A DNA stretch of 64,000 nt from an uncultured delta proteobacterium (GCA_963743305.1 CAVUPH010000010.1:32001-96000), one strand, 5' to 3'. Positions 1 through 64,000 are shown, counted from the first letter of the stretch. Numbers and translations: made by a program. The notes: a model not told the origin generated them from the sequence alone.

Positions 1-15
1 CTGAAACCCGCCCAT

Positions 16-1648
16 TCATGGTTCTTTCCCCAGCATTTCCATCATCATCTCCCGCATCTTGAACTTTTGCATCTTCCCGGAACGGGTCATGGGGAATTCA
101 TTCACCAGGCGGATATAGTCCGGATAGAGCAGTTCGGGTAGGTGTTCCCGGCAGTGGGCCCGGACCGTTTCTTCAGTTAAGGAAACGCCCTCTTTGGCCT
201 TGACCCAGACCGCCACACCTTCTCCCCGGGCCGGATCGAGGCACCCCGAAGGCCTGGACCATGGCCACCCCCGACAGTTTATAGATGCCGTCCTCGATCT
301 CGGTGGGCAATAGTTCCTTTCCATCCTTGACGATGACGTCCTTCCATCGTCCGGTGATTCGGAAATACCCTTGGGCGTCACGCGTACCCAGGTCTCCGGT
401 GTGATACCAGCCATCTCGGTCGACCACCCGGGCGGTGGCTTCCGGATTGTGAAAATAGCCTTTCATCAATAAGCCCCGGGTGCAGATTTCCCCCGGCTGT
501 CCATCCGGAAGGTCTTCGCCGGTCAGCGGGTCCACGATTTTGACTTCACAATTGGGCAGGGCCTTCCCGATGGTGGAGACCCGCAACTCCAGGGGATCGT
601 CGGGCAGGGTCTGGGTGACCCAGGAGGAGGCTTCGGTGATGCCGTAGGCGATGGCCAGTTCCCGGACCCCCATTTCGGTAACGATGCGCTTCATCAGGGC
701 CAGGGGGCAGGGCGCTCCGCCAACGATGCCGGTTCGCAGGTTTCCCGGTTGAAAACCCCTGAATGGGGGCGCTTCGAGAAGGGCCAGGAACATGGAGGGG
801 GAACCGTAAATGGCGGTACACCGCTCGCCGGTCAGGGCCGAGATGACCTCCGGAGGTGAAAACTGGTCTGAAGGAATGACCAGGGCTGCACCCCGAAGCA
901 AGCCGGATAGACAGATACAGGTGTTACCGAACATGTGATAGAGCGGAAAGAAAAGACAAAGGCGATCCTCTGCCGAAATTTTCATCCTTTCCGTGGAGGC
1001 CAGCGACTTGTTTAAAATCCCTCGGTGATCGACCACCACCCCCTTGGGTTTCCCAGTAGTCCCGGAAGTGAATAGGAGCATCAGAGGGTCTTCCGGCTTC
1101 AGGGAGTCCTCCCGTCCCCTCAGTTGGGAGGGAGAGACCCGCTCTCCCCAGGCGGATAGCTCCTTTAAGCCGGGGAGCGGGATCTCGGTTTCCGAAAGGG
1201 TGATGATGGAGCGCAGCGAGGGAAGCGGCTTTTTCTGAAGGGGATTGGTTTCCCAGAAGTCCGGGGCCAGGGAGCGGAGCATTTCCAGGTAAGAACCGTT
1301 CGGGCCTTCCTGGGTTAATACCGCCTTTGCCCCGGACTGGGAAAGGGCGTAGCGCAGCTCTTCAAGGCCATAACCGGGATCCAGGGCCATCAGGACGGCC
1401 CCGGTTTTGGCCAGGGCCACCTGAGCCAGGACCCATTCCGGACAGTTCGATCCCCAGAGGGCCACCGGGTCCCCTTTCTGAATCCCCAGGGCCATCAATC
1501 CGCGAGCCAGTCGTCCTGCCTGATCCATGAAAGCCCGGTAGGCGAAACGGATTCCCCGCTGCGGATGGACTAAAGCCTCCCGCTCGGGATGTTCACGGGC
1601 GACCTTGTTCAACCAGGCGCCTACCGTGGATTCCTGAATGTTAATCAT
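16..1648 (-). CDS. AMP-binding acyl-CoA synthetase (fatty-acid--CoA ligase-like), apparent frameshift near 240
   Basis: Motifs FTSGTTGKPKG, AYGITE and WYHTGDLG in ORF 173..1648; the expected C-terminal domain (DPARGEGVAVWV...FPMTRSGKMQK) continues in the frame of ORF 16..414. Confidence 0.9.
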
Positions 1649-1758
1649 GATAACCTCGCCCGGGAATAAGTTGTTTTTAAACTCCGGATATGCTACAAAG
1701 GCGCCTTATTATAAGATGGATTCTTACATTTAATCTATCTATAAAAGCGAGGAATTTT

Positions 1759-2748
1759 ATGGCGGAACATTTTTATTTCGGTAAGAAAATACTGATTACC
1801 GGGGGGTTGGGTTTCCTGGGCAGCACGCTGGCGATCAAACTGGTCGAATTGGGGGCCGAAGTGACCCTCCTGGACGGGATGATCCCGGATTTGGGGGCCA
1901 ATTTTTTCAATATCGAGCCGGTCAAAGATCGGGTGAAAGTAGTTATCGCCAATCTGGGAGACCGGGCGGCCACGGATTATTATGTGCGGGACAAAGATCT
2001 GATTTATAACATCGGCATGCACTCCTGCCACCTGGAATCCATGGCCAATCCGGTCTATGATCTGGAAACCAATGTGATTCCCCAGGTCCATTTCCTGGAA
2101 TCCCTTCGCGCCTTTAACCCGCAAACCCGGGTAGTGTATATCGGGACCCGGGCCCAGTACGGTCAGGCACTGACCATCCCCATCACGGAAGAGACCCCGC
2201 CAAATCCCAAAGATATTTACGCCGCCACCAAACAGGCCGTGGAATGGTACCACCTGCTCTATAATAAGATTTGCGGTCTTCAGGTGACCTCCTTGCGGCT
2301 GGGCAATACCTACGGACCCCGCCATCAAATGCGGCATCCCAAGTACGGAGTCCAAAATTTCTTAATCCGGCTGGCCCTGGAGGACCAGGAGATCAAGGTT
2401 TTTGGTGACGGCAGCCAGAAGCGGGAGATGATTTATGTGGAGGACATTATCCGTTGTCTGCTGCTTCTGGGAGAGAAGGAGGTTTGCCTGAACCAGGTAT
2501 ACAGCATCGGCAGCGCCGAAGCCATAACCTTTCTGGAACTGGTCCAGGCGATACTGCGAGCCTGCGGGTCCGGCCGCTATGTCCACGCGCCCTGGCCGGA
2601 AGAACGGAAGACCATCGAGGTGGGCGATGTGGTCACGGATTTCTCCAGACTGACGGCCCACACGGGTTGGAAACCGACCACCCTGCTGGCCGAAGGACTC
2701 CAAAAAACCGTTGACTACTATCGGCTTTATCGCCGGCGGTACTGGTAG
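1759..2748 (+). CDS. NAD-dependent epimerase/dehydratase (extended SDR)
   Basis: TGGLGFLG Rossmann motif and YAATK catalytic motif; ATG at 1759 after GAGG. Confidence 0.9.
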   Translation: MAEHFYFGKKILITGGLGFLGSTLAIKLVELGAEVTLLDGMIPDLGANFFNIEPVKDRVKVVIANLGDRAATDYYVRDKDLIYNIGMHSCHLESMANPVYDLETNVIPQVHFLESLRAFNPQTRVVYIGTRAQYGQALTIPITEETPPNPKDIYAATKQAVEWYHLLYNKICGLQVTSLRLGNTYGPRHQMRHPKYGVQNFLIRLALEDQEIKVFGDGSQKREMIYVEDIIRCLLLLGEKEVCLNQVYSIGSAEAITFLELVQAILRACGSGRYVHAPWPEERKTIEVGDVVTDFSRLTAHTGWKPTTLLAEGLQKTVDYYRLYRRRYW

Positions 2749-2756
2749 GCCGTTCC

Positions 2757-3575
2757 ATGTCGCTCTGGACCGCGGTGATTCTGGGGATCGTCGAAGGTCT
2801 GACCGAATTCCTCCCCGTCTCCTCCACCGGCCATTTGATCCTGGCCGGGCAACTGCTTCGTTTCCATGGGCAGGTCGCCAAAACGTTTGACGTGGTGATC
2901 CAATTGGGGGCCATCCTGGCGGTGGTTTGGCTCTATCGGCAGCGGTTTAAAGCCTTGATGCCGCTGGAAGGCTGGCGGAAATTCACCAAGACCAGCCAGG
3001 GGCTGAAAGGTCTGCGCGGCTGTCTGTTGTTGGGCTTGACTACGCTGCCGGCCTTGCTGGTGGGTAAATTCGCTTATAGTTCCATCAAGGCCTATCTTTT
3101 CAATGCCGGCAGCGTGGCCGTGGCCCTGGCCGTGGGAGGGGTGGGCATTCTTCTGGTCGAACGCCGTAAACGCGACCAGGGGATCGTCTCGCTGGATAAT
3201 ATTACCTGGGGACAGGCCTTGGTCATCGGCTTGTTTCAATGCCTGTCCATGTGGCCGGGAATCTCCCGGGCCGGAGCGACGATTGTCGGCGGGATGCTCG
3301 GGGGACTGAAGCGGAAAACCGCGGCCGAGTATTCCTTCCTGGCCGCCGTTCCGGTGATGATCGCGGCCTCCGGTTATGATTTCTGGAAAACCCGGGCCCT
3401 CTTCAACGCCTCCGATTTATGGTTTCTGGGGGTTGGATTTGCGGTGGCCTTCGTCGTGGCCTACTTTACCGTGGCCGCCTTTATCCGGCTGCTGGGCCGC
3501 TGGACCTTAAAGCCTTTTGCCTGGTACCGGATCGCGTTGGCCCCGGTCATCCTGCTTTTCTGGCCGAAAGGATGA
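2757..3575 (+). CDS. uppP: undecaprenyl-diphosphate phosphatase
   Basis: GIVEGLTEFLPVSSTGH and PGISRAGATI signatures; multi-pass membrane protein. Confidence 0.95.
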   Translation: MSLWTAVILGIVEGLTEFLPVSSTGHLILAGQLLRFHGQVAKTFDVVIQLGAILAVVWLYRQRFKALMPLEGWRKFTKTSQGLKGLRGCLLLGLTTLPALLVGKFAYSSIKAYLFNAGSVAVALAVGGVGILLVERRKRDQGIVSLDNITWGQALVIGLFQCLSMWPGISRAGATIVGGMLGGLKRKTAAEYSFLAAVPVMIAASGYDFWKTRALFNASDLWFLGVGFAVAFVVAYFTVAAFIRLLGRWTLKPFAWYRIALAPVILLFWPKG

Positions 3576-3585
3576 CCGGCGGTTC

Positions 3586-3698
3586 AATTGAGAATTGGCA
3601 ATTGATAATTGATTGTTGACAATTAAGGTCTTTGAGGTCTTTTACACTTTCCAGGGTACTACACCAATAATCAATTGATTAATTCTTAATTATTAATG
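3586..3698. repeat. AT-rich heptamer tandem repeats in two inverted blocks
   Basis: AATTGAG AATTGGC AATTGAT AATTGAT TGTTGAC AATTAAG at 3586-3627; reverse-sense units (TCAATTG ATTAATT CTTAATT) at about 3664-3698, between convergent genes. Confidence 0.7.
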
Positions 3699-3728
3699 AT
3701 ACCTGGTCTCCCAGACTAATCCATCGGT

Positions 3729-4586
3729 TTAGAGCGAGGAATAGAAACTGCTCGTATCCAAACCGATAGGGCCCAGGACCTTTTCATCCAGCCCCAGACT
3801 CAAACCCAGCAACTGCGGATACAGGAGGGAGGGCAGGGAAAGGCCCGGTGCCTCTTCCCCCGTTGGGTTCTCCGGTTTCCGGGTAAATTGCATCTGGCAA
3901 TGAGGGCAGGCGACGCAGAGAACATCCGCCCCGGCCTTCCGGGCCGACTCCATTTTTTTTCGCATCAACTCCAAAGACAGGGGATCGTTTTTATCCCGCA
4001 GGGGATCTCCGCAGCATTGCAGTCTCAGGGGCCAATCCACGCTGATCCCGCCGGTTACCTCCACCAGCGTCTCAAACTTGGTGGGGGTGGCGGCATGGTC
4101 GAATCGAACGACGTCCCGGGGACGCAGGATATGACAGCCATAATGGGCGGCCACCTTCAGCGACTTGAAGGGCCGCTTAGTGTTCCCCCAAATGGCCTCC
4201 GGACCTATTTCATCGGCTAAAACGTGGAGGAGATGTTTTATTTCAATTCGGGGGGGATAGCGCAGGCCCTCTTCCTTCAGCAGCAGGGTGATATCCTTCA
4301 ACAGGGCCTCATTTTGCCGCATGAGGATATCGGCGTAGCGCAAGGTGCCGTAACAGCACTGGCACAGGCAGAGCAAGGGCAACCCTTTTTCACCGGCCAA
4401 GGCCAGATTGCGGGCCGAGGAATAAATAAAGGACCGGAAATCCAGAAATCGGACGGGATAGCCGCAGCAGTTAAATTCCAGATCCAGCAGCTCGATCCCA
4501 AACCGCTCCAGGACAGCTCGACTGGCGGTTCCAAAATAGGGAAGGTAATAAGGAATCTTGCAGCCGGGGAAGAGGACGTATTTCAT
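3729..4586 (-). CDS. hdrB: HdrB-like CCG-domain protein
   Basis: FPGC, CCG (FNCCGYP), CQCC, HYGCH, CCG and CPHC motifs; 4-nt overlap with the upstream gene. Confidence 0.9.
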   Translation of the reverse strand: MKYVLFPGCKIPYYLPYFGTASRAVLERFGIELLDLEFNCCGYPVRFLDFRSFIYSSARNLALAGEKGLPLLCLCQCCYGTLRYADILMRQNEALLKDITLLLKEEGLRYPPRIEIKHLLHVLADEIGPEAIWGNTKRPFKSLKVAAHYGCHILRPRDVVRFDHAATPTKFETLVEVTGGISVDWPLRLQCCGDPLRDKNDPLSLELMRKKMESARKAGADVLCVACPHCQMQFTRKPENPTGEEAPGLSLPSLLYPQLLGLSLGLDEKVLGPIGLDTSSFYSSL

Positions 4587-6286
4587 GACGCACCCCCTGA
4601 AAGGCCGGTTTCCGAGGGCTTAGCCTTCAACTGCTGGAAGGCCAGATTCTTGAGTTCAAAAAGGATGTCGGTTACCCGAATATCCTGGGGACAGTTTTCC
4701 TGACATTGATAACAGCCCAGGCAGTCCCAGACCATCCTGGCTCCCAGAACCTGGGAGGCCAACCCGAATTTCAGGCTGTACATGATCTGGTGGGGAAGCA
4801 GACCCAGGACGGTCATAGGATTGGCGTAACTCATCACCACCGGGCAGGAATTGGAACAGGTCAGACAGGTATAACAGGGGTTGAAACTGCTTCCCTGACT
4901 GGAGAGCAACATTTCCTTTTTGAAGGCCTTGCCTTCCGGAGCCAGGGGGATCACCGTTTTGCTTCGATCGGCATCAAACTTGGAAACAAAAGCGTCGCGG
5001 GTGGAACTAAAAAGATCGGGACAACCCCGATGAGCCAGGTCCTGCTGCATGCAGGACCAGAGCTGCAGCGTATTGATTCCTATCGGGCAGTATAAGTTGC
5101 CGCGGTAACAGCCGGTACAGAGGGAGTTGCCCTCCTGGAAAGCACGCAGTTCCGATGCGGGCAGGTTTTTTTGGCGGGACAAGGTCTGAAAGGCGATCAA
5201 TTTTTCAGAAGACATCAGGTAGGGATTTCCCAGTCGAAGACTGATCGGCCGCACCGAACAATGCTGGCTGCAAATAGCGCAATGGGTACAGGCATCCAGT
5301 TCAATGGCCTGGATAGTGGCCAGGTCGGCCGGTGAGAGGACCTTTCGATCTGTAACTCCGTTGATCAGCAGGATCAGGGGACTGGTAAAGAGATGAAAGA
5401 ATTTGGTGAAGGGAAGGACAGCCAGCCCCAGAAAAGAACTTAAAAAGTGAAGGTACCAGAGCAGGGTGCTGATCCCGGCAGCGGTCAGAGTCAGTGCCAG
5501 GGGTCGGACGGCTCTGGCGATTCCATAAGAAACAAAGGCCGCGGAAGGCCGGGAATGGCATTGGGCGCAATTCAGGTCGTGCAGTGCCCTACCTTTTCTT
5601 AAGAGCTCCGGGTCCGGGCGGGTTTCCGGTCCCGGGAAGACCACTCCGAAATCCCTGCTCCAATAGGCCCGCAAGGCCTGGAGTTCCCGGTCGTCCTGGA
5701 TAAAACCGAATTCCTGAACCATCTCCTGGAAGCGCTGGGGGGAAACGATCTTGGAGGCCTCCAGCAGAAAACCGGAAAGGATGATCAGCCCCAGGAGGAC
5801 CAGGGCGAAGATATCCTGCCGTCCGGTGGTCAGGCGCAGGACCTGGTCCCGGAACCGGCGATAAGCCGCGATGGCCAGTCCCAGGAGCAGGAGGACGCCA
5901 AAGAAATTGCGCAGGAACAAAAAGGGGTTCAGCGTGGAAACATATTCGGGGAAAAGTCTGATGGTAATGTACCGGTCCAGGGCATGGAAGAAAAGCAGGA
6001 ACAAAAAGCCGTAAAACAGGGTTAGATGCATGAACCAGCGGAGGGACCCTTCTTTCTTCAGTCGCAATTGGAGGAAGACGTCCTGGAAAAGGATTTTTCC
6101 CAGTAGAAGGATCCGGTGGCTGAAGAGCACAGACGTCAGACCCCGGAGCGCGGAGGTGAGGCGCCGGATTGGAGAGATCCCCCGGGATTGATCGCCGATA
6201 GCGCAACGAAACCAGTAAACCAGTTTATAGACCAGTCCCGCTCCGAAGAGTGCAAGAGAAAAATAAAGGGCCCAGCGAAAGAACAT
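4583..6286 (-). CDS. membrane NarI/HdrE-type cytochrome b with CxxCH insertion fused to two 4Fe-4S dicluster (HdrC-like) domains, copy 1
   Basis: His pairs in TM helices (WFMH...FFH; YLH...FFH), CAQCH, then CTHCAICSQHC, CTGCYRGNLYCP, CYTCLTCSNSCP and WDCLGCYQCQENCP. Confidence 0.85.
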   Translation of the reverse strand: MFFRWALYFSLALFGAGLVYKLVYWFRCAIGDQSRGISPIRRLTSALRGLTSVLFSHRILLLGKILFQDVFLQLRLKKEGSLRWFMHLTLFYGFLFLLFFHALDRYITIRLFPEYVSTLNPFLFLRNFFGVLLLLGLAIAAYRRFRDQVLRLTTGRQDIFALVLLGLIILSGFLLEASKIVSPQRFQEMVQEFGFIQDDRELQALRAYWSRDFGVVFPGPETRPDPELLRKGRALHDLNCAQCHSRPSAAFVSYGIARAVRPLALTLTAAGISTLLWYLHFLSSFLGLAVLPFTKFFHLFTSPLILLINGVTDRKVLSPADLATIQAIELDACTHCAICSQHCSVRPISLRLGNPYLMSSEKLIAFQTLSRQKNLPASELRAFQEGNSLCTGCYRGNLYCPIGINTLQLWSCMQQDLAHRGCPDLFSSTRDAFVSKFDADRSKTVIPLAPEGKAFKKEMLLSSQGSSFNPCYTCLTCSNSCPVVMSYANPMTVLGLLPHQIMYSLKFGLASQVLGARMVWDCLGCYQCQENCPQDIRVTDILFELKNLAFQQLKAKPSETGLSGGAS

Positions 6287-6482
6287 AAGAGTATTTCAAT
6301 CGGCTAGTTTAAACGAATAATAAACCCCTCTAGCGCTACCCGCTCCCTATGATAGCCCCCCCCGGCCGGCGGAAGGGCATTTGATTTTTTGTCTACTTAA
6401 TTATATACTATAAAGCAAAAAGCAGGTCTTCCAATGGAAATCTTGAGGTTTGGGGAAATATTATTGGGATAAAGGAATTGCC

Positions 6483-6944
6483 ATGAAACCGGAATATCAA
6501 AAAATTCTTTTCTGTTCGGACTTTTCCCTGGATGCGGATTATGCCTTTTATACGGCCCTGGACCTGACTGAACGATACGGAGCCCACCTGTACCTGGTTC
6601 ATGTCTTGTCGGCAACGGATAACTTATCCGACGCCTTAGAAGACCATCCGGAAGCCCAAAAGGCTAGCCTGGATGACGGGGAAATGATAGAGCCGGTAAA
6701 GCGGAGACTGATCGATCGGTACCTCCACCGATTGGGGGGGTACCCCCATTATGAGTTTCAGGTGTTGAAGGGCGTTCCCATTGTAGAGATCGTCCGTTTC
6801 GCCCGATTGCAGGAGGTGGATTTAATCGTTTTGGGAGCGGCCGGCAGTTCCAAGGCAAACAAACTCCACTTCGGCAGCACCGCCGAGAATGTGGCCCGCC
6901 GCGCCCAGTGCACGGTGATGTGCATTCGAAACCCCAAGAGGTAA
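6483..6944 (+). CDS. universal stress protein
   Basis: ILFCSDFS...DLIVLGAAG...FGSTAENVARRAQCTV; ATG at 6483 after AAGGA. Confidence 0.9.
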   Translation: MKPEYQKILFCSDFSLDADYAFYTALDLTERYGAHLYLVHVLSATDNLSDALEDHPEAQKASLDDGEMIEPVKRRLIDRYLHRLGGYPHYEFQVLKGVPIVEIVRFARLQEVDLIVLGAAGSSKANKLHFGSTAENVARRAQCTVMCIRNPKR

Positions 6945-7009
6945 GCGATGACCTTACGGCCGCTTTCCTCTATTTCTAAAAAAGGTGCAGCTACCCAAGA
7001 AAAGCTGTC

Positions 7010-8749
7010 ATGACTTCCAAAAAGAAAAACAAGGCCTTATTCCCCCTGCCGGATCATCAAACCCTGGGGATTATCTGGAACTCCATGGGGATCGGTGTCT
7101 TTACCGTTGATCTGGAACGCCGGGTGACTTCTTTTAACGAAGCGGCCATTAGCATAACCGGTTACCGGCTTGAGGAAGTGATCGGCAAACACTGCCACGA
7201 GGTCTTCGGAAACAATCTTTGCCAGGGAGATTGTCGTTTTCACCGGGCTTTTGAAAAAGGCAATTCTTTCTTGAATTTTGATCTGGAAATCATGGACCGG
7301 GAAGGGGATGCCATCCTGATCAATAAGACGGTAACTCCCCTTCGGGACCGTCAGGGAAATCTGGTCGGGGCCGTGGAAAGTTTTCAGGATGTGTCCCTCT
7401 TATGGGACCTTCACGGAAAGATCCGCTATCAGACCGAACGGTTTCGCCAAATTCTGGACAGCATGGCCCTGGGAGTGATCACTTTTACCCGTAGCGGGCA
7501 TATCCTTTCTTTTAATACCGGCGCGGAACGGATGACCGGTTTTCGCCGCGAGGAAGTGATCGGTAATCCCTGCCGGGATATCCTCTGTTCCAATCTGTGC
7601 CAGGCCGATTGCGGACTGGAAAAGATTCTGAAAGATGGGGAACCCCTGTCGGAGATCGATGGGGAGGTCCGGTCCAAAGACGGGACGGCCGTCCCGGTAA
7701 AAATCGCCTTCACCCTCCTGCGAGACGATGAGGGCAAAACGCTGGGGGCGGTGGGTATGTTCGAGGACCGCTCCCTGATTCAGCATTTGGAAAAGAAAAT
7801 ATACCAGCGGTTTACCTGTGGCGATATCATCAGCCAGGACCCCCGCATGCTCCGTATTTTTGAACTGCTGCCCATCGTCGCCAACCGGGATGTGACGGTG
7901 CTGATCCAAGGCCCCACCGGTTGTGGAAAGGACCTGGTGGCCAAAGTCATCCACGAACAAAGCCAGCGGGCCAAGGGGCCCTTTATTAAGGTCAATTGCG
8001 CGGCCATCCCGGAGAATCTACTGGAATCCGAGATGTTCGGCTATGTTCGCGGGGCTTTTACCGGCGCTCAGCACGACAAGCCTGGTTTGTTTCAACTAGC
8101 GAATCAGGGAACCATTTTTTTGGATGAGATCGGGGACCTGCCCCTGGCCCTTCAGGCGAAGTTGTTGCGGGTCCTGGAGGATAAGGAATTTTACCCCCTG
8201 GGGGCTAAAAAAACAGTCAAGGTGGATGTGCGGATTCTGGCGGCCACAAACCAGGATCTGGAAGGGATGATCCGGGAGCGGAAATTCAGGGAGGACTTGT
8301 TTTATCGCTTGAATGTCATTCGACTGGAACTTCCGCCTTTGCGGGAACGGGTTCAGGATATTCCTTTGCTGATTAATCATTTCCTGAGGCAAAGCAATCT
8401 GGAAAAGGGAAAGAGAATTCAACGCTTTGATCCGCCGGCCCTGGGCCTTCTCCTGGAATATCCGTATCCGGGCAATATCCGAGAACTAGAAAATATTATC
8501 GAACACGCCTGCCTGATCTGCCAGGGGGAGATCATCCAAGTGGAACACCTGCCGCTTTATGTGCAGGGCAGGAGGCGCGACCGGGAAAGCCTGCCGGCCC
8601 GTTCCCTTGACCCACCGTACGATGAGGCCGCCTGGATCCGGGAAGCCTTAAGCGCCCACCATTGGAATCGCCAGGCTACCGCCCAAAGGCTACACATGGA
8701 TCGGACCACGCTCTGGCGAAAGATGAGACGTTACAATCTGAAGCCCTGA
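7010..8749 (+). CDS. PAS-PAS sigma54-dependent transcriptional activator
   Basis: Two PAS domains, Walker A GPTGCGKD, GAFTGA loop, FLDEI, C-terminal Fis-type HTH. Confidence 0.95.
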   Translation: MTSKKKNKALFPLPDHQTLGIIWNSMGIGVFTVDLERRVTSFNEAAISITGYRLEEVIGKHCHEVFGNNLCQGDCRFHRAFEKGNSFLNFDLEIMDREGDAILINKTVTPLRDRQGNLVGAVESFQDVSLLWDLHGKIRYQTERFRQILDSMALGVITFTRSGHILSFNTGAERMTGFRREEVIGNPCRDILCSNLCQADCGLEKILKDGEPLSEIDGEVRSKDGTAVPVKIAFTLLRDDEGKTLGAVGMFEDRSLIQHLEKKIYQRFTCGDIISQDPRMLRIFELLPIVANRDVTVLIQGPTGCGKDLVAKVIHEQSQRAKGPFIKVNCAAIPENLLESEMFGYVRGAFTGAQHDKPGLFQLANQGTIFLDEIGDLPLALQAKLLRVLEDKEFYPLGAKKTVKVDVRILAATNQDLEGMIRERKFREDLFYRLNVIRLELPPLRERVQDIPLLINHFLRQSNLEKGKRIQRFDPPALGLLLEYPYPGNIRELENIIEHACLICQGEIIQVEHLPLYVQGRRRDRESLPARSLDPPYDEAAWIREALSAHHWNRQATAQRLHMDRTTLWRKMRRYNLKP

Positions 8750-8756
8750 AACAGAT

Positions 8757-8772
8757 GTTGCACGGATGCAAC
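8757..8772. promoter_or_regulatory. candidate enhancer (UAS) palindrome
   Basis: GTTGCA-CGGA-TGCAAC about 130 bp upstream of a sigma54 promoter; a similar site lies at 12849-12863. Confidence 0.65.
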
Positions 8773-8898
8773 GCCTGTCCCGTCCTTTGCTCTTTCCCTG
8801 TCCATGTTTCCAAAGAGGCCAAGCTTTCCTGTAAGGATTTAACGAAACTATTCGATTAGTTAACAAAAAATAAATCCCCCTCTAAGAATTCACAAGAG

Positions 8899-8915
8899 TT
8901 GGCATAGACCATGCT
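8899..8915 (+). promoter_or_regulatory. sigma54 (-24/-12) promoter
   Basis: TTGGCATAGACCATGCT: GG-N10-GC spacing, 45 bp before the kinase ATG. Confidence 0.8.
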
Positions 8916-8959
8916 TTCCCTAGAAGTGGAGATTCAGCCTCAGGTCCCGAAGGAGTTTT

Positions 8960-11257
8960 ATGGTCAAGTCCTGGATCGAACCATTTATTAAGCGACTCTT
9001 CAACAGCCTCAGCTTGAAATTGGGTTTTTCGGTGGGCCTGGTGTTGTTCCTGACCATCCTGGGTTATGCCTATTACCTCATCAAGACCCAAGAGGCCCTG
9101 GGCATTCAGAAGATCCTGAGCACGGCCGGAATGTTCAGCGACACGCTGAAAAAAAGCACCAAATACAGCATGCTGAAGTATCAGCCCGAAGCTGTGCTGA
9201 AAATTATCGAGGCCGCCGGAGAACAATCCGGCGTGGAGCGCATACGCATTTTCAACAAGAAGGGGACCATTATGTACTCCACCCTGACCAGGGAAATCGG
9301 TCAGACGGTGAATCTTCAGGCCGAGGCCTGCTTCAGTTGTCACCAGAAAAATAAGCCCCTGGAGCGAATCCCCCTGAGCGCCCGCAGCCGGATTTTTTCC
9401 CCAAAAAATGGTGACCGGGTTATGGGGTATATCAATCCGATTTATAACGAGGAATCCTGCAGCACGGCGTCCTGTCATGCCCACCCAGCGGATCGGACCG
9501 TTCTGGGGGTCCTGGACGTCATCCTTTCTTTGAAGGAAGTCGAAAGAGAAAAAGGGAAAAATGTCTTCAATATTATAGTCTTTGCCATTTTCTTTTTCCT
9601 GGGAGCCTCCGGGTTGGTAGGTTTCTGCATTTACTTTTTCGTTAATCGTCCCATCAACCGCTTGCGGGTCAGCACCCGGGAAATCGCCGCCGGAGATTTG
9701 AATCACCCGGTGACCATCCATTCGCCCGACGAAATTGGTGACCTGTCTCAATCCTTTGAAGAAATGCGGCTGAAGATTCTGGCGACGACGACCGCTTTAG
9801 AAAAAAGCCAAAAAGAATTTCAGACCCTTTTCGAAAGTGTGCCCTGTTATATCAGCGTTCAAGATCGAAATTTTAATTTGGTCCGAACCAACAGGGAGTT
9901 TAGAAAGGATTTCGGAGGGTTCGATGGTGCCCATTGTTATGAGGTGTATAAGCATCGGGATGATAAATGTCCCAATTGCAGCGTGGAAAAAACCTTTTTA
10001 ACCGGCGCGGTTTACAGCAATGAGGAGGTAGTCACCACCAAAGACGGAAAAAAGGCTTATATGCTCATTTACACCGCTCCGATCTTCAACGAGAAGAATG
10101 AGATTGTGTCGGTTATGGAACTATCCACCAACATCACCAACCTGAAGGTTTTGGAAGAGGAACTGATAAAGTCCGAAGAGGCCTACCGGCTGATTTTCGA
10201 TAACGATCCCAGTCCCATTTTCGTGGTGCGACGGGCCGATTTTGAAATCATGGATGCCAATGCCCGGGCTTTGGATTTGTATGGTTTTGACAAGCCCGAG
10301 TTAGTACAAAAAACATTTTTTGATCTGGTGGCTGCAGATTACCGGGAAGCCTTGCGGATTTTCTTCCGGGAACGGAAAAATTTCTTGGGCAAATTAAAAC
10401 AGCTCGATCAATCCGGAGCTTTCTTTTATGTCAACTTGCGCTGCTCGGAAGGGATGTACCGGGATACCCCGGTTTATATTATCACCACCAACGATATTAC
10501 CGAGCGAATCCAGACGGAACAGCAATTGATGCAGGCCAGCAAGATGGCCACCCTCGGAGAAATGTCGGCCGGGGTAGCGCACGAATTGAATCAGCCCCTG
10601 ACCGTTATTAAAACAGGCAGCAGCTTCATTCTCCGCAAGGTCCGCCAGCGGCAGGTGATCCCCGAGGACACCCTGAGTACCATTGCGGAAGAAATGGATA
10701 GTCAGGTGGATCGGGCCTCCCGAATCATCAATCACCTCCGCGAATTCGGCCGGAAGACGGAGATCCTCACAGCGCCGACCCAGGTCAACGAAGCCATCCA
10801 GGGGACGCTGACGGTCATCGGCAAGCAGTTGGAGCTGCGGCAAATCAAGGTCTTCTTGGATCTGGATCCCGAATTGCCTCCGGTGCTGGCCGATAAAAAT
10901 CGTCTAGAGCAGGTTTTCATCAATCTGGCCATGAACGCCCGGGATGCCTTGGAGGAGCAGGTGGTCACTAAAAAAGAAATCAAAATTTCCACCCGTTTTG
11001 CGGAGGGTCGCGTGAAAACCGTTTTTGCGGATAACGGGTGCGGGATCTCCTCCGAAACTCAAAGCAAAATTTTCGAACCGTTTTTTTCAACCAAAGGGGT
11101 GGGGCAGGGGACCGGATTGGGTCTTTCGATCAGTTACGGAATTGTCCGGGATTACCAGGGCGAAATTCGGGTGGAAAGCGCTCCTGGGAAAGGAACGACT
11201 TTTATCGTTCTCTTCCCGCCATACCGGGAGGAGAAAGAATCAAAGGCCAATTTATGA
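8960..11257 (+). CDS. membrane sensor histidine kinase with periplasmic c-heme motifs, HAMP and PAS domains
   Basis: TM - periplasmic domain with CFSCH and CSTASCH - TM - HAMP - PAS - PAS; H-box VAHELNQP; G-box GTGLGL. Confidence 0.9.
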   Translation: MVKSWIEPFIKRLFNSLSLKLGFSVGLVLFLTILGYAYYLIKTQEALGIQKILSTAGMFSDTLKKSTKYSMLKYQPEAVLKIIEAAGEQSGVERIRIFNKKGTIMYSTLTREIGQTVNLQAEACFSCHQKNKPLERIPLSARSRIFSPKNGDRVMGYINPIYNEESCSTASCHAHPADRTVLGVLDVILSLKEVEREKGKNVFNIIVFAIFFFLGASGLVGFCIYFFVNRPINRLRVSTREIAAGDLNHPVTIHSPDEIGDLSQSFEEMRLKILATTTALEKSQKEFQTLFESVPCYISVQDRNFNLVRTNREFRKDFGGFDGAHCYEVYKHRDDKCPNCSVEKTFLTGAVYSNEEVVTTKDGKKAYMLIYTAPIFNEKNEIVSVMELSTNITNLKVLEEELIKSEEAYRLIFDNDPSPIFVVRRADFEIMDANARALDLYGFDKPELVQKTFFDLVAADYREALRIFFRERKNFLGKLKQLDQSGAFFYVNLRCSEGMYRDTPVYIITTNDITERIQTEQQLMQASKMATLGEMSAGVAHELNQPLTVIKTGSSFILRKVRQRQVIPEDTLSTIAEEMDSQVDRASRIINHLREFGRKTEILTAPTQVNEAIQGTLTVIGKQLELRQIKVFLDLDPELPPVLADKNRLEQVFINLAMNARDALEEQVVTKKEIKISTRFAEGRVKTVFADNGCGISSETQSKIFEPFFSTKGVGQGTGLGLSISYGIVRDYQGEIRVESAPGKGTTFIVLFPPYREEKESKANL

Positions 11258-12810
11258 AACCCAAGATACTGTTGATCGATGACGAGGAAGGGATCCGGAA
11301 ACTATTGGGGATTTCCTTACGGGATGCCGGCTATCCGGTATCCATCGCTATAGATGGGGAACGGGGGATGGAGCTGTTCCAGGAGGAAGCTCCGGAGATT
11401 ATCCTGACCGATATAAAAATGCCGGGCCTGGACGGGATGGAGGTCTTGCGTCGGGTCAAGGCCCTGAGCCCGGACACCGAAGTGATTGTCATCACCGGCC
11501 ACGGCGAGATGGAAGTGGCCATCCAATCGTTGCAATTGGATGCCTCCGATTTTATCACCAAGCCGATTCACGACGAGGCCCTCTTCGTGGCGCTCCGAAG
11601 GGCCGAAGAAAAATTGGCTTGGCGGCGGGCACTGAAGCGCTATAACGAGAATCTAAAAATCCAAGTCCGCGAAGCCACCGAGGAACTGAAAAAAAACTTT
11701 ACCCTTCAGGAAAATCTGCTGCAAAGCTCATTGGATGCCTTCATCGGCACCGATCGGCAAGGGAAAATCATTTTATTCAACCAGAGCGCTCAAAATCTTT
11801 CCGGATATACCCTAGAGGAACTGCAGGGAATTCCTGACCCCCTGATCCGGTTGGTTCCCGAGTGGAGCGCCTTTGTCTCCCAAGCGATTCAGGGACAGGA
11901 GTTCGGGCCGATAATAAACCGATGCCTGGTCAAAAGGAGCCTTTTGATCTGCAAAACCCGGGAAAAAATCCCGGTTCAGCTTTCCGGCAACTTGCTCCTG
12001 GAGAGCGGCCAAATAATCGGCGGAATCTGCTGCCTCCAAGACCAGCGGGAAATGGATCGCCTGCAGAAAGAGTTGCTGCGGGCTGAACGCCTGGCCGCCA
12101 CCGGCCAGACCGTAGCCGGCATGGCCCACGCGATCAAGAATATTTTGGGAGGGCTTAAGGGCGGCCGGTTCATGGTGAATAAAGGACTGGAAATTAAGGA
12201 AATGAAGTACCTCCAGGACGGGTGGGCCATGGTGGAGCGAAATATAGAAAAAATATCTCAACTGACGATGGATCTCCTGTCCTTCTGTAAGGAACGGGAT
12301 CCGGAATGGGAAATCGTTCAACCCAATGATCTGATGCGGGAAGTTTATGAACTGTATCGGGATCAGGCCGCCGAGCGGGGGGTACGATTAAAGCTCGACC
12401 TCGATGAAAATATGGAGCCCTTGTCCTTGGACCCCCGGGAAATATATCAAGTCCTGGCCAATCTGGTGGGAAATGCCATCGATGCCTGTACCTTGGGGGA
12501 GGGTCTGCCTTCCGAACCGGAAACGATCATTCGCAGTCGGTCCCTGCCGGAAGAAAAGATCCTGCTGGAAGTCCGGGACAACGGGCTGGGGATGTCGGCT
12601 GAAGTTCGGAAAAAATTGTTTACCATTTTTTTCAGCACCAAAGGTTCGCGGGGAACCGGGCTGGGATTGCTGCTATCCCATAAAATCGTCCAGGAACATG
12701 ACGGGGAGATCCGGGTGGAATCCGCTCCCCGGCAAGGCGCGGTTTTTCAGGTCATCTTGCCCAAAAGACAGCGGAACGAACCGGCGACTCACTCTCAGCC
12801 GGCAGCTTGA
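11254..12810 (+). CDS. hybrid receiver-PAS-histidine kinase
   Basis: N-terminal receiver (ILLIDDE, DIKMPG), MAHAIKN H-box and GTGLGL; ATGA overlap with the upstream stop. Confidence 0.9.
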   Translation: MKPKILLIDDEEGIRKLLGISLRDAGYPVSIAIDGERGMELFQEEAPEIILTDIKMPGLDGMEVLRRVKALSPDTEVIVITGHGEMEVAIQSLQLDASDFITKPIHDEALFVALRRAEEKLAWRRALKRYNENLKIQVREATEELKKNFTLQENLLQSSLDAFIGTDRQGKIILFNQSAQNLSGYTLEELQGIPDPLIRLVPEWSAFVSQAIQGQEFGPIINRCLVKRSLLICKTREKIPVQLSGNLLLESGQIIGGICCLQDQREMDRLQKELLRAERLAATGQTVAGMAHAIKNILGGLKGGRFMVNKGLEIKEMKYLQDGWAMVERNIEKISQLTMDLLSFCKERDPEWEIVQPNDLMREVYELYRDQAAERGVRLKLDLDENMEPLSLDPREIYQVLANLVGNAIDACTLGEGLPSEPETIIRSRSLPEEKILLEVRDNGLGMSAEVRKKLFTIFFSTKGSRGTGLGLLLSHKIVQEHDGEIRVESAPRQGAVFQVILPKRQRNEPATHSQPAA

Positions 12811-12838
12811 GAAAGACAGGAAATGAAATGGATAGGAC

Positions 12839-12863
12839 TGCAACAAATGTTGCAATTTGCAAC
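12839..12863. promoter_or_regulatory. candidate enhancer (overlapping palindromes)
   Basis: TGCAAC-AAAT-GTTGCA-ATT-TGCAAC about 180 bp upstream of a sigma54 promoter. Confidence 0.65.
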
Positions 12864-13038
12864 GTTCAGTTTCGAAGAATCAAGAATCCCTGGCCCAACC
12901 AATCCCCTCCTCAAGCCTGCACTTTCAATGTCGATTCGAAAGGGAGCCGGCCTTTTAAACTATTTAACTATGCAATATCAGTTGGTTGAAAATGGAACGG
13001 AGACCGGGAGGGAGGTACTGAGGCTTTTTGTGAACCAT

Positions 13039-13055
13039 TTGGTATGGAAGATGCA
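13039..13055 (+). promoter_or_regulatory. sigma54 (-24/-12) promoter of the usp-RR-hdr-met operon
   Basis: TTGGTATGGAAGATGCA with GG-N10-GC spacing. Confidence 0.75.
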
Positions 13056-13102
13056 AATTAAGAAAGCAGAGTGAGGCAAACCTTTTAATCCAGGAGGCCT
13101 TT

Positions 13103-13579
13103 ATGAAACTGAAATACAAGAATATTCTTTACTGCACTGATTTTTCCGATGATGCCGATTATGCCTTTCTCACGGCCTGGGACATGGCGGAGAAATATCA
13201 GGCGCACCTCATCGTTTTCCACGTGCTCCACTCGCCTCACAAGTACACCCGGCAGGTAGTGGATGAGCAGTCTGAAGGGGGAGAAGAGTTTTTCATGTCT
13301 CCGGAAGTGATGGAAAAGGGGGTACAGAAACTCAAAGAGAAGTATGGGGCCAAAATGGGGAGTTTTCAGAATTATGAATATCAGGTCGTGGCCGGCGTCC
13401 CTTTCGTGGAGATCGTCCGCTTTGCCCGGGCCCATGACGTGGACTTCATTGTCCTGGGCGCTTCCGGCAGCTCGGAGCTGGACAAAACGACCTTCGGCAG
13501 CACGGCGGAAAACGTAGCCCGCCGGGCCCATTGCACCGTAATGGCCATCCGCTTACCCGGGAAAATTTTCAAACTTTAG
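13103..13579 (+). CDS. universal stress protein (paralog of 6483..6944)
   Basis: ILYCTDFS...FGSTAENVARRAHCTV; AGGAGG RBS. Confidence 0.9.
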   Translation: MKLKYKNILYCTDFSDDADYAFLTAWDMAEKYQAHLIVFHVLHSPHKYTRQVVDEQSEGGEEFFMSPEVMEKGVQKLKEKYGAKMGSFQNYEYQVVAGVPFVEIVRFARAHDVDFIVLGASGSSELDKTTFGSTAENVARRAHCTVMAIRLPGKIFKL

Positions 13580-13596
13580 GAATTAGGGAGGGAGAC

Positions 13597-13989
13597 ATGA
13601 AAAAGAAAATTCTGGTGGTGGACGATGAAATGGACATTCGCATCTTCATCTCTACCCTGCTGGAAACCAACGGTTACAAACCTATTGTGGCCAAGGATGG
13701 GGAAGAAGGACTGAAGATGATTAAAGAAAATAAGCCGGAAGGCATTATTTTGGATGTGATGATGCCCAAGGAAAGCGGCCTGAAATTATACCGGGAAATC
13801 AAATCCAATGACGCCACCAAACATATCCCGGTGATCATGTGTTCCGCGGTGTCTAAGAAGACCTTTTTTCATTCGCACAAGGAGCTGGACCGTTACCACG
13901 GCGCCTCCATCCCCGAACCCGAGGCCTATATTGAAAAACCCCCCGAGGCGGAGGAATTGTTAAGCAGCCTACAGCGCCTGGTCGTTTAA
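13597..13989 (+). CDS. single-domain response regulator
   Basis: KKILVVDDE, LDVMMP and EKP motifs; no output domain. Confidence 0.9.
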   Translation: MKKKILVVDDEMDIRIFISTLLETNGYKPIVAKDGEEGLKMIKENKPEGIILDVMMPKESGLKLYREIKSNDATKHIPVIMCSAVSKKTFFHSHKELDRYHGASIPEPEAYIEKPPEAEELLSSLQRLVV

Positions 13990-14005
13990 TACTAAAGGAA
14001 AAATC

Positions 14006-14644
14006 ATGGAGCAGCGGGAAGAAGAATTATTGGTCCTGGATCCGAGATTTCTCGAAGAGGTCGAGGCCGAAAGCGGAGTAAAGGTTTCGGCCTGTTTTCA
14101 GTGCCGGAAATGCACCAATGGCTGTCCGGTGACCTTTGCCATGGACTTGTATCCGGACCAGGTGATGCGCTACATTCAGTTGGGGATCCGGGAACCGGTT
14201 TTGAACAGTTCGACCATCTGGGTCTGCGCCTCCTGCGAGACCTGCACCACCCGGTGCCCGAACGAGGTGGATATCGCCGGGGCGATGGACTACCTGAAGC
14301 AGACGGTGGTGCGGGAAAAATCGAAGGCCCGGGAGGGGAAGGTCCTGACCTTTCACCAGGTCTTTTTAGACGATATCCGCAAACGGGGTCGAATCTTTGA
14401 ATCGGGGCTGATGCAAAACTATCTGCTCAAGAGCGGCGAGGCCTTCACTAAATTGAAAGACCTGTCCATCCTGGAGGAGATGCGCCTGGGTTGGACCATG
14501 TACCGGAAGGGGAGGCTGAACCTGTTGCCTCACTCGATCAAGGGGAAGGACGAGGTGAGGGAGCTTTTTAGAGAACGCGAGGCGCGAGGTGCGAAGGCAA
14601 GGCTAAAGGTCGAAGGATCGGGAACGAAGGTAAGCAAAATGTAA
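14006..14644 (+). CDS. hdrC: heterodisulfide reductase subunit C-like
   Basis: CFQCRKCTNGCP and WVCASCETCTTRCP. Confidence 0.9.
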   Translation: MEQREEELLVLDPRFLEEVEAESGVKVSACFQCRKCTNGCPVTFAMDLYPDQVMRYIQLGIREPVLNSSTIWVCASCETCTTRCPNEVDIAGAMDYLKQTVVREKSKAREGKVLTFHQVFLDDIRKRGRIFESGLMQNYLLKSGEAFTKLKDLSILEEMRLGWTMYRKGRLNLLPHSIKGKDEVRELFREREARGAKARLKVEGSGTKVSKM

Positions 14645-14715
14645 AGAAAAGTGATAAAGCCGGGTAAGGCGACTAACGCAATAAACCAAACCAACGAAAT
14701 CAACGAGACAAACGA
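14577..14715. repeat. degenerate 7-mer and 9-mer tandem repeats at the hdrC/hdrB junction
   Basis: GCGAGGC GCGAGGT GCGAAGG... at the end of hdrC; five 9-mers GACTAACGC AATAAACCA AACCAACGA AATCAACGA GACAAACGA at 14671-14715. Confidence 0.65.
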
Positions 14716-14716
14716 T

Positions 14717-15568
14717 ATGAAAGTTTCCTATTATCCAGGCTGTTCGCTGGAGGCCACGGCCCGGGATTACCGGGAATCGCTGGAATATGTCTGTAGTCGG
14801 TTGGGGATTGAACTGGCTGAGATCAATGACTGGAGTTGCTGCGGGGCTACGGCGGCGCACAGCACGGATGAATTTTTATCCCTGGCCTTGCCGGCCCGGA
14901 ATTTAGCCTTGGCCGAGCAGGCGGGGCTGGATGTGGTGGTGCCTTGCCCCATGTGTTTCAACCGCCTAAAAACAGCCGGCCATGAATTGGAACAAGGGTC
15001 TCCGCCAGGCCTTTCCTATACCTTTCAGGGACGAATCAAGGTCTGGGACCTTTTGGATTTCCTGAGCCAGCCGGTTTGGCTGGCCCAAATCCAAGCCCAG
15101 GTCAAGCAACCCCTTCAGGGGCTTTCCTTGGTTCCTTATTACGGGTGCATGGCCAACCGTCCTCCCAAAATCACCGGGGCCGGCCACCACGAAAACCCTC
15201 AGAATATGGATACCTTGCTTAAAGCGCTGGGGGCCACGGTACCGGACTGGTCTTATAAGACCGACTGTTGCGGGGCCAGCCATACGGTATCCCGGCCGGA
15301 TATTGTCCAGACCCTGGTGCAGCGGCTCTATGAGCGGGCGCTGGAGGCGGGGGCCGAGGCCATCGTCGTCTCCTGCCAGATGTGCCAGGCCAACCTGGAT
15401 ATGCCTCAGGCCAAGATCGCCGAGCTCTTTAAAAAGAAATACGATCTGCCGGTTTACTATTTTACCGAACTGATCGGCGTGGCCTGGAATATTCCCGAGG
15501 TTAAAACCTGGCTCTCCCGGCATCTCGTAAACCCGCTGCCCCTCCTGGAAAGAAAGGGATTGATGTAA
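14717..15568 (+). CDS. hdrB: heterodisulfide reductase subunit B-like
   Basis: YYPGCS, DWSCCG, CPMC, YYGC, DCCG and CQMC. Confidence 0.9.
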   Translation: MKVSYYPGCSLEATARDYRESLEYVCSRLGIELAEINDWSCCGATAAHSTDEFLSLALPARNLALAEQAGLDVVVPCPMCFNRLKTAGHELEQGSPPGLSYTFQGRIKVWDLLDFLSQPVWLAQIQAQVKQPLQGLSLVPYYGCMANRPPKITGAGHHENPQNMDTLLKALGATVPDWSYKTDCCGASHTVSRPDIVQTLVQRLYERALEAGAEAIVVSCQMCQANLDMPQAKIAELFKKKYDLPVYYFTELIGVAWNIPEVKTWLSRHLVNPLPLLERKGLM

Positions 15569-15569
15569 G

Positions 15570-18500
15570 ATGGAATCATCGGCCGTTGAATCGCCCCTCG
15601 GGGAAAAAGAAAAAATTGGAGCCGTCATGGTCGTGGGCTCCGGGATATCGGGGATGCAATCCTCCCTGGACCTGGCCAATGCCGGCTATAAAGTTTTTCT
15701 GGTGGATAAGAACGTGAGTATCGGCGGGGTCATGGCCCAGTTGGACAAGACCTTTCCCACCAACGACTGTTCCACCTGTATGATCTCGCCTAAGCTCATC
15801 GAGGTGGCCAGCAATCCCAACATCGAGGTCCTCACCCGGACGCGGGTAAAAGGTCTTTCCGGAGAACCGGGACACTTTACGGTGGCCCTGCATCGCGAAC
15901 CCCGTTTTGTCAAAGAAGAAGCCTGCACCGGCTGCGGGGACTGTGTTAAGGTCTGCCCCATTGAGGTACCCGCCGATTTCAACCTCGGTTTAAACCGGCG
16001 TAAGGCCATCTACCGACATTTCCCCCAGGCCGTCCCCTCGACTTTTGCCATTGACCGTAATGGAACTTCCCCCTGTAAGGCCACCTGTCCGGCTCACATC
16101 AGTGTCCAGGGCTACGTAGCGCTAATCGCCCAGGGACAATTCGAGGAGGCCCTGGCCCTGATCCGCCGCGAGAACCCCCTGCCTTTTGTCTGCGGTTACG
16201 TCTGTACCCATCCTTGCGAAGGGGTCTGTCAGCGGGGAGAAAAGGTCGACGAACCCATAGCCATACGGGAGCTGAAACGGTTTGTCGCCGAATATGAACG
16301 TCGGCGCGGGGCGGTAAAACTTCCGCTGCTGGAAGCGAAACGAACGGAGAATATAGCCGTCGTCGGTTCCGGTCCGGCCGGGTTGACTTGTGCCTATTAC
16401 CTGGCCCTGAAGGGTTATGGGGTAACCATTTTTGAAGCCCTGCCGAAGGCCGGAGGAATGCTGACGGTCGGTATTCCCAATTACCGCCTGCCCAAAGAAA
16501 TAGTGGAAAGGGAGATTAAGGCCATAGAGGGCCTGGGAGTAACGATCCGTTTGAATGAACCCATCGGACCCGGACATACCCTGGAGCAGTTGAAGGAAGA
16601 GGGATTTAAGGCGGTTTATATCGGCATCGGGGCCCACCGGGGGATCCGGCTGGGAATCGAAGGTGAAGATTTGGCCGGGGTGGTGGCCGGGGTGGATTTC
16701 TTGCGTCGAACCGCCTTGGGACGCCAGGAGTCCCTGGGGAAAAAGGTGGCGGTGATCGGGGGCGGGAATGTGGCCGTCGATGCCGTGCGCACGGCCCTGC
16801 GGCTGGGTTCGGATGAGGCCCAGATCCTTTATCGCCGTACCCGGGAGGAGATGCCGGCCTATGCAGAGGAGATCGAAGAGGCCTTAGAAGAAGGGGTGAC
16901 GATTCATTACCTGACCGCCCCCATTCGGTTTATCGGCGACGCCGCGGGTCGGCTCACGGCCGTCGAATGCATTCAAATGGAATTGGGTGATCCGGATGCC
17001 TCGGGACGACGCCGACCGGTACCGGTCCAGGGCTCCCAATTTCAGATCCCGGTGGATGGGGTTATCACGGCCATCAGCCAACAACCTGAACTGGACAACT
17101 TTACCCTTCCCGACGGGGTCGTTGTCTCCCGATACGGGACCTTTAGCGTCGATCCGAGTACCCTTCAGACCGATGTTCCCTGGATTTTTGCCGGCGGGGA
17201 CGCCGTGTTGGGTCCGAAGACCGTCATCGAAGCCATCGCCCAAGGCAAAGAAGCCGCCCTTTCCATCGACCGTTTTGTGAAAGGGGAGGACCTAAAAGCC
17301 GGGAGGGAGAAGTCTTTCGAGATCGCCGAAGTGGAGACCCAGAATATCCCGGCCGCTCCCCGCTTCAAACCCCTGCGCAGCGATCCCGACTCCCGGCGCT
17401 CGAATTTTGAGGAAGTGGTCCGGGTCATGACCGAGGAGGAGGCCCAGGCCGAAGCCTCCCGCTGCCTGGCCTGCGGGATCTGCTCCGAATGCTATCAATG
17501 TGTTACCGCCTGTAAGGCCGGGGCTATCGATCACACCATGCAGGGGGAGGATCTTTCCCTGGAGGTCGGGGCCCTGGTGGTCTCCCCGGGTTTTGAGACC
17601 TTTGATGCCCGGTTAAAGGGAGAATACGGCTACGGTCGCTACCCCAATGTCATTACCAGCCTGGAATTCGAACGGATCCTCTCCGCCTCCGGGCCTTTCC
17701 AGGGCCATGTCCAGCGTCTCTCAGACGGTCGGGAGCCCGTCAAAGTGGCCTGGATTCAATGTGTCGGTTCCCGGGATGCCTCGATCAATCGGGATTACTG
17801 CTCCTATGTCTGCTGCATGTACGCTACCAAGCAGGCCATTATCGCCAAGGAGCATGTGACCACCATCGAACCGACCATCTTTTTTATTGATATCCGAGCC
17901 CAGGGCAAAGGGTTCGACCGGTATTACGAACGGGCCAAGAAAGACCACGGGGTCCGTTACCTGCGGAGTCTCGTCTCCCGGGTGGCCGAGAACCCTAAAA
18001 CCCACAATTTGCAGATTGCTTATATTGATGAAAACAATGCCTTCCAGAGCGAAGAATTCGATCTGGTGATTCTTTCCGTAGGGCTGAATGCCCATTCCGA
18101 ATCGAAGGAACTGGCCCAGTGTCTGGGGATAGCCACGGACCGCTTCGGTTTTTGCGAAAATCCACCCTTAAATAGTGTGGGCACCTCCCAGCCGGGGATC
18201 TTTGTCAGCGGGGTCTTTCAAAATCCAAAGGATATCCCCGAGACCGTTACCCAGGCCAGCGGAGCGGCTGCCGAGGCGGCGGCCCTGCTCTCTGAGGCGC
18301 GAGGGACTCAAATTTCGGAAATGGTTTTCCCGGAGGAACGGGCCATCCAGGGGGAGGAACCCCGGATCGGGGTCCTCATCTGCCACTGCGGGATCAACAT
18401 CGCCGGGATCGTGGACGTGGAGAAGGTCACCGAATATGCCAAAACGCTGCCGGGGGTGGTTTACGCCGACCACTTTCTCTTTACCTGTTCCACGGACAGT

Positions 18501-20066
18501 CAAGATAGGATGCAGCAGGTCATTCAGGAAGAGGGTCTGAATCGCGTAATCGTCGCCTCCTGTTCCCCCCGGACCCATGAAGGTCTTTTCCAGGAGACCC
18601 TGCGCAAGGCCGGCTTGAACAAGTACCTCTTTGAGATGGCCAACATCCGGGACCAGTGTTCCTGGGTCCACCAGGCCGATCCGGAGATAGCCACGGAAAA
18701 AGCCCAGGACCTGGTGCGCATGTCCGTGGCTCGAGCCCAGCTCCTCGAACCTTTGTACGAGATCCCTTTTCAGGTGAATCAGAAAGCCCTGGTGGTCGGA
18801 GGCGGGGTGGCCGGGATGACCGCGGCCCTCAATCTGGCTGATCAGGGATTTGAAACCTATTTGGTCGAAAAGAGTGATCGGCTGGGAGGCAATGCCCTTC
18901 GTCTGGCCTTCACGCTGGAGGGGTTTGATGTCAACGAATACCTGCAACGACTGATCGGCCAGATACAAGACCACCCCAAGGTACGTCTCCTGACCCAAAC
19001 GAAGCTGCTGGACGTCCAAGGACACATCGGGAAGTTCAAAAGTACTATAGAACACCAGGGCCAAAAAGATGTCTTGGAATACGGTGCGGTAGTGGTTGCT
19101 ACCGGCGGCAGCGAGTATACCCCGGAGGAATACGCCTACGGTCGGGATCCCCGGATTCAGACTCAGTTGGAACTTCACCAGTGGCTAAGCCGGGAACCGG
19201 AAAAGGTTTCCCAGGTCAAGCAAGTGGTCATGATCCAGTGCGTGGGTTCCCGGGAGGAAGCGCATCCCTATTGCAGCCGGGTCTGCTGCTCCACGGCCGT
19301 AGCCAATGCCCTGAAAATAAAAGAGCTCAGCCCCCGAACCGAGGTGATCGTCCTCTATCGGGATATGCGCACCTATGGACAGAAGGAACTGTTTTACAAA
19401 AAGGCCCGAGAGGCCGGGGTGCGCTTTATCCGCTTTGAACCGGAGGCCAAACCGGAGGTTACGGTTGAGGAGGGGAAGCTGGAGGTCAAGGTCCTGGATC
19501 AAAACCTGAAGACCGGAATTGTTATTCGTCCGGACCGCCTGGTCCTTTCGGCGGCTGTCCGTCCGGCCCCGGAAACCAAGGGTTTCGCTTCTCTTTTGAA
19601 ACTGCCGCTGGATGCCGACGGCTTTTTTCTGGAGGCCCACATCAAATTGAGGCCTCTGGATTTTGCCAATGCCGGCATGTTTCTTTGCGGTTTGGGGCAT
19701 GGCCCCAAGTCCCTGGAAGAAAGTATCGCCCAGGCCAAGGGGGCCGCGGCTCGGGCCGCCACCGTCCTGGCTCAGGAACAAATCAGCGTCGGGGGCCAGG
19801 TGGCCGTAGTAGACCAGGAGCGCTGTATCGTCTGTCTGACCTGCGTGCGTACCTGTCCCTTCGGTGTACCCCAAGTGAATGAAGAGGGGATGATCGAGAT
19901 CAATCCGGCCGCCTGTCAGGGCTGCGGAAACTGCGCCAGCGCCTGTCCCCGTAAGCTGATTCAGGTTCAAAACCAGCGGGATGACCAGATCATGGCCAAA
20001 GAAACGGCCTTGTTTGAATGGGGGGGAACGGCCAGGAGCTGGGGCAGCGTTTTACCGGCAGCCTGA
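15570..20066 (+). CDS. hdrA: large HdrA (HdrL-type) with inserted GltD/NfnB-like NAD(P)H oxidoreductase module
   Basis: [13 protein letters not shown], two IQCVGSR...YCS modules, inserted PCKATCP...CGYVCTHPCEGVC / GSGPAG / GGGNVAVD module, C-terminal ferredoxin; 1498 aa. Confidence 0.9.
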   Translation: MESSAVESPLGEKEKIGAVMVVGSGISGMQSSLDLANAGYKVFLVDKNVSIGGVMAQLDKTFPTNDCSTCMISPKLIEVASNPNIEVLTRTRVKGLSGEPGHFTVALHREPRFVKEEACTGCGDCVKVCPIEVPADFNLGLNRRKAIYRHFPQAVPSTFAIDRNGTSPCKATCPAHISVQGYVALIAQGQFEEALALIRRENPLPFVCGYVCTHPCEGVCQRGEKVDEPIAIRELKRFVAEYERRRGAVKLPLLEAKRTENIAVVGSGPAGLTCAYYLALKGYGVTIFEALPKAGGMLTVGIPNYRLPKEIVEREIKAIEGLGVTIRLNEPIGPGHTLEQLKEEGFKAVYIGIGAHRGIRLGIEGEDLAGVVAGVDFLRRTALGRQESLGKKVAVIGGGNVAVDAVRTALRLGSDEAQILYRRTREEMPAYAEEIEEALEEGVTIHYLTAPIRFIGDAAGRLTAVECIQMELGDPDASGRRRPVPVQGSQFQIPVDGVITAISQQPELDNFTLPDGVVVSRYGTFSVDPSTLQTDVPWIFAGGDAVLGPKTVIEAIAQGKEAALSIDRFVKGEDLKAGREKSFEIAEVETQNIPAAPRFKPLRSDPDSRRSNFEEVVRVMTEEEAQAEASRCLACGICSECYQCVTACKAGAIDHTMQGEDLSLEVGALVVSPGFETFDARLKGEYGYGRYPNVITSLEFERILSASGPFQGHVQRLSDGREPVKVAWIQCVGSRDASINRDYCSYVCCMYATKQAIIAKEHVTTIEPTIFFIDIRAQGKGFDRYYERAKKDHGVRYLRSLVSRVAENPKTHNLQIAYIDENNAFQSEEFDLVILSVGLNAHSESKELAQCLGIATDRFGFCENPPLNSVGTSQPGIFVSGVFQNPKDIPETVTQASGAAAEAAALLSEARGTQISEMVFPEERAIQGEEPRIGVLICHCGINIAGIVDVEKVTEYAKTLPGVVYADHFLFTCSTDSQDRMQQVIQEEGLNRVIVASCSPRTHEGLFQETLRKAGLNKYLFEMANIRDQCSWVHQADPEIATEKAQDLVRMSVARAQLLEPLYEIPFQVNQKALVVGGGVAGMTAALNLADQGFETYLVEKSDRLGGNALRLAFTLEGFDVNEYLQRLIGQIQDHPKVRLLTQTKLLDVQGHIGKFKSTIEHQGQKDVLEYGAVVVATGGSEYTPEEYAYGRDPRIQTQLELHQWLSREPEKVSQVKQVVMIQCVGSREEAHPYCSRVCCSTAVANALKIKELSPRTEVIVLYRDMRTYGQKELFYKKAREAGVRFIRFEPEAKPEVTVEEGKLEVKVLDQNLKTGIVIRPDRLVLSAAVRPAPETKGFASLLKLPLDADGFFLEAHIKLRPLDFANAGMFLCGLGHGPKSLEESIAQAKGAAARAATVLAQEQISVGGQVAVVDQERCIVCLTCVRTCPFGVPQVNEEGMIEINPAACQGCGNCASACPRKLIQVQNQRDDQIMAKETALFEWGGTARSWGSVLPAA

Positions 20067-20116
20067 AACGGCCTTTGGTCTCAATCTAAACCCCAAAGGG
20101 GGGAGGAAAAACTTTT

Positions 20117-20617
20117 ATGCAAAATGGCGCCCTTAATCCCAGGCCCGGCTATGAACCAAAGATCATCGCCATGGTCTGTACTTACTGTACCTATACCGCC
20201 GCCGACATGGCCGGATCCATGCGCCTCCAGTATCCGCACAATGTCCGGATTGTCAAGTTGCTCTGTACCGGGAAGGTAGACGTCATTCATCTGCTGAAAA
20301 CCTTTGAAGCCGGCGCGGATGCCATCCTGGTCGGAGGCTGAGAAATCGGCGACTGCCATTTCCTGGAAGGAAATCTCAGAGCTAAAGAAAGAGTGGCCTA
20401 TACCCAACAATTGATGGATGAAATCGGTCTGGATGGCCGTCGGCTGGAGATGTATCACATCGGGGCCTCCGATGCCCCCAACTGGGCCCGGGCCGTCCGA
20501 GAAATGACCGAACGGGCCCTGTCGTTGGGGCCGAATCCGATTCGGAAAAGGATGATGGAATGTGGATCGATGCCCCGACCCCTGACGGTCGTTGAGGCCC
20601 AACAGGCCAAGGACTAA
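20117..20617 (+). CDS. mvhD: MvhD-like 2Fe-2S subunit, selenoprotein (UGA at 20339-20341)
   Basis: In-frame readthrough gives ILVGG-U-EIGDCHFLEGN, matching the MvhD GCxxGDCH motif; ORFs 20117..20341 and 20393..20617 share a frame; 166 aa. Confidence 0.9.
20358..20374 (+). promoter_or_regulatory. putative bacterial SECIS hairpin
   Basis: ATTTCCT-GGA-AGGAAAT perfect stem with G-containing loop, starting 17 nt after the UGA. Confidence 0.6.
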
Positions 20618-20632
20618 CTGAAGGAGTGCACT

Positions 20633-21313
20633 ATGATCGTTGCCGAGAGAAAACCATTTGCCGAGATTGAGGCCATGCTGGCCCCTTATAAGAAAGTGCT
20701 GATCGCCGGCTGCGGCACCTGTGTGGCCGTTTGCCTGACCGGCGGGGAAAAGGAAGTCGGTTTGCTGGCCGCCGAGTTGTCCATTGCCTCCCAGATCAAA
20801 GGACGATCCCTGATGATCGGCGAGGCCACCGTCGAGCGACAGTGTGACCGGGAATTTCTGAGCGAACTGAAAGATCCGATCGAGGACTGCGAGGCCGTTC
20901 TTTCTCTGGCCTGCGGGGCGGGCATTCAATTTTTGGCTGAAATGTACGACCAGAAACCGGTATTTCCAGGGGTGGATACCACCTTCATCGGGGTGAATGA
21001 GGAGGTCGGATTCTGGACCGAACGCTGCCGGGCCTGCCACGAGTGCGTCCTTCATGTGACCGGGGGGATTTGCCCCAAGACCATCTGCGCCAAGGGATTG
21101 CTCAACGGTCCCTGCGGAGGAACCGTTCGGGGAAAATGCGAGGTGGATACGGAGAAGCCCTGCGCCTGGACCTTGATCTACCAGCGTTTGGAAAAAACCG
21201 GCCGCCTGGACCAAATCCGTCGGACCCTGGAACCCGGCCGCTATGATCGCCGGACGACTCCGGCCTATCAAACCCACGCCGCCTACAAGAGGAGATTTGA
21301 ATCCCATGCCTAA
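20633..21313 (+). CDS. metV: methylene-THF reductase Fe-S/Zn subunit MetV
   Basis: GCGTCVAVC, ACGAG, ERCRACHECVL, GGICPKTICAKGLLNGPCGG and PCAW. Confidence 0.9.
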   Translation: MIVAERKPFAEIEAMLAPYKKVLIAGCGTCVAVCLTGGEKEVGLLAAELSIASQIKGRSLMIGEATVERQCDREFLSELKDPIEDCEAVLSLACGAGIQFLAEMYDQKPVFPGVDTTFIGVNEEVGFWTERCRACHECVLHVTGGICPKTICAKGLLNGPCGGTVRGKCEVDTEKPCAWTLIYQRLEKTGRLDQIRRTLEPGRYDRRTTPAYQTHAAYKRRFESHA

Positions 21314-22190
21314 GTCATTCCAGGAAGCCCTGAAGTCCGGAAAATTTTTGGTGACGGTGGAGCTCGATCCCCCCAAGGGGGTGGAGTCCGGGGAGTTGGT
21401 CCGGCAGGTGCAAACCCTCAAAGACCGGGTGGACGGCATTAACCTCTCGGACAATCGCGGGGGCGTCATGCGGATGAGCGCCCTGGCTGCCTGTCTTCTG
21501 ACCAAACAGGCCGGCGGGGAACCGATACTCAATCTGGCCTGTCGCGATAAAAACCGGATCGCCCTGGCCTCCGAGGCCCTGGGGGCGGCCGGCCTGGGGG
21601 TCTCCAACATCCTCTGTATGACCGGGGACCATACCACCCATGGAGATCATAAGGAAAGCAAGCCGGTTTATGATCTGGATTCGGTCCAGGCCCTGAAAAT
21701 GCTCAAAGGAATGATGGGCGGAAAAGACCTGAACGGCAACGCCCTGATCGGTGCCCCGACGTTTTGCCTGGGCGGCGTGGTTACGCCCGAGGCCGACCCG
21801 CCGGAACCGCAATTGTTGAAGTTTACCAAAAAGGCGGAAATCGGACTGGATTTTTTTCAAAGCCAGGCCGTCTTTGAACTCGACCGGCTTAAGGAGTTCA
21901 TTCACTATGCCCGAAAGTTTGAGGCCAAAGTGATCATCGGTGTTCGTCTGCTCACCTGGGAGGAAATAACCGGCTACCGGGACGGCTCTTTGCCTGGTGT
22001 GCTGGTGCCGGCGTCCTTGATTGACCCGCTTCGCCAGGCCGGCGAAAGCGAAGGCCCCCAAAGGGCCCTGGAGTTGACGGTCAATCTAATCAAAGAAATC
22101 AAGGCGCAGAACCTGGGGGACGGCGTCCACCTGATGGCCATGGGGCAGGAACATCTACTACCCGAGATCATGACGAAAGCAGGGATTTAG
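21306..22190 (+). CDS. metF: methylenetetrahydrofolate reductase MetF
   Basis: VELDPPKG, ACRDKNRIAL, LCMTGD and FFQSQ motifs; overlaps the end of metV. Confidence 0.9.
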   Translation: MPKSFQEALKSGKFLVTVELDPPKGVESGELVRQVQTLKDRVDGINLSDNRGGVMRMSALAACLLTKQAGGEPILNLACRDKNRIALASEALGAAGLGVSNILCMTGDHTTHGDHKESKPVYDLDSVQALKMLKGMMGGKDLNGNALIGAPTFCLGGVVTPEADPPEPQLLKFTKKAEIGLDFFQSQAVFELDRLKEFIHYARKFEAKVIIGVRLLTWEEITGYRDGSLPGVLVPASLIDPLRQAGESEGPQRALELTVNLIKEIKAQNLGDGVHLMAMGQEHLLPEIMTKAGI

Positions 22191-22208
22191 CAAGAACGGA
22201 GGATTCTT

Positions 22209-23474
22209 TTGACGGCACCATCGCAACCCGATCCTAAAGACTCAAAAAGAGTGTTAATCCTAGGCGGCGGGATCGCCGGCCTTTCCTGCGCCGACCATTT
22301 GAGCAAAATGGGACTTTCCGTAACGGTGGTGGAAAAAAATCCCTCCATCGGAGGCCAGGCCCTGAATTTTTTCTGCAAGGCCACCGAGACCTGTGAAAAA
22401 TGCAACTACTGCTTGGTGGAAGAGCGGTTGACCGAGGTGGTCCGGCAACCCGGGATCGAAATCCTGACTCGGGCCAGGCTGCAGCAGGCCGAACCCTTGA
22501 GCGCCGGGGGGTTTATGGTAACCATCGAGCAGGAGGCTGCCTTTATCGATCCCGAGCGTTGCAACAATTGCGGCCATTGCTACGAGGTCTGCCCGGCGGT
22601 GGACGAGGGGGCTATCGTCAAAGGCCTTCCTTCCTCGGTAACCCATCCCTTGTATTCCATTCAACGGGCCCACTGCCTTTATTTTAAAGACCCTCACGCC
22701 CGGCTTTGCCAGGAGAATTGTCCGGAGCAGGCGATTGACCTGGATCGTCTGCCCGTGGCCCATCGGTTTCCGGTCCAGTCTCTGGTGGTGGCGACCGGCT
22801 ATACCCCTTTTGATCCCCGGGATAAACCGCGGTTGGGGTACGGAGTCCTTCCCAATGTGATTACCGCCCTGGAATTGGAGCGGATGATCCGGCTGGAAGG
22901 GGATGTCCGTCGCCCATCGGACGGAAAGAGACCGGAGCGTCTGGCCTTTATCCAATGTGTGGGCTCCAGGGATTTGACCCTGGATCATCCGTTTTGTTCG
23001 CGGGTCTGCTGCGGTTACGCCCTGCGCATGGGCAAGGCCATGAAGCATCGCTGGCCGGAAATGGACCCCTATGTCTTCTACATGGACCTCCAGAACTTCG
23101 GAAAGGATTTTATCCCCGCTTACGAAGAGGCCAAAGACAGCCTGACCCTGATCCGGGGCATACCGGGCAGCATCAATCCCGCCGCGGATGACCGGATCGC
23201 CCTGGGCTATCAGCCGGAAGGCGGGGGACCGCCCCGGGAAGAGGTTTTTGACCTGCTGGTCCTCTCCGTAGGCCTCATGCCTTCAGCGGAAAATGAACAG
23301 TGGGCCAAATGGTTCCAGCTTCCCCGAACAGTGGACGGATTCTTAAAGGATCATCCCGAAGAGGGGATCTTTACGGTGGGCACGGTGACCGGTCCCATGG
23401 ATATCGCTCAATCCGCTGCCGACGGCGGCCGAGCGGCCCGTATGGTGGCCGATTATTTAGGAGTTTGGTCATGA
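22209..23474 (+). CDS. short HdrA-like (QmoA-like) flavoprotein with ferredoxin insertion
   Basis: GGGIAG, CNNCGHCYEVCP and IQCVGSRD...FCSRVCC; TTG start. Confidence 0.8.
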   Translation: MTAPSQPDPKDSKRVLILGGGIAGLSCADHLSKMGLSVTVVEKNPSIGGQALNFFCKATETCEKCNYCLVEERLTEVVRQPGIEILTRARLQQAEPLSAGGFMVTIEQEAAFIDPERCNNCGHCYEVCPAVDEGAIVKGLPSSVTHPLYSIQRAHCLYFKDPHARLCQENCPEQAIDLDRLPVAHRFPVQSLVVATGYTPFDPRDKPRLGYGVLPNVITALELERMIRLEGDVRRPSDGKRPERLAFIQCVGSRDLTLDHPFCSRVCCGYALRMGKAMKHRWPEMDPYVFYMDLQNFGKDFIPAYEEAKDSLTLIRGIPGSINPAADDRIALGYQPEGGGPPREEVFDLLVLSVGLMPSAENEQWAKWFQLPRTVDGFLKDHPEEGIFTVGTVTGPMDIAQSAADGGRAARMVADYLGVWS

Positions 23475-23540
23475 CGGGCCCGCCAGAGGTCCGTCAACAG
23501 GCCGAGGGCGATTAAGCCCCGGCCTGGGGTGAGGGTGGGA

Positions 23541-23589
23541 CCATTTGAATTCACTTCAAATGGCGGGAGAGGGGAAGCCCTCTCCCGCC
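23541..23589. repeat. two abutting perfect hairpins (REP/BoxC-like)
   Basis: CCATTTGAA-TTCAC-TTCAAATGG and GGCGGGAGAGGG-GAAG-CCCTCTCCCGCC; GGGGTGAGGG lies just upstream. Confidence 0.7.
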
Positions 23590-23629
23590 GAGTAGAAAGT
23601 CGTTTTTGGACTTTTTACGAGGTTATTTT

Positions 23630-25769
23630 ATGCTAGAAGTAGAACCGAAGATCGGCGTCTTTCTTTACCATAAAGAAAAGAGAATGCCGGACACACCGGG
23701 CAGCGAGGATTTAAAAATGCTGGCCGGTTCCTTTCCCGGGGTGGAGGTCGTGGAGGACCTGTTCGAAGACCACTGGGAGGCCAGCGCCAGCCGACTGGAG
23801 CAGGAGATCCGAACCCATGATCTGTCCCGGCTGGTCTTTGTCTCCGACCGGGGGTCGAACCGATCCGGCTTTTTCCAAAAGGAGGCGACCCGCCTGGGCC
23901 TTCATCCCGATCAGGTGTTAATGGTGAATGTGCGACCGGTTTTCAGGGGAACCGCAGCGGAACCGGAACTGGTCCGGGAACGATCCATCCTTTTACTGAA
24001 ACAAGCCCTCCTGCGGTTGCCATCCACCGAGACCCCGACCCGGGAACAGGTGGAAACCATTCCCCGCCTGTTGATTTTAGGAAGCGGGCCGATGGGACGG
24101 CTGGCCGCCAGGGAAACCGTCCGGCTTGGATATGAGGCGCTGGTCCTGGTGGACGGCAAGGAATCCGACCGGGACGGGTATTATGATCAGGTCTCCGGGG
24201 TGGAGGGGGAGGACGGACGCCTCTCCGAATTGACCGCCCTGCCGGGATTTCGCCTGGTGACCGAGGCCAAACTCATCAGCCTGGAAGGTCAGGTCGGGCG
24301 TTTTACGGTTCGCTACCTGGATGGGGAAGATCGGATTCAGGAAGAAGCGGTGGGGGCTGTCCTGGTCGCCCTGGCGCCGGAAGTGAAGGCCAACTTTGAG
24401 GCCTTCGGCCTGAAACCCTCCCGCCGGGTCCTTTCCTTGGACCAACTGGAAACCCTGTTACGTTCACCGGAGTATCGGGAAAAATTGATTCCCCAGGGAG
24501 AGCGGACCGAGATCGTTTTCCTGTCGGGTCTGGCGTCCGAGTCCGGTCCTCCGGTGCTGGCCAGGGCCCTGAGTAACGCCCGAAAAGTCCAGGGGCTGGA
24601 AAATACCCAGGTCTATTTCCTGTCGGGAAACCTGAAAGTGGCCGCTGAGGGGTTGGAGCGGGAGTCAACCCGGGCCCGCGAGGAAGGGGTTATTTTCTTC
24701 CGCTTCACCGGTCAGCTTCCGATTGTGAAAACAACGGAGGCCGATCTCCAAGTGGAGTTTTTCGATGAGATCATCGACCGCACGCTGATCTTAAACCCGC
24801 AGGTCATCGTGGTGGATGAAGACCTGCTTCCCCACCCCTGGCTGAAGGAACTCTCCCCTATCCTGGAGACGCCGCTGGATCAAAAGGGATTTATGGTTCC
24901 GGATCAGGTTTACGCCCTGCCGGTCCGAGCCCCCCGCCCGGGAATTTATGTAGTGGGCGGCAGCCGTCGGCCTTTCGCCGACCCGGAGGAAATACGAGCC
25001 GAAGTGGAGGAAGCGGTCCTGTCCGCCGCGGCATCGATCGGCCGGGGGATTCGAGAGGTGGAGTCGCGGGTTCGAGTCGACCGCAAGAAGTGCACCATTT
25101 GTCTGACGTGCGTCCGATCCTGTCCCCATCAGGCCATGCATTTCGTCCTTCGCCGACCTCAGGCCCATCCCTTGGCCTGCCAGGTCTGCGGGGTCTGTGC
25201 GGCCGAATGTCCCATGGACGCCATCCAGATCAAGGATTTTCAGGATGCCGTCGTAATCCGGGAGATCTCCGGGAATTTTACGGACCGGAAATTCGACACG
25301 ATCGTGCCCCAGGTGGTGGCCTTCTGTTGCCAGAATTCAGCGGAAAAGACCCTGCAGCAGGCCCTGTTGTTCCGGGAACCGCTGCCCATCGGGTTTGAGT
25401 TCATCAAGGTCCCCTGCGCCGGGAAGATCGATCCGGATCACGTGCTGCACGCCTTTCGGGAAGGGGCCGACGGGGTAGTGGTCCTGGCCTGTCCGATTGA
25501 GGGCTGCAAATCCTTTCGAAGGAAACAAAAAGGCCCTGGAACGGGTGGAGTATCTTCGGGAGGTCCTGACTGAGTTGGGTCTGGAGCCGGAACGGATCCA
25601 GTTCGAAACCGTCGGCCCGGGCATGCTGGCCCAACTGCTCAAAACCTGCCAGACGGTGGAGGAGAGGATTCGCCGGTTGGGGATCAGCCCGGTCCGCCGA
25701 GCCAAGGGGATCCAGCGGATTTACGATCAGTTCACCTTCCCGGTGGATTCGAAGACCTTTGTAATCTAA
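23630..25769 (+). CDS. degenerate HdrA-ferredoxin-MvhD fusion (QmoB-like), apparent frameshift near 25515
   Basis: HdrA-like body, CTICLTCVRSCP and CQVCGVCAAECP, then MvhD motifs VAFCC, PCAGKID and ACPIEGCKS, continuing as FEGNKKALERV in ORF 25497..25769. Confidence 0.8.
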
Positions 25770-26392
25770 AATTGAAACGAAATTCGAACAAACACGGACT
25801 AAAATCCGAAGGTTTAAACCGCGCGCCCTCTTTTTACGGGAGGGGGTTGGGGGGTGGGTGAATCCCCAATCTTCGAACCAACCGGATTTCCCTCCTCCGA
25901 CTGTCCTTGAAGGCCCATGGTGCCCACCCCCCGGCTGTCTGCGTGGGGTGGGCGGCTAGAAGGTTTTTGAATTAGTTATAACCCGGGTACGTGGCGGCCA
26001 TGCAACTGGAGTGGCAGAAAAGAATAACTTCCTGCGGTGCCGGCAGGAAACAGGTCCTGCTGGACGCTGTTCTGATGAAGGTTGCGGGTCGCGGCGGGCC
26101 GGCCGCGGACAAGGAACCATGCATCCTGGGGACCATGGATGAACGCTTTCTCTTCGTCCGGGAATTCGACCTGCCAGTCTTTTCAATTCGGTCTTTTCTG
26201 GAAAGAGGTCAGCGGCCATCTGGACGATCTCCGGTCTGGATCCGGAGGTCCGGGAGGACCTGGAACGCCGGATAGAAGAGAAGATCTGTAAACCTCCCGA
26301 AGATTGGGCCCTCTGGCCGAAAAAGTGTTCGCTGGCCTGCCGGTTGAAGCACTAAAATCCAGCAAGAAAAGAAAAGCAGGAGGGGAGAATTT

Positions 26393-27272
26393 ATGTCCGG
26401 AGGAATGGCCTTCAGGAAGGATTGTGAGGAGTGTGGGCGGAGTTTTTTAACCCCGGATAAGAAGGCAAAAATATGCCAACGATGTGCCGGCAAGGGCCAA
26501 CCAAGGCCCCAACCGGAAACGGTCCCCCCAAAAGGGCTCTCGCCAAAAGCAGCGGGGAAAACAAAACAATCCATCGTAAAAAGTCAAGCTTCCGGGCCGA
26601 TTGATAGTCCAAGGTCCGAGGTTTCAAGGGAGATCGAAAGCAAGGGAAGCGAGGAGAAGGTACCGCCGGCGACCCAAAGAAAAAACCGGCAAACAGGGAG
26701 AACCTCCAACCCCCGATCGGAAGAAGGAAGAAATCGAGCTGACCCCGGCGCAGATTCAGGAAATCGTGGACCGATATCAAATCTATGTTCAGGGTCTGGA
26801 GAGGCCGGCGCACGGAAGGCGAAAGACCATCGCCGCCGATATGGGAATTCCATCCCGGAGCGTTGTCCTGGCCCTGAGGCAGTGGAATCAACAGCAGTCT
26901 CAAGTAGAGGATTTGACCCGGGAAGAGCGTTTCACCATCGAAAAGGCCTATTTTTCTCGTCTGGAAGAAAAAAATTCCTTCTCGGAAATTAGAGAACAGA
27001 TCTCTCAAGAGACCGGCTTGAACCCCTGGGTGGTCTCCCGCTATCTGGACCTTCTTCATGACGGGGAGAAGAAGTTGCGAAACGTCGCCACTGTATCTTC
27101 GGAACAGGAAACAGCCATCCTGAATGAGTACCGGAAATACCTGTCGGCCTCCGGTCCTCCATCTTCTCCTCTGCACCCGCTGATTGCTGAACGAACCGGG
27201 GTTTTGCCCAAGCAAGTTTACCGGGTCCTGCTCTCCTACCGCTTAAGCCGTTTCCGAGAGAAATGGGGTTGA
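26393..27272 (+). CDS. hypothetical protein: N-terminal Zn-ribbon, low-complexity linker, three helical repeats; apparent frameshift near 26650-26690
   Basis: AGGAGG RBS; CEECG...CQRC in ORF 26393; repeats LTPAQIQEIVDRY, LTREERFTIEKAY and VSSEQETAILNEY in ORF 26601..27272. Confidence 0.6.
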
Positions 27273-27528
27273 TGGGGGCAGCTTTTTTCACCAGTGCCGG
27301 CGAAATTCAGACCGATTATTTTTCCCCTAGACCTTAGCTTGGGGAGAATGAATGAAAACGCAAAGGCCCTGCCTTGTAATCAAGGATCAGGGCTTTCCTA
27401 TTTTCTACGACGGGACTGGGAAGGTGAGGTGAACCCGGTTTCGTCAAGCCAGGAGGTCTAATGATACTTTTTGATTGAAAAGTATCATTAAATGGGCTCA
27501 ATTTAAAAGAAATGAATCGAAAGCGATA

Positions 27529-28514
27529 ATGGATCAAGCCACGCACAATAAAATTGTTTCATTTCTCTGGGGGATCGCCGACGATGTATTGCGCGATCTC
27601 TTTAAACGGGGTAAATACCCGGATGTGATCCTGCCGATGTGCGTTATCCGGCGCATGGATGCGGTATTGGAACCCACCAAGCCGGCGGTGCTCGACACGA
27701 AAAAGATGCTTGATGAGGCACGGATCACCGAGCAGCGCACGGCACTTGAGGCTGCCGCAGGCCAGGCTTTTTTCAATACCTCGCGTTTTACGTTGCGGGA
27801 CTTGAAGTCCCGCGGTAGTCGGCAGCAACTCCTCGCTGACTTCGAAGACTATCTCAACGGTTTTTCCCCCAATGTCCAGGACATCCTGGAAAACTTCAAG
27901 TTTCGCAACCAAATCCCAACCCTGTCCAAAGCCGATGCCTTGGGGACGTTAATCGATAAGTTTCTCGATCCCGAAATTGATTTGTCGCCGGCTGCGATCG
28001 ACAACCACGCCATGGGGACGATTTTTGAGGAACTGGTCCGCAAGTTCAACGAGGATAACAATGAGGAGGCAGGCGAACACTGGACGCCGCGCGATGCCGT
28101 GCGCTTGATGGCCAATCTCGTGTTTCTGCCGATAGAGCTCCAGCTTAAATCGGGTTTGTATCTTATTTACGACTGCGCCTGTGGAACGGGCGGCATGCTG
28201 ACCGTGGCGGAGGAGACGCTGGCAGCGATTGCCGAAAAACACGGTCTCCAGATCAACAGCCGCCTCTATGGCCAGGAGATCAACCCCGAAACCTACGCCG
28301 TCTGCAAGGCCGACATGCTGCTCAAAGGCGAAGGCGAGAACGCGGAATATATTTACGGCGATGCGGAATATTCCACCCTCTACAACGATGCCTTTCCCGC
28401 TTCTATAAACCCCAGCCGCTGCGCACCCTCGAAGAGATTCGCGCCGATATCCTCGCTATTGAACAGGAGGCCGATGGGCTCCTGGATGATCTGCTGAAGG
28501 GAGGGAGCGTGTGA
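27529..28514 (+). pseudogene. hsdM: type I R-M methyltransferase with internal deletion
   Basis: N-terminal half (AGEHWTPR, YDCACGTGGML, YGQEIN) joined out of frame at about 28400 to the typical C-terminus FYKPQPLRTLEEIRADILAIEQEADGLL; the NPPY/F catalytic motif is absent. Confidence 0.85.
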
Positions 28515-29260
28515 AGACACGGAAAGTCGCTCCGAAGAGCAAGCTATCCCCCTCGAAGCAAGCGACAGCCTTACCACTCGAGGACGCCTTTGCGGAAGTC
28601 GTCGGTCTCATCCGGGAGGCCCGTACACGAGCCTATCAGGCGGTCAATACGGAACTCGTCGGTTTGTACTGGCAGGTGGGCAAATACATCAGCAAAAAGC
28701 TCGAAACCGCCGAATGGGGCGAAGGCGTTGTTGACCAACTGGCGGGGCATCTGGCGCAGACACTGCCCGGACTGCGCGGCTTCACCCGCCGGAACCTTTT
28801 TCGAATGCGCCAGTTCTACGAAGCCTATCGTAGAAATGAAATAGTGACACCACTGGTGACACAATTACCATGGACCCATAACCTCATTATCCTTTCCCAA
28901 TCTAAGCGGCCGGAAGAAAGGGAGTTTTACCTGCGCATGGCTATTCGGGAGCGCTGGGGTAAACGAGAACTGGAAAAGCAATTTCGTCAGGCCCTTTTTG
29001 AACGCGCCGTTTTGCATCCGCCAAAAGTGTCACCAGCGGTGAGACAAATACACGGCGATGCTGCGGATAGCCTGTTGAAGGATTCCTATTTTTTTGAATT
29101 TCTGGACTTGCCGGTGCCCCATGCCGAAGACGATCTTCAACGCGGTCTCCTGGCACAGCTTAAGGAATTTCTTATTGAGCTTGGCCGCGACTTCTGTTTT
29201 GTCGGATCGGAATATCCTGTCCAGGTCGGCGGCCGGGACTTCGCCCTCGATCTGCTCCGG
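28511..29260 (+). pseudogene. YhcG/DUF1016 PD-(D/E)XK nuclease, 3'-truncated
   Basis: VNTELVGLYWQVG, NLFRMRQFY, LPWTH and FLIELGRDFCFVG; similarity ends at GGRDFALDLL, before the ExK motif. Confidence 0.8.
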
Positions 29261-29660
29261 GAATTCGCGCTGGCGGCGATTAACCGAAATTCGGGCCGGC
29301 ACGGCCAAGTCGGTTTTTCACTTCGATGCCCCGGGTTCGGTGGCCAAGTCCACCCATGCCGGTTTGCCGTGGTTACGTTACTTGCGTCTGAATTTAGGCA
29401 CTCGAGTTCATTTTTGGCCATTCGACGGCTGGGATATACCGCCCGGACGATCAGTGGTGGCGGAGGTCTATCCTGTCCTTTGGAGCCGAGGCTTCGCCCG
29501 CGAAGGCCGCACTGTCGACCAGCATGTTGCCTTTTCTACCGCCGAATGGCTGCGCCGCGCCGATCTCAACGGCTCCCTGGCGGATTACTTCAAACCAGAC
29601 CTCATACCACCCGAGCGCCAGGTTGCCCAGATAGAGGGCTGGATTTTGGGGATCAAATGA
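29260..29660 (+). pseudogene. 3' fragment of a conserved hypothetical gene
   Basis: Protein-like frame WRRLTE...GSVAKSTHAGLPWL...HFWPFDGW...VVAEVYP...IEGWILGIK* with no start of its own, fused to the yhcG remnant. Confidence 0.55.
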
Positions 29661-29680
29661 AGTCTAATTGACCCCCGACC

Positions 29681-30506
29681 CTATTTCCAGGTCACCCGAG
29701 GCGGATTGCGGACCGGGATACGCGGGTACTGGAATTTCAGGATAGCCGACCATCACGGCCCCAAAGGCAAGATGATCCTTGGGTAGGCCCAGGGCCTCAA
29801 ACAGGGGAGGGTAGGCATTTACCGTCTTGTACATATAGCCGCCCCAGCAGACCCCCAACCCGAGGCTCGTGGCGTACAGGTCGAGCAGGCTCAAGGCCAG
29901 GGCGGTATCCTCGGGACCGAAAAGCCAGTTTCGGTCGGCATGACAGATGATGAGATGGGGTGCCTCCCGGCAGACCCGATCCAATCCCGTGTCCCAGGCG
30001 GCGACCACCCGGTGATAGCCCAGCGCTTTTCCGGCCTCCGGGTTTGAATCCAGGACCGCCCGCATGGCCTTCACGACCAAGCCGGCCAACCGCCGGACTT
30101 CTTGGGGCTCCTGGACCACAATCCAGTGCCAGGGTTGCTGATTTTTGGCTGACGGAGCGGAACAGGCTATCTCCAAAAGTTTTTCCAGGGTCTCCCGAGG
30201 GACCCTCTTCTCCTTAAAGGTCCGGATCGAGCGCCGGGCCTGTAGAAACTGCTCGGCCTGTTCGGGGGTCACAGTCCGGTCCTTCTCCAGTGTTCGGCAA
30301 TTTTCCGGATCCAGCCAGTCAAGACGCAAGGCCCCCACGGGGCAAACGGCCACACAGTGTCCGCATCTGATGCAATACTCCTCAAAATCCGAAGTGGGAA
30401 GGGGATAGCCCTCCTTTTCATCCATCTGAATGATGCGGGCTGGACACTCGCTGATACAAATACCGTCCTGATTGCATTTCTCGCGGTCTATGGTGATACG
30501 GTTCAT
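29681..30506 (-). CDS. ferredoxin-nitroreductase fusion, apparent frameshift near 29740
   Basis: CNQDGICISECP, CIRCGHCVAVCP, RRSIRTF and APSAKNQQPW; the shifted frame ends KFQYPRIPVRNPPRVTWK*, like the in-frame paralog at 38330. Confidence 0.85.
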
Positions 30507-30677
30507 CGGTTCCTCCTTTTTTAAACGGCAGCGATTCAATTATGATGAAGTGATTTCAAAAGGTCAAAGATATAATCCGAAAAATCGGCGGCTGCCCGGT
30601 TTTGCCGACCGTCTCGCGATACCTGATAGCAAATTGTGAGTTGAAGTTTTTCCTTTTTCAAATTAGTATTGATCCCT

Positions 30678-31370
30678 ATGGATTCGGAATCGTACGAAAA
30701 ATCCATTGAGGCCTTGACCCTGATCAGTAAGGCCATTACCTCGGATCAATACCTGGAAGATATTCTGCGTTTGATCGTTATCGTCACGGCCCAGGTGATG
30801 GGGACCAAGGTCTGCTCCCTCTGGCTGCTGGACGATAAAACCAACGCCCTGACCATTCGCGCCACCCAGAGCCTGAGTAGCGACTACCTGAAAGAGCGGT
30901 CCCTCAAGGTAGGTGAAGGGGTGGTCGGAACAGTGGCGTTACAAAACAGACCGTACATGGCTCTGAATGTCTTGGAAGACCCGTTTTTCAAGGAAAAAGA
31001 TCTGGCCCGGAAAATGGGGCTGGTCTCCATCTTGAGCGTGCCCATGAGCCTCCGGGACCGGGTGGTCGGGGTCATCAATTGCTACACCTCCGAGCAGCAT
31101 GCCTTCACCGAAACCGAACAGAACATCTTTACCACCGTGGCCAACCAGGCTGCCGTGGCGATCGTCAACACCGAACTCATGGTCAAAACCAAGGTTATCC
31201 AGGAAGAGCTGGAAACCCGCAAGCTGGTCGAACGGGCCAAGGAAGTCCTGCTTCGCCGCCGGAATCTTTCGGGTGACCAGGCCTTTCGCTGGATACAAAA
31301 AAGGAGCATGGATTCCCGTAAATCCATGCGGGAAATCGCCGAAGCCGTTCTGCTCTCCGAAGAAATTTAA
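30678..31370 (+). CDS. GAF-ANTAR RNA-binding antiterminator
   Basis: GAF domain followed by ELETRKLVERAKEVL...AFRWIQKRSMDSRKSMREIAEAV (ANTAR). Confidence 0.92.
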   Translation: MDSESYEKSIEALTLISKAITSDQYLEDILRLIVIVTAQVMGTKVCSLWLLDDKTNALTIRATQSLSSDYLKERSLKVGEGVVGTVALQNRPYMALNVLEDPFFKEKDLARKMGLVSILSVPMSLRDRVVGVINCYTSEQHAFTETEQNIFTTVANQAAVAIVNTELMVKTKVIQEELETRKLVERAKEVLLRRRNLSGDQAFRWIQKRSMDSRKSMREIAEAVLLSEEI

Positions 31371-31660
31371 CCCCTCTGGTTTCTTTTTCCACGGGCCCCT
31401 AAGAGAGCGATTATTGAATCCCGGCCGAGTCTTCCAGCGGTGCGGGAAAATCCGGAGGGGCAAGGATCGTTATCCGGTTGACCTTTTTTTAATGTTCCCT
31501 TAACATGCAACTATCTGCCGGTATCCTTTAGCGCGATGTCCACCCTGATCGGTCTATTACCAACTCGGGGGAAGAGGTGTGGTCCAGCCCGGCTTTGGGT
31601 GAAACGTACTTCGTTTGATCGCTTACCTCCCCCCAGGTTAAAGAAGGGTTTGTTTTTTCT

Positions 31661-33427
31661 ATGGTCTTTAAGTTTTTTCTGCCCTTAGCGCTGATCATTT
31701 TTGGGCTGGGGCTGATTTACAAAATCTACTTCTGGTTCACCCGGGGCCTGGTTCAGACTTCAAGGGGTATTACCACCCCGCAAAGGGTCAAAGCCGCTTT
31801 TCAGGGAGTTTTTAAAACAATCTTCAGCCTTCAAGCAGGCACCCTGGTCAAGGCCCTGGTCCTAGATGTGTTTCTTCAAAGGAGGACCTTTAAGGAAGAT
31901 CGCCTGCGCTGGGCCATGCATCTCTCCATCTACTGGGGGTTTATGGTCCTGCTCCTGATGCATGCCTTGGGGAGCCTGATCACGGCCCCTCTTTTCCCTT
32001 CTTATCATTCGACGGTCAACCCCTTCTTTTTTCTGCGCGACCTCTCCGGTTTGCTGGTCCTGGCCGGAATGGGCCTGGCGGTCTGGCGGCGCTTTATCCG
32101 AAAAGTCCCCCGTCTGAAAACCCATGGTATGGACTATTATGCCCTGGCCATCCTGCTTCTGATCCTGGGCTCGGGGATCCTCTTGGAAGGGGTCAAGATC
32201 ACCTCTTATTCCGAATTTCTACAGATGGCGGAGGACTACGGAGCCATCGATTCCCGTTGGGAAGGGAACCAGGAATTGCAGGCCCTGGAAACCTTGTGGG
32301 TGCGGCAATACGGGCTGGTTTCCCCTAACGTCAAGGGTCCTGGAGATTCCCGGGTGCTGGCCAAGGGAAAGGAAATCCATGAAATGAGTTGCCTGGAATG
32401 TCATTCCGCCACCTCCTGGGCCCTTTTAGGTTATCCCACGGCCAAACTGCTGAGCCCACTGGCCCTCTTCCTGGATCGGAGGGGACTGCCCGCTATTCTT
32501 TGGGTGGTGCACGTGCTGAGCTGCCTTATCGGCCTGGCCTACCTGCCCTTCAGCAAGATGGGTCATATCCTTTATACCCCCCTATCCCTGTTGATGAATG
32601 CGGTCATGGACCGGGAGCGGTCCCACCCGGCCAACATCGCCACCCGGCAGATGATCGAATTGGACGCCTGCACCCATTGCGGGACCTGCAGTATCCGCTG
32701 CTCGGTGGGGGCGGTCTACGAATCCTGGGGCAATGAAAATATATTGCCTTCGGAGAAGCTGCACGCTCTCAAGGCCCTGGTCCGCGGAAAGAACGTGGAA
32801 CCCCGGCAGCTCAGGTCCCTCTTGGAAGGGGTCTATTGTTGTACCAGTTGTGACCGGTGTACAGTAGTCTGCCCCTCGGGAATCAACCTGAAAGAACTCT
32901 GGGTCGATCTGAAAGAAGACCTGGTGCAAAGGGGTATCCCGGAACGACTGATCCTTTCTCCCTATTCATTCGCTCGCGGACTGAACCAGGCCATCCACCC
33001 CCGGAAAGAATATGAGGCACCCGTCCAACTGGCCAGGCAAGCCGTGGCCTTACCTTTTGAGGAGGGGAAAACGGCGGAGCATCCCTTGGCCCTGAGCCCT
33101 CAGGTCCCGGTCCTTCCGGTGTTTCTGCCGGACGCCCGCAATTTCGCCAACTGTTTTGTCTGTCAAAACTGTACCAATATCTGTCCGGTGGTTGCCGCCT
33201 TTGAGAATCCGGAGGAGGTCCTGGGGCTCCTCCCCCACCAGATTATGACCAGCCTGGGTCTGGGGTTGATCGATCCGGCGCGAGGCAACCGGATGATCTG
33301 GGACTGCCTAACCTGTTATCAATGCCAGGAGCACTGCCCTCAGGGGGTTATGGTGACCGATCTCCTCTATGAGTTGAAGAACCTGGCGGCCGGGAATCAG
33401 AGAGGATCGGCCGGTCTATCCGGGTAA
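31661..33427 (+). CDS. membrane NarI/HdrE-type cytochrome b with CxxCH insertion fused to two 4Fe-4S dicluster domains, copy 2
   Basis: WAMH...LMH and VVH...MGH His pairs, CLECH, four complete CxxCxxCxxxC motifs. Confidence 0.85.
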   Translation: MVFKFFLPLALIIFGLGLIYKIYFWFTRGLVQTSRGITTPQRVKAAFQGVFKTIFSLQAGTLVKALVLDVFLQRRTFKEDRLRWAMHLSIYWGFMVLLLMHALGSLITAPLFPSYHSTVNPFFFLRDLSGLLVLAGMGLAVWRRFIRKVPRLKTHGMDYYALAILLLILGSGILLEGVKITSYSEFLQMAEDYGAIDSRWEGNQELQALETLWVRQYGLVSPNVKGPGDSRVLAKGKEIHEMSCLECHSATSWALLGYPTAKLLSPLALFLDRRGLPAILWVVHVLSCLIGLAYLPFSKMGHILYTPLSLLMNAVMDRERSHPANIATRQMIELDACTHCGTCSIRCSVGAVYESWGNENILPSEKLHALKALVRGKNVEPRQLRSLLEGVYCCTSCDRCTVVCPSGINLKELWVDLKEDLVQRGIPERLILSPYSFARGLNQAIHPRKEYEAPVQLARQAVALPFEEGKTAEHPLALSPQVPVLPVFLPDARNFANCFVCQNCTNICPVVAAFENPEEVLGLLPHQIMTSLGLGLIDPARGNRMIWDCLTCYQCQEHCPQGVMVTDLLYELKNLAAGNQRGSAGLSG

Positions 33428-33441
33428 GGTGGATTAGAACC

Positions 33442-34329
33442 ATGAAATTTGCGCTCTTTATCGGCTGTAACATCCCGGCCCGGGTCGTCCAGTACCTGAC
33501 TTCGGCCCGGGCGGTCCTGGACCGTCTGGGGGTCACCCTGGTGGATTTCCGAGGTTTCGGGTGCTGCGGATACCCTCTGCGGGCATTAGACCAGAATGGC
33601 TATCTCTTGTCCGCGGCCAGGAACCTGGCCATCGCCGAAAAGGCCGGGTTGGATATTCTGGCCCTCTGCAAGTGTTGTTTTGGAAGCCTGAAAAGGGCCG
33701 CCCAGGTCCTGGAGGAAAACCCCTTGCTGGCGGAAGAGGTGAACCGGTTTCTGGGCCGGGAAGGGTTGAAGTACCGAGGCGGCGGTCAGGTGAAACATCT
33801 TCTTTCGGTCCTCTACCAGGATGTGGGTCTGGAGGCCCTTCAGGGAAAAATCATCCAGCCCTATAAGGGACTGAAGATCGCCCCCCAGGTCGGGTGCCAT
33901 GCCCTCCGGCCGAGCCGGATAACCCAATTTGATGATCCCCTCCATCCGGTTATCTTCGACGCCCTGGTCCGGGCGACCGGCGCCGAGAGCCTGGATTGGG
34001 ACAGCCGGCTGGATTGCTGCGGGGCCCCCCTGCTGGGAGTCAACGACGAGGTTTCTCTGAAGCGGACGAGAGACAAGATAAAAAAAAGCCGGGAGGCCGG
34101 GGCCGATTACCTTTGTACGGCCTGTCCCTTCTGTCAGTTGCAGTTTGAGACGGTCCAAAAGAGGTCGCTCTCCTTCGAGGGAGCTGAAGAACCGCCAGCT
34201 CCCATTTTGTATACGCAACTGCTGGGAATCGCGCTGGGCCTCGACCGGAAGTACCTCTGGCCCCAGGGGGATTCCCCGGAGTTTAGCGGGCTTATTCGTT
34301 TTTCAAGTGAGGAATCAAACCATGCCTAA
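33442..34329 (+). CDS. hdrB: HdrB-like CCG-domain protein
   Basis: FIGC, GCCGYP, CKCC, VGCH, DCCG and CPFC. Confidence 0.9.
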
Positions 34330-37300
34330 GGAGACCATCGGGGCGGTCCTGGTGATCGGGGGCGGTATTACCGGGATGCAGGCCGCGCTGGATCTGGCCA
34401 ATTCCGGCTATTACGTCTATCTGCTGGAAAGGTCCCCCTCCATCGGCGGGATGATGAGCCGCTTGGACAAGACCTTCCCGACCAACGATTGTGCCCTTTG
34501 AATTATCTCCCCGAAGCTGGTCGAGGTCGGCCGGCATATCAACATCGAGTTGCTTACCCTGTCCGAGGTGAACCGGATTTCCGGTGAGGCCGGGAACTTT
34601 GAAGTCCGGGTAACCCGGCATCCCCGGTATGTCGATCTGGAAAAATGCATCGCCTGCGGCCTTTGCGCTGAAAAATGTCCCCGTAAGGTAGCCAATGAAC
34701 AGGACAGTGGTTTGGGACAGCGCAAGGCGATCTATGTTCAGTATGCCCAGGCGGTCCCGCTGAAATACGTCATCGATCCCCGGGAATGTATCTATCTGAC
34801 CAAGGGGAAATGCCGGGCCTGTGAAAAGTTTTGCCCCACCGGCGCCATCCGCTTCGACGATCGGGAAAGCGAACGGACCCTGAAGGTAGGCGCCGTCGTC
34901 CTGGCCCAGGGAAGCCGGACCTTTGATCCGGCCGTTTACGATACCTTCGGTTATCAGAGCTCTCCCAACATCGTCACCACCCTGGAGTTCGAGCGCATCC
35001 TCTCCTCCTCCGGTCCCTATGGCGGCCATCTGGTCCGCCCGTCAGACGGCCGGGAGCCGCGCAAAATCGCCTGGTTCCAGTGCATCGGTTCCCGGGACGA
35101 GCATCCCGGCGCCCGAAGCTATTGTTCCGCTGTCTGCTGCACTTTTGCCATCAAAGAAGCGATGCTGGCTAAGGAACACGTCCAGGGCGACCTGGACACG
35201 GCCATCTTTTATATTGATTTGAGGACCTATGGCAAGGACTATGAACGCTACTATAATCGCGCTCGAGAGGAGCTGGGCGTCCGGTTCATCAAATCCCGGG
35301 TCAGCCACCTGGAGCCGGTCGGCGATACCGGCCGACTCCTCGTCCGCTACGTCGACGAAAGCGGCCGGCGGAGGGAGGAAGAATTCGATCTGGTCGTGCT
35401 CTCCGTCGGTCTGGGTCAGACCCCGTCCGGGGTGGAACTGGCCGGGAAGCTGGGGGTGGAACTCAACCGCCATCAGTATGCCCAGGTAAGCAGCTTCCAT
35501 CCGGTGGAGAGCGGAAGGCCCGGCATTTTTGTCTGCGGCGCCTGCCAGGCTCCCAAGGATATTCCCTCCTGCGTCGTGGACTCCAGCGCCGCCGCCGCGG
35601 GTGTCGGCGGGCTGCTCTCGGAGGCCCGCGGGTCACAAACGCGGACCCGGGAAATCCCCTCGGAAATCGACGTCCGCGGAGAAGCTCCCCGGGTGGGTGT
35701 ATTTGTCTGTTGCTGCGGTACCAACATCGCCGGCGTGGTCGATGTCCCGGCGGTGGTTGAGTTCGCCAAGACGCTGCCCGGCGTAGTCTATGCCGAGCAG
35801 AACCTTTTCAGTTGCGCTCAGGACAGCCAGGAAAAGCTGGCCCAGATCATCCGGGATCAGCACCTGAACAAGGTGGTGGTGGCGGCCTGCACCCCCCGGA
35901 CCCACGAACCGCTATTCCAGGAAACCTTAACCAATGCCGGACTCAATAAATACCTCTTTGAGATGGCCAATATCCGCAACCAGTGCTCCTGGGTGCACCA
36001 ACACCAGCCGGAACAGGCCACGGAGAAGGCCAAAGATCTGGTCCGGATGGCCGCCGCCAAAGCGGTCCTATTGCAGCCCCTGCCGGAGCCGACGCTCGAT
36101 ATCAATCAGAAGGCGCTGGTGATCGGCGGCGGTCTGGCCGGCCTGTCCGCCGCCAGGACCCTGGCCGATCAGGGGTTCAAGACCTACCTGCTGGAAAAAA
36201 GCGCGGTCCTCGGAGGTCAGGCCCGGCGGGTTTTTCAGACCTGGAAGGGCGAGGAGGTGCAGCCTTCTCTGGACGGGTTGATCGGGTCCATCACCCGGGA
36301 TGAACGGATCAAGGTGTTCCTGAATTCGCAGATAACGGGGGTGGACGGGTTTGTGGGGAATTTCAAGACCACCATCGAGTCGGAACGGGAGACCCGAGTC
36401 TTGTCCCACGGCGTGACCATCATCGCTACCGGCGCCTCCGAACTGAAACCCGATCAATATTTTTACGGTCAGGATGCCCGGGTATTAACGGGGCTGGAAT
36501 TACAACGACGGTTTATTGACGGCGATCCGGCCCTGAAACAGATCAAGACGGCGGTTTTTATTCAGTGTGTCGGCTCAAGGATCCCCGAGCGGCCCTACTG
36601 CTCCCGGGTCTGCTGCACCCGCAGCGTGAAGGGCGCCCTGACTTTGAAGGAGATCAACCCCGAAGCGCGAATATTCATCATCTATCGGGATATGCGGACC
36701 TACGGGCTGCGAGAGGACCTTTACCGGGAAGCCCGTCAGAAAGGGATTTCCTTTATACGGTATAATTTTGATCAGGGCTTGACGGCCGCCCGGGATAACG
36801 GCGCTTTGACCCTGTCTTTTACGGACACGGCGCTCAAACGGGTTATGGAGGTCCGCCCCGATCTCCTGGTGCTGGCCTCGGCCATCGTTCCCGAAAAGGA
36901 GAATCCCCTGGCCCAGTTTTATAAGGTACCGCAAAACGCCGATGGGTTTTTCGTCGAGGCCCATGTAAAACTGAGGCCGGTGGACTTTGCCACCGACGGG
37001 GTTTTTCTCTGCGGGCTGGCCCAGGCCCCCAAATCAATTGACGAATCCATCACCGAGGCCCAGGGTGCCGCGGCCCGGGCAATAGCCCTGCTCTCGGCCG
37101 GGACGATTAGCGTGACGGGCACGGTGGCCTCGGTCATCCCGGCGGCCTGCAGCTCTTGCGGAGTCTGTGTTTCCATCTGTCCCTATTCCGCCCCGTCGTT
37201 CAATGAAAAAACCGGAAAAGCCCAAATTCAAGCCACCCTCTGCAAGGGCTGCGGACTTTGTACCGCATCCTGCCGATCGGGGGCTATTACCCTTAAAGGG

Positions 37301-37345
37301 TTTGAGACCGACCAGGTCATGGCCATGATCGAATCGGCCCTCTGA
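34322..37345 (+). CDS. hdrA: HdrA, selenoprotein (UGA at 34499-34501)
   Basis: Readthrough gives [19 protein letters not shown] versus [19 protein letters not shown] in the paralog at 15570; in frame with ORF 34550..37345; 1007 aa. Confidence 0.92.
34516..34535 (+). promoter_or_regulatory. putative bacterial SECIS hairpin
   Basis: GCTGGTCG-AGGT-CGGCCGGC, 8-bp stem with two G-U pairs and an AGGU loop, starting 15 nt after the UGA. Confidence 0.7.
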
Positions 37346-37427
37346 GACCGGGGGGGCGGCGCATAAGCACTAAGTGATTATTGCGCCGGATGAACTGTTC
37401 AAGAGTTCCTAAAAAAAGAGGTTGGTT

Positions 37428-37731
37428 GCCCTTTTGGGTGGGTGGCCACAATATATAGTAGATTAATCCGAGATCGGGCCTCCGTGGCCGTGGGGTCTTG
37501 GCGAAAGGGTTTTCCATATTGCTTTTTAGGTTCTAACCCGGCCCCCAGACACTCAAAGTTTCCAGGAGACAGGGCCAGACAAGAAGACATCAAAATACTC
37601 TGAGTATGGGCCTGCTTTAAATAAAATTAGCAATTTAGGCCCGGATTCGAAGTCCGGAGTACCTTTGGAAAACCCTTTCGCCAAGACCCCACGGCCATAT
37701 CAGATCTGGGGGGGGACCCACCCAAAAGGGC
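37428..37731. repeat. 304-bp composite inverted repeat (REP-pair/MITE-like)
   Basis: Perfect 16-bp arms at 37428-37443/37716-37731 and perfect 32-bp arms at 37485-37516/37666-37697. Confidence 0.85.
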
Positions 37732-37788
37732 GAAGCGTCAAAAAATAGAACCTAGTTACCCTTTAATTCCAGTGAGGAGGAGGGCACC

Positions 37789-38244
37789 ATGATTGACCTA
37801 ACTAATTTAAGAGCGATTATTATGCTGAGCTATCTGACGGACCCGATGCTGAAGAAGCTGGAAGAAGTCACCCTGATAAAAAAGTACGGGGAAAAGGAGT
37901 ATATCTTCCAGGAAGGGGAATACGCCGAGCATCTGTTTGCCGTTATCGAAGGTCGGGTCGGCATGGAGCTGGCCAAGAATCCTTCCCGGCACATAACCAT
38001 CCTGGAAGTGACCAAGGGGATGGCCTTTGGGATGGCTTCCCTGGTAGATACGGAAAACAGGAAGTATATCGGCTATGCCAAGGCTCTGGTTCCCACCCGG
38101 GTTTTCGCCTGGAAAGGAGCCGACCTGGACAAGCTTTTTATTCAGGATTATGAAATGGGCTTTTTGATTATGAAGCGGGCGGCCAATATCCTGAACCGGA
38201 GAATGGATATTGCTTTTGCCCAGTTTGTAGATATATGCCTTTGA
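37789..38244 (+). CDS. stand-alone cyclic-nucleotide-binding (Crp N-terminal) domain protein
   Basis: YIFQEGEYAEHLFAVIEGRV...GMAFG; no HTH; GAGG RBS. Confidence 0.85.
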   Translation: MIDLTNLRAIIMLSYLTDPMLKKLEEVTLIKKYGEKEYIFQEGEYAEHLFAVIEGRVGMELAKNPSRHITILEVTKGMAFGMASLVDTENRKYIGYAKALVPTRVFAWKGADLDKLFIQDYEMGFLIMKRAANILNRRMDIAFAQFVDICL

Positions 38245-38329
38245 GGAGGGAGTTTGGCTCCTGACCGGATAGAGGTCCCCTCAAGGGATAGTCTAACGAG
38301 TCAAACACCGACCGCATTAACCCCTGAAC

Positions 38330-38873
38330 CTATTTCCAGGTCAACCGAGGCGAATTTCGAACCGGGATGCGCTGGTACTTAAACTGAGGATAGCCGATCA
38401 TCAAGGCTCCAAAGGCGAGATGATCCCTGGGCAGGCCCAGGGCCTCGAAGAGGGGGGGTAGGCGTTCACCGTTTTATACAAGTAGCCCGCCCCCAGTAGA
38501 CCCCTAAACCGACGCTGGTTGCATACAGGTCGAGCAGGCCCAAGGCCAGGGCAGTATCCTCGGGGCCGAAACGCCAGTTTCGGTCGGCATGAACGATGAT
38601 GAGATGGGGCGCCTTCCGACAAACGCGATCCAATCCCGCGTCCCAGGCGGCGATCACCCGGTGATAGCCCAGGGTTTTCCCTGCTTCCGGGTTTGATTCC
38701 AGGACCGCCCGCATGGCCTCCACGACCAGGCCGGCCAGCCGTTGAACTTCTTGGGGACGCGGGACCACGATCCAGTGCCACGGTTGCTGATTTCTCGCCG
38801 ACGGTGCGGAGCAGGCCACCTCCACTAGTTTTTCCAGGGTCTCCTTTTTTTGAAACGGGAGCGCGCCGATCAT
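38330..38873 (-). pseudogene. nitroreductase paralog lacking the ferredoxin N-terminus, frameshifted
   Basis: High similarity to the C-terminal two-thirds of the gene at 29681..30506 (ACSAPSARNQQPWHW...GPEDTALAL); frame breaks near 38490. Confidence 0.85.
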
Positions 38874-38910
38874 GCTCCCAGCAACCCTTTATGGTCTTAA
38901 AGTCCTTTCC

Positions 38911-39053
38911 AGGTCAAAGATATTATCCGCTACCCGGCGGCTACTCGGATTGGCCGGCCGTCTCCGGTATCAGGATAATAAATTGTGAGTTGAAGTTTCC
39001 CTCTTTTCTAATTATTATTCATTCCCATGGATTCGAAAGCAAACGAAAAATCC
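38911..39053. repeat. diverged direct copy of 30561-30704 (intergenic region plus start of the GAF-ANTAR gene)
   Basis: Shared AGGTCAAAGATAT, AAATTGTGAGTTGAAGTTT and ATGGATTCG (MDSKANEKS versus MDSESYEKS). Confidence 0.85.
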
Positions 39054-39106
39054 TTCCCCCCGGATAAAAGCACCCCAAGAGATAATTTAATGAATCAAGC
39101 TTTTGG

Positions 39107-39507
39107 TCCGGCGGCACCGGTTTGGGGCTGGCCATCTGTAAGGAAATCGTCCGGGCCCATGGGGGGATCCATCTGGGTGGAATCCGCCCCCGGCCAGGGG
39201 AGCACCTATTCTTTTACCCTGCCGGCGGCCACAATCGAACGAATCCGCCACTATACCCGTGAGGGGGATTTTGAAACCGCCGGTGAAATCGCCCGGCGGG
39301 CCGTCGCTGCCGACCCGACCCGAGGCCTATAACCTGCTCGGGGCGCTATTAGAGATCCGGCATGACCGATTGGAGGCGCAGCGGTTTTACCGGGCGGCCC
39401 TGGAGATCGATCCCACCTACCGGCCGGCCGGGGGCGATTTGGAAAGGATCATCGCCCGCCGCCAGATGGGCCCGATCGACTTGGGGGAAGGCGGAGGAAA
39501 GCCGTAA
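39107..39507 (+). pseudogene. fused remnants: histidine kinase ATPase tail plus TPR tail
   Basis: SGGTGLGLAICKEIVRAHGG/SIWVESAPGQGSTYSFTLP followed by ARRAVAADPTR/PEAYNLLGALLE...FYRAALEIDPTY across shifted frames. Confidence 0.75.
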
Positions 39508-39586
39508 CTCGTTCGAGCCCTGAAACCCTGAACTTGAAACAATACCCGGGTAAAGTAATCCTTATGGTATCCGAAGGAATTTCGTT

Positions 39587-41491
39587 TTGAAGACTCTTTT
39601 TCTCGCTTTTTTGAATATCGGCCTGCTGCTCATTTTTATCAAACTGTTTCGGCAGCGGAACCTCCTTTCCTTCAACCAAGGGGGCCGGGTCTGGCTGACC
39701 TTTCTGGCGGTCGGGGTCATCACCCTGATGGACGAACTCACCTCGGTTTTTTATGCTCCTGCCGAGGCCTATCGTTTTATCGGTTTGAACGCCATTTTCT
39801 TCATTGCCGTCACCTCCCTGTTGATCCGGTTTCTATCCACCCGTCTGGTCGAAATCGCTGAAATCCTCGAGCATCACGGCCTGATCGGCGGCGGCGTTTA
39901 TTCCTTTTCGTATCTGGTGCTGGGCCCTTCGATTTCCTTCGTGGCCGTGGCCTCCATCATGGTCGATTATATCTTGACCGCCTGCATCTCTTCGGTCAGC
40001 GCGGTATTGAACAGTGTTTCCTTTTTTCCGGTCCTGTCTCAGTCTGCGCCCCTGCGGATCATCCTGGTCCTGGCCATCCTTTGGGCCATGGCCGGCTTGA
40101 ATATCCTGGGAATCAAGGAGAATGCCCGTTTTACCTTCATGATTTTCGTGCTGGCCGCCTTTGTCTTCCTGAATTTAATAACCTCCGGGGTCCTGTCACT
40201 GGATCCCCCCTCCTTAAATCGGCTGGAAACTTCGTTGGGCGAAGGGTTTTCTACCTTGTATCGAGGGTCGATCGTTAACAGCTATGACCATTTCATCTCC
40301 AGCGTGGCTTTCTGTATCCTGGCCTATTCCGGGGTGGAATCCGTTCTGCAAACCGCCGGGCTAGTCAAGAATTGGCGGGAAATACGCCGTTCCTATATCT
40401 TTCTAGCCCTGACCGTGGGTATCGTCACCCCCCTGGTAGCGGCCCTGGCCCTATCGGCCCCTATCGATTTTAAGGCCCACGAGGGGGATTTGATTACCCA
40501 TTACGCCACTTTGATCAACGGGGTGCCCTTTGGGGTTGCCGTGGCCTCTCTGGCTAGCTTCACCCTGATCATGGCCGTCAACACCGCCTTTGTGGCCTCG
40601 AGCGAACTCATCGAGCGGATCGCCCACCGGTACGGCTTTCTCTGGCTGATTAAGACCAACCGTCGCAATTCCCTGTATCGGATCCACTTGATCAACGCCT
40701 CCCTGTTTTCCACGATCATCTTCATTACTTCCGGCAGCCAGATGATCTTGGCCGACATGTACGCCATCGGCCTGGTGGCCAGTTTCTGCATCAACATGGG
40801 GGCCTTGATCATTTATCGGTACCTCAAGGGGACCAAAGAGGTTATCTCATATAATACCAGCCGCCTGGGGACCCTGATCATCTGGGTGATCATGGTCAGT
40901 TGCTTCATTTTTCTGGCCATCGACAAACCTCATGGTACTACCCTCTGGGCATCGGTGACCGGAGGGGTGCTCCTGACCGGGTTCCTGGTGGCTCGGCGCC
41001 GGGCACCGGAGCTGAAGGAAATTGCCAAGGCCGACAATGAAATGGCCATGGTCCTTTTCTTATCGCAAGAGGAAGACCCTGAAATCCATTTATTTTTCCG
41101 CCGTTCGGAAAAAGAAGGGGGACCGGTCCAAAAAAACGCGGCCTACCTGACCTTCTATTCCCCCCGGGCGGGGGCCCCATTCAAAGAGGCGGAAAATCAT
41201 TTTTTGTTCCCGCTAACCCGGATCAGTCTGTATCACCGCATGGTGAGCATTCTGAAAGTGGTGGAATACGAGTTTCCCCATCGACGGGTGTTCGTCCATT
41301 TCGGCTGGCCGCTCTCCTCCTGGGTGGATCGTCTGTCGATCGGGGTAATGGTCTTCAATCTAATGCGGCTGCCGCGGCTCTTTCCCCAATTTGCGTTTGA
41401 TATCACCTATAGCCAGAAATCCGTTGCGGCCCGTCAGGAACCCGAGGCCGTAGAGCACAGAGGAAATTCCGTAAAGAGGGGTCCAATATGA
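39587..41491 (+). CDS. APC-fold transporter, KimA/YdaO-like K+ transporter
   Basis: DELTSVFYAPAE, GGGVYSF, VDYILTACISSVSA and AYSGVES resemble KimA motifs; lies next to the kdp genes. Confidence 0.7.
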   Translation: MKTLFLAFLNIGLLLIFIKLFRQRNLLSFNQGGRVWLTFLAVGVITLMDELTSVFYAPAEAYRFIGLNAIFFIAVTSLLIRFLSTRLVEIAEILEHHGLIGGGVYSFSYLVLGPSISFVAVASIMVDYILTACISSVSAVLNSVSFFPVLSQSAPLRIILVLAILWAMAGLNILGIKENARFTFMIFVLAAFVFLNLITSGVLSLDPPSLNRLETSLGEGFSTLYRGSIVNSYDHFISSVAFCILAYSGVESVLQTAGLVKNWREIRRSYIFLALTVGIVTPLVAALALSAPIDFKAHEGDLITHYATLINGVPFGVAVASLASFTLIMAVNTAFVASSELIERIAHRYGFLWLIKTNRRNSLYRIHLINASLFSTIIFITSGSQMILADMYAIGLVASFCINMGALIIYRYLKGTKEVISYNTSRLGTLIIWVIMVSCFIFLAIDKPHGTTLWASVTGGVLLTGFLVARRRAPELKEIAKADNEMAMVLFLSQEEDPEIHLFFRRSEKEGGPVQKNAAYLTFYSPRAGAPFKEAENHFLFPLTRISLYHRMVSILKVVEYEFPHRRVFVHFGWPLSSWVDRLSIGVMVFNLMRLPRLFPQFAFDITYSQKSVAARQEPEAVEHRGNSVKRGPI

Positions 41492-42414
41492 GAATTAAAT
41501 CTTTTTTATTGTCCAGTCGTTTTAAAAGATTTAGATTTTATCGGTTGATCCTTTTAATGCCGGTCTTGCCGCTGATTTTGACCTGTCAGGGATCTGATCT
41601 GGATTTGAAAGACGTGGTCGGCATCCTGTCCAAAAAACTGGACATCTTGTCTCGGATGCAGATCAACCTCCTCCGGTCCGTTGAGGCCGAAAAGAACGCC
41701 GTAATGGCGGAGACCGACGAAGAATCCAAAACCTTCGCCGACCAATCCCTGAAGGCCGCGGATTTGGTGGAACGGGACCGTCGAGCAATCGGCCTGCTGA
41801 TGGACAAGGACCATTCCGATCAGGAATTGAAGCGGCTGCAGGAGTTCGACGGCTGCTGGGCGGAATTTCGAAAAACGGATCGGGAGCTCCTTGATTTTGC
41901 TGTTAAAAACACCAATCTCAAGGCCACCCGTCTTTCCTTTGGACCGGCCGAGGAGGCGGTGAGCCGTTTTGAAAAAGCGCTGAACATCCTGGTCTCCAAT
42001 AATCCGATCAGCCAGACGGACGGCCGTATCGCTAAGCTGGCCTGCCAAGCCCTGAGCGCCGGGTTAAAAATTCATTATCTCCAGGCCCCGCATATCGCCG
42101 CAGCCGATGATCAGCGGATGGATAAAATCGAAGCGTCCATCAAACAGCACGAGCAGGCGATTAATGAGTCTCTGAAAACCTTGAAGGGCCTGGTTGGTCC
42201 GGGGAAGCAGGAGGCCTACCAGGAAGCCAAGACCGCCTTCAAGGCGCTGGAGAAAATAACCACCCAAGTGATCGATCTATCCCGCCAGAATACCAATATC
42301 AAATCCTTCGAACTATCCCTCGGAAGGAAAAGGAAAATTAGCGCCCAATGCGGTGAGATCTTGGTCAGCCTGGAGGAAGCCGTAAAGGCCCGGGAATTCA
42401 AAGCCACCCGGTAA
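41488..42414 (+). CDS. exported tandem four-helix-bundle (chemoreceptor ligand-binding-like) protein without signalling domain
   Basis: Hydrophobic N-terminus ending LILTC, followed by two helical repeats (NTNLKA / NTNIKS). Confidence 0.6.
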   Translation: MRIKSFLLSSRFKRFRFYRLILLMPVLPLILTCQGSDLDLKDVVGILSKKLDILSRMQINLLRSVEAEKNAVMAETDEESKTFADQSLKAADLVERDRRAIGLLMDKDHSDQELKRLQEFDGCWAEFRKTDRELLDFAVKNTNLKATRLSFGPAEEAVSRFEKALNILVSNNPISQTDGRIAKLACQALSAGLKIHYLQAPHIAAADDQRMDKIEASIKQHEQAINESLKTLKGLVGPGKQEAYQEAKTAFKALEKITTQVIDLSRQNTNIKSFELSLGRKRKISAQCGEILVSLEEAVKAREFKATR

Positions 42415-42480
42415 TGAACTGCCTGATAATAAATTGCTTTTTATTGCAAAGATTATTTTTCGTAAAAGGGAAAAGACTCC

Positions 42481-43821
42481 ATGATGCCGGCCTTGAATAT
42501 CCTGATAGTGGATGATGAAGTCACCATTCGCAAGACCCTGGCGGTTTGCCTCGAGACCGAAGGGCACAAGGTTTTGGCCGTCAGCAATTTTCAGGATGCT
42601 TTAACGGAGACCGCACGGAGGTCTTTTGAACTGGCCTTGGTAGACCTGCGCCTCGGCACGGAAAACGGTTTGGATCTGATTCCGGCCTTACTGGCGCAAA
42701 CGCCCTGGCTTAAGATTGTCGTCATTACGGCCTACGCCTCCATCGATACGGCCATCGAGGCCATGCGGCGGGGGGCCACCGATTACCTTCCTAAACCGTT
42801 CACCCCCTCTCAAGTCAAACTGGCTGTTCAAAAAGTTGCCGACATGCGGGCTTTGGAGCAAAAGGTTGCCGCCTTGCAGGAAGACCTGGGCCGGTCAAGT
42901 CCCGAGGTAGAATTTTCCAGCACCAGTCCGGCTATGCAGCGGGTGGTCAACCTGGCCCGCCAGGCGGCGCCGTCCGAGGCCACCATCCTTTTGCGCGGAG
43001 AGAACGGGACCGGCAAAACCGTTCTGGCCCGGGTCATACATTCCTGGAGTAAGCGGGCGGCCAAACCGCTGGGCATTATTTCCTGTCCTTCTTTTTCCGC
43101 GGAATTGCTGGAGAGCGAACTCTTCGGGCATGTCAAGGGGGCTTTTACCGGGGCCGTTCGGGACAACCCGGGCCGGGTGGCCGCTTGCGCGGGCGGAACC
43201 CTCTTTCTCGACGAGATCGGGGATTTGCCCCTGGCCTTACAACCCAAGCTGTTGCGCTTCGTCCAGGAAAGGGAATATGAACGGGTTGGAGATACCGTCA
43301 CCCGAAAGGCCGATGTGCGTCTGATAACGGCTACCCACGTGGATTTGGAAAAGGCGGTGCAAGAGGGGCGGTTCCGGGAAGATCTCTTTTTCCGGCTTAA
43401 CGTGATTCCGATCGAAATCCCCCCCTTGCGGGAACGACCGGATGATATCACCATACTCGCCGAAAAATTATTGGCTTTTTATGGTCGGAACAATTACCGG
43501 GTCTTTGCCGGTTTTACCGAGGAAGCCTTGAAGGGACTTAAACAATACTCCTGGCCGGGAAACGTTCGGGAGTTGAGCAATCTCATCGAACGGACGGCCA
43601 TACTTTGTCAAACCGATCGCGTCGGCGTCGAGTGTCTCCCTCAAAATCTCAATCCCCATGAATCCCCGCCCGAAATAGGGGACTCCCTTACCCTGGAAAA
43701 AATCGAAGAACTGCACATCCGCAGAATCCTGGCCGCCACCCGATCACTGCAGGAAGCGGCCGACATCCTGGGTATCGATCAGGCCACCCTCTGGCGCCGC
43801 CGCAAGAAGTACGGGATCTGA
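42481..43821 (+). CDS. NtrC-family sigma54 response regulator
   Basis: Receiver domain, GENGTGKT, GAFTGA, FLDEI and HTH. Confidence 0.95.
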   Translation: MMPALNILIVDDEVTIRKTLAVCLETEGHKVLAVSNFQDALTETARRSFELALVDLRLGTENGLDLIPALLAQTPWLKIVVITAYASIDTAIEAMRRGATDYLPKPFTPSQVKLAVQKVADMRALEQKVAALQEDLGRSSPEVEFSSTSPAMQRVVNLARQAAPSEATILLRGENGTGKTVLARVIHSWSKRAAKPLGIISCPSFSAELLESELFGHVKGAFTGAVRDNPGRVAACAGGTLFLDEIGDLPLALQPKLLRFVQEREYERVGDTVTRKADVRLITATHVDLEKAVQEGRFREDLFFRLNVIPIEIPPLRERPDDITILAEKLLAFYGRNNYRVFAGFTEEALKGLKQYSWPGNVRELSNLIERTAILCQTDRVGVECLPQNLNPHESPPEIGDSLTLEKIEELHIRRILAATRSLQEAADILGIDQATLWRRRKKYGI

Positions 43822-43994
43822 GAACAACCCCCCTAATGTCTTTCTTGAGACTGCTGACAAAGGCGAGCACTTCTTTTTTCTCCTTCTTCAGTTTCACTCC
43901 TGATCTTGAAAAGATAACTATAGGGAACAACCTATTTTTGTCTTAAAGAGTTTTTTCTATCCGGGGGGTCACCTTTATCTTGCCCTCATCCACT

Positions 43995-44039
43995 TTGCAA
44001 TTTTCAAGGAATTTAGAAATCCGTTCTTGAAAATCGCAA
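43995..44039. promoter_or_regulatory. candidate paired enhancer sites
   Basis: TTGCAATTTTCAAG (43995-44008) and CTTGAAAATCGCAA (44026-44039) are inverted copies with one mismatch. Confidence 0.65.
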
Positions 44040-44101
44040 GATCCCAATTCGGCCTTATAACTAAACTATATTATTTTTCAATAGGTTATAGCCAAGAATT
44101 A

Positions 44102-44118
44102 TTGGCATATCCTTTGCT
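44102..44118 (+). promoter_or_regulatory. sigma54 (-24/-12) promoter
   Basis: TTGGCATATCCTTTGCT, near-consensus. Confidence 0.88.
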
Positions 44119-44142
44119 TTCTTTAATGGCGAGAGGAAGAAA

Positions 44143-44976
44143 ATGAGAAAACGTTTATTAACCCTGATTGTTTCGATCTTCGTACTGATGATCTTTGGCC
44201 TGCCAGCCCTGGCCCAAGAAAAGATCGAAGAGAAGGCGGCCGCCGAGCCGGCCGGCATGGTAAAAGAAGAACCCAAACCGTACTTCAGCGTCGCGGCGGC
44301 CGGATTAAGCCAGTATATCTGGCGCGGCTATGAGTTGAGCAAGAACAGCCTGGTGATTCAGCCCTCATTCACCGTCGGCTACCGGGGATTTGAGGCCAAC
44401 CTCTGGGGCAACTTGGACACCAACGACAATTACACCAAGGCCAATAAAGCCAATTGGAACGAAACCGACCTGACCCTTTCTTACACCCACGAGTTCGGAC
44501 CGGTGAAGCTGACTGGCGGATACATCTACTATGCCCTGGAAGGAGTGGACGATTCCCAGGAATTGTTCTTGAAGATTGGCGGAAATTTCCTCTTGTCCCC
44601 CACCCTGTCCATTTATCGGGAGATCGCCAATTATCCCGGCTGGTACCTGAACCTGGGCGTCAGTCATTCTATCAACCTAACCAAAGAAATCACGCTCGAC
44701 CTGGGCGCTTCGATCGGCTACCAAATTTCCGATACCGACAAAATTGTACAATATAATTCCCAACTGCTGCCCACCACCAATAAATACAACGCCCTGCACG
44801 ACGGGAATTTAATGATGGGGCTGACCATTCCTTTCGGCAAGTACTTTTCGGTCAAGCCGGTGGTGTACTACTCGCTCCCACTTTCGGATGACGCCAAGTA
44901 CCGCATCCAGGGAACCAGCCTGAGTAACAAATATGACTTTTTCTACGGCGGCGTCATTCTGACCGCCGCCTTTTAA
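44143..44976 (+). CDS. outer-membrane beta-barrel (TorF/Gcw_chp-like putative porin)
   Basis: Signal peptide, SQYIWRG, ETDLTLSY, alternating aromatic strands, terminal Phe. Confidence 0.75.
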   Translation: MRKRLLTLIVSIFVLMIFGLPALAQEKIEEKAAAEPAGMVKEEPKPYFSVAAAGLSQYIWRGYELSKNSLVIQPSFTVGYRGFEANLWGNLDTNDNYTKANKANWNETDLTLSYTHEFGPVKLTGGYIYYALEGVDDSQELFLKIGGNFLLSPTLSIYREIANYPGWYLNLGVSHSINLTKEITLDLGASIGYQISDTDKIVQYNSQLLPTTNKYNALHDGNLMMGLTIPFGKYFSVKPVVYYSLPLSDDAKYRIQGTSLSNKYDFFYGGVILTAAF

Positions 44977-45062
44977 AGAAAAAGGTGGCGAAATCCTTCT
45001 TGCAAACAAAAATCGTTGCCTTACAATAACTTAAATAAGGAATTAACCAAAAAAGAATAGCC

Positions 45063-46908
45063 ATGTTAGGTCTTCGCCAAAAAATATCTCTCGGCTTCGG
45101 TGGGCTGTTGATCATTATTTTATTTATCGGAATCCAGAGTATCATTCAACTCAGCCGACTGGGAGATTCCATCGATGTCATCCTGCGCGAAAACTACCGG
45201 AGCGTCATCGCCTGTCAGGAGATTAAAGAAGCCCTGGAACGTATTGACAGCGGAATCCTTTTTTCGCTTCAAGGATACACCCAAAAAGGCGACGAACAGA
45301 TTCGTATCAATGAACAGGCCTTTGAAAAGGCCCTTCAGGTGGAATTGAACAATATCACCCTTCCCGGTGAAGGTGAAAAGGCCGCGCTGCTGCAAAAGAA
45401 TTACAATCAATACAAAAGCTCCCTTAAGGATGTAGTGGGGAGTCCCCTTTCAATTGATCATCGTCGTCAGACTTATTTTAACGAATTCCTTCCTTTGTTC
45501 GATCGTATTAAAGGGACCGCCAACGAAATCCTTCAAATGAACCAGCAAAATATGCACGAAGCCAATGATCGGGCCCGCCGGAGTGCCGCTACGGCTAAAA
45601 GGGAGATGGTTTTTCTTTTATTGGCGGGAATGATCATCGCCGTAGGATTTTTATTTTTTTTCGGGAAATGGGTCTTGCGGCCTATTAACCGCCTGATCCA
45701 ATCTACCGATGAAATCCGAAAAGGAAACCTGGATCTGGTTGTCCAAAGCTCCTCCCGGGACGAGATCGGTCATCTTTCCCAAGCCTTTAATGACATGGCC
45801 ACCAGCCTCAGGGAGTTTCGCCGCTCGGATCAGGCCCATCTCATTCGGGTCCAGCAGGCCACACAGCAGGCCTTCAACAGCTTGCCGGAGGCGATAGCGG
45901 TTATCGATCTGGAGGGCAAGGTAGAGGTGGCCACCGAAACAGCCAGGAATTCCTTTGGACTCCATGCCGAACATCTCCCTTAGCGCCTTGCCCTTTGGAT
46001 GGATGGCGGAATTATACCAGGAGGCCATCAAGCAGGGCCGTACGGTAAATCTGAAAAACAGCCAAGGGGTCTTTCAGCATTTCATCCAGGGGGAAGAACG
46101 ATATTTTCATCCGGAGGCGGTTCCTATCCTCGACCGGGAGAGACAGCCCACCGGGGTGGTGATGGTCCTTCAGGACGTCACCCAGCTCCGGCAGCAGGAT
46201 GAGATAAAAAGAGGGATGATTTCGACCGTATCCCATCAACTGAAAACACCTCTGACCTCCATACGTATGGCCATCCACCTCCTGCTGGAAGAAAAAGTTG
46301 GACACCTTACCGAAAAACAGGTCGAACTACTTTTGGCCGCCCGGGAAGACAGCGACCGGCTGCATAATATCCTCCATAGTCTGCTGGATATCAGCCGTAT
46401 CGAATCGGGCAAGACCAGGATGGAATTTAGGGCGGTTTCCCCGAATTCTCTGCAAATGGAAGCCCTGGAACCTTTTTGGAGGGCATCCCACGACCAGGGG
46501 GTGACCTTACAAGTCGATATTCCCGGGGACTTACCCGACGTTTGGGCCGATCCGACCAGGATCTATTATGTCTTTGGCAATCTTCTTTCCAATGCCCTTA
46601 GATACACCCCGCCCGGCGGCATGATTACCTTCTCAGCCAGAGCGGAAGAAAAGGAGGTCCGTTTTTCCGTTACCGATACGGGAAAGGGAATTCCCAGTCA
46701 ATATCTCCCCAGGATCTTCGAACAATTCTTTCGTGTTCCTGATCAGGAAAAAGAATCGGGGGCCGGACTGGGTTTGTCTATTGTTAAAGAGATCATCGAA
46801 GCCCACGGGGGGACCGTGGGCGTGGAAAGTCAGGAAGGGAAAGGGAGCACCTTTATCTTTACCTTGAAAATGGTGGATCACCTATCGAAGGAGGAGGATC
46901 ATTCATGA
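45063..46908 (+). CDS. membrane sensor histidine kinase (4-helix bundle, HAMP, PAS-like), apparent frameshift near 45960
   Basis: TM-periplasmic-TM-HAMP in ORF 45063..45983; VSHQLKTP, NLLSNA, DTGKGI and GAGLGL in ORF 45955..46908. Confidence 0.88.
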
Positions 46909-46988
46909 TGGACGTGGTCTATATTATTATTTCAATCGGTTTTTTCGGCCTGTGTGTCCTGTACCTGCGGGCCTGTGAGAGGCTTTAA
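46905..46988 (+). CDS. 27-aa hydrophobic kdp-associated peptide
   Basis: MMDVVYIIISIGFFGLCVLYLRACERL*; GGAGG RBS; ATGA overlap with the kinase stop; ends 1 nt before kdpF. Confidence 0.75.
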   Translation: MMDVVYIIISIGFFGLCVLYLRACERL

Positions 46989-46989
46989 C

Positions 46990-47073
46990 ATGTCGGATAT
47001 TATTGGATTGATTATCGGGCTGATCCTGATCGTTTATCTCTTTATAACCGTTCTTCGGCCTGAAAAGTTTTGA
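46990..47073 (+). CDS. kdpF: K+-transporting ATPase subunit F
   Basis: MSDIIGLIIGLILIVYLFITVLRPEKF*, with the YL...L.PE.F signature, directly before kdpA. Confidence 0.9.
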   Translation: MSDIIGLIIGLILIVYLFITVLRPEKF

Positions 47074-47088
47074 AGAAGGGATAGAATC

Positions 47089-48892
47089 ATGGACCTTTAC
47101 GGATGGATTCAACTCACTCTCTTTATGGTGGTTCTTCTGGCACTGACCAAACCCATGGGCCTTTATCTGGTTCAGGTCATGGATGCCGAAGGCAAGACCT
47201 TTCTGGACCCGGTTCTACAGACCCTTGGAACGGGTCTTGTACCGGTTCTTTGGTCTGAACCCGAAAAAAGAACAGGACTGGAAAGGCTATACCTTTTCTT
47301 TGCTTTTGTTCAGCCTGGTCGGGTTATTGTTTACTTATGGGATCCTTCGCCTCCAGCACCTACTGCCCTTCAACCCCCAAGGCTTCGGGCCGGTTCCCGC
47401 CGACCTGGCCTTCAATACCGCGGTCAGTTTCACCACCAATACCAATTGGCAAAATTACGGTGGTGAATCAACCCTCTCCTATTTCTCCCAGATGGTGGGT
47501 CTGGTTTTTCATAACTTCGCCTCAGCCGCCGTGGGCCTGGCCGCAGCCGCGGCCCTGGTACGCGGCATTGCCCGACATTCGGCCAAAACGATCGGCAACT
47601 TCTGGGTCGATTTAATACGGGGAAACCTTTATCTGCTGCTGCCGATCAGCCTGGTATTGGCCGTCTTCTTGGTCTCACAGGGCATGATCCAGAACTTTAA
47701 GGCCTATGATTCGGCCAGGCTCATCGAACCCATGACCATCCAGGTACCTAAAAAGGACGCCGGCGGTCAGGAGATCAAAGATGCCCAGGGCAACCCGGTG
47801 ATGGAAGAGCAGAAGCTGACACAACAGACCCTTCCCCAGGGCCCGGTTGCCTCCCAGGTGGCCATTAAGATGCTGGGAACCAACGGCGGCGGTTTTTTCA
47901 ATGCCAATGCCGCCCATCCTTATGAGAACCCGACCCCTTTATCCAATTTTTTACAGATGCTTTCCATCTTTCTTATCCCCAGCGGCCTGACTTATTTTCT
48001 GGGCCGCATGGTCAAAAATCAGAAACATGGCTGGGCTGTCTGGAGCGCCATGACCATCCTTTTTCTCAGTGCCTTCCTGATCTGCTGGTGGGCGGAATCA
48101 GCCGGCAATCCGCGCCTCCAGGCCCTGGGCCTGGACCCGGTAAGCGGGAATATGGAAGGGAAGGAAGTCCGTTTCGGGATCTTCAACTCCGCCCTTTTCG
48201 CTTCTATCACCACCGACGCCTCTTGCGGGGCGGTCAATGCCATGCATGATTCCTTTACCCCCCTCGGAGGGTTGATTCCCCTTTTTAACATCCAGTTGGG
48301 CGAGGTCGTTTTCGGGGGCGTGGGGGCGGGACTGTATGGGATGCTGGTTTTCGTCATCCTGGCCGTATTCTTGACCGGTTTGATGGTCGGCCGCACACCC
48401 GAGTATCTCGGTAAAAAGATAGAACCCTACGATGTCAAGGTGAGCGTTCTGGCCCTGATGATCCTGATCTTCAGCATCCTCGGCTTCTCGGCCTGGGCCC
48501 TGGTCAGTAAATGGGGATTGGCCGGTTTGAACAACAGCGGTCCCCATGGGTTGAGCGAGATACTCTATGCCTACTCCTCGGCCACCGGCAATAACGGCAG
48601 CGCCTTTGCCGGACTGAGCGGTAATACCCCCTGGTACAACACCACCCTGGGTTTGGGCATGCTTTTCGGACGGTTTGTCATGCTGGTGCCGGTCATGGCC
48701 CTGGCCGGGAGTCTGGCCGGGAAAAAACTCGTTCCCTCATCCGGAGGAAGCTTTCCGGTCTGGGGATTGACCTTTACCCTCGTCCTGGTGGGTACGGTCG
48801 TAATCGTCGGGGCCTTGACCTTCCTTCCGGCCCTGGCTTTGGGTCCTATCGTCGAGCACTTTTTGATGACCGGATCAAAAATTCTTTTTTAA
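47089..48892 (+). CDS. kdpA: K+-transporting ATPase subunit A, apparent frameshift near 47218
   Basis: SFTTNTNWQ, LGTNGGG, MEGKEVRFG and NNGSAFAG. Confidence 0.95.
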
Positions 48893-48905
48893 AAGGCAAA
48901 GGATC

Positions 48906-50928
<2,023 letters not shown>

Positions 50929-51040
50929 CGTCAAAGCTGAAAGCTCAAAGGAAAACCTTTAAACCCATGAGCTCATGGCTCTATGCTCTTTGCCTTGCGC
51001 CTGGCGCCATGAAATTTGAAACGTTAAGAGGCTTGAAACC

Positions 51041-51625
51041 ATGAAAAACATTATTGCCGAACTTCGCATCGCCTTGCTGGCCACCTTATCCCTGGCGGTG
51101 ATTGTTTGCGGTCTTTATCCCCTGGCGGTCTGGGCTCTGTCCCAGGGATTATTCCCGGATAAGGCCAATGGCTCTTTGGTCAAGGAAAAGCAGGTGATCA
51201 GGGGATCGCGCCTTATCGCCCAGGGGTTTGACGATCCGAAATACTTTCATCCCCGTCCGTCAGCCGCCGGGCAAGGCTATGACGGTCTCAATTCCGGCGG
51301 CAGCAATCTCGGACCTCTTTCCAAGAAACTGAACGATAGCCTTAAAGAACGCCTGAGCCAATACCGTACCGAAAACAAACTTTCTCCGGATATCCTGATC
51401 CCGGCTGATGCCGTAACCGCCTCGGCCAGCGGCCTGGACCCGCACATCAGCATAAAAAATGCTAGGTTACAGGCCTCGCGTGTCGCCGCGGCCCGGGGTG
51501 TGGGAGATCAAACGGTTTTAAAACAGATTGAACATTACACCGAGGGCCGGGACATGGGAATCTTCGGTGAACCCCGGGTCAATGTCCTGATGGTGAATCT
51601 GGCCCTGGATCGCCTGACCCAATGA
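51041..51625 (+). CDS. kdpC: K+-transporting ATPase subunit C
   Basis: YFHPRPSA, SGGSNLGP, TASASGLDPHIS and GEPRVNVL. Confidence 0.95.
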   Translation: MKNIIAELRIALLATLSLAVIVCGLYPLAVWALSQGLFPDKANGSLVKEKQVIRGSRLIAQGFDDPKYFHPRPSAAGQGYDGLNSGGSNLGPLSKKLNDSLKERLSQYRTENKLSPDILIPADAVTASASGLDPHISIKNARLQASRVAAARGVGDQTVLKQIEHYTEGRDMGIFGEPRVNVLMVNLALDRLTQ

Positions 51626-51635
51626 GGATATTAAA

Positions 51636-51727
51636 TTGGACGCAGATTTTCGTTGATACCCGCAGATAACTATTCTATTAGCTCTTTATATTGAAAATCC
51701 TGGCAATCTGCGTTCATCTGCGTCCAA
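51636..51727. repeat. nested inverted repeat built from CGCAGAT units
   Basis: TTGGACGCAGAT (51636-51647) / ATCTGCGTCCAA (51716-51727); inner CGCAGAT (51661) / ATCTGCG (51706). Confidence 0.7.
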
Positions 51728-51765
51728 AATGCAAATCCCTTTACTGTCAAGATAGGATAAAGCTA

Positions 51766-53016
51766 ATGGCGAACGACACATTAACACCCCAAACCGAAAG
51801 GCTCTTGGTGTGCCTGGGGCCGGGCGCTTCTTCCGCCGGACTCATAAACGCCGCCGGCAGAATGGCCGCTGATCTAAAGGCCCAATGGTTTGTGATATTT
51901 GTCGAAGACCCCAAGACGCTGCTGCTGCCGGAAGAGGCTCGCAACCGCATCTTCGGCAATTTGCGTTTGGCGGAGCAAATGGGGGCCAAGACCTTTACCC
52001 TTACCGGCCGCCATGTAGCCGAAGAAATTATACGCTTTGCCGGAGAGCGGAAAATCACCAGGATTGTCCTCGGCAAACCAGGCGGCTCCTTTTGGGAAAA
52101 ATTTTTCTTGAGGAGCCCGGTGGATAAACTGGTCCGGATGAGCGGAGAGACGGATGTTTACGTTATTAGCGGAGAAGCTGGGGAACAAAGAGCGGCACCC
52201 TACACGATTCGACCCCAAAGAATCCGTTTGTCCGACTATGGAGCAGGCTTCTTGTTTTTTATCTTGGCTTCCCTGCTCTGCTTTTTGATGTTCCCCTACT
52301 TTCACCTCAATAATTTGATTATGGTCTATCTGCTGGGCGTCATGATAACGGCCGCTTCCTGCGGCCGGGGACCGGCGATCCTTTGTTCTTTCTTAAGCGT
52401 TCTGGGGTTTGATTTCTTTTTTGTCCCCCCACGTTTTTCATTCACCGTGGAAGAGGCTCAGTATATCGTTACCTTCATCGTCATGTTTCTGGTTGCTTTG
52501 GTCATCAGTCACCTGGCTAACCGGTTGCGGCAACAAGCCGAACTCGCCCGTTACCAGGAACGGCAGACCACCGCCATGCATGGTCTCAGTCGCCAACTTG
52601 CCGGCACGAGAGGAACGGAAAAAATCTTCCAGGTTGCCGTGAACTATATTTCGGAGATTTTTGATAGCCAGGTTGCGGCCTTGGTTTCGAACGGGCAAGA
52701 GAAGCTTAAAGTGGTTGCCGGGGATCCCTCCTCCGTCTTTTACCGGGATATCACCAAAGAAATCAAGAGCGCCCACTTGGCCTATGACAGCGGGCAAATT
52801 ACCGGGTTGGGCACGGGGTCCTCTCCGACATCCGAAAACCACTATGTGCCGATTCGAGCGGCCGATTCCACTTTGGGAGTTTTGGTCTTACGGCCCTCAG
52901 ATCGAAACCGCTTCCAGCACCCGGAACAGTTGAATCTTTTGGAATCATTGGTCAAGCAAGTTGCCCTCTCATTAGAGGTCGAGCACTTGGATAGAAATGA
53001 AAAATCCAAGGTCTGA
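51766..53016 (+). CDS. KdpD membrane part (Usp + 4 TM + GAF), no kinase domain
   Basis: RLLVCLG...NLRLAEQMGA, NLIMVYLLGV, FDFFFVPPRFSF, GAF; stops where the HisKA helix would start. Confidence 0.85.
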   Translation: MANDTLTPQTERLLVCLGPGASSAGLINAAGRMAADLKAQWFVIFVEDPKTLLLPEEARNRIFGNLRLAEQMGAKTFTLTGRHVAEEIIRFAGERKITRIVLGKPGGSFWEKFFLRSPVDKLVRMSGETDVYVISGEAGEQRAAPYTIRPQRIRLSDYGAGFLFFILASLLCFLMFPYFHLNNLIMVYLLGVMITAASCGRGPAILCSFLSVLGFDFFFVPPRFSFTVEEAQYIVTFIVMFLVALVISHLANRLRQQAELARYQERQTTAMHGLSRQLAGTRGTEKIFQVAVNYISEIFDSQVAALVSNGQEKLKVVAGDPSSVFYRDITKEIKSAHLAYDSGQITGLGTGSSPTSENHYVPIRAADSTLGVLVLRPSDRNRFQHPEQLNLLESLVKQVALSLEVEHLDRNEKSKV

Positions 53017-53089
53017 GGCATGAAAAGGTGATGGAGCTAAAATCCTTTATCCCTGGAATCCTGGAATCCTGGATTTTCGTATTTAACCT

Positions 53090-54766
53090 ATGAGCAACGA
53101 CCGAGCAGACGCCTTTCTGAGAATGATCCGCCACTCCCAGCGTGGCCGGTTGAAGGTCTATCTGGGCTATTGCCCGGGGGTGGGCAAGACCTATCAGATG
53201 CTCCAGGAAGGTCATCGGCTTAAAAATGATGGGATCGATGTGATCGTCGGGCTCGTGGAAACCCACGGCCGGGCCGATATCGCCAAACTGATTGGAGGGC
53301 TGGAGGTCATCCCCCGGCGCCGGCAGGAATACCGCGGCGTTCCGGTAGAAGAAATGGATGTGGAGGCCATTCTGGCCCGCAAACCCCGGGTGGCCCTTAT
53401 CGACGAACTGGCTCATACCAATGTTCCCGGCAGCCTGAACCAAAAACGCTATCAGGACGTTCAGGACATCCTGGCCGCCGGGATCCATGTCATCACCACT
53501 TTGAATGTCCAACATTTGGAAAGTCTCTATGATATGGTCGAAAAGGCCGTCGGGGTCAAAGTCCGGGAACGCCTTCCCGATTCGGTCCTGGCGGAAGCCG
53601 ACCAGATCGTCGACGTGGATTTGTCCACCGAAGACTTACAAAAACGATTGGAAGAAGGAAAGATCTATCCCCGCGAGCGTATCCAGACCGCGCTCAGTAA
53701 TTTTTTCAGGACTTCCAATCTGGAAAAGCTTCGGGAACTCACCCTTCGGGAACTCGCCTCCCAGATTGATTCTAGGAGGCGGGAGACGGAGGAAAAAGAA
53801 AGCGATATCACGCCCGACCAGATCATGGTCTGCTTGAGTTCGCGTGGACCCAATAGCGATAAACTACTCCGGTATGCCTCGCGCTTAGCCGGGAAACTGA
53901 ATCGAAACTGGTATGCCGTTTATGTTCAGACCCCTTCCGAAGAAGCCACGGTCATCGACGTCCGAACCCAGCGTCACCTCTCAGACACCTTGACCTTGGC
54001 CAAGCAATTAGGCGCCTTGGTGTTTACCTATAAGGGAGAGGAGATCGTCGATACCATCCTTCGCTTTGCCAAGGAATACCGGGTGGGTCATATCATTATC
54101 GGAAGGCCGGGGGCCAAACCTTTTTTTAAAAAATTCGGAAAGAATAACGATATTGTCGGCGAACTGATCAAAAAAGCCTTGGGGATCACAGTGATCATTC
54201 TGGACACCAGTGAAGAAGGCCCTCCCAAGGCTCAGCTCCCTGGGGTGATCCCGGAAGTGACTACGACCGTTTCAATTCCTTCCGAAACCAAACCCCCGTC
54301 CCAGGAGCAGTTGAGGTTGTCCCAACTTCTATCAGCGCACCAGATCATCCTTTGGGATATGCCGGTGGGAAAAGAGGTTATTCTCCACGAATTGACGGAA
54401 GCTCTGGCCAAGCAGAATAGCCTTGGTGATCCGGAGATCTTATTGCAGGAGGTCCTTAAGCGGGAAGAACTGGGATCGACCTTTTTTAATGAGGGGGTGG
54501 CCTTCCCCCACACCCGGATCAACGGACTGACGACCCCTGTAGTAGCCCTGGGGTTAACCAGAAAAGGGGTTTCCGATGTCCTTACTGAAAAACCCGTTGA
54601 GATTGTTTTTTTGATCCTATCTCCGGCCCAAATCCCCGATATTCAGGTCAAGGTGTTAGGTCTGACCAGTCGAGCGGCCCAAAACAGACAGCTTCTGCAA
54701 AGTCTCAAATCAGCCCAAACCCCAGAAGAGGTGTTAACAGCTTTTCGCGATTGGGAAACGCCCTAG
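53090..54766 (+). CDS. KdpD N-terminal sensor + Usp fused to a PTS EIIA (Ntr/Fru-type) domain
   Basis: GRLKVYLGYCPGVGKT, DELAHTN and TLNVQHLES; Usp; REELGSTFFNEGVAFPHTR with the EIIA phospho-His. Confidence 0.88.
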   Translation: MSNDRADAFLRMIRHSQRGRLKVYLGYCPGVGKTYQMLQEGHRLKNDGIDVIVGLVETHGRADIAKLIGGLEVIPRRRQEYRGVPVEEMDVEAILARKPRVALIDELAHTNVPGSLNQKRYQDVQDILAAGIHVITTLNVQHLESLYDMVEKAVGVKVRERLPDSVLAEADQIVDVDLSTEDLQKRLEEGKIYPRERIQTALSNFFRTSNLEKLRELTLRELASQIDSRRRETEEKESDITPDQIMVCLSSRGPNSDKLLRYASRLAGKLNRNWYAVYVQTPSEEATVIDVRTQRHLSDTLTLAKQLGALVFTYKGEEIVDTILRFAKEYRVGHIIIGRPGAKPFFKKFGKNNDIVGELIKKALGITVIILDTSEEGPPKAQLPGVIPEVTTTVSIPSETKPPSQEQLRLSQLLSAHQIILWDMPVGKEVILHELTEALAKQNSLGDPEILLQEVLKREELGSTFFNEGVAFPHTRINGLTTPVVALGLTRKGVSDVLTEKPVEIVFLILSPAQIPDIQVKVLGLTSRAAQNRQLLQSLKSAQTPEEVLTAFRDWETP

Positions 54767-54862
54767 CTCAACATATTATCGCCAGTCTGTCCCTATCCCG
54801 GCTATCTTGGCAGTCAGTTGTGCCAGTGCCCAATTCATCCCCTTTGAACCGGAGGTCGAAAG

Positions 54863-54940
54863 ATTAGCGCCCAGTGCGGTGAGATCTTAGTCAGCCTGGA
54901 GGAAGCCGTAAAGGCCCGGGAATTCAAAGCCACCCGATAA
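54863..54940 (+). repeat. 78-bp direct copy of 42337-42414 (3' end of the four-helix-bundle gene)
   Basis: 75/78 identical by direct comparison. Confidence 0.92.
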
Positions 54941-55090
54941 CCCCCACCCTTTTTTTCTTTTAGACTGATCCGGATCTTCCGGCACACCTAAGATAAGACT
55001 TTCAACGATATCTGCCGATCGGGAGGATCTTCATTTAACCGCAAGATCAGTAATACTAACTTTAATTGTTAATGTTTCAGCATAAATCAC

Positions 55091-55121
55091 TTGACATTGT
55101 TTTCAGTTTTGATAATAGTTT
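55091..55121 (+). promoter_or_regulatory. possible sigma70 promoter of the glutamate synthase gene
   Basis: Perfect TTGACA at 55091; the -10 position is ambiguous within GATAATAGTTT. Confidence 0.45.
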
Positions 55122-55146
55122 ACTGTTATTTTTAGTATAGATGAAT

Positions 55147-55231
55147 CCTGGGTACAAAGGCGTTCCCCGGCCGAATCCGTTGAGTAGAAGACAAAGGCGT
55201 CTATCCTCTTCAAGGGGAGACGCCTTTTTTT
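55147..55231 (+). promoter_or_regulatory. ANTAR-target leader: two AAAGGC hexaloop hairpins, the second overlapping an intrinsic terminator
   Basis: AC-AAAGGC-GT (55154-55163), AGAC-AAAGGC-GTCT (55189-55202); terminator AAAGGCGTCT...AGACGCCTTT followed by a T-run. Confidence 0.85.
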
Positions 55232-55261
55232 ATTTAAAAATTAATTAAGGGAGGGAAAACC

Positions 55262-56854
55262 ATGAACCTGTCACAACCGAATTCCAATGAGGCCACACGA
55301 ACGTTCAACCGGTCCAAGAGCGTGGTTCCCATGAGCGGGATCTGCTCCCGGTGTATCGACGGCTGCCGGGGAAACTGCGAGGTCTTCAAAGCCACCTTCC
55401 GCGGCCGGGAGCTGCTCTATCCCGGTCCGTTCGGCGACATTACCGCCGGTGGGGACAAAAATTACCCGCTGGATTATTCCCACCTGAATATCCAGGGTTA
55501 TGCCCTGGGGGCCAAAGGACTCCCCGAGGGGGTGGCAGGTAATCCCGACACGGCCCGCTTTCCTGCGGTCAATACCGAAACGGAATACGGCTGGGACCTG
55601 AAGGTGAAGATGGCCACCCCGGTTTTTACCGGAGCGTTGGGATCCACCGAGATCGCCCGGAAAAACTGGGAACACTTTGCCGTGGGGGCGGCTATCACCG
55701 GTGTAACCATCGTCTGCGGCGAGAACGTCTGCGGGATCGATCCCGGCCTGGAACTGGATAAAAATAATAAGGTCACCCTGGCCCCGGATATGGACCGCCG
55801 CATCGAAACCTATCGCCGCTACTACCGCGGCTACGGCGAGATCCTCATCCAGATGAACGTGGAGGATACCCGGCTCGGGGTGGCCGAATACGTGATCAAC
55901 AAGCACGGGATCGAAACCATCGAGTTGAAATGGGGCCAGGGCGCCAAATGCATCGGCGGGGAAATCAAGGTCAACTCGCTGGAGCGGGCACTCGAACTGC
56001 AGCGTCGGGGTTATATCGTTACCCCTGACCCTTCCAGTTCGGCCAGTCAGGCGGCCTTTAAAAGCGGGTCCATCCAGGAATTCGAACGGCACAGCCGGCT
56101 GGGTTTTATCGATGAGGAAGGTTTTTATGCCGAGTGTGATCGGCTCCGCAAGCTGGGTTTCAAACGCATCACTTTGAAGACCGGGGCCTACGGACTTCGG
56201 GAGTTGGCCATGGCCCTGAAGTGGAGTTCCAAGGCCAAAATCGACCTGCTGACCATCGACGGCGCCCCGGGTGGCACCGGCATGAGCCCCTGGCGGATGA
56301 TGGAAGAATGGGGCCTGCCTTCTCTTTATCTTCATTCCGCCGCCTGCGAGTTTGCGGATGTCTTGGCCAGGCGCGGAGAACGGGTGCCCGACCTGGCCTT
56401 CGCCGGCGGTTTCAGTTCGGAAGACGGGATTTTCAAAGCCCTGGCCCTGGGGGCCCCCTATGTGAAAGCGGTCTGCATGGGCCGAGCCCTGATGATACCG
56501 GGCATGGTCGGGAAAAATATCGAAAAATGGATGGCCGCCAAAGATCTGCCCAAGACGGTCAGCGAATTTGGGACTACGCCGGAGGAGATCTTCGTCAATT
56601 ATGAAGACGTGGCCAACATCGTCGGTAAGGCGGAGATCAAGAAGATTCCGCTGGGAGCTATCGGGATCTACAGCTACGCCAACAAACTGCAGGTCGGCCT
56701 GCAGCAATTGATGGCCGGAGCCCGGTGTTTCAACCTGGCGGCCATCACTCGGAATGAATTGATGTCCCTGACCGAGGAATGCGCCGCGGTTACCGGAATT
56801 CCCTATATCATGGATTGCTACCGGGATGAAGCCATTGCGGTTCTACTAAAATAG
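55262..56854 (+). CDS. FMN-binding glutamate synthase family protein (stand-alone FMN domain)
   Basis: ELKWGQGAK, TIDGAPGGTG and KALALGA; Cys cluster CSRCIDGCRGNC. Confidence 0.88.
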   Translation: MNLSQPNSNEATRTFNRSKSVVPMSGICSRCIDGCRGNCEVFKATFRGRELLYPGPFGDITAGGDKNYPLDYSHLNIQGYALGAKGLPEGVAGNPDTARFPAVNTETEYGWDLKVKMATPVFTGALGSTEIARKNWEHFAVGAAITGVTIVCGENVCGIDPGLELDKNNKVTLAPDMDRRIETYRRYYRGYGEILIQMNVEDTRLGVAEYVINKHGIETIELKWGQGAKCIGGEIKVNSLERALELQRRGYIVTPDPSSSASQAAFKSGSIQEFERHSRLGFIDEEGFYAECDRLRKLGFKRITLKTGAYGLRELAMALKWSSKAKIDLLTIDGAPGGTGMSPWRMMEEWGLPSLYLHSAACEFADVLARRGERVPDLAFAGGFSSEDGIFKALALGAPYVKAVCMGRALMIPGMVGKNIEKWMAAKDLPKTVSEFGTTPEEIFVNYEDVANIVGKAEIKKIPLGAIGIYSYANKLQVGLQQLMAGARCFNLAAITRNELMSLTEECAAVTGIPYIMDCYRDEAIAVLLK

Positions 56855-56864
56855 GCAAAAATAG

Positions 56865-56900
56865 AAAAGGCCCTGGGGATTGATCCCGGGGCCTTTTTTT
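56865..56900. terminator. bidirectional intrinsic terminator
   Basis: AAAAGGCCCTGGGGAT-TG-ATCCCGGGGCCTTTTTTT between convergent genes. Confidence 0.85.
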
Positions 56901-56916
56901 ATGGGTGTTCGTCCTA

Positions 56917-58197
56917 TTATTTTACGAGCCACCAGAGCAGCGTGGCGGGGTCCGGTCCAGGGTTTGACCAGGCGTTGGGGATCTCGGAGGTCAGGCGGAT
57001 GAGATCTCCGGGAAGAAGTTCATGCTCTCCGGATCCCATCTTAACCAATAATTTTCCGGAAAGGAGGTAACCCATTTCTTCGCCCTTGTGGAGGAAAAAA
57101 TGGCCGGACAGGTTTTGCCGCGGAGGGATCTCGATCAGAAAGGGTTCGGCCTTGGTCTCCAGGTCCACCGGGATCAAGCGCTTCGCTTGAATACCGAACT
57201 CGGGCATGCCGGTCATCCTCAGGCCCGTCGCCTCCCGCAAAGGGAAAATGATCCGGCTTTTTTCCTTCACCGGATCGAGGAAAAAAGAACTGCTTTCCAC
57301 CGCCAGGATCTCGGCCATTTTAAACAGGGCCGGCAAAGAGGGATAAATCAGATTGCTCTCGACCTGAGAAATGGTGCTGGGGGTGACCCCGACCGATTGA
57401 GCGAGTTCCGTTTGGGAGAGACCTCGCTTGAGACGAAGCGCTTTGATGCGCTGGCCCAGGTCCAGGAGGCCGGATGGGCGGCGTTCGTCATTAAAGGTAA
57501 TATGTAAATCTTTGACCCAGTATTTATGAGGCTGATGGAGGTTGTCTAACTTACGTTTCTCGGCCTTCAAGACGGTCAGGGAAGTGGTCCCCCTTTTGAT
57601 GGCCAGATCAATGGCCACTTGGGCGATTTGGCTGATCTGGGCTCGAAACCGGGGAGAGTGGGCCTTTTTTTCCATGACCCAATAGGCGATGGTCTTCAGC
57701 TCGTAGAGGCGGGGGCAGGAATGGGAATAAAAATTAAGCACCTGGTCTTCACCCCCCCAGAGTTCCTGCATGCCGGTTAAACTTTCAAAGACAAAACGGA
57801 CATCTCCCTTTTGGGTGCCATGCAGGATATAGAGGGCCTCGGTTACCTGCCTCAGGTCCCGGGGATTCTCCACCTGAACCAGTTTAAAAGGGCCTTGGGA
57901 TTCTATTTGTTCATAAAATTTCAAAAAGATCGATGAACCGGCCCCTTTGCCGAAGGTGAAGCAATCCAGGATAAGCAGAGCGGGGTTTTGAGCCAGGGGC
58001 CCCAGTTTTTCCAACAAATTTTTAGGGGAACGGTCAAAGGTCACATAGATGAGCGGTTTTTTCTGGACTTGGGAAATCCGAATGAAATTCAAACAGAAAA
58101 CCGAGGCCAAACTGCCCGCATCATCATACCAAACCACGTTATCTCCGATGAACAGGCCTTCCAGAAGGAAATCCAGTTGTTCGACCCCGGAGGCCAC
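56917..58197 (-). CDS. RecA/KaiC-like (degenerate) domain + XRE HTH + cupin regulator
   Basis: SGVEQLDFLLEGL start, no intact Walker A; GLSQTELAQSVGVTPSTISQVE HTH; HKGEEMGYLLSG cupin; the true start may be the out-of-frame ATG at 58228. Confidence 0.8.
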   Translation of the reverse strand: MASGVEQLDFLLEGLFIGDNVVWYDDAGSLASVFCLNFIRISQVQKKPLIYVTFDRSPKNLLEKLGPLAQNPALLILDCFTFGKGAGSSIFLKFYEQIESQGPFKLVQVENPRDLRQVTEALYILHGTQKGDVRFVFESLTGMQELWGGEDQVLNFYSHSCPRLYELKTIAYWVMEKKAHSPRFRAQISQIAQVAIDLAIKRGTTSLTVLKAEKRKLDNLHQPHKYWVKDLHITFNDERRPSGLLDLGQRIKALRLKRGLSQTELAQSVGVTPSTISQVESNLIYPSLPALFKMAEILAVESSSFFLDPVKEKSRIIFPLREATGLRMTGMPEFGIQAKRLIPVDLETKAEPFLIEIPPRQNLSGHFFLHKGEEMGYLLSGKLLVKMGSGEHELLPGDLIRLTSEIPNAWSNPGPDPATLLWWLVK

Positions 58198-58239
58198 CTT
58201 TAATTTTTCCGCCGCCGCTTTTCGCCATGGGTACTGTTC

Positions 58240-58473
58240 CTAATCGGATTTCTTATTTTCGGAGGAAAGGTTGCCTTTGGCTTCCGCCTCCAGTTGATAG
58301 CGCCTGGGGCTTCTTCGGCAATTTTCCCAGATGATACAGGCGGTCCGGAACTTACAATAGCCGCAAGGGTCGGTGCAGGCCATGCAATCCTCCAGGCATT
58401 CCAGGCAGTAGCCGATTTCCAGCTTACTGCATTTAACCGCGGCTTCCCGATCGGGATGAAAACGGCATTGCAT
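58240..58473 (-). CDS. small Cys-rich putative metal-binding protein
   Basis: CRFHPDREA..KC...YCLEC...C..C..PCGYCKFRTAC; operonic spacing with dedA. Confidence 0.7.
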   Translation of the reverse strand: MQCRFHPDREAAVKCSKLEIGYCLECLEDCMACTDPCGYCKFRTACIIWENCRRSPRRYQLEAEAKGNLSSENKKSD

Positions 58474-58486
58474 AAAGATGAACCCC

Positions 58487-59146
58487 TTACTGTTTATCCG
58501 CTAACCGGGTGGTAAGTCGGCGTTGTCTCAGGTACTCAATGACCCCCGGCATTACGGAGATGAGGATGATGACCAAAATGACCAGGGTAAAATTTTTCTT
58601 CACCACCGCCATATTTCCGAAATAATATCCGCCCAGAACAAAAAGGGCGATCCAGGCGACTCCTCCGACTACATTATAAGCCAGGAACCAGGAATAAGAC
58701 ATCCGTCCGATGCCGGCCACAAAAGGGGCAAAGGTCCGGATGATCGGTACAAAGCGAGCGATGATAATCGTCTTTCCCCCATGCCGTTCGTAGAAAGCAT
58801 GGGTTCGTTCCAGGTATTCCTTTTTAAAAAGCCGGGAGCTTTCCCGTTGAAAGACTTTGGGTCCAACATAATTCCCGATCCAGTAGTTGGCCGTATCCCC
58901 GGCCACGGCGGCGATACTTAGCAGGACCAACAGCCACCAAGGATCCAGCGACCCGAGGGCGGCGAAGGCGCCGGCTGCAAACAGGAGGGAATCGCCGGGC
59001 AGGATCGGGGTGACCACCAGTCCGGTTTCACAAAAAATGACAATAAACAGAATGAGGTACGTCCAAAGCCCGTAAGCCTGGATGACGGCATTGAGGTGTT
59101 TATCTAAATGGAGAAACAATTCCAACAGTTGATTGAACCATTCCAT
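58487..59146 (-). CDS. dedA: DedA family membrane protein
   Basis: [19 protein letters not shown] and [16 protein letters not shown]. Confidence 0.95.
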
Positions 59147-59421
59147 GGGCGTTCATTTCCTTTTTAAGGAATAGGGGAGTCTGCTCCCGTTGTCAGCGTG
59201 TCGGGTAGTGTATACCATATCCTCTTGATAAAAAACAACCATCGAGGACTGAAGATCTTAGGGGGAAACCTGCGAACCGGCTGCACCGGGAAGGGCCAAG
59301 AAAAGGACAAAAAAAAAGGAAGGCACTGCGGGCCTTTTCTCTTTTGAAGAATCGACCCTCCTTCCCTTTTAAAGGTGAGGCTAAATTATTAAAATTTACC
59401 TAGCGAACAACAACCACCCGG

Positions 59422-59619
59422 CTATTTCTTTTTAGCCGGGGCCTTTTTGGCCGGGGCCTTGGAAGCGGCGGCTTTCTTGGCCGGAGCGGCCTTTTTGGCC
59501 GGCGCCTTTTTGGCCGTCGCTTTCTTGCTTGGGCTCTTGGCGGTCGTGGCTGCTTTCTTGGGAGCGGCCTTCGCGGTTGCTTTCTTCGCCGGAGCCTTTG
59601 CTTTTTTGGTTGCTGCCAT
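59422..59619 (-). CDS. histone H1-like Lys/Ala-rich basic protein
   Basis: MAATKKAKAPAKKA... with PAKK repeats; GGAGG RBS; strong promoter upstream. Confidence 0.85.
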   Translation of the reverse strand: MAATKKAKAPAKKATAKAAPKKAATTAKSPSKKATAKKAPAKKAAPAKKAAASKAPAKKAPAKKK

Positions 59620-59656
59620 GGTGTCTCCTCCTTTCGGATATATGGTATTTGTTGCG

Positions 59657-59685
59657 ATTTTAGAATACCATATATAGTATGTCAA
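59657..59685 (-). promoter_or_regulatory. sigma70 promoter
   Basis: TTGACA-N17-TAAAAT on the minus strand, 37 bp upstream of the H1-like ATG. Confidence 0.8.
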
Positions 59686-59738
59686 GAAAAAAATACAATT
59701 TTGACAGGAATAATTTATTTTTTTTCAAAATAATTTAT

Positions 59739-60755
59739 TCAGGACAGGCCGACCCCCGCCAGCGCTTCCAGGCATTGAGGGCAGCGGCCTTGATTCAATT
59801 CATTTTTCAAAATGGTAAATCCAAATCGGTCCAGCAGTAGACGGCCGCAGTGATGGCAATAGGTTTTCTCCCCTTGATCGCCGGGCACATTCCCGGTGTA
59901 GACATAATGGAGTCCCACTTCCCGGCCGATTTCCCAAGCCTGCTGCAGGGTCTTGACCGGTGTAACCGGCAGGTCGGTTAGACGAAACGTCGGGTGAAAA
60001 CGGCTGATGTGCCAGGGGGTCTCCGGACCCAGTTCCTGGAGGATGAAGGTGGCCAATTCCCGCAATTCTTCCTTCGAATCGTTCAGGGTGGGAATGATTA
60101 AGGTGGTGATTTCCAGCCAGACCCCCATTTCCTTCATGGACTTCAAGGTCTTCAGGACCGGAGACAGTTTGGCCCCGCATTGCTTTTGATAAAAGGCTTC
60201 CCGAAAGGACTTCAAATCCACATTGGCCCCGTGGAGCAGGGGATGAATAGATTGCAGTGCCTCCGCGGACATATACCCGTTGGTGACGAAGACGTTCTTT
60301 AACCCCTGCGCTGCGGCCAGTATGGCGATGTCCTGGGCGTATTCAAAAAAAATGGTCGGCTCCGTATACGTGTAAGCGATGGATTGACAACCGGCCTGCC
60401 GGGCGGCGGCCACGATATCCTCCGGAGAGACCTCCTCACCGGGTATTTTCCCCTGATCCTGGGGCAACTGGGAGATGTCGGCGTTCTGACAGAAAAGGCA
60501 GCGAAAGTTACAGCCGGCGGTGGCCAGGGAAAAGGACCGGGATCCCGGTAAGAAATGAAAGAGCGGCTTTTTCTCAATGGGGTCCACGTGGGTAGCGATG
60601 GGCCGGGCGTAAACCAGTGAATAGAGGCTCCCCTCCCGATTCTCCCGGACCCCGCAGAGTCCTCTTCCCCCCTCCTTAATCAGACAGTGATGGTTGCACA
60701 AGAAGCAGTGGACTTGTTGTTCTTTCTTTTTTTCATAAAACCGAGCCTCCATCAT
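59739..60755 (-). CDS. amrS: AmmeMemoRadiSam system radical SAM enzyme
   Basis: CFLCNHHC, DPIEKKPLFHF, GCNFRCLFCQN and YTYTEP. Confidence 0.9.
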   Translation of the reverse strand: MMEARFYEKKKEQQVHCFLCNHHCLIKEGGRGLCGVRENREGSLYSLVYARPIATHVDPIEKKPLFHFLPGSRSFSLATAGCNFRCLFCQNADISQLPQDQGKIPGEEVSPEDIVAAARQAGCQSIAYTYTEPTIFFEYAQDIAILAAAQGLKNVFVTNGYMSAEALQSIHPLLHGANVDLKSFREAFYQKQCGAKLSPVLKTLKSMKEMGVWLEITTLIIPTLNDSKEELRELATFILQELGPETPWHISRFHPTFRLTDLPVTPVKTLQQAWEIGREVGLHYVYTGNVPGDQGEKTYCHHCGRLLLDRFGFTILKNELNQGRCPQCLEALAGVGLS

Positions 60756-60768
60756 ACTGCACCCCCTC

Positions 60769-62446
60769 TTAGGTTGAGGAACAATCCTCTTTAAACACGG
60801 CGCCGGTACTGCCGGAAGTCACCAACTGGGAATAACGATAGAGGTAGCCGCTTTTAATTTTCGGCGGTTGGGGTTTCCATTTTTTCCTTCGCCGTTCCAA
60901 CTCCTCGGGGGAAACCCGCAGGCTTATTTTTTTATTGGGGATATCGATGGCGATACGTATCTCCCTCCCGGACCAAGGCCAGAGGTCCTCCCGACGCCGC
61001 TTCGGGTGAAACATGGCCGATGGCCGCGCCTTGGGTCCCCCCGCTGAACCGTCCATCGGTAATCAAGGCGACCTCCTTGCCCAACCCCATCCCGATGATG
61101 GCGGCGGTGGGGGAAAGCATTTCCTGCATCCCCGGTCCCCCCTTGGGGCCTTCATAGCGTATAATCACCACATCCCCTTTGTGGATCTTCTTGCCCAGGA
61201 TAGCCTGCTGAGCGGCCGGCTCGGAATCAAAGACCCGGGCCGGGCCCTGGTGTTTCAGCATTTCCGGCGCCACCGCGGATTGTTTGACCACCGCACCCTC
61301 GGGGGCCAGGTTGCCGAAAAGGACGGCGATGCCCCCTTCAGCATGATACGGGCGGCTAATCGGGCGAATAACCTCCGGGTCCGTGACGGTCTGGCCTTTT
61401 AAATTTACCGCCAAGGTCGAGGCGGTCGCCGTCAAGACCCGGGTATCCAGCCCCTTCCTTTTGGTGAGTTCCGCCATAAGCGCCGGGATGCCGCCGGCCT
61501 CATGCAGTTCCTGCAGGCTATGTGGACCGGCGGGTATTAAATTGCAGAGATGGGGGGTCTTTTGGCTGATTTGGTTAAAAAGAGTCAGGGGCAGGTTGAT
61601 CCCCGCTTCGGAGGCTATGGCCGGGACATGGAGCACCGTGTTAGTGGAGCAGCCCAGGGCCATATCGACCGCGATGGCGTTTCGAAAGGCCGGCAGGGTG
61701 GCGATGTCCCGGGGGAGAATTTTCTTTTTTAATAATTCCATAATCTTGGTCCCGGCCTGCTTGGCCAGGCGAAGGCGGGCCGCCGAGACGGCGGGGATGG
61801 TGCCGTTTCCGGGGAGTCCTAAACCGATGGCCTCGGTCAGGCAATTCATCGAGTTGGCGGTGAACATTCCGGCGCAGGAACCGCAGCCGGGGCAGGCCGC
61901 GTCCTCCAGTTCCCGCAGCTCCGCGGCCTTTAATTTTCCGGCCTTGACTTGCCCCACCCCTTCGAAGACGCTGACCAGGTGAACGTTTTTCCCGCGCCAG
62001 CGGCCGGTGAGCATGGGGCCCCCGCTGACCATAATGGCCGGGATATTCAGGCGCAGCATGGCCATCAGCATTCCCGGGATGATCTTGTCGCAATTGGGGA
62101 TCAAAACCAGGGCGTCAAAAGGGTGGGCTCGGGCCATAACCTCCACCGAGTCGGCGATCAGCTCCCGGCTGGCCAGGGAATATTTCATGCCTTCGTGGTT
62201 CATGGCAATCCCGTCACAGACGCCGATGGTGGAAAAGGATATAGGCGTCCCACCGGCCATGCGCACCCCGTCTTTCACGGCCTGGCAGATTCGGTCCAGG
62301 TGGATGTGTCCGGGAATGATCTCATTGGCCGAATTGGCTATACCGACCAGCGGCCGGGCGATTTCTTCATCGGTGTAGCCCATGGCTTTAAACAGGGAGC
62401 GATGGGGGGATTTCTCCAGTCCTTTTTTCATGGCGTCGCTGCGCAT
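60769..62446 (-). CDS. ilvD: dihydroxy-acid dehydratase, apparent frameshift near 60960
   Basis: [25 protein letters not shown] and TDGRFSG; C-terminus (IAIDIP...GYLYRY) in ORF 60769..61056. Confidence 0.95.
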
Positions 62447-62634
62447 AGCATCCTCCTTATACTAAAAAATCAACAATAGTTTTTCTGATTAATTCTACTC
62501 CCACTCCTCATTTTTGTCATTCTTCACTCCCCGTCGTCGAATGACCAGGCGGGGGAATTGAATTAATTGAAATACTATAATAAATATGGAAGAATGAAAG
62601 CAAGAAAAAGCGACCCCCCGGGAGAACCCAGGTT

Positions 62635-62870
62635 ATGATCCTTAAACAAACGGGCGAAATAACCTCTTCACCGGGGATACGCTTTTTGTAGGGGCCGTGG
62701 GCCGGACGGATCTTCCGGGCGGGTCGCTGGAGACTTTGCTTCATTCCCTTAAGGATAAGATCCTTACGCTGCCGGATGAGACCGTGGTCCGTCCCGGCCA
62801 TGATTACGGCGATCGACCGACTTCCACTATCGGGAAGGAGAAAAAGGAGAATCCCTATATAAAATCTTAG
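62635..62870 (+). pseudogene. MBL-fold metallo-hydrolase (glyoxalase II-like) with internal deletion
   Basis: ATG ATC CTT AAA CAA (MILKQ) joined out of frame to LFTGDTLFVGAVGRTDLPGGS...PGHDYG...EKKENPYIKS*; the HxHxDH motif is missing; not in the ORF track. Confidence 0.8.
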
Positions 62871-62904
62871 CCAAAAGTAAAAATATTTTTGGCTAAGATT
62901 TTAT
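62859..62904. repeat. 18-bp perfect inverted repeat containing both convergent stop codons
   Basis: ATAAAATCTTAGCCAAAA-N10-TTTTGGCTAAGATTTTAT. Confidence 0.8.
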
Positions 62905-64000
62905 TTCCCGAAAGGATTCTTCCGCGGCGGCCAAGGTTATTTTCCAGATCTTCCCGGGAATGGGCCAGGGAGATGAACAGGGCTTCAAAGGCCGAGGGGG
63001 CCAGGTAAACGCCTCGCTCCCGCATGGCCCGGAAGAATTGCCCGTAAGCCTCGGCCGAAGCCTGCTGTACGGTAGCGAAATCCGTCACCGGTTCCCGGGA
63101 GAAAAAGAAGCTGCCCAGGGATCCGACGCGGGCAACCTGGAAGGGGAGCCCCTGGCTTTGGGCGATGGCCCCCAGCTTACCGAAGAAAAAGGCCGACTTC
63201 TCTTCCAGTTGCGGATAGACGTCCATTTCCGATAAAAGATTCAAGGTAGCCAGGCCGGCGGCCGTGGCCAGGGGATTTCCGGAGAGGGTCCCGGCCTGGT
63301 AGACCGGGCCGACCGGGGCGATCCAGGACATGATTTCCTCCCGTCCGCCGTAAGCCCCAACCGGCAAACCGCCCCCAATGATTTTTCCCAGACAGGTCAG
63401 GTCGGGCCGGATGTTGAAGAGTTCCTGCGCGCCCCCCAGGGCTACCCGAAAACCGGTAATGACCTCGTCAAAGATCAACAGGGAACCGGACTGGGAGGTT
63501 ACCTCGCGGAGTCCTTCCAGAAATCCCGGTCGGGGCGGCACGACCCCCATGTTGCCCGCTACCGGTTCGACGATCAAGGCCGCGATTTGCTCGCCTTTTT
63601 CATGAAAAAGTTGCTGCACGGCATTTAGGTCGTTGTAGGGCAGCGAAACGGTCAGGGCGGCAATTTCCTGAGGAACCCCGGGGCTGCCGGGGATGCCCAG
63701 GGTGGCCACGCCGGAACCGGCTTTGATCAGGAAACTGTCTCCATGCCCGTGGTAGCAGCCGTCAAACTTGACGATTACCGGGCGCTGCGTGTAGGCCCTG
63801 GCCAAACGAACGGCGCTCATGGTAGCCTCCGTCCCGGAGCTCACCAAGCGGACTTTCTCCACCGAAGGCACGGAGGCCACGATTTTTTCAGCCAGGAGTA
63901 CTTCGGCCTCCGTTGGGGCACCATAACTGGTTCCCAGAGACGCGGCCCGGTTGAGGGCCTCGAGGACCCGGGGGTGGGCATGTCCCAAAATCATAGGGCC
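62893..64000 (-). CDS. hemL: glutamate-1-semialdehyde 2,1-aminomutase, 5' end beyond the window, apparent frameshift near 62940
   Basis: SSGTEATM, GCYHGHGD, FDEVITGFR, LGKIIGGGLP and YQAGTLSGNP; the shifted frame ends ITLAAAEESFREIKS*. Confidence 0.95.

Follow-up and report, generated by a model that had tools for sequence, protein, structure and literature searches.

HdrDE, DsrMK(JOP), TmcABCD and HmcABCDEF pair a NarI-type cytochrome b with a cytoplasmic Fe-S/CCG protein, periplasmic c-haems being an addition of Tmc, Hmc and DsrJ that lets electrons cross the membrane to the CCG site. HdrD, DsrK, TmcB and HmcF each unite the Fe-S and CCG parts in one protein, apart from the cytochrome b, and the c-haems are carried by separate multihaem subunits; to our knowledge, HdrA is absent from all these systems. 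EtfABCX/FixABCX bifurcate electrons from NADH to ferredoxin and quinone. QmoABC combines two separate HdrA-like flavoproteins with a fusion of an HdrC-type domain and a NarI/HdrE-type cytochrome b, interacts with quinone and has no HdrB. HdrA, HdrB and HdrC homologs are found together in HdrABC-MvhAGD and in fused-HdrA complexes (ANME HdrA3/4, MetFV-HdrABC-MvhD), which are soluble or, in S. ovata, have a membrane partner that the available part of the source describes as unidentified (PMC9430772). EMO (ETF:(methyl)menaquinone oxidoreductase), EtfD and HdrF, as the EMO/EtfD-type protein of D. autotrophicum is named (PMC2702500), carry in one chain an N-terminal five-helix NarI-type cytochrome b followed by an HdrC-like 2x[4Fe-4S] domain, and work with an HdrB-like CCG module. 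According to the accessible part of the S. aciditrophicus EMO preprint (10.64898/2026.08.18.745454), the N-terminus of EMO is periplasmic and its C-terminal Fe-S domains are cytoplasmic.

The operon analysed here lies in a 64,000-nt stretch of DNA from an uncultured delta proteobacterium (the window). By ORF search it contains three genes, all on the plus strand: gene 1 (31661-33427), hdrB (33442-34329) and hdrA (34322-37345), with a 14-nt gap between gene 1 and hdrB and an 8-nt overlap between hdrB and hdrA. We infer the function of the products from their sequences, and we propose, with a probability of about 0.6, that they form one membrane-bound Hdr-type redox complex of three subunits; heterodisulfide reductase, an energy-splitting enzyme that is normally soluble, would thereby probably be wired to the membrane. 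The original prediction had described a cytochrome b of the membrane whose CxxCH lies in a periplasm-facing loop and whose chain continues into Fe-S domains, the gene sharing an operon with hdrB and a selenocysteine hdrA; all these elements were recovered in place by ORF search, Pfam and hydropathy, with the selenocysteine TGA at codon 60 of hdrA, the operon conserved and the side of the motif predicted from topology. HdrB adjoins gene 1 in 76 of 80 related loci, and HdrA comes next in 53 of the 58 loci with at least 1500 nt of downstream sequence. The family is present in 65 of the 401 sampled genomes of the phylum, and the operon is common in sulfate-reducer-type bacteria, where it has apparently never been studied. 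No characterised complex with this layout had been known to the original prediction, and in the literature we likewise found no description of a NarI(CxxCH)-HdrC protein with HdrB and Sec-HdrA; however, the order NarI, Fe-S, CCG has been solved in one chain in EMO/EtfD, so that the layout is not unprecedented.

Gene 1 encodes a 588-aa protein made of a NarI-type cytochrome b and two 2x[4Fe-4S] domains (ORF, Pfam, NCBIfam), and its best 120 homologs are full length (578-621 aa, 54-100% identical). The membrane domain spans residues 1-305 (31661-32575, plus strand), with five TM helices predicted from hydropathy: TM1 1-22, TM2 85-110, TM3 123-141, TM4 160-180 and TM5 279-300. Nitrate_red_gam (PF02665) matches it at 28.9 bits (cut-off 22.9), over residues 77-180 only, against profile positions 39-145. 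Four histidines encoded on the plus strand, H87 (31919-31921) and H101 (31961-31963) in TM2 and H284 (32510-32512) and H302 (32564-32566) in TM5, are kept in 80/80 loci and in 76 of 78 distant representatives and are candidate axial ligands of two haems b, in line with the predicted five-helix NarI-like module with four His. The two predicted cytoplasmic loops contain 11 and 6 K+R residues and the short outer loop 0, a distribution that fits the NarI/EMO topology and places the loop 181-278 on the periplasmic side, as had been claimed; we infer accordingly a topology, including the side of this loop, in which the N-terminus is predicted outside and the C-terminus inside. The AF2 models of gene 1 are of low confidence (mean pLDDT 61.7 and 67.2), and in structure comparison they come closest to EtfD 9ojn (Foldseek E 7e-3; 9ojn_A, VIA Z 8.1, rmsd 7.8, 187 aligned), followed by NarI 1q16_C (Z 6.3, rmsd 5.0, 126 residues aligned), Z values below ~13 being common for helical bundles. 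By sequence, no EtfD match was found at E <= 0.01.

The TM4-TM5 loop (residues 181-278; 32201-32494, plus strand) comprises 98 residues and is predicted to be periplasmic and helical, with helices at 183-194, 204-217, 230-243 and 257-273 in the low-confidence AF2 models. By hhalign gaps against two NarI-like paralogs encoded in the same genome, ~65 of its residues (~183-250) are an insertion, which is specific to the gene-1 family among the NarI-like proteins of the genome. The insertion of ~100 aa originally predicted therefore corresponds in length to the whole loop, which does carry CLECH, and is too long for the insertion itself. CLECH (C244/C247/H248; 32390-32404, plus strand) is a candidate covalent haem c motif by its conservation: CxxCH is kept in 80/80 related loci and in 104 of the 105 distant representatives that cover it, and is invariant in three homolog alignments. 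The distal ligand had also been proposed as a residue to follow across homologs, and Met189 (32225-32227, plus strand), invariant in 80/80 loci and 78/78 representatives, is the likeliest candidate sixth ligand of the haem c, His240 being variable (present in 49 of 78). Conservation of CxxCH, the four His and Met189 is far beyond chance. The motif is also kept, as predicted, in a gene 1 paralog of the window (4583-6286, minus strand; 567 aa, 43% identical), which has CAQCH at the aligned place and, in domain 1, a second cluster motif with one Cys lost.

The tail of gene 1 carries the four predicted 4Fe-4S motifs, of CxxCxxCxxxC type, borne out by Fer4_8 at residues 333-408 and Fer4_10/9/17 over residues 494-563 (Pfam). 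Domain 1 (residues 326-425; 32636-32935, plus strand) has two of them and is of the HdrD/DsrK/TmcB/HmcF/GlpC N-terminal type (partial NCBIfam matches to GlpC, HmcF, DsrK and TmcB). Domain 2 (residues 493-581; 33137-33403, plus strand) is an HdrC-type dicluster: residues 495-577 match the solved HdrC chains 8rvv_C, 8rvu_c and 5odc_C (E 8e-9 to 5e-8), and its Cys are invariant in the homolog alignment. Its score against TIGR03290 (HdrC equivalog) is 49.3 bits, under the cut-off of 160, and by sequence the domain is HdrC-like without being filed as CoB-CoM HdrC. The two dicluster domains thus differ in kind, a point that the original prediction had missed.

Compared with EMO/EtfD/HdrF, which together with Qmo and DsrMK/Tmc ranks nearest among known systems, the operon shares the architecture of the N-terminal cytochrome b followed by a 2x[4Fe-4S] domain, the HdrB-like partner and an 18-residue His spacing in TM5 (H284/H302; H233/H251 in SaEMO, from the part of the EMO preprint available). 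It differs in that a gene of its own encodes the CCG module, a true HdrC is present as an additional dicluster domain, the distal haem would have both His ligands, the TM4-TM5 loop holds the CxxCH insertion, and HdrA, in some loci together with NuoEF, takes the place of ETF as partner. Membership of the EMO/EtfD/HdrF group was rejected on the separate CCG gene and the lack of etfAB beside it. QmoC identity was also rejected (59.4 bits against an equivalog cut-off of 300): QmoC has its Fe-S domain N-terminal and its membrane part C-terminal, whereas gene 1 shows the reverse, model positions 17-92 matching residues 495-577 and positions 162-318 the membrane part, which confirms the predicted difference in domain order. 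Qmo also has no CxxCH loop. The NarI-type cytochrome b with cytoplasmic Fe-S/CCG partner is shared with HdrDE, DsrMK, Tmc and Hmc. Unlike in HdrABC-MvhAGD and the fused-HdrA complexes, HdrC is here covalently joined to a membrane cytochrome, and the operon has no MvhD. The likeness to EtfABCX/FixABCX would lie in function alone, in a flavin-based module that bifurcates electrons with the quinone pool as high-potential acceptor; the proteins are unrelated (ETF and EtfX versus Hdr), and EtfABCX/FixABCX has neither a transmembrane cytochrome nor a c-haem.

The HdrB-like subunit (33442-34329, plus strand; 295 aa) has two CCG domains, with PF02754 matching two stretches at 76 bits and TIGR03288 at 217.5 bits, which falls short of the equivalog threshold (345). 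Of the 72-76 homologs covering each of twelve Cys positions, 69-76 retain the residue, and both non-cubane cluster sites appear intact. Complex prediction with predict_complex weakly supports docking of HdrB on the cytoplasmic tail of gene 1 (median score 0.34 against 0.05 for the best control; at least 61% of contacts agreeing between runs, partner pLDDT at least 85), and since HdrBC is a solved pair, this pass may come from likeness. Among 80 solved complexes 58 attain the mark applied, as against 2 among 110 mismatched pairs, and scores of 0.60 or below include only 7 of the 80 solved complexes and both mismatches.

The third gene (34322-37345, plus strand; ORF read through one TGA, Pfam, 5odc_A) encodes a fused double HdrA of 1007 aa. 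All parts of 5odc_A are matched (E 1.5e-196), from the N-terminal cluster domain and the FAD/thioredoxin-reductase domain to the inserted and the C-terminal ferredoxin domains, spread across the two halves, residues 9-379 corresponding to its positions 146-510, 454-626 to 2-174 and 869-1005 to 510-648; NCBIfam HdrA2 scores 966 bits, under its cut-off of 1100. Half 1 has the FAD domain, the inserted ferredoxin domain and Sec/Cys197 and lacks the N-terminal domain; half 2 is the reverse, with the N-terminal domain and without Sec/Cys197. On these matches the protein reads as a fused, asymmetric "heterodimer" of two complementary halves, so that the selenocysteine of the predicted HdrA holds and its description as a single HdrA does not. 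The accessible part of Chadwick 2022 (PMC9012536) describes fused HdrA whose halves complement each other in these two features, Cys197 and the N-terminal domain; in ANME HdrA3/4 the N-terminal domain belongs to the leading half, whereas here it belongs to the trailing one. The TGA (U60; 34499-34501, plus strand) aligns with Cys/Sec197 of methanogen HdrA, and Sec at position 197 is reported for M. maripaludis HdrA in the part of the source available (PMC13518236). Among orthologs, 48 genes carry TGA at this codon and 13 a Cys codon (TGT/TGC). A SECIS-like hairpin core (34517-34535, plus strand), 15 nt after the TGA, folds with an 8-bp stem and the loop AGGU, and its 19 nt are identical in 47 of the 48 TGA genes and in 0 of the 13 Cys genes; SelB is found in the genome at 363.5 bits (cut-off 242). 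These features mark the TGA as a true Sec codon.

One may ask whether the fused HdrA belongs to the complex at all. Gene 1 and HdrB could constitute an HdrDE/DsrMK/Tmc-like quinol (or cytochrome c):disulfide oxidoreductase, with HdrA as an independent flavoenzyme, soluble and linked to them only by co-transcription; domain 1 and HdrB together reproduce the HdrD/DsrK make-up, the paralog at 4583-6286 is followed by an HdrB-like gene (3729-4586, minus strand) with no hdrA next, and HdrA is absent from 5 of the 58 loci with enough downstream room, which suggests that the membrane module and HdrB can function on their own. We nevertheless regard this reading as unlikely, because every full-length member retains the second Fe-S domain, a genuine HdrC, and HdrC bridges to HdrA in solved HdrABC, and because HdrA follows in most loci, its start overlapping the end of hdrB in the window. 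Replacement of QmoABC by the complex, carrying electrons from menaquinol to APS reductase with the HdrA halves standing in for QmoA/B, would agree with the two HdrA-like modules and the HdrC/cytochrome b fusion, with AprA in the genome (840 bits) and with an own-genome qmoC under the cut-off (best 73.9 bits against 300). This is very improbable: the operon is not beside aprA, which is on another contig, HdrB, absent from Qmo, is kept in nearly all loci, and the reversed domain order and low qmoC score given above point the same way, while aprA is followed ~4 kb downstream by a soluble HdrC-like frame, a hint of a QmoAB-HdrCB type at that place, and the missing qmoC is to be read against a genome only 90% complete.

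A different objection concerns the haem c within the proposed three-subunit complex. In the periplasm, CxxCH could serve as a dithiol, redox-active or structural, could bind a metal, or could ligate an extra non-covalent haem next to haem bD, like the twin haem of EMO; the complex would then be a membrane Hdr with b-type haems only. Pfam gave no match of the loop to a known cytochrome c domain family, and an Atlas look-up gave fragments of the gene-1 family only; the accessible part of the EMO preprint (10.64898/2026.08.18.745454) has an extra haem b stacked at the distal site, and Met189 is the one candidate distal ligand conserved. Yet a dithiol would not need the His that directly follows CxxC almost without exception, the loop is predicted on the periplasmic side, where haem lyases act, the genome encodes a CcsA-type maturation protein (PF01578, CcsA/CcmC/CcmF type, 190.1 bits, contig C13), and the nearest NarI-like paralog has a bona fide multihaem c domain. 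A site free of covalent haem c is, in our view, quite unlikely.

In the membrane-bound Hdr complex that we favour, subunit 1 would be a NarI-type dihaem cytochrome b that has acquired one c-type haem site (CxxCH) in its periplasmic TM4-TM5 loop, Met189 most likely being the sixth ligand. Its cytoplasmic tail would present two 2x[4Fe-4S] domains, the former of HdrD/DsrK type, as behind the EMO membrane domain, and the latter a true HdrC. HdrB, with both non-cubane sites intact, would be subunit 2, and the fused asymmetric HdrA with Sec at the Cys197 position subunit 3, its flavin splitting or merging electron pairs. The high-potential arm could run from the HdrC domain and HdrB through domain 1 to haem bP and haem bD, and from there to menaquinone, to periplasmic cytochromes by way of haem c, or to both; a DsrC-like disulfide is another possible substrate of HdrB. 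The continuous electron wire of the original prediction is likewise hypothetical. Neither NuoEF nor MvhD nor any other evident module for electron input is encoded in the window's own operon, but NuoE/NuoF-like genes occur within the cluster in 18 of 80 loci and point to NAD(H), which would be the two-electron partner in these variants.

In the nearest NarI-like paralog, the c-haem domain is N-terminal, with seven CxxCH motifs, and stands in place of the loop insertion. Together with the loop CxxCH of gene 1, this suggests that the NarI subtype has been joined to c-haems in two independent ways.

We suggest, with a probability of about 0.6, that the operon encodes a single membrane complex, which contains haems b and c and connects HdrA with the membrane. 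The first gene (gene 1, 31661-33427, forward strand as the two others) codes for a protein of 588 aa that unites a NarI-type cytochrome b with two Fe-S domains, the second (33442-34329) for a HdrB-like protein of 295 aa and the third (34322-37345) for a HdrA of 1007 residues. Genes 1 and 2 are 14 bases apart, the start of gene 3 overlaps the end of gene 2 by 8 bases, and the hdrA frame is open only with readthrough of one TGA at codon 60 (34499-34501). The G+C content of the operon (0.53-0.60) is not unusual when compared with that of the window (0.48-0.60). A promoter and terminator scan proposed a sole promoter-like site (31478-31506, score 9/12) and no terminator 3' of hdrA, and the folding energy of the 5' leader was the same as that of shuffles (z 0.46). 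An Rfam search of 30500-38500 gave zero matches at E <= 1, and therefore no curated SECIS or leader family was found there. Among the public sequencing runs matching the window there was no RNA run, and the DNA runs shared at most 0.17 of the words.

The membrane domain of the gene 1 protein was recognised by the Pfam model Nitrate_red_gam (residues 77-180, 28.9 bits against a cut-off of 22.9), and hydropathy gave five membrane segments (1-22, 85-110, 123-141, 160-180 and 279-300). Lys and Arg residues number 11 in the loop 23-84, 6 in the loop 142-161 and 0 in the short loop 111-122. The predicted topology is that of NarI, with the N-terminus outside and the C-terminal Fe-S part inside, which would make the 98-residue loop 181-278 periplasmic. 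This loop contains the motif C244-L-E-C-H248 (32390-32404, forward strand), and H87 and H101 in the second membrane segment together with H284 and H302 in the fifth were placed as putative ligands of the proximal and distal haem b. The original prediction described an insertion of about 100 aa carrying CLECH; the length of the loop and its motif agree with this description, but the inserted part is shorter. Indeed, profile comparison showed that two NarI-like proteins of the same genome do not have residues ~183-250 and that the alignment resumes at W253..Y258 after the motif, so that the true insertion is only ~65 residues. The first of these paralogs (266 aa) is encoded beside a HdrD-like gene and an etfA-like gene. 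The second (505 aa), which is the closest (probability 99.6), has seven N-terminal CxxCH motifs and a HdrD-like gene next to it. To judge from these sequences, one cytochrome b core type gained c-haem sites by two different routes, which supports the loop CxxCH as a haem c site facing periplasmic carriers. A CcsA-type maturation gene was found in the genome. The loop had no match among the known cytochrome c families of Pfam, and an ESM Atlas search with the isolated loop retrieved nothing but fragments of its own family (scores 0.83 and 0.78). The AlphaFold2 models, which are of moderate confidence (mean pLDDT 61.7 with the whole protein, 67.2 with the membrane domain), fold the loop into four helices and place CxxCH where helix 230-243 ends. 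The locus of the 505-aa paralog (L081:1377-4440, contig C12 of the same genome) includes the HdrD-like gene that follows (Fe-S and CCG, 462 aa), and more multihaem and cytochrome b-like ORFs are located 5' of the paralog gene.

The predicted feature is real, as well as widespread and strongly conserved. When 5.8 billion proteins were searched, 8000 candidates were scored and 2598 homologs were retained at E <= 0.001; the best 120 of these are 578-621 aa long, 54-100% identical with 98-100% query cover, and named only generically ([quoted passage not shown] or "4Fe-4S dicluster domain-containing protein"). Three alignments (16, 73 and 28 sequences) show no variation at C244, C247, H248 or the four His. 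Gene 1 relatives are present at no fewer than 506 loci among species-representative genomes, and our locus counts concern the best 80 of these at least 506 loci: CxxCH, the four His and Met189 occur in all 80, and His240 in 75. The membrane-domain profile, compared with 1.84 billion cluster representatives, matched 1315 at E <= 0.001, 536 at 1e-10 and 182 at 1e-30. Among the best 150 of these 1315 representatives, 105 cover the motif columns and 104 of them have CxxCH, the exception being the representative P0256. All sites are covered in 78 of the same 150, with all four His in 76, Met189 in 78 and His240 in 49. Because Met189 is kept in 78/78 and His240 in 49/78, the alignment designates Met189 as the best candidate for the sixth ligand, and His240 is not considered one. 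An in-frame stop was observed within the membrane domain at one related locus (L068:5834-6793) and in two sampled genomes of the phylum (G279:C1:1674087-1675037, TGA, and G087:C76:4389-5339, TAG); pseudogenes, errors of sequencing or additional recoding may account for them.

The cytoplasmic part of the gene 1 protein comprises two dicluster domains according to Pfam (Fer4_8 at 333-408 and Fer4_10/9/17 at 494-563). For Fe-S domain 1 (~326-425), the matches are to GlpC, HmcF, DsrK and TmcB, in the N-terminal dicluster part of these proteins. Fe-S domain 2 (~493-581) is the sole part of the protein that matches solved structures by sequence, namely HdrC of five methanogen complexes (E 8e-9 to 5e-8). 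The N-terminus of the qmoC model matches Fe-S domain 2 and its C-terminal positions 162-318 match the membrane part; the domain order is therefore the reverse of QmoC, in agreement with the difference of order already proposed. With the full-length gene 1 model, Foldseek found nothing at E <= 0.001, the best match being EtfD of M. smegmatis (9ojn, 7e-3). A wide structure search independent of Foldseek, performed with the membrane-domain model, gave Z scores up to 8.1: EtfD (9ojn_A, Z 8.1, rmsd 7.8, 187 aligned), E. coli CybB (5oc0_A, Z 8.0, rmsd 3.7, 137 aligned), hydrogenase-1 cytochrome b (4gd3_A, Z 6.7, rmsd 7.0, 149 aligned), NarI (1q16_C, Z 6.3, rmsd 5.0, 126 aligned) and FdnI (1kqg_C, Z 5.6, rmsd 4.3, 126 aligned). 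These matches of a predicted model are consistent with the NarI assignment without proving it, as such Z scores are within the chance range of helical bundles. In the gene 1 paralog of the window (4583-6286, minus strand), CTGCYRGNLYCP replaces CxxCxxCxxxCP as the second cluster motif in Fe-S domain 1; as one Cys is gone, this cluster may be absent or ligated differently.

The HdrB-like protein has two CCG stretches and twelve conserved Cys positions: each is covered by 72-76 homologs, of which 69-76 have the Cys. Its score with the CoB-CoM HdrB model, 217.5 bits, is under the equivalog cut-off of 345, and its gene directly follows gene 1 in 76/80 loci (best 80 of at least 506). The tail of the gene 1 protein (305-588), with four 4Fe-4S clusters, was submitted to complex prediction with HdrB and obtained a median score of 0.34, the best control reaching 0.05, no interface being reported. 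The mark used was passed by 58/80 solved complexes and 2/110 mismatched pairs; passes scoring 0.60 or less included only 7 of the 80 solved complexes, and both passing mismatches. The runs share at least 61% of contacts, with a partner pLDDT of 85 or more. These models give weak support to a docking of HdrB on the cytoplasmic tail, and the pass may reflect likeness since HdrBC is already a solved pair.

HdrA was aligned with M. thermolithotrophicus HdrA (5odc_A, E 1.5e-196) in three pieces: residues 9-379 correspond to 146-510 of the reference (FAD domain with the inserted ferredoxin domain), 454-626 to 2-174 (N-terminal cluster domain and start of the second Rossmann domain) and 869-1005 to 510-648, which includes the C-terminal ferredoxin domain. 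On this three-piece match, the protein is a fusion of two complementary halves. In the gap-free first block, U60 aligns with position 197 and C57 with position 194. According to Chadwick et al. (2022), fused HdrA of ANME archaea and Moorella carry the N-terminal domain in one half and Cys197 in the other, Cys197 being the ligand lent to the N-terminal-domain cluster of the other half, and the fused protein is argued to be its own heterodimer partner. In the fusions described there, the N-terminal domain belongs to the first half, whereas in the window HdrA it belongs to the second. A study of the M. maripaludis super-assembly (2026) reports Sec197 and raises the possibility that a Cys-Sec bridge connects cluster A3 with FAD. 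At the codon aligned to U60, 48 genes of related loci (that of the window among them) have TGA and 13 have TGT or TGC. A hairpin with a 19-nt core (34517-34535, forward strand) starts 15 nt past the TGA; this core, synonymous positions included, is identical in 47/48 TGA genes and in 0/13 Cys genes, and the flanking codons vary freely. The folding energy of the SECIS region is the same as that of shuffles (z 0.75); the case for a SECIS rests instead on these comparative data. SelB was detected in the genome (363.5 bits against a cut-off of 242). We regard the reading of TGA at codon 60 as selenocysteine as settled. The selenocysteine HdrA of the original prediction is thus borne out by the TGA/Cys orthologs and the hairpin, but as two fused complementary halves rather than a single HdrA.

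HdrA synteny was assessed in the 58 loci with at least 1500 nt past HdrB, or past gene 1 if HdrB is missing. HdrA comes next in 53 of them, the exceptions being L014, L044, L063, L068 and L079; the paralog pair of the window (gene 1-like 4583-6286 and hdrB-like 3729-4586, minus strand) is also devoid of HdrA. Genes for NuoE-like (2Fe-2S thioredoxin-like) and NuoF-like (FMN/NADH-binding) proteins belong to the cluster in 18 of the 80 best loci, including L004, L006, L007, L011, L022, L027, L032, L033, L045 and L047; the recurrence of these genes suggests that NAD(H) is a redox partner in part of the operon family. In L004 (6533-12526), NuoE and NuoF split hdrA: a Sec-containing first piece of 127 residues precedes NuoE and NuoF, after which a third gene has a 2Fe-2S/4Fe-4S N-terminus fused to HdrA from ~residue 101 on, which amounts to a NADH module inserted into the flavoprotein gene. 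With a profile match at E <= 1e-40 as criterion, the family is present in 65/401 sampled genomes of the phylum (that of the window included), 51/339 good-quality genomes, 36/254 genera and, not counting the window's genome, 13/13 sampled genomes of its own family. The record titles of related loci name Desulfobacterales, Desulfobacteraceae, Syntrophobacterales, Desulfatiglandaceae, Thermodesulfobacteriota and the MAGs Eth-SRB1 and Eth-SRB2, which we take to be the sulfate-reducing partners in ethane-oxidising enrichments.

We infer a function for the operon as follows. In solved HdrABC, HdrC bridges the flavin of HdrA and HdrB. In the gene 1 protein, both kinds of dicluster are present, one on either side of a linker, and the operon has one HdrB. 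In a cryo-EM preprint on EMO, an ETF:(methyl)menaquinone oxidoreductase, the haems are connected with the HdrB-like domain through the dicluster domain that comes after the NarI domain. The simplest wiring would run from the FAD of HdrA through the HdrC domain, HdrB and domain 1 to haem bP, then to haem bD and to quinone and/or haem c, HdrB acting as a relay, as a DsrC-type disulfide site or as both. The low-potential exit would be the inserted ferredoxin domain of the first half of HdrA, and a bifurcating or confurcating flavin would then have the quinone pool or periplasmic cytochromes as its high-potential partner. Such a reaction would resemble the bifurcation of EtfABCX, yet be built from Hdr parts. 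That this is the first HdrA-based bifurcating enzyme directly in the respiratory membrane, coupling ferredoxin to menaquinone and to the periplasmic cytochrome c pool, we consider unlikely, well below the linking of HdrA to the membrane itself. With bifurcation, NAD(H) would be coupled as well in the NuoEF variants, and the haem c of the loop, stacked close to the distal haem b, would give access to the cytochrome c pool. If true, Desulfobacterales, the partners of alkane-oxidising archaea included, could bring extracellular electrons, or those of quinol, up to the level of ferredoxin, or work in the opposite direction, with no need for an ion pump.

HdrABC modules are the model case of flavin-based electron bifurcation and are considered soluble, and their access to the membrane is an open question. 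Here the link is written into a gene, HdrC being fused to a quinone-type cytochrome b with a conserved, presumably outward-facing haem c motif; the modules are known and their arrangement is new, with this putative motif as the one new element. If the complex works in the way proposed, current energy models of sulfate-reducing and syntrophic Desulfobacterota lack a major route that connects ferredoxin/NADH, the quinone pool and periplasmic cytochromes. The single CxxCH in the NarI loop and the Sec at the Cys197 position of the fused HdrA are targets for mutagenesis and spectroscopy. As first supposed, no characterised complex with such a layout was found in the literature, nor any description of the operon or of a NarI loop with CxxCH in that on Hdr, EMO and Qmo, with a mention in reviews or supplements being possible. 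HdrF of D. autotrophicum consists of transmembrane, HdrC and HdrB parts and lies beside glpAB or etfAB (PMC2702500), and the membrane partner of HdrCBA-MvhD-MetVF in S. ovata "could not be identified" (PMC9430772). The HotSeep-1 pair AMM42179-80 ("HdrA + haem c + CCG protein") was considered as the same family and set aside; by its description (PMC10553843), it seems different, haems c and CCG being within a single protein.

A gene for a regulator with GAF and ANTAR (RNA-binding antiterminator-type) domains lies immediately 5' of the operon (30669-31370). It was dropped from the system because the two closest loci, L016 and L001, gave no match to it (L039 has a weak match only) and no ANTAR-type target hairpin was found in the 290-nt leader of the operon. 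A nitroreductase/4Fe-4S gene with its upstream sequence (29667-30649) is directly repeated 8.65 kb downstream (38316-38998) in four blocks of 78-88% identity, the second copy being shortened with a broken frame; the two copies flank the GAF-ANTAR gene, the operon and a cNMP-binding gene. The genome (4.9 Mb, 90% complete) encodes AprA (840 bits), and no dsrA or qmoC was found above family cut-offs in this 90%, while the missing 10% may hold them. AprA is followed ~4 kb downstream by a soluble HdrC-like frame of 247 aa (G000:C40:39593-45626, same genome). Finally, a second Hdr cluster of the window (14006-25573) contains HdrC-like (212 aa) and HdrB-like (305 aa) proteins and a 1498-aa HdrL-type protein composed of a GltD/NfnB-like NAD(P) part and HdrA, followed by MetF (21243-22190), a FAD oxidoreductase and a Fe-S/MvhD (FlpD) protein; this is the MetF-Hdr arrangement typical of Wood-Ljungdahl organisms.
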